The notes under the pieces: generated by a model
Database searches by the model: none
What the model saw: only the letters and a program-made list of their open reading frames with translations
Told to the model about the DNA's origin: nothing
DNA from: an uncultured Actinomycetota bacterium
Lineage (GTDB): Bacteria; Auribacterota; Ancaeobacteria; Ancaeobacterales; CAZGMX01
Reading direction: 5' to 3'
Assembly (NCBI GenBank): GCA_964526865.1
Contig: CAZGMX010000001.1
Span: 1 to 39,326 of the forward strand
Length of the DNA stretch: 39,326 bases
Shown here: piece by piece, positions 1 through 39,326 of the stretch
How positions within the stretch are numbered: position 1 is the first letter of the stretch
How the letters are laid out: each line of letters begins with the position of its first letter
Position numbers and translations under genes: made by a program

Positions 1-3000
1 ATGTGAATGGCAAAAAGAAGACGAGTACAACACAGGGTGGTACGTCTGAAGGGGAGAGATTCAGACAGAGTTCTACATACGACGACAAGGGGTTGAACGT
101 GGTATCAAGCCATCAGGAATCCATGGATGCGTATGGAGTGGGAACTATGACCGACACAACATTTGAGTATGTGAATGGCAAAAAGAAGACGAGTACAACA
201 CAGGGTGGTACATCTGAAGGGGAGAGATTCAGACAGCACTCTATATATGACGACAAAGGAATAAACGTGATAAGTAGTCATCAAGAGTCGATGGACGCGT
301 ATGAAGTGGAAACGATAACAGATACAACGTTTGAATATGCAGGCAGCAAGAAGACGGCAAGTACAACGGCAGGTTCCACATCAGAAGGGGAAACCTTTAC
401 ACAGAATTCCACATACGATGACGGGGGCCAGAACGTGATGTCGAGCCATCAGGAGACGACAGACGCGGATGGAGTGGTGACGACAACCGACACAACATTT
501 GAGTATGCGGGGAGCCGGAAGACGACGAGTATTACAAATGGTTTCACATCAGAAGGAGAGAGATTCACACAGAACTCGCAATACGACGAGCGGGGACAAA
601 ATGTGGTGTCGAGTCATCAAGAGACGACGGATGTAGATGGAATTGTGACAATAACCGACACGACGTTTGAATACGAGGGGAGCAGGAAGACAACGAGTAC
701 AACGACGGGGTCTTCGACAGAAGGAGAGAGATTTACACAGAACTCACTATACGACGCGCTGGGACAGAATGTGACAACAAGCCATCAGGAGACGACAGAT
801 GCGTCTGGCGTGGCGACGATAACCGACACGACGTTTGAGTATGCGGGGACCAAGAAGACAAGAAGTACGACGACGGGATCCACGTCAGAAGGAGAGACAT
901 TCACGCAGGGCTCTGTATACGACGGCAATGGAGCGAACGTAGTGACGAGTCATCAGGAGACGACAGACGTAGATGGGGTGGTGACGATAACCGATACGAT
1001 ATTTGAGTATGTGGACAACAAAAAGGCAACGAGTACAACGACGGGTGGCACGTCGGAGGGGGAAATATTTAGACAAATCTCTACATACGATGCTCGAGGA
1101 AGGAATGTGGTGTCGAGTCATCAGGAGTCCAAGGATGCGGATGGTGTGGAAACGATGACCGACACGACGTTTGACTATTCGGGGAGCCGGAAGATAACGA
1201 GCACAACGGTGGGTGGTACGTCTGAGGGGGAAAGATTCACACAGACTTCTGCATACGATGGCTGGGGAAAGAATGTTATGTCGAGCCATCAGGAGACGAC
1301 AGACGCAGATGGAGTGGTAACGATAACCGACACGACATTTGACTATGCGGGCAGCAAAAAGACAACGAGTACAACGATGGGTTCCACATCAGAGGGAGAG
1401 AGTTTCACACAGCGCTCTACATACGATGAGCGCGGGAAGAATGTAATAAGCAGTCATCAGGAGACGATAGACGTATATGGAGTGATGACGACAACCGACA
1501 CGACGTTTGAGTATGTGGGAAGTAGAAAAACGACAAGTGCCACAAGGGGCGATACGACTGAAGGGGAGAGATTCATACAGAACTCTGTGTACGACGAGCG
1601 CGGGAAGAACGTGGTGTCAAGCCATCAAGAGACGACAGAAACGGATGGAGTAGTGACGACAACCGACACGACATTCGAATATGCGGGGAACAAGAAGACG
1701 GCAAGCACAACGGTAGGTGGTACATCTGAGGGGGAGAGATTCACGCAGGGTTCTGTATACGATGACAGAGGCAAGAACGTAATGAGCAGCCATCAGGTGA
1801 CGACAGAGGCAGACGGAGTGGTGACAACGACCGATACGACGTTTGGATATGAGGGGAACAAAAAGACGACGAGCACGACGACGGGGGATACGACAGAAGG
1901 TGAGACATTCACACAGAACTCTGTCTACGATGAGCAAGGAAAAAATGTAATAAGCAGCCATCAAGAGACGACAGATGCAGATGGAGTGGTAACGACGACC
2001 GATACGACATTTGAGTATGCAAACGGCAAAAAGACAACGAGTACAACGACGGGTGATACAACTGAAGGAGAAACCTTCACGCAGTATTCTACATACGACG
2101 GTAGAGGAAAGAATGTGACGGCGAGCCATCAAGTGACGACAGACACAGATCAAGTGGTGACGACAACCGACACGACATTCGAATATGCGGGGGGCAAAAA
2201 GACGACAAGTACAACGACGGGTTCCACATCAGAGGGAGAAAGATTTACACAGAATTCCACATACGATGATCGCGGGAAAAACGTGGCATCGAGCCATCAG
2301 GAGACGACAGACGCGGATGGAATCGTGACGACAACCGATACGACGTTTGAATACGCGGGGAGCAGGAAGACGACAAGTACAACGACGGGTACGTCTGAAG
2401 GAGAGAGCTTCACACAGACCTCTGTCTACGATGCTCGCGGAAAAAACGTAACAAGCAGCCATCAAGTAACGGCAGGTGTGGATGGCGTGGCAACAACGAC
2501 CGACACGACATTTGAGTTCGTCGAAAACAAGAAGACGGTGAGTACAACGACGGGTTTCACATCGGATGGAGAGACATTCACTCAGAACTCCATATACGAC
2601 GGACGAGGCAAGAATGTCATGAGCAGCCATCAGGAGACGACAGACGCGAATGGCGTGGTAACAACAACCGACACAGCATTTGAGTACGATGGGGATAAAA
2701 AGACGGTGAGTACAGCGACGGGTTCAACATCAGAAGGGGAGACATTCATACAGCGCTCTACTTACGATGATCGAGGGAAGAACGTGGTGTCAAGCCATCA
2801 AGAGACGACGGACGTAGATGGAGTGGTGACGATAACCGACACGACGTTCGAGTATGCGGGGGGCAGGAAGACGAGAAGCACGGCGATAGGCGCCACGTCT
2901 GAAAATGAGAGGTTCACACAGGCCTCTGTCTATGACGGCTGGGGAAAGAATGTGTTGAACAGTCATCAAGAGACGACAGACGCATTTGGATTGGTAACGA

Positions 3001-3527
3001 CAACCGACACATGGTTTGACTATTCGGGGGGCAGGAAGACGATAAGCGGATCGAGCGGCTACACATCAGAGGGAGAAAGATTCACACAGAACTCTACATA
3101 CGATAGCAGTGGGAAGAATGTGGTGGCAAGCCGTCAGGAGACGGCAGACGCAAATGGCTTGATAACGACGACCAACACGGAATACGAGTATGCGGGGAAC
3201 AGAAGGACAATGAGCGTTGCGAACGGGTTCACATCGAGGGGTGAGAGATTTACACAGAACTCCGCATACGACGGCAGAGGAAAGAACGTGGTGTCCACCC
3301 ACCAGGAGACAAGAGACTCGGATGGAACACTGACAACAACCGATACGACATTCGGGTATGCGGGGAGCAGGAAAACAACAAGTGCCGCGACGGGCTCTAC
3401 GTCAGGAGGAGAAACATTCACACAGAACTCAACCTACGACGGCAGGGGAAGAAATGTCGTGTCAAGCCATCAGGAGACCACAGAAGCGAATGGTGTGGTG
3501 TCAACGACCGACACGACGTATGTATAT
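1..3527 (+). repeat. In-frame tandem repeat array: 21 complete units of 168 bp (56 aa), with unit 15 at 165 bp. Left-truncated by the window edge.
   Basis: Unit boundaries read directly from the sequence: 3-170, 171-338, 339-506 ... 2187-2354, 2355-2519 (55 aa), 2520-2687, 2688-2855, 2856-3023, 3024-3191, 3192-3359, 3360-3527. Approximate consensus: AGSKKTTSTTTGSTSEGERFTQNSTYDDRGKNVVSSHQETTDADGVVTTTDTTFEY. Every unit ends in F/Y-E/D/G-Y/F. SHQ is present in 19 of 21 units. Confidence 0.95.
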
Positions 3528-6500
3528 ACAGGGAATAAAAAGACCAAGTGTATTACAAACGGATCTACAGATGGGGAAGCATTTGCTTCCGTGGAATTAT
3601 TTGATGAGAATCCCAAAGGGCCATCCTTTTATGCCTCCAGCTCGGGCAGAGGGGGAGACGCCGTGATTTGCGATCTGACTGTCTTGGCGGAGAATACGCA
3701 AAGAACATGGGAAAGTCCGGGGGATCCGCGAATGGCTTTAAAAGAATTTGCCGAAGCAAATATTCCTACCGACAGTGGATATTCCCTGGGTTGCAGCTCC
3801 TATCGCCCCGACAACGGCATGAAGGATTGGTCTCTATCCTTCTCCAAGACCAAGTCGAAGATCGACAGCGCAACGGGGGCGGTGACCGTTGAAACGATTG
3901 AGCAGGAAACCTTCTACGACACCACCGGTTCCCGCTCCAAAATAGGGCGAACAGCCACATCAACGGGCGATTCATCCAGAGGCGCATTCAGTTGGACAGA
4001 AACGCTGTACAAGACCGATGCCAGGGGAGAGAGGGTCAGAGATACCGCTGTGACGGTGGGGATGACAAAAGAGCTGACGTCCTATATCCAGAGTGATGTC
4101 TTCGACGATGCCCGCCATGTTTCACTCAGCAGCCGGCTGGACAGCACCATACCGGGAGAAACGCCGTCCGATCTGATCAACGGTCCCAAGAGAGGAATCG
4201 TCGAAAATCTCGCCCAAGCAGCAAAATCGGCGGTGAACAACGGCTTGAACCTCGAGATATTTTCCAAGTGCTATATTCCTGGCAACGAAAAGATATCCAT
4301 TACCTATCAACGGCCTTCCGACACAGGCATTGCGGTCGATGTGTTCTCCAAGTCTCAGAACAAACTGAATACCAGCGGGGATTTTGTCCATCAGACGTTC
4401 TATGAAAAAGCAGAAGGCCGCCTGCAGAGCGAACTCCAGAATGTTCCAAAACTCTGCACTGCCCCTCCGGGGATTCAGTCCATCACCCTTTCGGAGACGA
4501 CGACCAGGAAAGGGACGGAAACCCGCAAGCAGGTCGCGGCAACCAGCACGGATGGCAAGACACAGCTCTTTTCCGCATCGATAGAAGGGGCGGATTACGG
4601 GAATACCCTATTAACGTTTGTCCGGCAACTGCGTGGTGAAATACTTGCCCAAGGCGACACGGCCACTGTCGATCAATTAAAGCTGCTCGCATTCACGAGA
4701 CTGACACCCACATGCCAAATACGTCTTGCGTTATCCTTTAACCAGACCGCAACCAACGCAAGGCAGGAATACACCTTCGGCAAGTCAGACAAAGACAAGG
4801 TCTACACGCAAAAAACAGAATATGTATTCGGCTATCCCGACATCATCCAGAAGGCCACGTACGAAGAAGGCAATTCTAGTGAGAAGGGCTACATCGTCAG
4901 TGAGACAAATTACAATCCCGTCAAGTCCCGCAACGTGCCCATCAATCACACGATCACGCAAGACAATTGTGTGCGCCTTAGCTTCGACGACAGAGTCAGC
5001 TCTAAACATGCCAACACAATAGAATACTTGTCTGATTACAGCAGTGGTTGGAAAGACGGAAAAATGCAAACGATCAGGAGTGGAACCATATTCGCGAATG
5101 ACACCTATGCAACTTTGTATAACAGATATTATACCCCCGATGGCTGGTTGAAGGAGCAGTATGAAAACATGCCGCAAGATGAATGGGACGATTTGAAGGC
5201 AAGGGCTGACGAAGAACTGAAAGACGAAGAACGGCCATTGGAGGGAGCGATTACCACCTCTTCTTTGGACATGAATGCGACCGGCACTGCCGGTGGCGCA
5301 GAAGTGAAGACCATTACGACACAATACTCTGAAGGATATCGGATAAGAGATATTGTGGACAGCGCCACGGGGGGATATGATCCCATCACAAAGAAAAATA
5401 CCCTTCCAGTGAGAGCCGTTCGTGAATACAGCCAGACAAATGGAATGCCCAATCCCGTCCTTAAGGATTACACAGATGCCTCTGAAATTCCCAAGGACGT
5501 GATGCCGTTTCTTGCCAGAATCATCCAGAGTGATGGGACCACTATGGAATATCTTGGTGCGGGGTACGAAGGACAAGATGTTTGCATTACCAGGCAAAAT
5601 CAAGAAACCGTTTCAATGCCGTCGCGAACATATTTCGATGGCGTCAGCACTCAAACCATTGATGCCGGCACAACAAAAGAAACACGCCGCTTTGCCCCGC
5701 CGGGTCCCCAAGGAAACAACATGACCATTTTTAAGCCGAGCGAGAAAGATTTAGGGAAAACGAATGAAGTTAAATACGTCCAAGAGGGGACAGATCCGAA
5801 GCAAGACCCCACGGTGCCGGACACCCTCACCGTTTGGGACCAGACAAACACGCCGGCCGAAACAACGCTGCTTCGAAATTATATTGCACAATTTTCACCG
5901 GGCAATTTCATGCTTTACGAGGCGGGGTTCACGTATGGGGCATCAGGAGTCCCGCAACAAGGCCGGCAGATTGAATTTGATGGTGAAAACAACAGGGCAT
6001 ATGAGAGCTATTATCAGGGCGGCAAGAAAGTGCTTCAAACCAACTATTATACGGGGGCCCTAACCGGCGAGCAAATGAAGAGCATCCTGAGTTATAACCC
6101 CAAGAAAAAAGAAACGAAGGTTGATCCCGCCACTGGAAAAACGGAGGAAACAGAATCGTACGGCAACATCGGTCAATTGAAGGGCCCCAATGGCAAGAGT
6201 CTTTTCGTCTCCTATGTTGAGCAGTTCACAAAGGAAGGAACTCTGGCTCAAAGCGTCTGTTATGGCATCGACGGCACCGGCCGGAGTGTCCAACCGGGTG
6301 AGTTTATCCGGTACAACAAGAATGGCACTCGCGCAGCAAGAATTATGAGCAAATCAGGCAGTTCGATGGAACAGTTGCTGAAGGCCCTGGGCAAGGAAGA
6401 CACCGCAAGCCAGGAGATCGTGAGTTCCCAGCTCTTCTCCCTGCAGGAGTGGGATGCCGACGGCCAGCCCGTAAAGTGCATGTTGTATGGGGACGGATGG

Positions 6501-9500
6501 ACCGGCGGCGAGCCCTATGGTTTGGGAAATGTCTTTCTTTACAAGTACACACAACCAGAAGGCAAGTATTTGAATAAAGACGGCACCACGACATGGCAAG
6601 ATAAAAAAGTTTTGCCGGTGATTTATCAGAGTACCTATACGGAAACAACCGAGACGGTGGATGGCAAACAGGTGACAGTCAAACATGCGACAGGGCCGCT
6701 TAAACTCAAGTGGGGTTGGCAGAGCGAAGCGAAAAAGGACGCCTACATCGATGGGTGGGAAGAAAAGTTGTATAAAGATGGAAAGCTGACAGAGTCCTGG
6801 CTCAAGGCCACATACCTTGCCGGCGGGTCTGTTGACGGCCCATTTGGCTCAGCATGCAACAATTGTATCAGGAAAACAGAGTATTCAGCCGAAGAAAAAC
6901 CTCTTCTCATCACTGAGTACGAGGATGGGGAGCTCAAATACAGCATCACGTGTGACAACGCAACAGGCTTGCCTAACAAATTTGTTGTCTATAAAAATTT
7001 CAAGTTAAGAAATGTGGCAAATTCTGCGCACCCATGGCTGGCATTTCTGCCGGCGATCAAGGAAGGGCAAACCGTGGAACTTTATAAAGGGATGACTCTG
7101 ACGCGCGGGGCCGATGGCGCCTGGAGCGGTATTGGCACCTATGACATCAACAAGGGACTCGTGGGGGATGAGTATGTTATTGAATATGTGGATATTAATC
7201 CCGCAGATCCCTTCAAGTGTGAGCGCCACTACAAGGGCAGTAGTCCAGCCGACTGGGCAAACGGCCAAAAATGGTACGCGACAGTGACAGCAAATACAGT
7301 CGTGCCACAGGCCAGCGGGCTAATGACAATTGCCAAAGGGACGCGCTTCCATCTACCCCTCATAAAAGAGCATTATCCATACAGTGACTGGGTGGAGGGC
7401 TACAGGAATTTTGTCTTTATGGACGGCGCGGCGTACTTTGGTCAAGAAGGCCTGTATATTCGGAAAGGATATTCCACAGGGCCGGATGCCCAGGACAACC
7501 AATGCCGGATCCAGTCGATTGAGATTGTGAAGAAGGTGGCCACTGACTATACCACAGAACCCAAAACGATAACTCCTAAAGACAACGGACCATGGTTTGG
7601 AAATTACAATGTTTACCAATGGGACGGAGAGGAACTTCCAGCTCGAAACTATGTCTATAGCACGGATCCCAATTTCTTTATCTACAAGACAGCCCAATGG
7701 AATACGTTGTCGCGCCAGTGTTACGATTCAAATGCGGCGGCGGCAGTGTGGGCAGGAGGGACGGCGGGCGAATTTGTGCCGAACCCGGAATTGTACAGTT
7801 TATCGGGCATAACCATTTCTATTAAGGAGATTCCAAATTATTACGCGAAGCAAATCGGGACGGATGCGAACTATCGCCCCATTTATGCTTACAGGCCATT
7901 TCGTTATTTAGAGGCTACCATATCCGACGAGTGGACTGCCACCGCCACAGTCGATCTAAGAGCGCAACCAGTTTATGATGAGAGCCCCCTGGCCAGGACT
8001 TTCAAGGCGGGCACACAGTTCGGCAATGAAGATGATGTCATTTGCGCCGCCGGTGACTACATATACAAGATCATCTATGAAGTGAAACAAGAGTCGGGTT
8101 CCCCCGTGATTCCGATTGCCGATGGAATGAAAATTCTCCAGTGCCGGGGTGACGTAGAACGGGACGGTTACAAAATGCTCGCGGGCACCCAAATCAGGCT
8201 CGAAGACCTGAACAAATCCCCCCCTGTCATCTACAGCGGGACGATAGAGCAGGATGAATATGTAGAGGTCAAGTCTGATCAAGAGGCCGTGGGGGTAAAG
8301 TTAAAAATGCGCGTAAGACACGTCTTTAAAGACGGCGTGGAAGAAACGGACAAGAAACAAGTCGTCAAAAGATATTCCTACACGCTTGTTTCCGGCAAGG
8401 AAGAATCCGGGACATTTGAAATTCAACTGGTGCCCGTGGGTGCGACCGAAACTGGAGAGCCCACATTTGATCCTCCCAGAGTTCCATATACCAACTTCAA
8501 GACCAACGCCAACACGCGCATTAGATACGTCAACAATGCGATTGCGTCCGCTCAAACAGATGAAGTGAATGTGACCTACGACACGACGAATGCAGATCCA
8601 AACCATGCCCCGCAGGGGTGGATCATCATCGTCGTCAGAAAAGATGTCACGATCAAGCGTCCCGGCTGGGCGGATGAAATATTTAAAGCAGGACAAACAT
8701 ATAAAATGCCGCGAGGCGGCGACAGCACGCCCCGGCCGTATCCGCCGGCGGACGAAAAACTGCCGCTCGTCTATACATATTGGACGGAAGAAGTAAAGAC
8801 CGCCCAGACGGAATACCACACCAATGCGCAGGGTGTCCGGGTCCCAATATCCAGAAAACGCAAGATGATTCAATTGACGAAGGATGACACGCCTGTCGCA
8901 GTCTATGAGGATGTCTATGAGCGCACCACCATTGCCGGCGGTGGTTTTGATTGGAAACACGTCAGCCGGGAATACTTGGAAGATGACATTGAAGGCAGGC
9001 CCAGCACGGCGGAAAAACCCGGACAGTTGACGGTGTATCTTGCGGGCACCAAATTCACTCCGGACAAAAACGGGGACATCAATCCGCTGGCGCCGGATGA
9101 GGGGACTGTCTTGTACTTCGGCGCGCCCGATGCGCAGGGCAACCGGACCATTCGCGAAATGACCGCCAAGGGAGGCTACCCCATCAAGTACGCCGAATAT
9201 GACTACGACCCGGCAAAGAATTATGACAAGGCCTACATGAGCGCGCAATTTTTTAAGGATAATGAGGCCTATCAGGATACCCTCTTTCACAACCTGCCCG
9301 ACAGTGAAAAGGCGAAATGTCTGGTCACGGAGAAGGATCTGGAGGGAAAAACAAAAGTCGAGAACGGAGTCAATGTGCTGAAGGGGTATGTTCAGATTCC
9401 TGGGATAGGGATGATTGTGCCTAATTTCAAGCGCGTTAAGGATGCAATCGGCAAGGAGACAGGAGAAATACTTCCCGGATTCAACTTTGTGCGGTTTATG

Positions 9501-12500
9501 GATGAAAATTACGGAGATTTCCAGGACGATGAAAACGAAGAAGTTGAGGATCCAGTCACGGGTAAAGTCACAGGTCAGGACAATCGCTGGAGAGAATTGG
9601 ATTTTAACGAACAGGGCGAACCCTATTTTGACGCGGATGGAGTGGCCCAGATGAAATATGAATATTCATATCACGAAGATGCAGTCTGGGCCTACGATTA
9701 CACGGAGTTTGATGAAGATGACCCCGATGAAGAGTGGGTGCAGGCGTCATGGGAACTGCACATCCAGACCGTGAAGCAGGACATGGAATATTATGGGTTT
9801 TGGGATGGTCCCTGCGACGGGAGCGTAACGGAACAATTCACCCAGCGGGTGGCGCTCTTCCAGGACTATCAATCCAGAGTCGCCGGCAACATCTACCAGC
9901 GGATGCTCCAGGATACGTATCAGAGCCTGCTCGTATTGTATCAGACGGTGTGCGATAACAAAAACTCGGAGCAGCAAAGGTTGTCCAGCTTTCTTGCAAG
10001 TGTGGATCAGCAAAAGATGAACTACAACGAAATGTTGAGAGTCGAGTTGTCAGATTGGTTTCCAGACCAGGCAAAAATTGCGGGATATCGGGCGGAGCTT
10101 GAAAAGCTTGAGCAGTTACGAGCCAATCAGCTCACGGAAACAGAAGCCATCGTGGAACGGCTTGATGACTATCGCGACGATATCGTCGATCTTTTCGACG
10201 ATTTAGGGCCCTACGGGCCGAGGCGCTATCTGGAGGACGGCGGGATCGACGGAATGAGAGATATTTTGGACGTGCGCGGGCAATTGCTTCCGATCATCAA
10301 CAATTATTTGAGATACCAGGACGGTGCGCCGAACAGTGACGCTCTGAACGGTGAGTTTTTGACGGCGAAGCAGCGCATCGAGGATTCAAAGGCCCAATTG
10401 ACTCCATTGAAAAACAGCGTCAATGGCGGCGATTCCACAGGCTATGGTCAGGCCGTCAAAATATTGAATGACAATCTATTGAGAGTGTCCGATGAAAAAG
10501 TCGATCTTCTGGACAGCATGCTGGGCCTGCTCAAGATGGACAAAGTGGTGGCGCAAATCGAAAGCCTGACCAGCGACTACGACAAATCCGTTACGGATAT
10601 GAAAAGCACGATCCGGTCAACGTTGGCGCGACGATTGGGGGAATTGCAGGACCGCAAGCAAAAGGCCACAGAGTTGAAGGGGGAGTTGGAGGACTTGAGT
10701 ACGGAATTGAACGCGAAAAAATTGGCAATGGCCATGAACTTGGAGCGTGCTTATGGCCAGGCTGGCATACCGCTGGACTCGGCGGCCGCCCTGGTTGACA
10801 GGATTGTCAAAGAAAAATCTGTTGCTTCTATAGCTTCAGCGGCCTGGCAGCCTTATGCAGAATTGACGGAAAGCGATCTCATTAGTGATGCAGCGGCGAT
10901 ATGGGATGCGATGAAGCCGGTCATAGACAAGCAGAATGAAAAACCCGGCGCATACCAGGATATGTTTAATCTGGAGCTCATTGAAACGCTCATAGAACGC
11001 AATACTGCACTTTCGAACGGTTTTGAGGCAAGTTCTGACATGAAAGACTATATCCTGGATACAAGTCTTACCATGAAGGTGGCGGACAGTGTTGGGAACA
11101 TATCGTCTTTCCCGGTCAAAACGTTTTTCCAGACAAGGGAATGGAACCCGACCTTGAAGGCGTATGAAGGCATCTATGACGATTTCCTCGATACTAAATT
11201 GCAGACCTACTACTTGCTAAAGAATCCCGCAAACATCAGGCTCAAGGAATATTTGGCGGCACGGGGCAATGAATTTAAGGCGGATACTACCCTTACGTAC
11301 AGTGTGTCTCACATGAGTCTTTACATGGATAGGATTCTCAATGCCAAGGGGGCGGATGCCGCTTCTCTGAGTGAGGGGTGTCAGGAGACACGTGACAAGC
11401 CGCTGGCCATTTTGGGGAATATCATGGCCTACGTTAAAAAGAATCTCCAGCTTTTTGCCAACGCAGATAAGCCGGAGGTGCACAAACAGAAGGTGTCTGC
11501 CCCGGCGGAAAGATTAGACGGTTCAGATACGACATTGGGTACGCTGTGGGGTGCGACGAAGTATTGGGCGGGAGAAGCATGGGATACGGGTAAAACAATA
11601 TATACAGCTGTTTTGGATATAGGGTATCAGATCGACCGAGCAGTGTATTGGATGTCCGGAGGCACAACCCCTGATGGAATGACGACCTCACTACTTGGCG
11701 AAAAATGGATTCTCGACTACAGGACATCTGCACTGGCCGCCGCAGAAGAGCGGGCATACGGGACCAGAACGTATGACATCAGTGCGGACAAGACCCAACT
11801 TCAAAATAGTGCGGCAATGCTGAATGTCACACCCGAAATCGCTGCCGTGATACAGGAGCGGCAAGACCTTGAAGCCGACCAGGCGGCCTTTTCAGCAGGG
11901 CCTCTTTCAACCGTGTGGTCCGGCGTGTGGTCCGGCATTGGTGCGGCGTGGAATTGGGGTACAGGGCTTATTGATAAAAAACTCTTCAAGACAAATAAAA
12001 TGTTCAATGCATTGGCGCAAGGGTTTTCACAGCCTATACGCTTTCTCAAAGGTGCCGCACAGTTGGTGGCATCCGGGCTCTGTAGTCTTGCGGGTGCCGT
12101 AGTAGCACTGGTTGGGAATTTTATCAGCGGGGGGCACACATGGTGGGATAACCCGCTTACAAAAGCGGGCGTCTATTTGGGGACAGAAGGTCTGCTGAAT
12201 GTTGCTCATGCCTTTGAGAAAAAGCTGACATATGTTGAACCAGGTGCTCTGGAAGCACAGCAGGCTCAGCTGAAAGCCACGCAAGAGCAATATATCCGGG
12301 GGCAGGTTTCGATGAGCCAGCTCATGACGCAAATGGACAGAGCAACCGTGTTGCAGAAGCAGGTGCAACAGCGAGAGATTGCGTTTTGGAGCGGCGCTGG
12401 TCTTGTGATTACGGCGATGCTCGCAAGGGATATCTTTGGTATTGGCAAAGGATTGGCAAAATTTGTAGTGGATCGGTTTGTCATGAACAGAGTGAAGAAT

Positions 12501-15500
12501 TTGTTGGCGGAAAAAATGGCGGGTGGTTTATTCAAGGAATGTGTAAGGGCATCGGCCGAAGGCGGCGTGAAGGCGGCCTTAAGAGAATTTGGAGTGGAAG
12601 GTGTCGCGAAAGAACTCGCGAGCGTGGTGGGCAAGGAAGGAAATTGGTTGGCGGCGAGAATGTACAGTGAGGCGACCTTGAAAGGCGGGCTGGAGACAAT
12701 TTGGCGGGGAATGTCGAAGGAAGTGGTGGAAACGAAAATTGCCACTGCAATGGCCGGTCTTGCGGAAAAAAGTTGGCTGGGCAGTTTGGTGGATTATGTT
12801 GTTGCTGGGTTCTCTAACATCACCGGCTGGGTAGGAAGAGTTACGGGGCTTGGTCTGGGATCGACAGATGGGGTTATTCTCGCCGGGTTGGAGAGACGGT
12901 TATTTGGCGGGACGATAGAAAAGTTCATCAGCGACAAGGGTCTCCAGGCAGGTGCCGAAATCGCGAAGGTTCTGGTAAAAGATGGTCTTCTCTCGGAAAG
13001 TTTGGCCAACTCGCTGGCATCCCGGTTGATGGCGGCTATTACAATGCGTGAGACGCTGGGTCTTGTTGGGATGATGAGTATAGGGCAATGGATGTGGTAT
13101 CGCACCTTTGGCGGGGATGCCTATCTTGATCAGTTTGCGGCGGGGAAACTTCTGAGGGCGGCACCTAAATGGAATGAAGCGGCTTTGACGGAGACGCTGC
13201 TGAGATCGGGATTGAAAGAGACGACGGAGGGGCTTGTCAAGGATGGTGTCAACAAAGTGATAGCAACGAGAGGGGTGGAGGCCTTTGCCAGAAGGCTTGT
13301 CGGGGATACGGTGGGGCTGGAAACGCTTATCATGCAAAGAGGTTTAGGGAGGGGAGTTGCTTTTGTTTCCGAGCGGCTATCTAAAATTCTGCCAGGTGCC
13401 AGCCGAGAGGGGATACTAAAGGCGTCACGCGAAATTACCAATCTCGTCTATAGGGATTTTGTGACAGCTAATGTGCTGTCCCTCGTGCCGACGGGTACGG
13501 GTGTTTTTGGCAAGTTTATGGACCGGATTATGGGCCGCGGCTGGAATAAGGTGGACGAGATGCTGGTGCCCGGATTCAGGAATTCTAGGTTCCAGCTGGA
13601 GAGAATAATTAAGGGACAGGGTGCGGAGGGTGCCGCCAACGTCCTGGTCGATAGAATTGGTTTAAACAGCTTCTTCGCGAACAGGCTCACAGGGTTGGCC
13701 GAAAGGTCGTTGATTGAGGACATGATGGGTAAAGGCGGTCTGACAAAGTTTGAGAGTCTTCTCAAGGAAAAAGGTGTTCAGGCCGCTCGCGAGGCATTGC
13801 TGGCGGAACGCGGCCTGGGTGAAAAATTTGTCGCTTCTGTAACCAGCCGCCTGGAACAAAATGTGGTGCGGCAGGTTGTTGAAGCTTTCAGCCGTGAAGG
13901 AAGCGGGGCCGGCATAGCAAAGTTTGTGGAGCTGAGCGGTGAAACCAACTTTGTCAGCCGAATGGCGCGTATGGGATATGATCGGGAGTTGGCGGGCAGT
14001 ATCGCCAAACGGGCCCTGGGTGGGGAATTTGCGGTGGAGGCGGGGCTGGGCCAGAGACTATGGCAGAGTGTTACGTCCCGATTCCTGAGGGCGGGCAGGG
14101 AGTTTAAGACCTCCGTGGGAGAATTTGGCGTAAGGAACGTTCTCTCGCCCTATGAAGAATTTGGTCTTTTCGGTGAGAGAAAAGAGTTGGCCGGAATTTT
14201 GGATTCCACCAAAAAAATGTTCACGGATATTTACAACAAGGTGACGGGCTATAGCCCGCCCCATTTGCCGGGCGCTGCCGTGGAGCCGTTCACCCGTGCC
14301 ACGATGGGACTGGTTCCGACAATCATCCGCAATCTCGCGTTCGAAGGGTTGAATCTTGGCAAGATTCTGACGTATGCCCACATCGTGAATTATGGATTGA
14401 GCAAGTTTGATTCTTCCGCCTTGATGCCGGCGTGGATGATAAAGGCGAACGATTGGATCAAGGCCCAATTTAACGCGTGGGCCCCATCGTGGGTGAAACA
14501 GGCGTTGGCACCCGTTGCAGCCGCCGGCAATTGGCTCAAGTCGTTGATCATTCCCACACACGATCCCTTCGGCGGCAAGGTGGAGAAAATAGGTTTCTTT
14601 GCCGCGGTGGGACAGGATTATTGGAACAACTTCAAGGAGGGGATCAAACTCTACGTCATCATGCCCTTCTTGAAACCCATCGCCAACTTTTTGGGTATAG
14701 ACAAGGTGTTTGGCCGGCTGGCAAACGCATACGGAAACCAGCTTGTCGGCCGCGCGGGGGGACAGAGTCTTTTTGGCGACGTGGTGGGCAAAGTATTTGG
14801 CGCGCGAGGGACCGCGTTGATGCAAAGGGTCGGCGCAATGTTTGAAAACGAAGGCCTGAGGCATGCCCAGTCCTTCTGGGTGACGGACAAGACATTCCAA
14901 TTTGGCTGGTGGCTCTCGGAGAGTATTGGATCAGGAATTTACAGCCTGAACAATTGGATATCTGGCGGCGATAAAAATACCATTCTTCATGATATAGGAA
15001 CCTCCTTCATGCCGGGCGGGTTCATGTACGAGTATCTGCCCCTGCTTTTGATCGCCTCCGGCCCCGTGGAGACCCGCGCCATCATCGGCCGTGAAAAGTT
15101 CCACAACGACTTAAGAATGGAGCAAATGAACGGCGCGAGAAATTCCATGATGGGAGAAGGCCTGGCCAAAGAAGGATTCATTACGGTCGATGTTGCGAGA
15201 AGACTGGGCGAACAAGGCACCGATGCAGCATTGAGCCGCATGCGGTCCGGCCTGAATTATGGAGCGTTTGAGAGGGGCGGCGCCAATGGGGTCGTGTTCC
15301 GCGATGCAGAGACCGGCAAGATCCTGGACATCATGGGCGGCAGGGAAATGGGCTATCGCGCGATGCTCAACATGTCCGACAGCGCTGGCTACGCCAGCCT
15401 GACCAAGGCATTGGAGAGAGATTTTACCCGCAGCGAGGCGGACCAGCTTGGGCTGGAGGCGATGTACCGCCAGGGAAGAATCGGGATCGACGGCAGTGTC

Positions 15501-18500
15501 AATGATGCCGTCAGCCGTTTATTTGGATTGGATAGTGAAGGCCGTGCACGTTTGAATTCTGATGGACAGAACGCGCTGGTTAAGGATGCCCAAGGCATGG
15601 CGACGGGCAGGGTTCTTGTCGGCACCGTGGAGATGTCTCTGGCGGAAGCAAAACTGCGATACCATGCCTCGATTCGTGATGTCTCCGGGGATACCCTTCT
15701 GCAGGCCTTTGCGCGGGGAGTGACATCGCAGACCGCCCGCGCCATCGACCTGATGCGGCCGGATGAATTGTTCAACGATGATCACACGTTGACTCAGACA
15801 GGGCGCGCTGCCTTTGGCGCAAACGGCGACCGGGTACTCAATTTTAGTGGAGTTGAAGTAACCCGTGATTTGGCGCTGGAGAGAGTTCGTGCGCTCAGGG
15901 AAGGACGCGTCCATGAGACTGGGGAGTTTGGAGGATTCAAATACGAGGGCACAGCAATACGGAGCAGTATCGAAACACGGGTTATGGAGGAGGCCCTGTT
16001 GGATCAGATTTGCAAAGACGTAAGCGGCGATGCCGAGCGCCTGAATGCACGGCGCGTCGTCTTGGAAGCCCTCAAAACGGGCAATGAAGTAACAATGCGA
16101 GAGGCGGCCAAACTCGTCCGGACCGAGCACGATTTGGCGGCGGCGCGCGCCCTCTATGAACAATTTACGGGAGAGAGAGTGACGCCAGAGGGCAACAACC
16201 TTACCAAAGTGTCAGAGATTGCCAACGTGGCATCCTTCCTCACCAGGGCCAATGAGATTGCCGAGGGGATGGGGATGGGCCGGGGCATGTTTGAGTCGGC
16301 GGATGCCTTGATGGACGGCGGCGTTACGGGACAAGCCAGTTTGGCGTTAAAGTATCTGTCGCCCAGCACCATCGTGGTGGAATCGGTGGGATTCCGTGAA
16401 AGAATCATTCGGATGGAAGAATCCGGTCCGCAAGACATGATCCATCAGGCATTGGGCAATGCATACAATGCGTCGGTAGGGGAGGTTGTCTATCGGGGCG
16501 GCGCCTACAATTTGATTGTGCCGGTCAGCGGGGAGGAAAGAGAAAGGAACCGCGTCAGACTCGTCGGAGAGCAGGTCTTTGGCCGGGACGTCGGGGGCGA
16601 ATTGAAGGTCAAGACCTACGAACTAAAAGACGGACGTTTTGAGCAGGTCTTTGTCAAAAATAATATGGAGCTGGGGTATCAGATCGCAGAGACCAAGGTG
16701 TTGGACACCAGGCGATTTGCCGACGGCACTGAGGGATTCTCGTTTAGGAACACGAACAATATCCTTCAGACTGTGATCAAAGATATCAATGGGAGATTGG
16801 TCGTGAACGACAGCAAGGGCACACTGAATCTTGCCGATGTGCGGGATGTAAAAGCGCAGGCCATCAGAGAGGAGGGAACCGATACGAGGGCTCTGCATCT
16901 GGTGGAGATCCAGATGCGTTCGGGAACGAACGGGGAAGGCCGTTATATGCGAAGATTTGTTACGGATTCCAAGGGAAATCAGATCGGGAAGAATTTGGCC
17001 ACCGACGTGGCCTGGAACAACATCAACTTTGCGGGGACGGAGTTCATCGGCAAAGAGGCCTGTCACGGGGCGGGAGAAGTTGTGGTACTGGATGTTGGCG
17101 CGCGTGGAAAGCTGTCTGTCGTGACGGACAACCTGGGCCGTGGCCTGGGGGTCTTTGAAGGGAAGGTGCGATTTGTGGATGTCGGTGCAAACGGCAGGGA
17201 CGCGAGTGAAACGCTGAAAACAAAGCTGATGGGTGGGGGGCTGGATCCAGCGGAAGCAAACAAACAGGCGGCACGGCTCAGCGGTGTGCGGGAATACCAG
17301 TTGAAGGTGGACATGATGGATGATGCGGGCAGGACCGTTACGCGGGATTGGACGGTGAGAAAGGGGGTGGAGTCAACTGTCTCCTTTGGCGCAAGGGCGC
17401 TGGACGGCCAGGTAGAGGTGCGCATCAGCGATCTGTTTGGCCGGGAGCGGAAAGGGAGCTATCAGGGCACGGAAATTGAGGATCTCGGCGGTGTGCTTCG
17501 TCTGAAGACGGCCGAAGGATTTGTGAATATAGATACCGCAAATGGCAATACCGTGCGGGTTGAAGGGGGCAAGATAAAAGTGTCCATGGATTCGCTGGTG
17601 GACGAAGTGGAAATCAAGACGGGTTCCCTGGATGTCTCCAGGCTTTCCGATGCCACCGTCGTAATGGACAGCACGAAGAACATGTTTAGGGCGAAATTGA
17701 AAGTGGGGGATGAAACGCAGGAAATCAGAATGACGCGGAGTGCGGGCACGGGAAGCGTGGTGGTGGAATATGACGCAGAGAAAACGGCTGTGGACAGTAC
17801 CCGTGTGGCTATTGCCAAAGAAGTGCGGACGATCGATGTGAATCCACTGAACGGATCCAAGCAGGATCGTTGTCTCACGAATGTGGATGTTTTTGATAGC
17901 GCCTCCAACAGATCCATCAGGGTGTTGAGCGGTGTAGAAGGACGGGCGGTTTTGGAAAACGGCCAGATCAAGGTGGAAAATGCGCGTCTGAAGACGGATA
18001 CGGTGGTGGATATCAGGCTCCACGAGAGCGGGGCGATGTATGATCTGAACATTGTCAAAACGATCCGGGAGGGTGTTAGTACCCGCCTGGAATTCGGCAG
18101 AAATTTTGTCGATCAGAGAGGGCAGATAATTTATGAAGGCAAGGGCGCCAAGGCGGACATGGATGCTTTACGGTTTGACGTGGATACCACCGGCTCAGAA
18201 GCATGCCGGCTATTTACTATTGCGCAGGGGGGGGTGGAAGTTGGACGAGGCGTTGTGGGTAAAGAGGGTGTGATCGTTCGTGCGGACAAAACCGGCGCAT
18301 ATTTTTACGATGCCAGCGTGAAGGACGATACTGGCATGAAACGATTCACCAGGATCGCGGATGCGATGGCCGACGGGTCCATCCACACCATCAGGGTTTC
18401 GGAGGGAATAGGCGGAAGCAGTTACCGTCAAGTGGAGATTGCGGGCAAGACGGCTTTTGTCAACGGGGAGGGAGTCCGGATATCGAATTTTGTCGACAAG

Positions 18501-21500
18501 AGTTTTGTACAGCCCCCCCTCTTTGACGGTCAGTCGCTGCGTTGGTTGGAGATGGATGGGAAGGGAGTCAAAGTCATTGAAGCGCGAGAGCTCAATGTCG
18601 TTGTTGGGAAAGACAAGGCCGGGATCGACATCGTGGAGCAGAAAACAAAAGTTGTCACGCGGTCCATCGACGAATTGACGGGGGATTTTTCAAAGGGCAA
18701 GGTGACGACAAGGATATTGGACAGCCAAGGAAAAAATTTCTTGCGGGCTGTTACGGATGTGAGATCTCAAGAGGTGAAAGAAGTTGAGATAGAGGGTGTG
18801 GTGAAGGAGGTCGTTTGGGATGCGGACGCGGCCGAATACAGGATGGTGATGGATATTGAAAACAGTCCCACCCTCAGGGGAGAGCGGGATGGACAGAGGG
18901 TCATGGACCGGACGTATCATGTTGATGGAAAAGGGAATTTCGAATTTTATGAGGAAACGTCGCAACGAATTGACCGCACGGAGAGTGAGAGGCAGGGCAA
19001 GGATGTTTGGGTGGAAAGCAAGACAACGCATGATTTCATGGGGAATGAAATCGACACCGTTTCCAAACAAAACATGGACCGGGTGAGAAATGCGTTTGAC
19101 GGCAATGACAAGGCCGGAATTCCACTGGCGGATGCGTCAGCGAGGATGGAGCGGTCAGCGCTCAAAAAAGAATTTGATGCGGAGGTTGGGAAGTTGAGAG
19201 AGGAAGGATCCGGTTCGTCGCTGAGCCGTCTGGTGGATATCTTTAAGCAGGTTGTGGGCATCAAGGCGGGCAATCTTTCCATGGCGGAGAGGGCGGCCTT
19301 TGGAAAGTTTCTGATGGAAAGGACGATAGAAAGGGACGGTTCCGGCATTAAAACCTTGATGGATGAAGCCCTGAAAGGGGAGGTCGGCAAACGGGACTTC
19401 AATATGATAGAGCAGGTGTCAGAGGCGTTGGGATTGCCTGATGTTGTCAGGGCCTTTGCGGAGGCATCTCGGTCAACGGACAAATCCCGTGCCCCACCGT
19501 ATCCAAAAAATCCTATGACCGGCAAGGAGATCAAGACGGTCGCGGACCTGGAGTCATTCCTGAGAGACAACTTTGTGGCGTATGCGCAGGTGTTCTTTGA
19601 AAAAGTCGGAAAGAAATCAGACGGAGGCTCGGTGAGTTGGACAACCAAACAGGTCAGCTTGCTTCAAAGAATCCTCCTGGGCGAAACAGGTCTCCTGGGC
19701 ACAGGCGGTGGCAAGACGGGGGTCAACATCATGGCCGCTGGGATCATGAGCGAACTGGGCAGGCTGATGGAGGCAGAAAATCTGGAGACCGCCGACGGCA
19801 AAATACGGCGGCAATATGCCGCGATCCTCATGACGGAAAATCCCGCTTCTTCGAACAGATACGTTGAAGACGACATGGGCGTCAAGTTGACCCATCAGGA
19901 ACTTGCCAGTGCGTTCGGGATCAAGCTGGTGAACGGGTCCAAGTTGGGACTGAAAAACCAGTTGGATGACCTGGCGGCGGCACTCGAGTCGCGAAACACC
20001 GTGGTCGTGATCGATCCCACCCAGGCCGGCTTCTTGAACCTTTCCCGCCGGGAGAACTCGCGGCTGGCCAACGCGTTGGACAAGACCACCCATTTGATCA
20101 TCGATGAAATCGACTTATTGGCAAAATCCACCCAGCAATATATCCGCAGTGCCAACAAACCGGGAGAGCGGGAGAATCAGGCAGAGGTTGCAAACTATTT
20201 GGAGTTGGGCGAGACAATTGAAACAAAATTCAAGAGGGTGGAATCCGAGGACGTGAATGCAGTCTATAACAGGAACGAGGCCAAGATAAAAGAATACGAT
20301 GAGGCCCTGGCCAAAGGGGAAATCGTTGAAAACGGCGTGAAGAAGGCCTTTGGGGCACAGGAATACAGACAGGCGCTGGAAGACCTGGGTGTCCTGGTGT
20401 ATGCAAAACAGAGCGGAGACCAGGGGGTCAGCGGTTTTACCAATAAGGCGGCGGAGAAATATTTTGCGACGTTCAAAAAGGGAGATGGCGCAAGATTTGA
20501 AAAATCGGACATCGAGCAGGCCCTCAGGGCTCAGGTGCAGGAATACGGCACCAATTATACGCTGGAGGCGCACCGTCTCCGACCCGTGGAAGGCAGCGTG
20601 ACAGAGACGCAGTACAGCGACCTGTGTTTTGCCGTGAATCTGGCAAGGAGGGGAAATGCCGAACTGGAAAAGGCAAAAGGAGGGGTCGATTCACAACTAT
20701 ACAAAGACAATTTCCTGAATCCAAAAGATTATGTTGCCAACAAGACCAACACCCAGGCCTCCTTCATCGAGTTCTGGCAAAACATCAGCAGTGCCAATCC
20801 GAGTGTTGATGGAAAGGAAGCCCAAGGCCTGCAGGTCAGCGGCACGACAGGAACAGGCGGCCAATTCCTCAACGTGATCAAGGATACCTTTGGAACGCCC
20901 ATTGCCCTCATCGAGGAGTCCACATTCGACAGGAGCCGCCTGACTGACGAGAACGGCAATGAAAGGATACGAGACGAGAGCGATGATGTGGTCACAGAAG
21001 TGCGGGCATTGGCACGCCGGAATGTTGGAGACAAGGACACCAATGCCACGGTCCTCGTGAAGGTGAAAGATGTGAAGAGCGGCTTGCCGCTCGTGAGCAG
21101 GGCGGGGCATGAGTCGTACCGGTGCCGGAGCGAAAGGGACTCTCGGGGGCAGTTCAATGTGTTCAATGACCGGGACACGATGAACGAGTCCATCAAAGTG
21201 AGACAGGAAATGGACGGAAGCCTGACAGTTGTCCGCGTTGGGGAGATGAGCAATCCAGCGCGGGCGAGTATGGAATCGGCAAGGGATGCTTATACCCGGG
21301 CGCAAAACGAGTACTATGAAAAAATGGACGAGGCATCCAGGAGCGCCATGAACGAGGCCAAGGCAAAGTACGACCGGGCGGATTCGGAATATCAACGGGC
21401 CCTTGCCGCGGAAGATGCCCTCATCCGGAATAATCAGGCGCGGGAAGTCCTGCTGGAAGACGGCACACCAAACGGCACGACGGCCTTCATGACGCTGGAC

Positions 21501-24500
21501 AAGTCCAACAATGTGTTGAGTTTGAGAGATGCTTCCGGCAAGGAGATCATGCGGTCCGGCAAGTATCTTTCTGAGATGGGGCTCACGGTAGCCAAGAACG
21601 GTCAGATCAAGATGGGAGAGACCACCCTGGGGACCGCGAAGCGATCCAACCGCATCCTTGTGGTTGATGAGTTGACGCCGGCGGAATTCATCAACCTGGC
21701 GGCCAACTATGGCGGGCAGAATAAAGACATTCTGATGACGTACAACCGCAACACGCTGACGGGAGTGGATTACCGCGGTGAATTTGACCAGTTTGTTTTT
21801 GGAATCGAACAATTGGATGAGAACCTCGCCAACCAGACGATGGGCCGCGTGGGGCGGGAAGGCGCCCTTGCCAACCGGTTCCTCTTTGTGGTCGAATCGG
21901 AAATGCAGAAGTCTCTGGGCCTCATCGGACAGAAAGAAAGACTCCAGGGACTTCAGTCCGTGTGGGAGGCAGGGCGGGACAGAGAGAATTCGGAATTTGC
22001 CCAGCAGTTTAGGGAGGGCAAGATCGAACGTCAAAAGCATCAAGAATCGGTGGAAAACAACCGGTATCAGGAGAATCTGGATCTTTTGGCAAAGTTCGAT
22101 GAAACCACGGCAACCGGTTTTGATAAATTGACCAGTTTGGAGAAAATGATGCTGGTGGGAAAATACCGCGCGGCATGTCAGGCGGCCGCGACGGAACTGT
22201 TCAAGGTGTCGGACACGGCGAGGTCCAAGGAAGTGTTGAAGCCATTGAAAGACTTGATGGACACCTTCAAGGTGAACGGCGCTGACACGGCGGCCAGCAG
22301 ACTGCTGGAGAGTGTTTTTGAGAAACACCTGAGCCGGCGGCCCACCAATGCCGACATCACGCGCAGCGAAGACGATCTGATAAGCGGCAAACAGAGGGTT
22401 GCCGAGTCGCTCTTGCGGGCACTGGGGGAAGCGGATACAGCGGCGCAAGAAGTATTGAAGGCGCTGCAGGAGGGCACCGCCAATGTGGAAGCGGCGGACG
22501 CGGCCCGGCTCAAAACAGAGATCGAGAAGGGGATCGAGGGACGCAAGGCCATTCGGGAACAAATTCAAAGCGATATCGACAACAACTTTGCCGGTGTCAG
22601 TGAAAGATTGGCGGGCAAAAAGCTGGCGGATTCACTCAGCAGTGCGAAAGACACGCAGGCAATCTATGATTTTGCGATGAGCAAGATTGCTCCTCACATC
22701 GTGCCGGAGATGCGCAGTGAGGCCATGCGATCTGAAAATGAAGTTTTGGCCAGGCAGCTGGCGCAAGAGACCCAGACTGCCAGGGCGCCTCCGGCTCCCA
22801 AGACAGTGGAGGAATTCCGCGCAAAACTCACCGAGAGTCAAGCCGGCAGGGAGGGAATGCCCGCCCTGCCCGGCTACACCGACGCCCAAGTCAACGCAAT
22901 GGTCACAGCCAGCAACTTAAATGCCGCGGGAACCCAGGAGGAAAAAGAAAGGCGCCTGGCCAGTGCCTGGAGCATGCTTCAGGGGGGTTATGCGGGTGCC
23001 TTGCAGACGCATTTGGTGTCGCTGTCCGGCGCCATGATCCCACAGGGAGCCACCCAGCAGGAGATCAACACCCAAATATTCGTGGGGTTGATGAACCGGG
23101 GCATTCTGGACACCGCCGCCGCGCAGAATGTGTCTTTGCAGCAGATTGGTTCTATTGCCTACATTCAGGCCCAGCTGCAAAGTTCGATCCCTGATGTGTC
23201 CGTGGCACTGACCGCGCAGGATTGGAACGACATTCGCAATTTGGGGGAAGGTTCTCTGGTCAATTATGTTGCCCGGGCGACGCAGGTCATATTGGGAAAA
23301 ATAATCACGGCACAGCGCAGTGATTTGAGTGCCGATGAAAGGACGAACATTGAAGCGCACGTGGTGGCGCCCTTCGTGCGGGTGCTTCAGCAATACCGGG
23401 ACCGGATTGCCAATAAGGAGCTTGGAAAACTGCCCACCGTCGCGGAAATATTTGGCGTCGCCAGAGACTTTGTCCAGGAACTGAAAAAGCAGGGAAGGCA
23501 GATGGATGAGCAACAGACCGAAGCAATGGAAGATGTGTTTGTAGACGCGTTGATGGCCAATGTGGACGGCATCGGATTTGGCCAGGACAAAGTGGAGGCC
23601 CTGCGCGTCATGGATCGCACGGTTCAGAGTGTGAAACCGGGCAGTATCCTGAAGGCCGAAACGGCGATCAATATATTGAAAGAAAGGGATCCCATCAAAC
23701 GCAACGACATGATCCGGACCATGCTTGTTGCCGCGGCAAACGAGGACCCGGAAGGTGCCTTCCGGTTTGATGTCATGAGCCGTTTGAGGCGCAGTGCGGA
23801 AAGTGGAACGGTGCTCTCGGCACAGGCGATCCAGAAAGTGATTCAGGATGTCCGCACAAAATACAACATCATGAGCGATGAAGTGGCGTACCGTTGTCTC
23901 AGAGAGGATATTGCGGGCCTCTTGCAGGGGCTGGGGCAGGGGAACCGCGAGAGAATGTTGGACGCAAAGCTCAAGGGCATGTTCGGAAGTGTGAAGCTGG
24001 GTGAGGAGGTTCCCCAGGCAAAGCAGAAAGCGGCCATGGCTCTCCTGCCCAGGTTTATGGAAATCATGACAAGCTTGAGTCCGAGCGTCCAACTCAAGGA
24101 ATTGATGAAGGCTGCCGTGGAAATAAACAAGGGCATTAGCAATCCAGAAGAGCAGTTGGATACCGGGCCGGAAGCCTTGCAGCAGCTTGCCAACGCCCTG
24201 CAGAAGGGTGTGGCTCCCATCGCCGTCCAATACATTGTGATTCAGCGTCTGAGGAATTTGACTGCGGAGAACCTGGATCTGAGCGATATCACCTTGGACG
24301 GCATTGTGGCGGATGCCAATGGCTTTGCTCAGGATGAAAAACAACTGCAGTCCCGCGCAAAGGTGCTGGAGTTGGCCGGCGGAATCCTGTTTGAAAAGGC
24401 GATGGAGCAGAACAAGCTGTATCAGGCGGAGCAGGCAGTCGAAATAAAGATCGGTAAAATCGTGGAAGCGACAGTGCCGGAGGCACAGCGCTCGGGTGTT

Positions 24501-27500
24501 CTCAAGATCATGGAGAACATGGTGTATCCAGCTTCGCTCGAGCCCTTGGGGCCGGATAATGTGATGGATATGATGCTAGAGGCCAACAACAGAATCACCA
24601 ATCCATCCGATCAGATGAGCGCGGAGACGTTCAACGCCCTGGATCCTGTTGCGATGCTGCATCTTGTCCGGCTGCAGCAGATACGGTTGCAGATGCGGGA
24701 GGCGATGAGCACGGGGCAATTTGCGCCGGCAGAGTTGGCGCAGGGAGACCGCGTGACATTGGACGACATCACAAGGTGGATGGATACGGTCAATGCAGGG
24801 GAGTATGGGGGAAGGGTTACAATCGATGAGGTGCTCGATACGGTGGTCAGGCCGATGATTCTATCTACGAGTACTGCGCAGACGGCGCGTCTTGAGGCAT
24901 CGCGCAAGAACTTGAGTTTTGAAGTACATTGGCGATCGACGTTGAATGAGGTTCGGCTGGCGCCGGTGAAACAGGCCGCAGCTCAAAAAGCGGCCGCCAG
25001 GCTGTTTGAACTTGCCAAGGACGGGAAAAACATCGCGCAACTGGATGCGGCACAGTGGACGGATGTGCTTACCAGCGCCAACAAAGATGTCAAAGAAGAG
25101 GGCGCAAAGATCACGCTGGAAGAGATCAAGAATTTTGTGCACATCCCCGTCGTAACGTTGAGCCGGCGGGAGCAAGCGGTGAAACTCTTCAACGAGCAGG
25201 TCACGCAGGATCCGGCCAGAGCGTTGTCGATCGATTTCCTGAGCGAAGTTGTCCGCACGGTGAATGGGATAACCGCCGAAGCCCAGTTGGTGGATGCGAT
25301 AAGCGGGATCGTTTTTGATGTGCCCTCACAGAAGAGCCCGCTTGCGCAGAAAGCCGCGCAGATGGTTGCGCAGCAGGGATTGCCCGCCGTGCGCATGATG
25401 ATAGCGGAAGATGCCAGGACGGGAATCGGCCAATTCCTGGCCAAGGTGAACGAGGGGGTTACGGACGGCGCAGAGCAATTGACCTATGACGAATTTGTCT
25501 TGCGCGTGTTTGCGCCCATACAAGAAAAACTGGCCTATGAATTGACAGCCAGCGATCTGTTTGCGGATGTGGTGCAGCCGGCAGGCGCCGGTCAAACGGT
25601 GCCGGGCGTCGATGTTCCATCGGCATTGCAGGATGTTTTGTCGCGGTTGCGGGACAATGAGGGATTGGAAAGAGTGATCGGGTTGTCGGACACTCTGGAT
25701 TCAGTCTGGACTGCGGAGGACAAAAATGAATCCTGCCGGTGGGATCAATTGCAGACCATGGCAGGGCAACTGGATTTGCCGGGGCTTGCAGGATTGACTC
25801 CCGAGGAGGAAGCGTCGTTGACGCCTCAACAGAAGACACAGAAGCAGGCCGACATGCAATTGGAGACGATGCTTCGGATGTTGTTCCCGTCGCATGACGT
25901 GATAGCGGGTGCTGAAATTGCACAGACGGTGGATGCCAATCCTACTCTGCGGCAGATTATTGAAGCGATGGACATCGCCAAGACACTCCGCTCGCAGAGA
26001 GAGGTGGGCCAATCTCCAACGCTGGCGCAGTTGGTTGACATGAGCAAACGGCTGGGGTTGGACAGCGATACGATCAGCACGACAGAGCGGCTCGGAAGGC
26101 TTTCCTTATTCTTAGACAAAGTAGGCGTTACCGTTGCCGCAGAAGACCTGTCATTTTTGGATATCATGTCACGGGCATTGCCCGAGGGCGCGCGGGGCAA
26201 TGTCCAATGGCAACGGCTTGTGGACCTTTATCATGGCCGAGGGATAGACGATACGACGGCAAATTATATGCAGTATGTGATGAGTGCCCTCGTCCTGCCG
26301 GGTCAGGCGCCCAGTGCGGTGCGTGAAGCGGCAGAATTGCAACAGGCTCTTTCCAATGTTGCCAACAACCGGGCGGGGGGCAGTTTTGAGACATTGGATA
26401 GGATTTCCGGGCGGCAGGTGGAAAGAGCGGCGGCCACGGATGAAGAAAATGCCGCCAGCCGCCGCGCGTTCATGCAGATCGTCGGAGTGAACATGGAGGC
26501 CTTGGATCAGGTGGAAGCCCTGGGGAAAGTGGATGCAGATATGGCCAGCCGCCTGGAGCAAATCAAGACAACCTCCTATAAATCTTTTGATGAACTGGTG
26601 CGGTGTTTTAATCGGGAATTAATGGTGATTCTTGCCCAGCCGGAGGCGTTGTGTCAGGACACTGAGCGACTTTTGATTGCTTCGGGGAAGATGCGCAGTA
26701 GTGCGACAGTTGGGCTTGATCAAAGCGCTACTGTGCGCAGACTGGATATAGAAAAACTGTTGAACAATTTTGGAATGCGGCTGACGCAGAGAGAAGGGGG
26801 CGCGCAGGTGCTGTTAGATGAGATTGCCAACGCGCAGAGTGCAGATCAGGCCCAGCGGTTGGCGAGTGCGTTTGGGAATGAGGGCTTGGAAGACTTAAAC
26901 AGCCAGTTGGCAGACCAGATCAAACAGTTTAACACGGTCAATCAGGCGTCATTGGAGCAGATCTCCCGATGGGAAGACACGCTGAGACAGCAAGAAGCCG
27001 ATTTGGCGGCCGTAGAGGGCAGACAAACCCGAGAGATTGCGACACTTCTGGGTGAAGATCTTCAAACAATAGAGCGCAGGGCACAATTGGAGACCGCGAG
27101 GGGCAAAACAGGGGACGCATTATCAAGAGTGCGGGCTGAACTGGCCAGTCTGTCAACGGCACGTGCCGACGTGATTGCCGCCATGGCGGCCAGGCAGCAG
27201 GAATTGGAGGCATTCAGAGACGGACTGCTGACGGGATTGGGAGATCGCGCAACCGCAATTCAAGCAATGGTCAAGATTGCATTGGAAAATCGCCTGAAAG
27301 ATTTGGAATTGCTGGGCAGGGCGTGTGAAGCGGACCTTGTCAAAGTGACGGGCGTGGCGCAGAAATTTGCGCCGCCGGTGGTGATGGATGCGGCGCTTGC
27401 AGATGTAAAGAGTCAACACCGGCTGGGAGACAAGCCCGAGGTTTTGGCGCAGGCTGTTGCGGCGGCCAGGACCAAGGCGGAGGTGGAAGACGCAGTATCG

Positions 27501-30500
27501 AAAGCTCTGATCGGCACGGAAGAAGAAAACAAGGCGCTGGAGGAATTGGACACGCGCGGCAGTCAAAAGCTTGCTGAAGTGGCAGGCGCGTACGGTCAAA
27601 AGATACAGGAACTTCGTGCCAAGGTGGATCAGGCGCAGGGTGTTTTAGATGCCGGCGTGAGAAATGCGACAGACCGTGAGCGGCTCCAGAAAGTTGTGGA
27701 TCAGGCCAACGCCGCGCTGAAGACTCTAGAAGATGGGTTGGCCAAGGCCATGGCGGATGTGAAAACAAATACAGCAAGCGCGAGGGAAGCGCTCGTGCGG
27801 GCGATCCGCGAAAAGAATCTGGCGATAGAGCAGGCACGGTTGGAACGCCTGACACAGTTGGGAGTGGTCCTGGCGGCTGTGGATCAAGCCCGGGTAGCGA
27901 TGGTGCAGGCAGCGTTGGCTATGGATCGGATGGGAGATTATCCCAAGGCGGCCCAAAGCTTTGATGCGGCATTGAGCGAAGAGGTCTCGAAACCTGTGCA
28001 AGAAAAACTCGACGCCATCGGCAAGGCGCAGATGGAAGACATGAACAAGCTTCGCGATGAAGCGCTCATCAGTGCCGAGGCGAGGGACGTATTAGTACAA
28101 AGGCATCAGGCAAAGATCGATGCTGCAGCGATCAGTCTGGAAGAAGAATATCAAAAGGCCGACACGGACCTGGCACAGAGGCAGGCGGCGCTGGAGGCAC
28201 TGCCTGTGGCAGATCAGGACAGCGATCTACTGGGGAAAGTGATTCAAGCGCGGGCGGATTTGAGGACTGCTTATGACGCTCAAGTGGCTGCCCTGGATCA
28301 GCGGGCCACAGAAGGTATTGCTGCAATTAAGAAAGCGATAGATGAAAGAAACGCGAAAGTGACAGAGGCGTTGAACAAGCGGTATGAAGCGTTGGCCGAT
28401 ATAACGTTCAAGGCCACAGAAGATCCTATGGGTATTCGTAAATCGCTGATTCGATTGGAGACGCTGGCCCATCAGATAGAGTTGGAGATTGCCTCGCAGA
28501 CTGCCAATCGCCAGCTTTCACCCAACGCCAAGGCCCGGCTGGCGGAGTTGGAGGCCTTGTATCAGTATGAAAGGGAAGCACTTCTTTCTCGAGCGCAGGA
28601 AGAAAAGAAGACATGGGGATTGAAGGATGAAGCGGAGCTCAAGAATGAGTATGAGCCAAAGATTGCGGCGGCTGAAGCAAAAATATCCAATGCCAAAGAC
28701 GCATTGGCCCGGACCATCGATCCTGAGCAGCGCAAGAAGCTGGAAAAGACTCTATCGGAAGCGCAGGCGGAACAGAAAAACCTGACAGAACAATATGAAA
28801 AAGCGAAATCGCAGACTGCTGCCGCGGTGCTAAAGGAGCTGGAAGCGCAGCTACCCGATGTAGAGCGCAACGCGCAGATCGCGCAGTATTTGGGCACCCA
28901 TAACGGCAAGAGCAAGGAAGAATGGCAGGCGGAAAAGACCAATCTGGAATACAGGATACAAATGCTGCGTATCTTGTCATCGGAAAATGTGGCTTCGGGC
29001 TTGGAGACGCAGTTCAATGCAACGCGCGATCGAGTCAAAGCCCAGCAGAGAGAAAACATTCTGGCCTTCCTCAAAGGGGAGTTTGATCTGAAGCTGCCAT
29101 TTGCCGGGGTCAGTAGTGGGGCACAGATAGTTAATGTGGAATACGAAGGGGGAATTGAGGCGGAGGTGGAACTTGCAAATGCCGTTGCTCTCAATCAGGC
29201 CGTAGATGCCATCTATGGCCTGCCGGATTCTGCCATCGGCCGAATGGAACCTGTGGTCAGCCTGAGAGAAGACGGCACACCGGCGGACGCAGAGAACAGC
29301 CGGATTGCGGTGATGTTGAAAAACGGCCAATACGCCCAGGCGGAGAGTGCGTATCAGGCGCTCTTGGCACAGGCGCCGTTTGATCCAACGGATCGGGCCA
29401 GTGTGGAAAGAACGCTCAACTACGCCATGGCGCTGGCCAATCAAGGGAAGTATGAACAGGCCGCTGATGCGGTTAAAAATCTGGAACTATGTTCCCGTGC
29501 GGTTCTTGACAAGCTGGGCGGCAAAGACCTTCAAATTCGCAAACTCATTGATCTGCTTTCCGGCACCGAGAAGTTGGCACAGCAGCCAAACATTCCGCCG
29601 ACAGAGCAAGTAACCAATTTATACAACTATGCGCTGGCATTGGCGAGGACGGGCAATTTGCAACTGGCAGCCCAGGTTGCCAGGAAGGCCTGTGGGATTG
29701 CCTATCTTGTTGAAAAGCCCACAGACGAAGATGTGTTGGCGTTTAGAAGGATAAGCCTGTTGTATTCGCTGGTCTTGGCGGCCTTGCCGCATGACCAGAC
29801 AGCGATACGCAACAGAAGCGATGAGCCCGGCGGTTATGGGCGCCGCATAGAGACGCTTCGCCGGGACAATGAAATTGAAACGAGAACGTATAATGCCATT
29901 GTTGGGATGGTGATGGGTGTGGTGAAGAATTTGGCTGGAGAAGTGATCTATTCTTACCAGGAGAATGCCAATGGTATTCGGTATGTTCAAAAGCCAAATA
30001 CGGATTTAGAGGAAGTCTGGGATGTGCAAGGCGCGGTCGCGGGCACATTAAAACACAGTGATCTACCCGATTTGGCGGAAGTGGAAGACGTGCAGGGCAA
30101 CGTGGGCGATGGATATATTGCATTTAGGCTTGGCACTGGGACGCGATTGATCAACGCCCAAACAGGTCAGAATGTCTTGCTTGATACAAAAGAAAGACTG
30201 TCCAACGTCAAAGTGATTGCCCTGGGCAATGGCCGGTTTGCGCTCTACGCCCAGAACCAGTCCGGTGACGGTTTCTTGCGGCAGTTCAGTGCGGATGACA
30301 CGGCGATTTCGGATACGGGAATGTTTATGGCCCGGTCGTTGGCCGGCGGCAAATTCAAGGTTTTTGAGATGATAATTGAGGGCGAATGGCAGACGGTGGT
30401 GGTGGGAGAAAAGGAAGGCGAATTTATCACACTGCCCAACACGCGGCTAGGGGATGTTTCGGCAATGCGCGATGGTGTAGCTCTTGTTGTCTGTCGCGAA

Positions 30501-33500
30501 AACGGGACGCTGGAGATACGGGATCCGCACACCGGATGGATTTTGGCGACGCTAAAAGATGTGGCCGCCGCCCAGATCGTGCGGGTTGTCAGCGAGACCA
30601 AGGATGAGAAGCAGACCGCGCAGATCACATTCAGGACGGCGACAGGGCAGGTGACGCAGACATTTGTTGCCCAGGAAAAGGTGCGGGAGATAAAAGTTGA
30701 GGATATTGGGACAGCAGCCGGCTGGGGCGATTGGATCAAGCAGTTGTTTGGATCTGGCGCGGAGGTGCCGCTCTTGCGCTTCAGCGACACGGATGTAACA
30801 AGCGGCAAGAGCGTTCAAAAAGTGGTGCCAATGCCGGCGGGCGTGAATTTGAGCATTCCTGTCCAGATGCAGGCAGACGAAAAGACGGGAGCCGTGACAA
30901 TCACACTGCAGACCATGGATGGCACGGCGGATATTTCCTGGGGCGGGGAGTTGAAAGAAACGGTCAAGGTCGTGATCAAGGAAGGGCAGAAGGTCACAGA
31001 AGAGATTTGGGAGGCGTCTGACAGGCTGAAGGAACGGACCGTAACGGACACCAAGACGGGCGATGTCACAAAGACCGTGTGGGAAGGAAACAAGAATGTC
31101 CGGACCGAGACGGTAGGCAAAAGAACAATCACCACTACGGCAACTTATGATTCCGCGACGGACCAATGGACAACCGAGGAGGAAGACAAAGCCCTGGGAC
31201 TGAAGCTCACCAAGACAAAGAATGCCCAGCACGAAGTACAAAAGGTGGTGCTGGAAGACGCCAAAGGCAACAAGGTGGAGGTGTCACCGGAAGCACTGCC
31301 GGAAGATATGGACGGGATTGTGGGAGCAAATCTGGAGCTTGGCAGTGGGATGTTTGCACTGGATATGTTGGATGATACAGGAGTGGTTCACACGCGCCTG
31401 TTTGCCCTGGGCAAATGGGCGCCGATGGCAGGGGTGAGCGCCAGCCAGATCAGGCCGTTTGGCGGCGGGCAATTGTTGTATCCCAGGGTCAAAGACAACA
31501 AACCCATCTGGATTGTAGCCGCGATAAAGGTGGATTCCCAGACCAAGAAACTTGTGCTGGAAGAACGCGAATATAGCGCATTCCAGGACAGCGGGTCTGT
31601 CACGGCGTTTGAAGGGACGCGCAAGGAGAAGAATCAAGCCGGCATCGAAGTGGATGTGCCATTCGTCCAGTTCCTGAACCGTGATACGGGCCAGACATCG
31701 GTTGTCTTTGGGGCGGAATTAAAGGATGTGCAGTCGTTGGGCGAAGGTGTCCTGCGGGTGGAGCGCACACTGGATGGCAGGCAGGATGTCGTTGTCCTGG
31801 ACAGCGCCACTGGAGCGGTCTTGCAGACAGTTGAGGCTGGGCAGGCGCTTTGGGATTCTGCCCGCCGCGTGAAGACAACTGACGGCAAGAGCGCGGTGGA
31901 GCTGGTCAAGAAAGACACGGCAGGGATGGGGATGGAGATTTCGCAATACCAAGATGGTGTATTGGCGGGTAGTGCCGAGGTCTCATTAACAGCCGGTGTG
32001 GTCAGTATAAAAGCTAACATCCAGGGGAAAGCGACGGTAAGAACAGTCGCGCTCAGCGATGGTGCCCCAATACAGGCACTGCAGTCCATTGACGATATCA
32101 CGTTGGATACGAAGAGTGGCAAGGTTGTTACGCGTGCAAAAGACGTTGATGGAAAAGATGTGTTTATTTTGACATCGGATGCGCTGGGTCAGCAAGCAGA
32201 GGTTGGGCTGGGCAAGGTGCCTGAGGAGGCAACAGAAGTTTTTGTGTATGGCGAAGATGGCAAGTTGGTGGAGTCTAGAAGAGTGCTTGACGACGGCCTT
32301 GTTAAAGGATTCTTGTACCAAGACGGATTGGTGGTGGGCACATACATTGGCGACACTAAAGCTGGTCTCCGGATGATTATCCATTGTGATCCCTATGCAG
32401 AACCGCCAGCCGTGTTAATGGACATCAAAGATATGCGCAGTGGTGCGGTTGTGACCGATGTTCCAAGAGGGATTATAGGAGATATGGCAAACCTGAAAAC
32501 GCTAACGCCGGATATCGGTGGTGGTGTAATTCTTTTGCAGGGGCTGGATAAAGAAGGCAGACCTGTGACGGCCTTTTACAATCCAAATAATCCATCTGCC
32601 GGTGTTCGGCAAGTAAAGGGTGTCACCGAATTCTCCACGCAGTCTATCAATAAAGGCGTCGTGTTCTACCAGGTGCATGTGGGAGACACGGCTCAATTAC
32701 AGACCGTAGCACTGGATATCGCAACAAATAGCAAGGCGTACTTCTCGGATGTACAACCCGCAAGGATATCTGCTTTGGGAGACGGTGCATTTGCGTACGA
32801 GAAGGATTTAGAAGGCAAAATTCAGACTTTTATTTCTACAGCGGATGGTCAAGTGCGCCGGATTGCCGGAGAAGAACGTGTTTTAGCCTCTAGTATTTTA
32901 ATGAAAGACGGCCGTTATTATGGCCTGATGCGCAATGCGCAGGGCAATCTGCAAACTATTTGGTTAAATCCAGCGACAGACAGAACAACCCAGGAATCGG
33001 TATTAGAACCCTTGGTTATACCTGCGACGGAGCTGGGCAGGTTGTTTACGACCTTTAATTTTAACCCCAATCTGTTGGGCTACACAGAAAACAGGAAGAC
33101 CTTTGTCATGGACAGCGTGACGGGACAGGTGGTGGACATCAGCACTGCCCTGGCGCAAATGGGTTGCACGCTGAAAGATATCGTGGATGTCAGGATCGAT
33201 CTGTCGGGCGCGGCATGGATTGCGGGACAAGACCGCGAAATAAGAAGTGACGCCGAAGGGAATGTGACACTGGATGTGCCCAGACATCACGAGATCAGTC
33301 AGGACGCTCAAGGCAAAGTGACAATGGAAGTGACCAGATATATGGAAGGCGGTGTTGAAGTCAGTGTGATAAACGATTTGGCAAACAACATCACAAAGAC
33401 GATTCGCAAGGCAGCCGACGGGACCTCGACAGTGGTTGAAGAAGCAAAAATGGCAGATGGAATAACGCCAAAGTACACCAAGACATCAAAACTCGATGCC

Positions 33501-36500
33501 AAGGGCCAGGTGTTGGAGTCAATCACGACAGACGTGGCGACAGGCCAGGTCACACAGGAATGGCCGGTGGAAAAGAAGACCCTGATCACACTGGTAGATT
33601 CGCAAGGGAATTTGCATCAAACGGTTATTACGCCCAAGTCGAAGGTGACAGAGGTATATGAAGGCAACATTGCAGACGAGAGCAAGATACTTTCAAAAGA
33701 GATCGAAGAAAACGGCCAAATCACAACGATCACGATGAAGGCCGGCGGGATCCAGGACGCCGTCGTGACAGACCTACAGAAAAAGCCGATCAAGACATAT
33801 CAAGAGAATGCGGCCGGAATCCGCGTGACGCGCAATGCCGGAAGCGCGGTGGTGGATGTGGAAGACACCAAAACAGGAGCCATACAAAAGGGCATCTTCG
33901 CGGAGTTGGTTCCCGGCATCGCCCAGATTTACGGGGTAGGAAGAGATTTGGGGACGCGCTATGTCGGACTGGAAGTGCGAGATGCGGCAGGCAAAGTCAC
34001 GACGTTATTGATCGACCGGATCAGCGGATCGCAGTTGGAACTCAAGGATGAGGACAATAAGAATATAGGCATAGACAGTGTCGCGCGACTGACCGACCGG
34101 TATTGGCTCATTGGCGTGCGGGATACGCAAGGCGCTGCGCATCTGAAGATCTACGACATCACAGTGAAGCCGCCGGCAAAGCCGGTGATGGAATTGGCCA
34201 GCGGCGATGCCAACACAAGCACGCCTATGGATAAGGAAGGGAATATCCTGGGATATCAGATTTTAGGCGATAACGGTCTGGTGGCGGGAGTGGCGCTGAT
34301 CCACACCCAGACGGGCGCGGTGAGGATGATACCGAACACATCGTTGAGGAACGTCTCTCTGTCTGAGGATGACAAGATGATCTTCGTGGAGAGAGGCCAG
34401 AGTGCCACGGGAGTGGAGTTGGAGGTCTGGGACTTTGCCGCAGGAAAAGTCCTGGACACAGTGGATGCGCCACAAGGCCAGAGGAACATTGTTGCCAATG
34501 CCGACGGCACGCTGGACGTGATCATGCCCTACGGCCTGGCCCGGTTTAAGGACGGGGAAAAGATCGCCTCTGTCACGATCGACAACAAGGCGAAGAAATT
34601 GACGGTGACCTTTGGCCAAGACAGTCCCAAAGTGGTGCCGGTAGATCAAATCGTTCCCGAAGGCTATACGCTGACGGTTGATCCGGCCAAGAAAGAAGCC
34701 ACTCTGAGTTATACCACAGGGGAAGGCGCCGCGGCCCAGAGAGTGGATATCATCACCGAAAAGGACCAGGTTCGCACGATCACAGAGGGTGCCGAAGGGA
34801 CAGCAGAAAAGATTCACACACCGGTGCAGATCTCGATCACCAAAAAGGATGCCAACGGCGTGCTGCTGGAAGAAAGCCTTGAGTCGGCGGCAGGGTTGGA
34901 AGAGAAGCGCTATCAGGCAGGCCAGCTGGTGTTCATGTTAAAGATCGATGCAAAAACGGCGCAGAAGACCGAGGAGACATTCAGTGCGTCCCTGCATGTG
35001 ACAACGCAGTTCGATACCGAAGGAAATGTGATATCCGAAACGACAGAAAATCTCGACACGAAGATCGCGGTAAAGAAGGTCTTTAAGGACGAAGAACTGG
35101 TCAGTGAGACGACGGAATATCAGCTCAAAAATATTGCCGTGACCACGACGCCGGATTCATCGAGGGCAGTGGTTCGCAACACCAAGACCGGGGAAGAGTT
35201 TGAGGCGTTGAAGTCCGCTGTAACTGACTTTACAAATATTCAATTTAACGTCGTGCCCGGCTGGCATGCCATCGAATATGTCAAAGCGGCCGGGACAAGC
35301 GAAGTCATGATGTTAGATCCTGCCACCGGAAAAACAGTGACACTGCCCGCGAAACTGGATCAGGTTCAGGCCTTTGGCCGGGAAGCGATTTTGGTCAGCG
35401 GTCTGGAAGAAAACGGGGAACCAACATTTGCCGTCTATCGGAAAGACGGCCAATATTGGCGGGTGGGATCTTTTGCTCCGCAAGAACTCGGCAAGGAATA
35501 CAGCTTGTGGCGTTTCACAGACAGTGAGGCGCCGGTTGATACGCCACCGATGAGGGTGGTGTTCAACAGGGCCAATGGCGCGGCGGCGATTCTGCCGCAG
35601 GAGGGATTTGATAGTGCGTCGGTCAACGCCGAGGGCTTTGTTGTGGCCGTGCAGAAGGTGGGAGCGCAGGCGATAGAGACGACCTATGACGCGGACTTGA
35701 AACCCATCAAGCGGGTGACAGCCGGGCCGGACAAGACCGTGGTGGAAGATCTCACAGCCAACACGATCGAGACGACCCAGAAGAACAGCGATGGAACGGT
35801 GACGATCATTAGGGAAGAGAAATTCGCGGATGGCGCGTCCATTATTGAAACGATCAAGGGCACAGGGAAGACGACAACGATCAAGAACATCGCCGGCCAA
35901 ATAAGGACGATTGTCTATGAGCAGGAGGGAACACCCTACAAGGTAGAGATCTCAGTGCAGGCCGGCAAGGCCTCGATCGTGGATCCCGCAAACATGAGCG
36001 GCGCATTGGAAGTAACGCCGCAGACAGCGCAGGCGATCATCGACAAGGGACTCAAGATAGAGGGGATTAGTGCTATTGCCGAGGGTGTGTACATTCTGAC
36101 CGCGCTCAATCCCGCGGGAGTCCGGCAAAATTATGTATTGAGCGACGGCCAAAAGACGCTGACCAATCCCATCGCGGGGGAATTGAAAAATATTCAACCC
36201 ATATCCGGCAAGGAATTGTATTTGGGATTTGTCCAGGCAACGGCGGACAAGCCATCCCAGGTAGTGGTTTTTGACAACAAAGGCAATGTCACGGTAGTGG
36301 GTGAAGGCCTGGAACTGAAGGATGTCAAGCCGCTGGCCGAAGGCTCGCCCCTGTTTGCAACCGGGATAAAAGACGAGAAAGGCACTGTCACGGGGACACG
36401 GATATTGGATATCACCAATCCGGCCAAGCCCGTCCCGATCGTGATGGAAGGAGTAACTCCAGAGGAGTTGTCGGGGGCCGTCAAGATCGATGTGGGCAAG

Positions 36501-39326
36501 GTGGATCCCAAAACCAAAGAAGGTTTTGTGTATGTGGAAGGAAAGACTGCGGCGGGTTCCTACGTGGATATCTTTGACAACAAAGAAGGCGTCAAAGTCG
36601 CGTCGTTCAACGGGGTGACTCGCAGCCAGATCATCAGCTACAAGGAAGAAATCAACGAGGCAGGGCAGTTTGTGCAGGATGTTCAGATCAAGGTGGGGAC
36701 CACGACGATCACGACCCGTTATGTGGATCATCAGGAAGTGATGAGGGAAGAGAAAACCGCCACCACGACCACGCGATATCTCCAAAGCGGTGTCAAAGCG
36801 GTATTGGAGGCAGGAAAGATCACGGTGTTGGACAAAGACGGTGCCAAACTCATGGAAGGCATCAAAGGGGCGATGGACGACGTGACGGTGCAGGTCTTGG
36901 TGGCCGAAAATATTCTGGAGGTAAAGATTGCCAATGCCGGCGGGACCTACATCAAGAGAGTGGACCTTGCAAGCGGCACAACAACCGAGATCAGGGATGT
37001 GGGGGGAGTCAAGACGCAGATCGAAACCAATGCGGACGGCAGCACTGTCGAAACGGTTACAGATGCCAAGGGCACGGTAGAAATTTGCAAAGACAGCAAA
37101 GGAGAGATGACCCAAAAGACCACGACCAGTTCGGATGGACGAAAAGTGGTGGCGGAGGAATATGAACAAAAAGTTCTGACGACGACGACCACGACCTACC
37201 GCGATGAGGATAAAAATATATTGAGGACGGAAGTGACGACACATGGCGGCAAGACGACGACAGTGGAGTTTACCGAAGGGCCGGTTGCATCCAGAAAGAC
37301 AGAGACACAGCCCGACGGCAGTGTGATCGTGACGGAGACATCACGCGCCGGCGTAGAAACGAAGACCACCAAAGATGTGACCGGCCGGGTGGTGGCGGAA
37401 GTAATCACAGATTCCAAGGCCGGCATGATGACAAGCAGAACGTTTGAACCCTCCGGCGTGTGGACAGAAACGATTACAGATATATCGGATATAAATAATC
37501 AAAAAGTGACATCCAGGAGCCAGACAAATCCGCAGACGGGCATCCGTGATTTGACAAAGTACGCTGACGATTTGCCGCAGGAAGGTGTCAGGACAATAGA
37601 GGACTTAAAGACTGGTCTGGTTCTGCCTTTGAACAGTTCTGTGAATTTGGCCGATACCGGAACGATCACGGCGATCGCGGCGCCGGCGGAAGGAATCGTG
37701 GCCCTTCAATATATCAAAGACACCAGGACAGGCACTGTCTTGATCAATGCCCGAGGCCAGCAAGTGACATTGGAGAATGTGCGTGCGCAGGACATCCATC
37801 AGGACATCTTGCGGGAAGGCACAGTTGAAACGCCAATACTTGTCTTTAGCAAGAAGGTGATGGAAGGCACCGAGGAGAAGTGGAAGCTCTTCCAGGTGCC
37901 AATAAATGATTTGAGCAAATCGCCCGAAGAATTTGTCACAGCGACATTGCCGCCGGCAGAGCAGAACTTGTGGGTCTTAGATCCCGGGACAGGCGAATTG
38001 GTCAAGCTGTGGCCGGACTTATTGGCGCTGATAGATGTCGTGGGCGCAAAGAATCTGGGCAATGGGAAGGCGGCAGTGGTAATCAAGGTGGGCGAATCAG
38101 AAACCGGCGTAGTGATAGTCGATGTGGAAAAAGAAACGATATTAACCCCCGCACAAAATATTGCCTTGGCGGATATCCGCGCAGTCAAAGAGATCGGTGG
38201 AAGCGTCTATGTGGAAATGACAATCAACGGCATGAATCGTGTAGAGGAATACACCAACGCGACAAAGACGGCGCAATACGATGGTCTGACGAGTGCCGAG
38301 CTGGTGGACTTCCAGCCGATGCAAAACGGTACAGTCGCGCACGTCATTCGCAGTGGTAGAGAGATGACGATCGCGTTTGACCCGGATGGCCGGCAATTGG
38401 TGACGCTGGCAGGAACACAGACAGACATAGAAGGCGTAAAGAAGGCCGGCAATTACGTTGTAGTGGGCAGGGTTGGGCAGGCGGCACAACTGGAGGTGGA
38501 AGGTCCTCAGGGGACAACGATATTAAAGGGCTTTGACGGCACATGGTCAGAGATCGAGCAGATCACGGCCCAAGGCGCATTGATGCTTGTCCAGCGGGGG
38601 ACAGGGCTCACGGCTGTGACGAGTATATTTGATGAGGCTGGAAACAAGTGCTTTGAGACGATGGGAGAGGCAAAAGACATTGCAGGCATCAGCCGCGGGG
38701 TCTCTGATGCGGACAAGAAGGCCCAGACGGGAGAATTCCTGATCCAGAGAGGTACAAAGGAAGATGCGCAGACAGAGATCAGAGACAAAGACGGCAAGAT
38801 GATTCTCAGCGTTCAGGGCGAAGCGGCGTCGCTGGTATCCATGAACACCGCCCCAGGTAACATTATCGTGACGCGAAAGGTGGATGGCGCGGTAACTCAA
38901 GAAGTCTATGACACGCAAGTGCGAAGCGGCCAGGAATACGAAGAGGGCGGCCAGGCCGTAGGCAGATATCTGACGTTGAAGCCGGGCGAGGCGATAGACG
39001 CGCAAGAAAAGGCAAGACTGGAGCGGCTTGCACAGGCGGGCACGATAACGCAGGAGGCGAAACTGGCGCTATTGCTTTCAACGGACGCGGACGGCAATCC
39101 CATCCTGGATGCGGCCTCGGCACAGAAGGCCATCCAGGATCTGTCAACCGATACGGCAAAGGCGTATCTGGAGTCCCGCGGCTTGACTGCGCTCTTGGAA
39201 CAGGCCAAGACAGGGGTCGAGGCGCCCAAGAAGGCAAAAGAGGTGCTGGCCCAGTTGACCAAATTGGAAGGGGAACTGGAAGCGGTAAAAGGTGCGCCCA
39301 GCACCCTGGCCGGTGCATTAGACGCC
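1..39326 (+). CDS. Internal fragment of a single giant multidomain protein gene, open at both ends. Reading frame +3: first full codon 3-5, last codon 39324-39326, 13,108 codons in the window.
   Basis: Manual codon-by-codon translation of frame 3 across the whole window met no stop codon. The product reads as coherent protein throughout: repeat units, ordered SecA-type ATPase motifs, coiled-coil and TPR-like helices. No + ORF in the supplied track is in this frame; all listed starts are 1 or 2 mod 3. That is the expected result if frame 3 has no stop to delimit an ORF. All long - ORFs are in the exact antisense-codon frame. The window opens on the last two bases of a Tyr codon (..at of tat) that closes a preceding repeat unit. 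It ends inside a coiled-coil segment, so neither start nor stop is present. Confidence 0.94.
3528..3632 (+). repeat. Decayed 22nd repeat unit marking the C-terminal end of the array.
   Basis: TGNKKTKCITNGSTDGEAFASVELFDENPKGPSFY keeps the G-x-KKT...G-S-T-x-G-E-x-F skeleton of the units. It loses the YD..G.NV / SHQE half. Confidence 0.7.
3633..9830 (+). other. Domain-level region of the giant CDS: Tyr/Trp/Gly/Asp/Thr-rich, apparently beta-rich sequence with scattered degenerate YD-like hairpin motifs. No named family recognised.
   Basis: Example peptides: ETFYDTTGSRSKIGRT, TLYKTDARGERVRDT, TFYEKAEGRLQS, EYTFGKSDKDKVYTQKTEYVFGYPD, YSEGYRIRDIVDSATGGYDP, TYGASGVPQQGRQIEFDGENNRAYESYYQGGKKVLQTNYYTG. 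Aromatic content is high, and there are no long hydrophobic or heptad stretches. Confidence 0.45.
9830..11880 (+). other. Domain-level region: predominantly alpha-helical, with coiled-coil-like segments.
   Basis: AGYRAELEKLEQLRANQLTETEAIVERLDDYRDDIVDLFDD (10080-10200). LARRLGELQDRKQKATELKGELEDLSTELNAKKLAMAMNLERAY (about 10623-10755). The composition is Leu/Glu/Lys/Gln/Asp-rich, in contrast to the flanking beta-type sequence. Confidence 0.5.
11883..11972 (+). other. Candidate membrane helix / glycine-zipper hairpin 1.
   Basis: 30 consecutive uncharged residues, AAFSAGPLSTVWSGVWSGIGAAWNWGTGLI. They are flanked by EADQ on the N side and DKK on the C side. Confidence 0.4.
12051..12134 (+). other. 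Candidate transmembrane helix 2.
   Basis: 28 uncharged residues, GAAQLVASGLCSLAGAVVALVGNFISGG. They are preceded by RFLK and followed by HTWWDNPLTK. Confidence 0.45.
12378..12425 (+). other. Candidate short hydrophobic helix 3.
   Basis: IAFWSGAGLVITAMLA, 16 uncharged residues between E and RD. This is short for a full bilayer span. Confidence 0.3.
17040..18700 (+). other. Domain-level region: beta-solenoid-like sequence with short alternating polar / hydrophobic strands and frequent G / N / D turns.
   Basis: Example peptides: GKLSVVTDNLGRGLGVFEGKVRFVDVGANGRD; GVLRLKTAEGFVNIDTANGNTVRVEGGKIKVSMDSLVDEVEIKTGSLDVS; SIRVLSGVEGRAVLENGQIKVENARLKTDTVVDIRL; GGVEVGRGVVGKEGVIVRADKTG. Pattern recognition only. 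Confidence 0.3.
19698..19718 (+). other. Walker A / helicase motif I (GTGGGKT).
   Basis: Context is LLGETGLLGTGGGKTGVNIMAA, which matches GxxxxGK[ST]. Compare SecA ..TGEGKTL. Confidence 0.85.
20091..20120 (+). other. Walker B / DExD motif II (HLIIDEIDLL).
   Basis: A hydrophobic strand followed by D-E-I-D. Compare SecA VDEVDSILIDEA. Confidence 0.8.
20751..20858 (+). other. SecA-like pre-motif III plus motif III (TQASFIEFWQNI ... VSGTTGTG).
   Basis: Compare SecA QTLASITFQNYFR ... LAGMTGTA. It is followed by FGTPIALIEESTFDRSRLTD, compare VVVIPTNRP..R.D. Confidence 0.65.
21738..21899 (+). other. Helicase motifs V and VI, SecA flavour (TYNRNTLTGVDYRG ... NQTMGRVGREG ... RFLFVVES).
   Basis: Compare SecA TIATNMAGRGTDI.LG and IDNQLRGRSGRQGD.GSSRFYLS.ED. 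The N-Q, G-R-x-G-R-x-G, R-F and E positions all align. Confidence 0.75.
22900..26800 (+). other. Domain-level region: about 1,300 aa of Ala/Leu/Gln/Glu/Arg-rich, apparently all-alpha sequence with no family I can name.
   Basis: Example peptides: EERRLASAWSMLQGGYAGALQTHLVSLSGAMIPQGATQQEINTQIFVGLMNRGILDTAAAQ; MLHLVRLQQIRLQMREAMSTGQFAPAELAQGD; PTLRQIIEAMDIAKTLRSQREVGQSPTLAQLVDMSKRLGLD. There are no beta-type Thr / Tyr-rich patterns. Confidence 0.35.
26815..29085 (+). other. Long coiled-coil segment of about 750 aa.
   Basis: Continuous Ala/Glu/Gln/Leu/Lys/Arg-rich sequence with almost no Pro / Gly clusters or aromatics. Examples: LEQISRWEDTLRQQEADLAAVEGRQTREIATLLGEDLQTIERRAQLETARG; KIQELRAKVDQAQGVLDAGVRNATDRERLQKVVDQANAALKTLEDGLAKAMADV; RKKLEKTLSEAQAEQKNLTEQYEKAKSQTAAAVLKELEAQL. 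Confidence 0.7.
29301..29717 (+). other. TPR-like helical repeats, about 3-4 helix pairs.
   Basis: RIAVMLKNGQYAQAESAYQALLAQAPFDPTDRASVERTLNYAMALANQGKYEQAADAVKNLELC ... VTNLYNYALALARTGNLQLAAQVARKACGIAYLVEK. The spacing is the classic a-x-x-G-x-Y-x-x-A ... A-L pattern. Confidence 0.55.
30000..38900 (+). other. Domain-level region: about 2,900 aa of beta-rich sequence with recurring blade-like units. Each unit pairs a hydrophobic strand of type [IV]-x-A-[ILM]-x-x-G-x-[FYV]-A-[LV] with a [DN]-x-x-T-G turn. Possibly serial beta-propeller / PQQ-like blades.
   Basis: [DN]-x-x-[TA]-G-x-[hydrophobic] starts at codons 30153, 30522, 31047, 31677, 31800, 33111, 33531, 33864, 34431, 35178, 35316, 37719 and 37980, plus H-T-Q-T-G at 34302. 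Examples: IRDPHTGWILATL, VLDSATGAVLQTV, VMDSVTGQVVDI, MLDPATGKTVTL, VLDPGTGELVKLW. Strand motifs: VIALGNGRFALYAQN (30213), VSAMRDGVALVVCREN (30456), ISALGDGAFAYEKD (32766), ISAIAEGVYILTALN (36066), ITAIAAPAEGIVALQY (37665). Confidence 0.45.
36693..37490 (+). other. Second Thr-rich YD-like hairpin patch, non-tandem at the DNA level.
   Basis: VGTTTITTRYVDHQEVMREEKTATTTTRYLQSG ... TEIRDVGGVKTQIETNADGSTVETVTDAKGTVEICKDSKGEMTQKTTTSSDGRKVVAEEYEQKVLTTTTTTYRDEDKNILRTEVTTHGGKTTTVEFTEGPVASRKTETQPDGSVIVTETSRAGVETKTTKDVTGRVVAEVITDSKAGMMTSRTFEPSGVWTETITD. Confidence 0.45.

Follow-up and report, generated by a model that had tools for sequence, protein, structure and literature searches.

An orphan 56-residue tandem repeat in a giant bacterial open reading frame, predicted to form a single-layer beta-meander ribbon

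The window, that is the whole stretch of 39,326 nt analysed here, consists of a single open reading frame. Frame +3 has zero stop codons from position 3 to position 39326 (3..39326, + strand) and comprises 13,108 codons, the ORF being cut at both window ends, with the consequence that any signal peptide, anchor and neighbouring genes lie outside view. This continuous frame was missed in the preliminary description. The coding strand is purine-rich and no marker gene is located within the window. The ORF contains an array of tandem repeats, with about 11,900 aa C-terminal to it.

At 3..3527 (+ strand), the array comprises 21 complete units in tandem, with a unit length of 56 aa (168 nt); read in frame +3 from nt 3, their consensus is AGSKKTTSTTTGSTSEGERFTQNSTYDGRGKNVVSSHQETTDADGVVTTTDTTFEY. 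A period of 168 was retrieved by TRF (20.9 copies, nt 9-3517, 72% matches and 1% indels), and nucleotide identity at lag 168 reaches 0.714 in the array, compared to 0.272 +/- 0.007 in 200 shuffles (z about 62) and to 0.279 in the remainder of the window. Unit 15 (2355..2519, + strand) is the sole unit of 55 aa (165 nt), due to a one-codon deletion in the TTG-STSE stretch of predicted strand A which keeps the frame. The in-frame, head-to-tail 168-nt copies and the single shorter copy with its unbroken frame had been reported in the preliminary description and were recovered here by TRF, the unit table and the translation; likewise the array is truncated, as stated there, by the left window edge, so that 21 copies represent a lower bound. 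At its C-terminal end the array fades into a degenerate partial 22nd unit, TGNKKTKCITNGSTDGEAFASVELFDEN (3528..3611, + strand), detected when the unit HMM was run locally with hmmsearch (aa 1177-1203 at profile positions 2-29; i-Evalue 0.001). The same search gave marginal, non-significant hairpin-like echoes of the unit (ETFYDTTGS, SDVFDDARHV; 3867..4133, + strand) at aa 1289-1310 and 1346-1377, with i-Evalues of 0.88 and 0.057, respectively. No 2-unit superperiod was observed among the 21 units.

Threonine accounts for 15 of the 56 residues of the consensus (26.8%, in agreement with the earlier estimate of about 27%) and for 22% of the actual array residues, followed by Ser (11%, bringing Thr + Ser to 33%) and Gly (11%), with little Ile (2%) and Leu (about 0.5-0.7%). 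Proline is absent from the array according to the composition count, beta-forming residues represent 39-42% of it and the net charge is about -3.7 per unit. In the alignment of the 21 units, 14 columns are invariant and a further 10 nearly so, among them F20, Y26, F54, Y56 and the four turn glycines at unit positions 2, 17, 30 and 45 (conserved in 16, 20, 21 and 19 of the 21 units, with a 15/13/15/13 spacing). The division of each unit into two related 28-aa halves, as previously proposed, is upheld by this Gly spacing and by a weak but real signal at lag 28 (mean BLOSUM62 of +0.165 vs -0.458 +/- 0.157 at other sub-unit lags, z about 4), but not by the profile-profile alignment of the halves with each other, which is non-significant (E 0.32).

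The units are about 69% identical to one another; their DNA identity averages 72% with a maximum of 84%, and pairwise comparisons give a median dS of 1.13, dN of 0.22 and dN/dS of 0.19. The copies are old and under purifying selection. Since tandem repeats are easily mis-assembled and this array is truncated by the window edge, an assembly artefact or non-coding repetitive DNA could be suspected. We regard this as extremely improbable because the copies are old and selected and no pair of units exceeds 84% DNA identity; in addition, the frame is unbroken over 39 kb and the sole length change is exactly one codon.

Searches of the 13,108-aa ORF against Pfam, NCBIfam, PHROGs and the PDB sequences gave no match; the only Pfam rows are ATPgrasp_N and DUF3885, whose scores are summed over the repeats with 0 stretches being significant individually, and noise from single units. 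Similarly, no real match to the 56-aa unit was found among 1.84 billion protein representatives nor in collections of genomes, metagenomes, viruses, phages and plasmids, a PDB profile search with the unit was empty at E<=10, and the window has no relatives in genome, metagenome and protein collections. Judged from these searches, the unit is a sequence-orphan repeat: none of the databases consulted contains a detectable relative of it. Giant, Pfam-dark and sequence-unique bacterial proteins, together with their RHS-like beta-meander regions, are documented in section 10 of 10.1101/2023.11.21.568195 and section 8 of 10.64898/2026.06.07.730766.

Structure prediction of consecutive units, as suggested in the preliminary description, yielded beta-hairpins. 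The AF2 model of four units (pLDDT 96.2, pTM 0.81) is all-beta, with four strands per unit and 16 consecutive strands according to DSSP, and the model of ten units (pLDDT 86.5) has 40 consecutive strands and zero helices, the turns being 2-6 residues long in both; two of the five ten-unit models were confident and the other three had a pLDDT of 33-42. The alignment used as input contained only paralogous units of the same protein, without independent homologues. The predicted fold is a beta-meander, an uninterrupted and helix-free antiparallel strand-turn-strand succession, which would be a single layer, and the polar composition of the residues, found on both strand parities (mostly T/S/Q/K/E/D), fits a sheet without hydrophobic core. 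Of the earlier proposal of a solenoid of double hairpins, a long and regular succession of units with two predicted hairpins each was retained, while the models point to an open meander ribbon, neither a solenoid nor a cocoon. Two characteristics of the sequence give this fold a support independent of AF2. The strongest periodicity of column conservation is exactly 2 residues (power of 423 vs 144 for the next period; 4 of 5000 shuffles reach 423), with an entropy in strands of 0.36 at even positions vs 1.33 at odd positions (Mann-Whitney p = 4e-5), and a conserved Gly is present in each of the four predicted turns. The even-parity positions are almost invariant and form T/S/Q/F/Y ladders, including T48-x-T50-x-T52. 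The DSSP loop lengths of 4, 4, 5 and 2 would give no single conserved face unless a bulge or a one-residue shift occurs. From this body of evidence we infer a ribbon rather than a tube, the exact strand register and the residues sharing a face.

The best explanation overall, to which we attach a moderate probability, is that of a novel orphan 56-residue repeat forming a single-layer beta-meander ribbon which serves as a stalk or interaction surface. Each unit would contribute four antiparallel strands arranged in two hairpins (A 4-14, B 19-26, C 31-41 and D 47-57, in unit positions), and neighbouring units would be linked by their edges, the ribbon running without a break through at least 84 strands; at the usual strand spacing of about 4.8 Å it would have a length of roughly 40 nm, for a width of about 3 nm. 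This ribbon would be polar, Thr-rich and coreless, with one face probably conserved and with oppositely charged long edges: the turn-bearing edge formed by the SEGE and DADG turns would be acidic (4.6 acidic vs 0.8 basic residues) and the one formed by the Y-AGS-KK and YD-GRG-K turns basic and aromatic (3.5 basic + 3.1 aromatic residues). An extended, polar and acidic ribbon of this type would most likely be a stiff stalk and/or a repetitive interaction surface. The giant protein, longer than 13,108 aa, would be secreted or exposed at the surface, and the presumed extracellular location and stalk or binding role recall the rods of single-layer beta-sheet by which large bacterial surface proteins project their functional parts or keep them apart.

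Several known systems can be compared with the array. The top PDB match of the four-unit model with Foldseek is the engineered single-layer sheet of Borrelia OspA (2fkg, E 2.4e-4), followed by Rhs and teneurin shells. OspA shares with the array solvent-exposed, coreless antiparallel hairpin repeats rich in Thr and charged residues, but has few hairpins, capped by globular domains, whereas the array has at least 84 strands; the two reach a TM-score of only 0.31 and share no similarity in sequence. The best global superposition of the ten-unit model is with the beta-belt of ApoB100 (9e9r, 9ea7; TMq 0.37 over 625 columns), also a very long open antiparallel ribbon, but amphipathic and wrapped around lipid, whereas the array is polar on both faces with few hydrophobics and shows no homology to it. 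MORN repeats are likewise hairpins forming a single extended antiparallel sheet, and the BFVD fold matches include several viral MORN proteins (TMq up to 0.40), although their period of about 23 aa and their motifs differ. The SasG/Aap G5-E rods and Periscope proteins are tandem single-layer beta-sheet repeats building long, stiff, projecting rods (PMC4458895, PMC8201768), SasG being a precedent for the projection of surface proteins in this manner (PMC4458895); they are distinguished by three-stranded sheets, a collagen-like segment and a 128-aa period. The array has no match to the Pfam models of G5, MORN and cell-wall-binding repeats.

The preliminary description regarded the unit as a new variant of YD/RHS-type repeats. 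Like Rhs cores, Tc toxin BC shells and teneurin YD shells, the array is predicted to be made of tandem beta-hairpins in one continuous antiparallel sheet, and it carries at one of its four turns, once per 56 aa, the motif Y26-D27-x-x-G30-[KR]31-N32-V33, invariant in 21/21 units, which aligns with the YD turn of RhsA. Its length of about 1,200 aa is also similar to that of Rhs shells, and Rhs cores and teneurin YD shells are among the top Foldseek matches of the four-unit model with an E of about 3e-4. An extremely diverged true member of the family, forming a cocoon around a C-terminal cargo, is nevertheless very unlikely. The TM-scores (TMq) to Rhs cores are low (0.12-0.17), no Rhs or teneurin entry is found among the best 50 Foldseek matches of the ten-unit model, and the best match of that model is an open belt and not a closed spiral shell. 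The two family models named in the preliminary description gave no match, PF05593 neither with the 1,300-aa block at E<=0.01 nor, at E<=10, with the 21 units taken singly, and TIGR01643 in the NCBIfam search at E<=10. Alignment by hhalign against the 11 YD repeats of E. coli RhsA was limited to the 6 columns of the turn (YD~~G[KR]; probability 5.5%), and the PDB profile search was empty. No HMM or profile-profile similarity extends beyond this six-residue turn. The array is Thr-rich and strongly acidic, with four strands in a strict 56-aa period, as opposed to irregular YD repeats of about 20 aa with the consensus G-x3-9-Y-x-Y-D-x-x-G-R-L, and it lacks a plug. The PxxxxDPxGL motif of aspartyl autoproteolysis, which in Rhs proteins closes the core ahead of a toxin domain, is absent as well: searched for as a regular expression, P....DP.G does not occur in the 13,108 aa of the window. 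A lone DPMGI, without a preceding Pro, occurs at aa 9474. Finally, the part of the ORF following the array is far too long for an encapsulated toxin. What stands of the initial claim is the predicted two-hairpin architecture and the invariant YDxxG[KR] turn, and what falls is family membership or a demonstrable descent: the array has a predicted architecture similar to that of YD/RHS repeats without belonging to their family, and the cocoon reading is largely refuted.

A ribbon wound helically into a hollow tube, in which the acidic edge of one coil would hold to the complementary basic/aromatic edge of the next and which could serve as conduit or rigid needle, has a published parallel. West-Roberts et al. 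2023 (10.1101/2023.11.21.568195) present predicted antiparallel beta-helix tubules of roughly 1500 aa in giant proteins of Omnitrophota, a length comparable to the at least 1,190 aa of the array; both are continuous beta-meanders of more than 1,000 aa in an unannotated giant ORF and both were likened to RHS repeats. The opposite charges of the edges, the conserved face, expected of a lumen or a packing face, and the local similarity of the four-unit model to Rhs and teneurin spiral shells would agree with such a winding. Compared by description, the published tubules have exterior alpha-helices interspersed at regular intervals, whereas none is present in the four- and ten-unit models; the ten-unit model looks open, and closed barrels superpose on the ten-unit model only at more than 40 Å rmsd; we consider the tube unlikely. 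It is still less probable that the confidence of AlphaFold is misplaced and that the array is a largely disordered, possibly O-glycosylated, mucin-like linker. The high Thr + Ser content, the three poor ten-unit models and the input alignment restricted to paralogous units point in this direction, as does the known tendency of AF2 to model repeat sequences, mucin 22 among them, as beta structures that score high in confidence but are unrealistic (PMC11795689). Conversely, those families of PMC11795689 in which the repeats had significantly diverged obtained consistent models across all methods, and the present units have diverged to about 69% identity; the strong positional constraint on the invariant and nearly invariant columns, with their aromatic residues and turn glycines, the period-2 conservation, the low dN/dS with synonymous sites near saturation and the lack of Pro also argue against disorder.

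The remaining alternative places the function in the surface itself, the array being mainly a repetitive binding surface, either a metal zip formed by one His37/Asp51/Glu39 set per unit or a Thr/Ser/Gln ladder for glycan, mineral or ice. The preliminary description had proposed its S-H-Q-E motif as a possible ligand- or metal-binding rung, and the counts it gave match the unit table exactly: SHQ is present in 19 of the 21 units (16 SHQE and 3 SHQV), whereas unit 19 has SRQ and unit 20 THQ. The motif occupies unit positions 36-39 in predicted strand C (for example 1788..1799, + strand, in unit 11) and supplies 20 of the 21 His residues of the array. H37 and D51 are each kept in 20/21 units and E39 in 18/21, although all three sit on the otherwise variable odd parity, and H37R and D51N each occur in one unit only, the same unit 19. 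Unit 19 is also the most diverged one (55% identity to the reference unit), which weakens the significance of this coincidence. Judging from the period-2 conservation, H37 and E39 would share a face with D51, and S36 and Q38 would occupy the opposite one; SHQE could then not constitute one site, because S36 and Q38 would face away from H37 and E39. The almost invariant even-parity face with its ladders would suit the second type of surface. The metal zip would fasten ribbons to each other in the manner of the staphylococcal G5 repeats of Aap and SasG, which use His and acidic residues in Zn2+-dependent self-association. Zinc-dependent G5 adhesion is cited in PMC4458895 through its reference 25. 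A predominant binding role is improbable in our view, considering that no metal-binding, lectin or ice-binding family was matched in Pfam and NCBIfam and that the faces are assigned by conservation pattern. More speculatively, and with little confidence, this unseen repeat family could be the longest natural single-layer beta-sheet yet proposed, in which His37/Asp51/Glu39 and the charged edges would allow metal zipping or tube winding, making it a switchable structural or adhesive element.

Coreless single-layer beta-sheets have so far been studied mainly in a few OspA hairpins and their engineered extensions. If the predicted fold is right, the ribbon would represent a natural sheet of this kind extending over tens of nanometres with an almost crystalline repeat, and could be a model for beta-sheet stability in the absence of a core as well as a candidate scaffold for protein design. 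In a dark giant ORF that exceeds 13,000 aa, the array is also among the few parts that lend themselves to structural interpretation. With the same proviso, it would indicate that RHS-like hairpin ribbons arise in sequence families having no detectable link to YD repeats.

The window opens on a tandem array of a Thr-rich repeat for which Tandem Repeats Finder (TRF) gave a period of 168 nt and 20.9 copies over nt 9-3517 (72% matches, 1% indels), and whose frame +3 translation yields 21 complete 56-aa units, the first at nt 3. Unit 15 (nt 2355-2519, forward strand) comprises 55 aa, one codon being absent, and a degenerate partial 22nd unit brings the end of the array to about nt 3611. This confirms the preliminary description, made from the sequence alone, of at least 21 in-frame 168-bp copies including one of 165 nt; its estimate of the Thr share of the consensus (about 27%) compares with 26.8% found here, and SHQ was again counted in 19 of the 21 units, with SRQ in unit 19 and THQ in unit 20. 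Nucleotide identity at a lag of 168 reaches 0.714 in the array, as compared to 0.272 +/- 0.007 in shuffled sequence (z ~62) and 0.279 in the rest of the window. A 336-nt, two-unit superperiod was ruled out because identity is equal at lags of one and two units. Degenerate remnants of the array further downstream gave a marginal signal only, and mutual information between unit columns was uninformative with 21 sequences. Units 1-2 (nt 3-338, forward strand; VNGKKKTSTTQGG...SHQESMDAY...) make up a sub-type of their own, 84% identical to each other in DNA, some features of which are common to unit 7; this hints at sub-families, or at a local duplication of more recent date close to the cut edge.

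The copies are old and under purifying selection, as two units are on average 72% and at most 84% identical in DNA, median dS and dN are 1.13 and 0.22 (dN/dS ~0.19), and several synonymous codons are used for the invariant residues. For the part of the array within the window, assembly errors through collapsed or expanded near-identical repeats are thus of no concern. With no pair above 84% DNA identity and this dN/dS, an artefactual array, the case envisaged beforehand as refuting, is scarcely credible.

AlphaFold2 (AF2) modelled four units, from an alignment of 18 sliding four-unit blocks, as an all-beta structure with four strands per unit (pLDDT 96.2, pTM 0.81), in line with the two hairpins per unit proposed initially. 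Longer sliding-window alignments were dropped because they slip out of register in MAFFT. Ten units, run with a two-row alignment, gave 40 consecutive strands and no helix (pLDDT 86.5, pTM 0.56), only two of the five models being confident. In these models the strands occupy unit positions 4-14 (A), 19-26 (B), 31-41 (C) and 47-57 (D), connected by the turns S-E-G-E, D-G-R-G, D-A-D-G-V and A-G-S, and the two hairpins of a unit differ in their predicted turn lengths. The division of the unit into two 28-aa halves, also part of the preliminary description, is retained as a pseudo-period, with a BLOSUM62 score of +0.165 at lag 28 versus -0.458 +/- 0.157 at other lags and a match to the spacing of the conserved Gly; as a relation between the two halves it did not reach significance when they were aligned profile to profile (E 0.32).

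As AF2 can produce confident hallucinated beta structures for repeats (PMC11795689), evidence independent of it was sought. The dominant period of unit column entropy is exactly two residues (power 423 versus 144 for the next period), a power reached by 4 of 5000 shuffles. Over the strand positions of all four strands, mean entropy is 0.36 at even and 1.33 at odd positions (p = 4e-5), the even ones being conserved. A conserved Gly lies in each of the four turns (G2, G17, G30 and G45, spaced 15/13/15/13), and the array contains no Pro and almost no Leu. The two-residue period, the turn Gly, the lack of Pro and the near-lack of Leu are the marks of a beta-hairpin repeat in which one face is conserved. 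Identity among the units is moreover only ~69%, which places them within the 'diverged repeats' regime in which predictors agree (PMC11795689). The meander fold is regarded as likely, if unproven; set beside these signatures, a disordered mucin-like linker, Thr-rich as the unit is and mis-predicted by AF2, is quite improbable.

The units had been likened to a variant of the YD/RHS repeats, a proposal of which the architecture stands, with its double hairpins and YD-like turn, and the family membership does not. Neither PF05593, against the block or any single unit, nor TIGR01643 gave a match at E<=10. Aligned by hhalign with 11 YD repeats of RhsA from E. coli K-12, the unit alignment shared six columns only, 'YD~~G[KR]', with a probability of 5.5%, and the PxxxxDPxGL motif is absent from all 13,108 aa of the open reading frame (ORF), itself cut at both ends. 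Because of these results, the array is described as working like a YD-type hairpin sheet, with a turn motif in common, but as lying outside the family; the common motif reflects convergence or an undetectably remote descent. In structure comparison the best PDB matches of four units were 2fkg, the engineered OspA single-layer sheet, together with three Rhs cores and the YD shells of teneurins, then porins and VDAC, all with TM-scores <=0.35. In a viral library a phage lipoprotein scored best (TMq 0.51), ahead of MORN proteins and tail fibres. With ten units, the top 50 contained neither Rhs nor teneurin, LptD and other closed barrels aligned only locally (40-48 Å rmsd), and the best global match was the open beta-belt of ApoB100 (TMq 0.37). 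Because of these ten-unit matches the modelled array appears as an open elongated ribbon, neither cocoon nor barrel, and the solenoid suggested earlier is not what the models describe. A true Rhs cocoon, which the four-unit matches might recall, is very improbable in view of the family searches; that the ribbon winds into a hollow tube through complementary edges is unlikely.

Such edges would differ in their chemistry. Each unit carries a net charge of -3.7, the edge with turns A-B and C-D holding 4.6 acidic and 0.8 basic residues, and the opposite edge 3.5 basic, 2.6 acidic and 3.1 aromatic residues. Strand parity would place K-T-S-T-G-T, F-Q-S-Y, N-V-S-Q-T and T-T-T-F-Y (strands A to D) on the conserved even face, and K5, R19, H37, E39, D51 and E55 on the odd one. 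If all hairpins kept the same parity, as in a strictly repeating sheet, H37 would adjoin D51, E39 would adjoin R19 and E55 would adjoin K5 of the next unit, giving a ladder of cross-strand ion pairs. H37R and D51N each occur in one unit only, the same one, a coincidence that weakly suggests the H37-D51 contact since its carrier is the most diverged unit. As strand parity alternates, the SHQE motif would under the same assumption be divided between the two faces. Binding of metal, glycan or ice through the His/Asp/Glu cluster or the Thr ladder is a doubtful alternative role for the array.

The entire window is a single frame +3 ORF (nt 3-39326) of 13,108 codons with 0 stops, cut at both ends, a point absent from the preliminary description, and the array therefore forms the N-terminal end of what is visible of a giant protein. 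The ~11,900 aa beyond it are essentially non-repetitive. They are beta-, Thr- and Pro-rich up to aa ~3000, Ala/Leu-rich and probably alpha-helical over aa ~3500-9900 (window ~10500-29700, forward strand; Ala up to 19% in aa 9001-9500), and beta-rich again over aa 10000-13000. The sole strongly hydrophobic segment of the 13,108 aa, aa 4017-4044 (window 12051-12134, forward strand; GAAQLVASGLCSLAGAVVALVGNFISGG), is Gly/Ala-rich and Gly/Ala-zipper-like and could be a membrane-inserting element. A small aromatic/Gly repeat, VWSG-VWSG, lies just upstream of it at window 11912-11950 (a 12-bp repeat according to TRF). At least five diverged copies of a ~100-aa beta-rich module, again hairpin-like in look, occupy aa 9935-11975 (window 29805-35927, forward strand); they were detected by jackhmmer within the giant protein, show ~29-38% identity in BLAST-aligned pairs, share the motif v.DL..n.I.TyQeNA.GiR and have no Pfam match. 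Two segments of ~65 aa located 4,000 residues apart, aa 4900-4970 and aa 8917-8976 (window 14700-14912 and 26751-26930, forward strand), also resemble each other significantly (BLAST identity 32%; jackhmmer 1.5e-29 after iteration).

Purines make up 59% of the coding strand (A 27.8%, G 31.1%), which has a GC3 of 0.615, a CpG observed/expected ratio of 1.02 (no depletion), a TpA ratio of 0.54 and Thr codons that are mainly ACG and ACA; this composition is prokaryote-like and not diagnostic of a taxon. The many long minus-strand ORFs (e.g. 20697-22568, 22917-24344 and 35952-37244), mostly with TTG or GTG starts, have no family matches, Pfam included, and were set aside as genes since they look like shadow ORFs of the purine-rich coding strand; the longest listed has 623 aa and the longest open stretch 644 codons. 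No Rfam family and no tRNA were found in the window.

Searches of the whole ORF against Pfam, NCBIfam and PHROGs gave no genuine match: ATPgrasp_N and DUF3885 (Pfam) accumulated scores across repeats with 0 significant stretches, and TPR_2 (22.6 bits around aa 9302-9325, where 27 are required) and TrbC stayed under their cut-offs. PDB sequences returned nothing for all 13,108 aa, nor for the four-unit profile at E<=10, and a word-indexed search of a database of 5.8 billion protein clusters returned no match for four units, aa 1200-2700 or aa 9903-11402. The profile of the 21 units, run exhaustively with full HMMER hmmsearch on 1.84 billion representatives, gave two weak matches (E 1e-6 and 4e-5), both attributed to chance on inspection: the first is a low-complexity repeat, the second an RCC1 protein with a Cys-rich repeat. 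Scans of genome, metagenome and viral contigs, including degenerate-pattern scans, yielded nothing confirmed by tblastn, whether the unit alignment or the unique stretch that follows the array was used. In phages and plasmids, tblastn likewise found no counterpart; the source contig is itself evidently missing from the collections searched.

The giant protein is an orphan, and so is the repeat family within it, which is new but adopts an architecture of a known kind. Giant, sequence-unique and Pfam-dark bacterial proteins have been documented; among the 916 Omnitrophota proteins that reach 10,000 aa, 137 are Pfam-dark, and when proteins of this size are clustered at 30% identity, 80% of the clusters are singletons (10.64898/2026.06.07.730766). 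Predictions for giant proteins include RHS-like antiparallel beta stretches ~1,500 aa long (10.1101/2023.11.21.568195), and staphylococcal surface proteins are projected by single-layer beta-sheet rods (PMC4458895). By analogy with these three precedents, we lean slightly towards the array being a stiff, polar and acidic ribbon of roughly 40 nm, which may act as a spacer or stalk, offer a repetitive surface for interactions, or do both.

Follow-up and report, generated by a model that had tools for sequence, protein, structure and literature searches.

A candidate membrane-anchoring module upstream of a SecA-like ATPase in a giant bacterial protein

The window, that is, the whole stretch of 39,326 nucleotides analysed here, is occupied by a single stop-free frame (nt 3–39326; 13,108 aa), in which a hydrophobic block lies between a beta-rich N-terminal part and an ATPase. 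The locus raises the question of whether this block crosses a membrane and, if so, whether its two flanks lie on opposite sides. On the whole contig the stop-free frame extends to 13,155 aa, which makes its product a giant protein (>10,000 residues). The N-terminus, and hence any signal peptide, lies outside the assembled sequence. On the 3' side of the N-gap that follows the giant frame there is another ORF, of 1,798 aa, with coiled-coil character, and giant genes are numerous in this genome.

The host of this giant-protein variant is probably a member of Auribacterota. The housekeeping SecA of the genome is 68% identical to that of an Auribacterota MAG versus 43% for an Omnitrophota MAG, and the nearest named SecA is from Auribacterota. 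Searches of protein and contig collections, in which the phylum has 79 species, returned no homologue for the block, for the ATPase or for the N-terminal part; the giant-protein family is known from the genome studied alone, where it occurs as two paralogous copies.

The motor region was recognized by a motif scan, in which the Walker A, DExD-like box and GRxGRxG-type motifs appeared in the right order:

nt 19698–21863, forward strand: SecA/DEAD-like ATPase, with Walker A GTGGGKTG at aa 6566, LIIDEID at aa 6698 and GRVGREG at aa 7281

The ATPase begins 2,425 residues beyond the last hydrophobic segment of the block (S3, below). Pfam returned nothing for it at E ≤ 10, and a genome search with PF07517 matched contigs C4, C16 and C47, not the gene studied here.

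Hydrophobic segments and composition of the block

The initial annotation had listed three uncharged stretches, and their positions proved exact. We use the following features of the block (amino acid numbering is that of the giant frame).

aa 3961–3990, nt 11883–11972, forward strand: S1, uncharged, Trp/Gly/Ser-rich, predicted helical in the AF2 model
aa 3991–4016, nt 11973–12050, forward strand: S1–S2 loop, Lys/Arg-rich (6 K/R versus 1 D/E)
aa 4017–4044, nt 12051–12134, forward strand: S2, uncharged helix rich in Gly/Ala/Val/Leu, the top transmembrane candidate
aa 4084–4125, nt 12252–12377, forward strand: long polar helix before S3, Gln/Glu/Arg-rich, continuous into S3 in the AF2 model
aa 4126–4141, nt 12378–12425, forward strand: S3, short and hydrophobic with charged pairs on either side, a marginal second span
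aa 4142–5017, nt 12426–15053, forward strand: basic helical block, Gly/Trp/Phe-rich and all-helical in a low-confidence prediction

The composition of aa 3960–5030 (∼1,070 residues) differs from that of the rest of the protein. Gly (12.4% versus 8.3%), Trp (2.4% versus 0.74%) and Phe (5.4% versus 2.8%) are enriched 1.5-, 3.3- and 2-fold, respectively, and Asp is depleted (2.8% versus 6.9%). Nowhere else in the window is hydrophobicity as high: this region holds 12 of the 23 Wimley–White octanol-favourable windows and all five TopPred-like GES segments above 1.0. It is also the only part with a net positive charge (+5 to +9 per 300-aa bin, up to +12 in overlapping windows). The character of the block thus recurs nowhere else in the window, as had been claimed. 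The ∼850 residues after the stretches had also been described as rich in small-xxx-small motifs; Trp and Gly are indeed enriched in the block as a whole, and the motif enrichment is explained by composition alone.

The number of apparent spans depends on the scale used: one by Kyte–Doolittle (KD), three to five by GES and none or one by the simple Hessa sum. S2 (KD19, i.e. 19-residue window, 1.98; best 17-mer simple Hessa sum +0.03; GES 1.72) is one of two KD19 peaks above 1.5 in the whole protein. It is Gly/Ala-rich and of moderate hydrophobicity. S3, with 16 uncharged residues, scored 1.37 (KD19) and 1.03 (GES). S1 reached 1.49 by GES and −4.6 on the Wimley–White octanol scale and is otherwise very polar (KD mean 0.7; best 17-mer simple Hessa sum +6.2, range to +11). 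Thus, upstream of the motor, S2 exceeds the KD threshold, and S1, S2 and S3 all exceed the GES cut-off of 1.0. A polytopic domain (at least four helices with KD19 above ∼1.6 in close succession) was looked for in the block, which has one such peak; none of the others exceeds 1.41, and they include charged residues or Pro.

We compared these scores with membrane proteins of the same organism. S2 (KD19 1.98, Hessa +2.5) is close to TM1 (2.03/+2.3) and TM2 (1.96/+2.6) of its own SecY and falls inside the range of the SecY/YidC helices; S3 falls at the lower edge of this range. Shuffling the whole protein yielded a single KD window of at least 1.98 in 80% of trials and an uncharged run of at least 31 residues in 28%, so that on its own neither feature is significant. 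A pair of uncharged runs, each of at least 28 residues, within 120 residues is much rarer: it arose in 13 of 2000 such shuffles and in 1 of 2000 when shuffling was local. These data support S2 as a credible transmembrane helix and, with it, the presence of at least one such helix in the block. S1 is, most likely, a helix that lies at the interface or is re-entrant and does not span the membrane.

Some of these observations would also fit a protein that does not cross the membrane. The block could be a soluble alpha-solenoid or helical repeat, with S2 and S3 in its buried core and the basic charge binding an anionic partner, for example nucleic acid, a polyanionic polymer of the cell wall or an acidic region elsewhere in the protein. 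The AF2 model of aa 3950–5030 (1,081 residues) shows ∼50 short helices separated by Gly-rich turns, and Foldseek returned weak, generic helical-repeat matches for it. HEAT-type helical repeats are the commonest domain of published giant proteins (10.1101/2023.11.21.568195). The KD value of S2 is, as a single window, within chance for a protein of this length, and its simple Hessa sum is positive. However, both AF2 models have a pLDDT of ∼41 and hold no tertiary information (65–85 was reached in the polar helix aa 4084–4125 alone, across both models), which is too poor for any fold assignment. For soluble helices it would be unusual that uncharged runs as long as 32 and 41 residues keep their place at <20% identity; moreover, the clustering of uncharged runs exceeds that in shuffles, and S2 scores like genuine SecY helices. 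We therefore regard a soluble block as unlikely.

Conservation of the block in a paralogous giant gene

The genome contains a second, paralogous giant gene, whose two parts lie on contigs C13 and C54 and which is colinear with the gene studied over aa 1000–3440 and 6525–7545; its ATPase (on C54) is 34–35% identical to the one described above. The block is kept in the paralogue at <20% identity between five common short motifs, among them the following.

aa 3944–3953, nt 11832–11861, forward strand: upstream motif PEIAAVIQER, PQVASLLAER in the paralogue (dot-matrix), the N-terminal edge of the module
nt 12822–12848, forward strand: TGWVGRVTG, block motif, colinear in both copies
nt 14664–14687, forward strand: PFLKPIAN, block motif, colinear in both copies
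nt 15030–15053, forward strand: EYLPLLLI, block motif, colinear in both copies

Alignment scores against shuffles were highest at the edges (z = 3.6 before S1 and z = 7.3 at the block end) and lower in the block itself (z = 1.2–2.7). In the paralogue, KD19 truly rises above 1.6 only once (2.10; Hessa +0.35), and this peak is its S2, inside a 41-residue uncharged run that contains GxxxGxxxGxxxG. Its position is equivalent: 62 residues from the shared upstream motif, versus 73 in the copy studied. S2 is thus the only strongly hydrophobic segment in ∼13,000 residues and occupies the same place in both copies. The counterpart of S3 is semi-conserved (a 24-residue uncharged run; KD19 1.45, GES 1.62) and is preceded by a polar helix of 55 residues equivalent to that before S3. 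S1 is absent from the paralogue as an uncharged segment, its equivalent carrying K, D, R and E. This conservation is that of one paralogue at twilight identity, from the same genome. The layout is the same in both copies, and the block, a real and distinct module, follows the beta-rich N-terminal part and precedes the ATPase, in agreement with the initial annotation.

Since the sister gene keeps this block, the block probably ties the ATP-driven motor region to the cell membrane. That S2 inserts in the membrane and that the module acts as a membrane anchor we regard as probable. The fuller reading, that of a two-copy family whose S2(+S3) hairpin and basic block hold the ATPase at the membrane, is our preferred one, held tentatively and with slightly less than even confidence. 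S2 would cross the cytoplasmic membrane and most likely pair with the weaker S3 as a helical hairpin, whose outer loop of 80–150 residues would have the long polar helix at its end. The next ∼900–1,100 residues would form a basic, Gly/Trp/Phe-rich, all-helical domain beside the membrane on the cytoplasmic side, which may keep the downstream protein, including the SecA-like ATPase ∼2,400 residues on, at the membrane. S1 would be a Trp-rich interfacial helix present in the studied copy alone.

Number of crossings and orientation

A module of this kind in the same chain as an ATPase had led to the proposal that an odd number of segments spans the membrane (S1+S2+S3 or S2 alone), leaving the N-terminal repeat/beta region outside and the block and ATPase in the cytoplasm. 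The ATPase does require cytoplasmic ATP, all three segments pass the GES cut-off, and in the studied copy the flanking charges (K/R versus D/E: 1/5 before S1, 6/1 in the S1–S2 loop, 8/8 in the S2–S3 loop) agree well with the positive-inside rule for a three-span, N-out/C-in protein, the S1–S2 loop being a candidate cytoplasmic loop. Over the 800 residues after S3, K/R exceeded D/E in both copies (103 versus 78 here, 77 versus 53 in the paralogue), the remainder of both proteins being acidic. In both paralogues the composition also shifts, a few hundred residues before the block, from Thr/Ser/Asn/Tyr-rich to Glu/Arg/Leu/Ala-rich.

Other observations argue against this proposal. S1 is very polar, and its counterpart in the paralogue carries several charges. 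By their flanking charges, the three-span form fits the studied copy only and the S2+S3 hairpin fits both. The charge bias speaks against S2 as a single N-out span in both copies. It favours the hairpin: in each copy the sequence that follows S2 is neutral or acidic and that after S3 net basic, although in the paralogue the bias around S2 is weak (2 K/R and 2 D/E upstream). The composition shift coincides with the change from beta to alpha structure, which makes the two effects inseparable. Domain searches returned nothing that would locate the N-terminal part outside the cell, and any signal peptide would lie beyond the assembled sequence. Moreover, a C-terminal tail that is beta- and Thr-rich like the N-terminal part lies after the ATPase with no convincing transmembrane segment between them, and 'beta-rich' is thus an unreliable sign of an extracellular location in this protein.

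Of the two-compartment proposal, the presence of at least one transmembrane helix (S2) stands. An odd number of spans was not established: the conserved segments S2 and S3 are even in number, and both flanks would then share one side. We consider the odd-span arrangement rather doubtful, and the conserved S2+S3 hairpin is slightly favoured over other numbers of crossings. The hairpin would leave >4,000 residues of Thr-rich, surface-protein-like beta-ribbon in the cytoplasm, which speaks against it.

The block had also been suggested to be a pore-forming or membrane-inserting module aimed at another cell. Such a module would be kept soluble and would insert through its Gly/Ala-rich hydrophobic helix or hairpin, as the pore domains of colicins and type III translocators do, perhaps once proteolysis has freed it from the giant precursor. 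The paralogue's S2 lies within a 41-residue uncharged run with GxxxGxxxGxxxG (p about 0.016), the length of a hydrophobic helical hairpin; the genome has many giant genes, and published work ties such genes to predation and precursor cleavage. Colicin (PF01024) and translocator (PF04888) hairpins likewise place a long uncharged Ala/Gly-rich stretch among amphipathic helices. The weak protein-atlas leads (SseC, PT-TG, viroporin 2B) are all membrane-active, but every score was below 0.8, a noise level attained by one in three shuffled sequences. A scan of aa 3801–5200 against the whole of Pfam-A gave no family at E ≤ 1, including Colicin PF01024, SseC PF04888, PT-TG PF14449 and Gly-zipper PF13488/PF13436/PF13441, and searches with the block in PHROGs, NCBIfam and PDB sequences likewise ended without a meaningful match. 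The comparison with glycine-zipper and pore-forming families was thus negative. The module is, in addition, ∼10 times larger than those hairpins and embedded in a giant chain with no known cleavage sites or processing; the ATPase downstream of it in this chain has to remain in the cytoplasm of the producing cell. Hence, we find a module directed at another cell quite improbable.

Transmembrane glycine zippers, GxxxGxxxG-type helix-packing motifs, were reportedly described by Kim and colleagues (PNAS, 2005). The S2 of the paralogue resembles them. In the S2 of the studied copy, small residues recur every four positions (Ala/Cys/Gly/Ala), a stripe that does not go beyond composition (p = 0.34), and the strict pattern, (G/A/S)xxxGxxx(G/S/T) or GxxxGxxxG, gave no match there. 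In a far more speculative view, which we think very improbable, the module and the SecA-like motor in one chain would be a self-contained export device. S2 helices of several copies might pack by their small-residue or glycine-zipper faces to form a conduit, perhaps shaped or gated at the inner leaflet by the basic Gly/Trp/Phe-rich block, and the motor might thread portions of its own giant chain, or partner proteins, through the membrane without SecYEG. If true, a substrate would here carry its own protein-translocation machinery, of a new kind, as one of its domains.

Relation to known giant proteins

The arrangement of an anchor before a SecA domain is already known. In giant Omnitrophota proteins of the Archaeovorin and Dockerin types, transmembrane anchor regions are followed by SecA DEAD-like domains, and it was proposed that these regions anchor a SecA domain devoid of its own membrane-binding parts (West-Roberts et al. 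2023, 10.1101/2023.11.21.568195). The protein studied here is a transmembrane-poor, sequence-orphan form of this arrangement. As in those giants, >10,000 residues contain a hydrophobic anchor upstream of an embedded, divergent SecA-like motor without the membrane-binding parts of SecA. In contrast to them, the phylum is probably different (by the SecA identities above), no sequence relatedness was found, and the ATPase is invisible to Pfam and ∼2,400 residues from the anchor instead of adjacent. There are one to three candidate spans in >13,000 residues, compared with a mean of ∼22 in Omnitrophota proteins of at least 10,000 aa, and the anchor precedes a 1,000-residue basic, Gly/Trp/Phe-rich helical block without detectable relatives.

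Among 916 long proteins, 46% were predicted to have transmembrane helices but no signal peptide, with the chain mostly cytoplasmic (10.64898/2026.06.07.730766). Were S2 and S3 to form a hairpin, the protein would resemble this Omnitrophota class in having the bulk of the chain in the cytoplasm, tethered by few helices; that class rests on DeepTMHMM, and the N-terminus of the studied protein, being unassembled, may carry a signal peptide.

Closer to hand are two unambiguous multi-transmembrane clusters in giant ORFs of the same genome, on contigs C16 (aa 4559–4988) and C9 (aa 7945–8262). They have no sequence similarity to the module and are stronger, with 6–8 peaks each (1.6–2.4 in C9, mostly 2.0–2.5 in C16) against one of 1.98 and weaker ones here. 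Like the module, they are surrounded by net-positive, Trp-rich sequence within a giant ORF, a shared signature that favours the anchor reading, and the C16 ORF also has a Pfam-level SecA_DEAD match.

Hydrophobic stretches in the giant reading frame

The window was found to be a single stop-free frame (nt 3-39326; 13,108 aa, residue i beginning at nt 3+3(i-1)). On its contig, C1, this frame is 13,155 aa long and ends at a short N run. Past the N-gap (G000:C1 nt 39327-44800; L003) lies a 1,798-aa ORF, almost purely coiled-coil, that stops close to the end of the contig. This ORF probably belongs to the same gene, the length of which would then exceed 15,000 codons. The N-terminus of the gene was not found, because the Thr-rich repeats that we looked for to locate it are carried by no other contig of the assembly (3.27 Mb, 408 contigs, 87% complete). 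Pfam recognised almost nothing in the giant protein, and nothing in aa 3801-5200. A match to ATPgrasp_N (window nt 2745-2855, aa 915-951; 36.9 bits against a curated cut-off of 27, E = 5e-9) sits within the Thr-rich repeat array; as no single stretch passes alone, it is probably an artefact of repeats or composition.

The three uncharged stretches were located in the translation at the coordinates that the initial annotation had assigned to them, near the start of a Gly/Trp/Phe-rich region upstream of the SecA-like ATPase (hereafter the block):

S1, aa 3961-3990, nt 11883-11972: uncharged, mostly Trp, Gly and Ser
S2, aa 4017-4044, nt 12051-12134: strongest hydropathy peak
S3, aa 4126-4141, nt 12378-12425: weaker peak

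On the Kyte-Doolittle scale with a 19-residue window (KD19), S2 reaches 1.98, one of just two peaks above 1.5 in the 13,108 residues. The peak of S3 is 1.37 and the mean of S1 is 0.7. Simple Hessa insertion sums, which are position-independent and use literature values, were +2.5 for S2 (best 17-mer +0.03), about +3 to +6 for S3 and +6 to +11 for S1. On the TopPred-like GES scale, five segments of the whole protein exceed the cut-off of 1.0; these are S1, S2, S3 and segments at aa 4486 and 5000, all within the block.

We calibrated these values with the organism's own SecY and YidC helices (KD19 1.3-3.35; simple Hessa sums -5.9 to +8.6). S2 scores alongside SecY TM1 and TM2, S3 lies at the lower edge of the range, among helices that normally need partners for insertion, and S1 falls below it. 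A KD19 of at least 1.98 is reached by about 20% of the genome's ORFs of at least 200 aa. At such a protein length the S2 peak itself is not beyond chance, as a hydrophobic window of its strength was seen in 80% of shuffles. Chance does not account for two uncharged runs of at least 28 residues within 120 residues, which arose in 13 of 2000 shuffles and in 1 of 2000 that kept the local composition.

The second-highest hydropathy peak of the protein (aa 9911-9929, nt 29733-29789; KD 1.60), located after the ATPase and just ahead of the beta-rich tail, was considered as a second anchor and rejected. It carries Arg-Arg in mid-segment and its GES value is below 0.6, and it is therefore unlikely to be a membrane span; if it were one, the C-terminal tail would move to the opposite side of the membrane.

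Four groundwater metagenome runs, all from one study, contain short contigs that cover most of nt 11500-15500 at 99% identity or more, with two single-base variants and no indels or joints. These contigs may be the source data of the assembly, and thus are not independent support for it. The variants are C>A at nt 12135, which turns the His codon directly after S2 into Asn, and C>T at nt 13624.

An orphan basic block

In composition, the block (aa 3960-5030) stands alone in the window, in agreement with the initial annotation. Relative to the rest of the window, Gly is enriched 1.5-fold, Trp 3.3-fold and Phe 1.95-fold, and Asp is reduced to 0.41-fold. Its mean hydrophobicity is the highest of the window, it alone carries a net positive charge, and the DNA over it has the window's highest GC skew and lowest AT skew. 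The small-xxx-small motifs previously pointed out are indeed numerous; their count equals what composition predicts, and we discarded them as an independent signal. Hydrophobic-moment analysis also gave nothing exceptional for the mean helical moment of the block.

AF2 models were made of the entire block and of aa 3930-4260, the latter with the paralogue described below as alignment. Both models had a pLDDT of about 41, at which the secondary structure was usable and the tertiary fold was not. At this low confidence, the block consists of about 50 short helices with Gly-rich turns between them. A pLDDT of 65-85 was obtained solely in a long polar Gln/Glu/Arg-rich helix before S3, modelled as continuous with S3. 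Foldseek found no match of the block model in the PDB at E <= 0.001, and at most weak, generic helical-repeat similarities. We detected no internal repeats in the block, and several of its aromatic segments have favourable interfacial scores. The simplest reading is that the block is a domain adjoining the membrane, on the anionic inner leaflet; a soluble alpha-solenoid is a less likely alternative.

In every collection searched, the block proved to be an orphan. An exhaustive phmmer search with aa 3950-5030 gave 0 matches, which defines a 1,000-residue basic Gly/Trp/Phe-rich domain without relatives in 1.84 billion representative proteins. No match was obtained for the block in Pfam, PHROGs, NCBIfam or PDB sequences, and the suggested comparison with pore-forming and glycine-zipper families gave no match in these searches. 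The ATPase region, the conserved N-terminal part and the block of the paralogue were equally without matches in word-seeded protein searches, as were paralogue alignments of the better-conserved parts in two metagenome-contig scans. Every score from three protein-atlas queries was below 0.8. Neither the block nor a two-sequence profile of the TM region matched anything in 40 relatives and then in all 79 genomes of the phylum. The sole result among these 79 was a weak match to the ATPase (E = 1e-6) in another genome of the phylum:

G010:C131 (L014), whole 9,727-nt contig, - strand: 3,242-aa open frame with Walker A near aa 720

Before the motor, this contig covers 700 residues and then breaks off. 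Downstream of the motor it encodes a strong TM segment (KD 2.38) at aa 1894, followed by a region of net charge +16.

A second giant gene in the same genome

Within the genome, phmmer with the block found no second copy. The assembly contains many giant ORF fragments, and tiling the window's protein against them yielded two colinear matches:

C13, nt 5072-29263, + strand (L098, L009): 8,064-aa ORF that reaches the contig end; matches aa 1000-3440
C54, whole contig, - strand (L010): ORF of 5,272 aa from the contig end; matches aa 6525-7545 (ATPase)

The ATPase of C54 is 34-35% identical to that of the window. The last bases of C13 and the first of C54 share an overlap of 55 nt at 87% identity, and one peptide reads on across them; we therefore infer that both belong to a single paralogous gene of about 13,300 codons, interrupted by a contig break. 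Colinearity with the window's gene extends from the beta-rich part through the block to the ATPase. Further upstream, C13 carries a 1,075-aa frame-shifted ORF with the same Thr-rich repeats.

The paralogue was recognised solely through its flanking domains and short motifs. The two blocks were left unaligned by phmmer, and their global alignment reached z = 1.2-2.7 over shuffles inside the block, and 3.6 and 7.3 at its two edges. Five short motifs occur in the same order in both copies:

Motif 1: PEIAAVIQER (window), PQVASLLAER (paralogue)
Motif 2: TGWVGRVTG (window), TGWVNKWMG (paralogue)
Motif 3: PFLKPIAN (window), PFLAPIAN (paralogue)
Motif 4: EYLPLLLI, identical in both
Motif 5: NGARN, identical in both

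The TGWV motif is single in the window's gene and doubled in the paralogue (C54 ORF aa 51-59 and 71-79, 20 residues apart), which looks like a small local duplication.

In its 13,318 residues the paralogue has one real KD19 peak above 1.6 (2.10; Hessa +0.35, GES 2.03). This peak lies 62 residues downstream of the first shared motif, and S2 lies 73 residues downstream of it; by a rough estimate, the chance that the lone peaks of two 13,000-residue proteins fall this close, to a few tens of residues, is about 0.5%. The equivalent of S2 is uncharged over 41 residues and contains GxxxGxxxGxxxG (p = 0.016). It is followed, 150 residues later, by a 24-residue uncharged hydrophobic run (KD 1.45, GES 1.62) that comes directly after a long Gln/Glu/Arg-rich helix and matches S3 of the window. 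The counterpart of S1 contains several charged residues. The paralogue's block is likewise rich in Gly, Trp and Phe and net basic, and the remainder of the protein is acidic. Therefore, we concluded that the two copies conserve S2 and S3, the polar helix, and the basic helical block with its end motif, and that S1 is not conserved.

Topology and relation to other giant proteins

Downstream of S2, both copies have a neutral or acidic flank. On the upstream side of S2 the window copy is basic, with 6 K/R among the 26 residues of the S1-S2 loop, and the paralogue is neutral; after S3 both copies are basic for hundreds of residues. This charge pattern fits in-S2-out-S3-in in both copies, or out-S1-in-S2-out-S3-in in the window copy only, and speaks against S2 as the single span with an external N-terminus. 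Domain searches gave no evidence fixing the side of the N-terminal 3,900 residues. At about 400 residues before S1, both copies change from a Thr/Ser/Asn/Tyr-rich to a Glu/Arg/Leu/Ala-rich composition, coinciding with the switch from beta to alpha structure. Hydropathy and GES scans revealed no credible span ahead of the beta-rich tail behind the ATPase.

Of the two models that fit the charges, we put the conserved S2-S3 hairpin slightly ahead of an odd number of spans. The feature is a predicted membrane-anchor-plus-basic-domain module common to two paralogous orphan giants. The initial annotation would place the repeat region and the ATPase on opposite sides of a membrane if an odd number of the segments spans it. 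This proposal is partly supported: the candidate membrane helix S2 is conserved in the paralogue, and a separation into two compartments is slightly less likely than the hairpin.

The organism's housekeeping SecA (C4 nt 22999-24524; L005, L006) shares 77% identity with that of a MAG labelled Actinomycetota, 68% with that of a Candidatus Auribacterota MAG and 43% with that of an Omnitrophota MAG. From these identities, and with 79 species of the phylum in the genome set searched, the organism probably belongs to Auribacterota or close kin and not to Omnitrophota. On C4 this SecA is matched in two separate frames, pointing to a frameshift or a fault in the assembly.

Giant proteins in the Auribacterota neighbourhood have already been mentioned in the literature. 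West-Roberts et al. (10.1101/2023.11.21.568195) described giant Omnitrophota proteins in which TM anchor regions are followed by SecA-related domains without SecA's own membrane-binding parts, and suggested that adjacent helices anchor the motor and that the giant protein may itself be exported by it. A 2026 preprint (10.64898/2026.06.07.730766) reported TM helices without signal peptide in 46% of 916 long Omnitrophota proteins, and a mean of 22 helices in each of those with at least 10,000 aa. The window's protein shares the anchor-plus-motor logic with these giants, and its module is a variant of the arrangement already described. However, its sequence is unrelated, it is TM-poor, it carries a large orphan basic block and its host is probably from Auribacterota, in which case the arrangement would extend beyond Omnitrophota.

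Giant bacterial proteins are almost entirely uncharacterised, and a basic question is on which side of the membrane their parts lie, and by what route chains of 10,000 residues or more arrive there. With few candidate spans (one conserved strong helix, one weaker partner and one motor, against dozens predicted elsewhere), the topology of a whole giant protein becomes experimentally tractable, and the case could test the published idea that neighbouring helices hold embedded SecA-like motors at the membrane.

The genome has at least nine stop-free frames of more than 4,500 aa, each on a contig of its own (C1, C9, C7, C13, C16, C18, C53, C54 and C66), and giant genes make up a sizeable share of its assembly. 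The giant ORFs of C16 and C9 show the same net-positive, Trp-rich signature as the block, around unmistakable multi-span clusters. In the one on C16 (L007; 7,764 aa), Pfam detects SecA_DEAD (36 bits, nt 10771-11535) between a strong TM segment at aa 3064 (KD 2.49) and a TM cluster at aa 4559-4988 with eight peaks (KD 1.8-2.4).

Follow-up and report, generated by a model that had tools for sequence, protein, structure and literature searches.

The 3' part of the window (the whole stretch of 39,326 nucleotides that was analysed) raises the question of whether a [DN]-x-x-[TA]-G turn recurring along some 3,000 residues marks several propeller-type or sandwich-type domains in series, as had been predicted from the sequence, or belongs to some other architecture. 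The reading that we favour, with rather more confidence than doubt, is that aa ~9,990-12,970 of the encoded protein are an all-beta C-terminal body in which hairpin ribbons alternate with propeller-blade-like units, and that this body arose by old internal duplication.

Extent of the giant protein and segments of its C-terminal body

Nucleotides 3-39326 form a single stop-free frame of 13,108 codons, which takes up the whole window. After a 10-N scaffold gap 3' of the window the frame stays open for ~1,823 more codons, a stretch in which no Pfam domain was found; the giant protein has at least 13,108 residues, and probably ~14,900. Its hydropathy profile contains one clear membrane helix only (aa 4017-4044); two weak segments, aa 9910-9935 and 9964-9984, have too little length or too many charges to be called, and neither is conserved in C129, a paralogous fragment from the same metagenome-assembled genome (MAG). 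A candidate SecA-like ATPase upstream (nt 19620-21900) gave no Pfam or PDB sequence match, and hydropathy gave no clear membrane segment between this module and the all-beta region. The protein opens with a YD-like array of 56-aa repeats. As for the host, among named sequences its RpoB is closest to that of an uncultured Verrucomicrobiota MAG (66%), followed by those of Kiritimatiellaceae MAGs at 60-61%.

The all-beta region lies between a helical, TPR-like stretch and a C-terminal coiled coil, and over its whole length hydrophobic residues recur with an 11-residue period (z 4.7). It was divided into the following segments, each given with the evidence that delimits it; unit-HMM positions are residues.

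29970..38912, + strand: entire all-beta region of hairpins (aa ~9,990-12,970); open frame, motif enrichment, self-similarity excess
30015..30677, + strand: blade-like cluster 1 (aa 10,005-10,225); unit-HMM matches 10021-63, 10143-85 and 10181-223; Thr-poor, rich in Gly and hydrophobics; turns at aa 10051 and 10174, second motif at nt 30213 and 30456
30810..31412, + strand: Thr-rich hairpin stretch 1 (aa 10,270-10,470); phmmer match to C129; Thr up to 26%; turn sites aa 10292 and 10349
31305..31877, + strand: blade-like cluster 2 (aa 10,435-10,625); unit-HMM match 10570-10612; turn sites aa 10559 and 10600
32535..33167, + strand: blade-like cluster 3 (aa 10,845-11,055); unit-HMM match 11005-11049 and a weak, collinear match to C129 1558-1744; turn sites aa 10863 and 11037, second motif at nt 32766
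33291..33887, + strand: Thr-rich hairpin ribbon 2 (aa 11,097-11,295); member of the best internal repeat pair; turn sites aa 11177 and 11288, turn-residue period 12/23
33900..34487, + strand: blade-like cluster 4 (aa 11,300-11,495); unit-HMM matches 11302-50 and 11442-89, and direct reading of the sequence; some four units of ~45 aa in tandem; turn site aa 11477
34578..35222, + strand: Thr-rich hairpin stretch 3 (aa 11,526-11,740); Thr profile, self-matches to 12212-12497 and a match to 186-318 of C286, a second paralogous fragment; turn site aa 11726
35214..35657, + strand: blade-like cluster 5 (aa 11,738-11,885); top-scoring unit of the giant protein (11738-84, 28 bits); turn site aa 11772; modelled from the single sequence as seven strands (pLDDT 50-56)
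35628..35990, + strand: Thr-rich hairpin ribbon 4 (aa 11,876-11,996); repeat partner of 11097-11186 (E 1e-5), Thr profile
36030..36512, + strand: blade-like cluster 6 (aa 12,010-12,170); seed module 12014-68, all-beta in a low-confidence model; turn site aa 12055, second motif at nt 36066
36513..37532, + strand: Thr-rich hairpin ribbon 5 (aa 12,171-12,510); AF2 model with paralog, turn-residue periods of 11 (z 5.4) and 22 (z 3.4); turn sites aa 12470 and 12509
37662..38912, + strand: C-terminal blade array (aa 12,554-12,970); AF2 secondary structure, autocorrelation, collinearity with C286, Foldseek; turn sites aa 12573 and 12660, second motif at nt 37665
38970..39326, + strand: first part of a helical tail resembling a coiled coil (aa ~12,990-13,108); sequence, continuing past the gap

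Frequency and setting of the turn motif

Each of the 13 codon starts originally given for the motif lies in this frame and matches [DN]-x-x-[TA]-G. A further seven sites were found (aa 10292, 10784, 10863, 12055, 12470, 12509 and 12534), so that aa 10,000-12,965 hold 20 copies, as against 5.2 +/- 2.2 in full shuffles (P < 2e-4); shuffling within 100-aa blocks gave a mean of 5.15 and a maximum of 15 in 4,000. The two or three occurrences that had been expected by composition are about right if a hydrophobic residue is required as well (1.6-2.0), but the expectation for the core motif is 5.2. That hydrophobic residue is present, though mostly two positions after the Gly rather than directly adjacent to it (G-x-hydrophobic, 13 observed and 1.6 expected; G-hydrophobic, 6 and 1.6). 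The motif is also confined as described: aa 10,001-13,000 contain 20 of the 39 copies in the whole protein, at ~4 per 500 aa versus 0.9 expected, while the remaining 10,000 residues do not exceed background and aa 9,001-10,000 have none. A second motif proposed alongside it fared less well, as the strict pattern has one match only, but its loose core, [IV]-x-A-[ILM]-x-x-G, occurs four times against 0.6 expected (P = 0.003).

Pairs of Asp or Asn with a following Gly are enriched only at spacings compatible with a turn ([DN]G, 44 against 27.4; [DN]xxG, 52 against 27.4; [DN]xxxG, 40 against 27.5), and are depleted at spacings 2, 5 and 6 and in the reverse order. The motif is a generic beta-hairpin turn, of the chignolin-like type D-P-x-T-G, within a wider set of Asp/Asn-to-Gly turns. 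D-P-x-T-G forms a stable hairpin pi-turn in the designed chignolin peptide GYDPETGTWG (PMC9054626), and the five-residue turns in VLDPGTGELVKLW, MLDPATGKTV and IRDPHTGWIL are identical to it (chignolin/GB1-type; PMC9054626); chignolin, however, is a designed 10-residue peptide, and the turn studied here belongs to a natural region of 3,000 residues that uses it ~20 times alongside two other turn types. Sites of the motif lie either in Thr-rich hairpin ribbons or in Thr-poor clusters of blade-like units of ~42 residues, and these two settings alternate six to seven times. Since ~8 of the 20 sites (~40%) sit in ribbons that are not blades, and since D-x-x-T-G is a generic pi-turn hairpin, the motif is not a marker of one blade family.

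Propeller families and predicted folds

Membership of the PQQ/BamB family, which the turn had suggested, was not borne out: Pfam, scanned over aa 9,501-13,108 as three overlapping tiles, and NCBIfam returned no PQQ family (PF13360 PQQ_2, PF01011, PF13570), no PD40/TolB repeat (PF07676) and no WD40, YVTN or other propeller repeat at E ≤ 1. A PHROGs scan of the region and a PDB sequence search with it (E ≤ 1) yielded no match. In searches for relatives, no match was found among 5.8 billion proteins by a word-indexed search with a 10,000-aa reference, and no accepted relative of aa 10,001-11,200 among 1.84 billion representative proteins by exhaustive HMMER. The sole HMMER match (P0001), a Thr/Ser/Asn-rich Ig-repeat adhesin of Bacteroidota type aligned in 18 pieces at 25% identity, was rejected as compositional. 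Metagenome contigs, scanned with the single protein and with the paralog alignment, and genome contigs contained no relative, and the genomes of the phylum (40 relatives, then all; 78-79 species genomes) held none outside the MAG itself. At the level of sequence the all-beta region is an orphan, whose relatives are confined to the two paralogous fragments, C129 and C286, of the same MAG. As there are no relatives outside its own genome, we regard the region as a familiar style of construction in a new sequence, and not as a system of a new kind.

The part best conserved with C129 is aa 10,270-10,470, which matches aa 1121-1317 of the fragment (phmmer E 2.6e-20, 37% identity). The C-terminal blade array is collinear with C286, which likewise passes from a beta region into coiled coil. 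In the paralog alignment, which has 23% identity, conservation is highest for Gly (50%) and Asp (39%), and the turn sites align. A third fragment, C62, is rich in the motif but was set aside as a paralog, as it carries an unrelated 106-aa tandem repeat.

Single-sequence AF2 modelling of aa 11,771-12,970 gave a mean pLDDT of 36.7 and was usable for aa 12,293-12,374 only; a fold search with this model found no significant match, and OspA entries recurred at E > 0.04. With one in-genome paralog added, AF2 predicted 54% strand and 6% helix (pTM 0.32). Ribbon 5 was modelled as 29 consecutive strands with loops alternating between two and five residues, at pLDDT 73-87 for aa 12,171-12,380 and 54-78 up to aa 12,490; the five-residue loops of the model are DNKEG, DKDG, DLASG, NADG, DSKG, QPDG, DVTG and DSKAG. 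In aa 12,554-12,970, about eight four-strand groups were predicted with low-to-moderate confidence (pLDDT 50-67 for the central blades), and the array has a ~42-aa period, with hydrophobic autocorrelation at lag 42 of z 3.2-3.9. Outside it, blade-like units are grouped by about four per cluster.

It is against these data that genuine closed beta-propellers in series, belonging to the PQQ/BamB or PD40/TolB superfamily but far diverged, have to be weighed. The model matched 305 PDB entries at E ≤ 1e-3 by Foldseek. That those ranked highest, with E down to 3e-11, are without exception beta-propeller proteins speaks for propellers, as do the four-strand groups and 42-aa period of the C-terminal array; however, the TM-scores are at most 0.26 with rmsd > 20 A, and a BFVD fold search again gave low-TM, meander-level matches and nothing further. 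A profile of the blade unit likewise ranks the blades of BamB (9.5 bits) and TolB (7.5 bits) above its controls, for which the maxima are 4.3 bits in 158,000 shuffled residues and 8.7 bits in 2.27 million residues of MAG open reading frames. By hhalign this profile scored 21.9 with TolB and 15.6 with BamB (controls 6-11), but the TolB alignment (P 0.0016, probability 16%) covers a single hairpin of ~32 residues, aa 254-285. C129 has a sub-threshold match to PQQ_2, scoring 13.5 bits where the cut-off is 27.6. Given also that most clusters contain about four units, and that so many motif sites lie in ribbons, we consider closed propellers in series unlikely. The prediction of propeller or sandwich domains in series is supported in so far as the region is all-beta and modular, with blade-type hairpin turns and, in the C-terminal ~420 aa, 42-residue four-strand groups; the closure of such groups into rings stays tentative (TM ≤ 0.26, about four units in most clusters).

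The resemblance to known blades can be stated more narrowly. PQQ/BamB (PQQ_2, PF13360) and PD40/TolB blades also consist of ~42-aa units of four antiparallel strands, and the hairpin 'hydrophobic strand - D-x-x-[ST]-G - strand', as scored by the unit profile, is shared with E. coli BamB (LTALDLRSGQIMW) and TolB (LYVMDLASGQIRQV); they differ in that the region has no match to their profiles, aligns with them over one hairpin, and carries its units mostly as short clusters between ribbons.

Internal repeats and the proposed architecture

The modules had been described as old and diverged, with no tandem repetition in the DNA, and this is right: the best protein pairs have only 27-37% identity. 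Off-diagonal self-similarity of the protein is ~9x that of block-shuffled sequence (46 HSPs of at least 25 bits versus 5.0), and the best pair, aa 11097-11260 with 11892-12051, scores 42.7 bits; aa 9937-10043 match 11222-11325 at E 3e-5. By a unit HMM trained on the protein itself, 29 blade-like units were counted. An earlier 58-column module HMM was discarded, as it recovered its own seeds only.

These matches bear on a reading in which there is no homologous repeat family, and the motif excess is a preference for one type of turn in beta-rich, fast-evolving sequence. When blade-like clusters were compared directly by phmmer, the matches were no better than those of shuffled or reversed controls, and because the clusters do not detect one another in this way, common ancestry of all units is open to doubt and the turn preference could be convergent. 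Cross-validation points the same way, in that a model trained on C129 gave no match in the giant protein above the top control (its best lies in cluster 2) and the matched core was mostly the hairpin itself; the generic nature of the turn and its two structurally different contexts also speak for this reading. Yet the long and significant internal matches, and their excess over shuffled sequence, speak against independent origins, and because the 11/22- and 42-residue periods are regular, duplication is the simplest explanation. We judge wholly convergent turns somewhat less likely than closed propellers.

Under the favoured reading of alternating ribbons and blade-like units, the body would be built almost wholly of antiparallel beta-hairpins, with tight turns set by an Asp or Asn and a Gly one, three or four positions after it (D-G, D-x-x-G, D-x-x-[TA]-G), of which D-x-x-[TA]-G would be the five-residue, chignolin-like member. 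Thr-rich stretches of 100-340 aa would form long up-and-down hairpin ribbons, with strands of ~7-8 residues and an 11/22-residue period, and Thr-poor stretches rich in Gly and hydrophobics, of 150-420 aa, would form the ~42-aa, four-strand, blade-like units. Within a unit, the first hairpin would correspond to 'l-x-[dn]-[iv]-x-a-l-x-[de]-G-x-hhh', and one that comes later to 'hhh-D-x-x-T-G-x-h'. The ~8 units of aa 12,554-12,970 probably make up a propeller or propeller-like disc; clusters with only about four units may be open or incomplete. Old internal duplication is envisaged as the source of the repeats, which have since diverged until mainly the turn residues remain. The region could then act as a rigid, extended scaffold, with the blade clusters as platforms for putative protein or glycan contacts and with coiled coils attaching it to the rest of a putatively membrane-anchored giant protein.

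A more specific version, which would be an architecture not seen before, is a segmented rod of single-layer Thr-rich ribbons and open fragments of ~4 blades, ending in a full disc of ~8 blades, produced by de novo internal duplication in one lineage and situated on the same membrane side as the candidate ATPase. Such a location, if true, would make the region a giant intracellular beta-scaffold and not a surface adhesin. Taken as a whole this version is speculative, and we rate it slightly below convergent turns.

A derivation of the ribbons from YD/RHS-type repeats by divergence, with the region closed into a shell or cocoon as in Rhs, Tc-BC and teneurins, is very improbable: the D-x-x-G turns and 11/22-residue period resemble the ~21-residue YD hairpin, the giant protein begins with a YD-like array and teneurin appears at Foldseek rank 49, but neither Pfam nor NCBIfam gave an RHS_repeat (PF05593) or TIGR01643 match at E ≤ 1, the turns have no preceding Tyr and no Tyr-Asp consensus (Y-D-x-x-G-R-L), neither an RHS core nor an aspartyl-protease plug motif was seen, and blade-like clusters break the ribbons every 100-340 aa, whereas YD shells are continuous over ~700 aa. 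The likeness to YD/RHS repeats (Rhs, Tc toxin BC shells, teneurins) lies in the long beta-hairpin runs, the Asp-x-x-Gly turns, the ~21-22-residue period and the occurrence in very large proteins; the difference, besides the missing family signature, lies in Thr-rich, short segments interleaved with other modules.

Giant proteins of Omnitrophota, which include antiparallel beta-helix filaments likened to Rhs repeats (West-Roberts et al. 2023, bioRxiv 10.1101/2023.11.21.568195), offer another parallel in kind, as they too are mostly unannotatable and reveal repeated antiparallel beta architectures when sub-regions are modelled (10.1101/2023.11.21.568195). In contrast to these, the present host belongs to a small phylum (79 species genomes) with its nearest named RpoB relatives in Verrucomicrobiota/Kiritimatiellaceae, the region has no sequence relative in any collection, and the alternation of ribbons and blades is absent from West-Roberts 2023. 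The giant SecA-domain Omnitrophota proteins have transmembrane segments and an embedded SecA DEAD-like/preprotein-binding module; in the present protein one clear hydrophobic helix was seen, and the stretch of the candidate ATPase had no Pfam or PDB sequence match. The single-layer beta-sheet of Borrelia OspA is similarly a hairpin meander that lies flat and exposed to solvent, with many Thr, Lys and Glu residues, but it has few such strands, and its weak fold matches come from the low-confidence model.

Giant bacterial proteins are mostly unannotatable, and these 3,000 residues, with no detectable relative outside their genome, are an extreme case; no new mechanism is revealed, but a coherent architecture could be recovered from turn spacing, the 11/22/42-residue periods and a single in-genome paralog. 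The same hairpin-turn grammar is usable for parsing other orphan beta-rich giants, and in this protein it defines two fragments for expression and structural work, aa 12,171-12,510 and aa 12,540-12,975.

The giant gene and its paralogues

One stop-free frame spans the window (nt 3-39326, 13,108 codons) and encodes the giant protein considered here. It is open past the contig's 5' end, and a 10-N scaffold gap follows directly after the window. Past the gap (C1:39327-44874) the sequence stays open for 1,823 codons, in a different reading frame, up to ~75 nt from the end of the contig; the encoded stretch is helical or coiled-coil-like and contains no Pfam domains. The gene as a whole is therefore probably ~14,900 codons long, and what looks like a stop at nt 39470, in the reading frame of the window, is probably an artefact of assembly. 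The part of the protein under study is:

aa 10,000-12,965 of the giant: beta region

Compared exhaustively by HMMER with 1.84 billion representative proteins, aa 10,001-11,200 yielded no relative, just a compositional match, and none was found outside the organism's own genome by word-indexed protein search, two metagenome scans, a genome-contig scan or a six-frame search of the 79 available species genomes of the phylum. The only relatives found anywhere are two whole-contig ORFs of the same MAG. The first, on contig C129 (L088, 2,745 aa), aligns collinearly with giant aa ~9,080-11,900 (aa 1121-1317 match giant aa 10,270-10,463 at E 2.6e-20) and runs from a coiled coil through a TPR-like stretch into a beta region; the second, on C286 (L087, 1,000 aa), does so with giant aa ~12,110-13,100 and ends, like the giant, in a coiled coil. 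Probably both are fragments of one further giant gene, and taken together they show the layout of the first: coiled coil, TPR-like stretch, beta region, coiled coil.

The window lies on contig 1 of a MAG that is fragmented (408 contigs, 3.27 Mb, 54% GC, 87% complete) and holds dozens of ORFs of 1,500-13,000 codons each. Among named relatives, its RpoB is closest to those of an uncultured Verrucomicrobiota MAG (66%) and of Kiritimatiellaceae MAGs (60-61%). The label 'Omnitrophota-type' for the giant refers to its style of protein (West-Roberts et al. 2023) and not to a demonstrated taxonomic placement of the host. Besides a full rpoB on C120 (1,814 bits), the bin contains a further, partial one on C386 (784 bits, covering model positions 670-1189), suggesting strain heterogeneity or contamination (the latter estimated at 4.7%). 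Elsewhere in the MAG, a minus-strand ORF of 1,919 aa on C62 carries, in eight or more copies in tandem, a well-conserved repeat of 106 aa containing W-A-G-D-P-Y-P-S ... N-V-V-Y-V-[AV]-D-K-K-T-G-E-L; the repeat is unrelated to the beta region, and the D-K-K-T-G turn is common to both.

Turn motifs and segment types

All 13 codon starts at which the original prediction had placed the turn [DN]-x-x-[TA]-G are in frame and match, and the excess that it claimed is real: the interval holds 20 sites versus 5.2 +/- 2.2 from full shuffles, and block shuffles (100-aa blocks, n = 4,000) gave 5.15 expected and a maximum of 15. These are 20 of the protein's 39 copies; the other 10,000 residues are at background. 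A hydrophobic residue directly after the glycine, as predicted, is also over-represented (6 versus 1.6 expected), but the typical position is two after the glycine (13 versus 1.6). The second proposed motif, [IV]-x-A-[ILM]-x-x-G-x-[FYV]-A-[LV], matches only once in its strict form, although its core [IV]-x-A-[ILM]-x-x-G occurs four times versus 0.6 expected. The initial observation is confirmed, and its interpretation as propeller-type or sandwich-type binding domains in series is supported in part.

Asp/Asn-to-Gly pairs in the region are enriched at spacings 1, 3 and 4 (44, 52 and 40 observed, versus ~27.5 expected for each); spacings 2, 5 and 6, like the reverse order, show depletion. The predicted motif thus belongs to a wider hairpin-turn grammar and does not mark any single fold. 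Chignolin, a designed hairpin (GYDPETGTWG) optimised in sequence for a stable pi-turn, has D-P-x-T-G as its turn (PMC9054626). The two paralogues that align share 23% identity overall, with Gly (50%) and Asp (39%) conserved best, and turn sites align as DSKAG/DSQ-G, NPQTG/NTNNG and DPGTG/IPGSG.

Thr-rich stretches (up to 26% Thr), here called ribbons, alternate six or seven times with Thr-poor, Gly/hydrophobic-rich stretches. The former account for most of the long internal matches; the latter hold a unit of ~43 aa, l-x-[dn]-[iv]-x-a-l-x-[de]-G-x-hhh ... hhh-D-x-x-T-G-x-h. An iterated, self-trained HMM of this unit found 29 units at a threshold giving ~0.5 in shuffled sequence, with 14 of 15 hits in the giant falling within aa 10,021-12,960 and all 14 in the C129 protein in its beta-rich part.

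Predicted structure and its readings

Single-sequence AlphaFold2 modelled aa 11,771-12,970 poorly (mean pLDDT 36.7), with confidence only at aa 12,293-12,374, an eight-strand hairpin meander. A second run on aa 12,171-12,975, with the C286 paralogue as a second alignment row, reached a mean pLDDT of 58.1 and predicted 62 strands (54% strand, 6% helix). The ribbon at aa 12,171-12,510 was modelled as 29 consecutive strands with loop lengths alternating between 2 and 5 residues (pLDDT 73-87 for aa 12,171-12,380); those listed as 5-residue loops are DNKEG, DKDG, DLASG, NADG, DSKG, QPDG, DVTG and DSKAG. In the C-terminal array (aa 12,554-12,970) about eight four-strand groups are predicted at ~42-residue spacing (pLDDT 50-67 in the centre). 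Independently of the model, sequence autocorrelation shows turn residues recurring every 11 and 22 positions in the ribbon (z 5.4 and 3.4, respectively) and hydrophobic residues every 42 in the array (z 3.2-3.9). We infer, with moderate confidence, that the region is a rigid hairpin-built scaffold bearing platforms of blade-like clusters.

That it consists of true diverged propellers in series, closer to the original proposal, seems unlikely. The predicted four-strand groups speak for it, as do the paralogue-aided model's 305 Foldseek matches in the PDB (E<=1e-3), headed exclusively by propeller proteins (LRP2/LRP6, IFT-A, SSU-processome WD40 tandems, the designed 8-blade Ika8, sortilin/SorCS2, tricorn and Aip1); but TM-scores are <=0.26 with rmsd >20 A, and a BFVD search behaved in the same way. 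The models thus point to similarity at the level of blades or meanders and are not proof of closed propellers. With the region's unit profile, E. coli BamB aa 243-277 scores 9.5 bits and TolB aa 263-282 7.5 bits, against highest control scores of 4.3 bits (shuffled sequence, 158,000 residues) and 8.7 bits (ORFs of the MAG, 2.27 million residues); hhalign gave 21.9 for TolB (P 0.0016) and 15.6 for BamB versus 6-11 for ten control proteins. Each alignment is limited to one hairpin of ~32 residues. A PDB sequence search with the region was empty, and the suggested PQQ/BamB-like membership fails, as no propeller, YD/RHS or other beta-repeat family reached E<=1 across the region in Pfam or NCBIfam. 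Judged by sequence, then, the region resembles propeller blades in one hairpin but is not recognised as a member of any propeller family.

Convergent turn usage, with no homologous repeat family at all, we regard as quite improbable. Blade-like clusters gave no phmmer matches to each other above controls. In cross-validation of the unit model, the giant-trained version scored eight C129 sites above all controls and the C129-trained version no giant site above the top control (7 versus 0.4 expected at a lower threshold), the matched core being mostly the hairpin. Self-similarity without any motif assumption, however, gave 46 off-diagonal HSPs of >=25 bits versus 5.0 in block-shuffled copies, ~9x (strongest pairs 11097-11260/11896-12051, 42.7 bits, and 9937-10043/11222-11325, E 3e-5). 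A YD/RHS-like shell is very improbable given the empty family searches.

Overall, the beta region of this giant protein is built from known kinds of hairpin, ribbon and blade elements in a sequence variant that is new and confined to one genome.

Upstream flank and topology

Hydropathy of the giant reveals one clear membrane helix (aa 4017-4044) and no convincing one after it. Next to the beta region lie:

window 29730-29954 (aa 9910-9935 and 9964-9984): weakly hydrophobic segments RRISLLYSLVLAALP and AIVGMVMGVVKNLAG, directly before the beta region

Their shortness or charge precludes a confident call of a membrane helix, and C129 does not conserve them; both would bear on which membrane side the beta region occupies. 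For a candidate SecA-like ATPase (window 19503-22202), Pfam gave nothing better than AAA_22 at E 0.17, which is no hit, and the PDB held no sequence match with E<=1; if real, the ATPase would be detectable only by structure or deeper profiles. Were it real and cytoplasmic, the beta region would lie on the cytoplasmic side, which would speak against a surface-adhesin role.

Just upstream of the beta region (window 29304-29477, aa ~9,768-9,825) there are sub-threshold TPR matches (TPR_16, E 7e-6, 26.8 bits versus a cut-off of 32.7), and C129 has a similar one at the equivalent place (aa ~650-690). Farther upstream (window 27087-28886), aa 9029-9277 match aa 9379-9628 at 27% identity (E 5e-6), and other offsets, of ~180-200 aa, occur as well; the repeat looks like a separate family and is probably helical.
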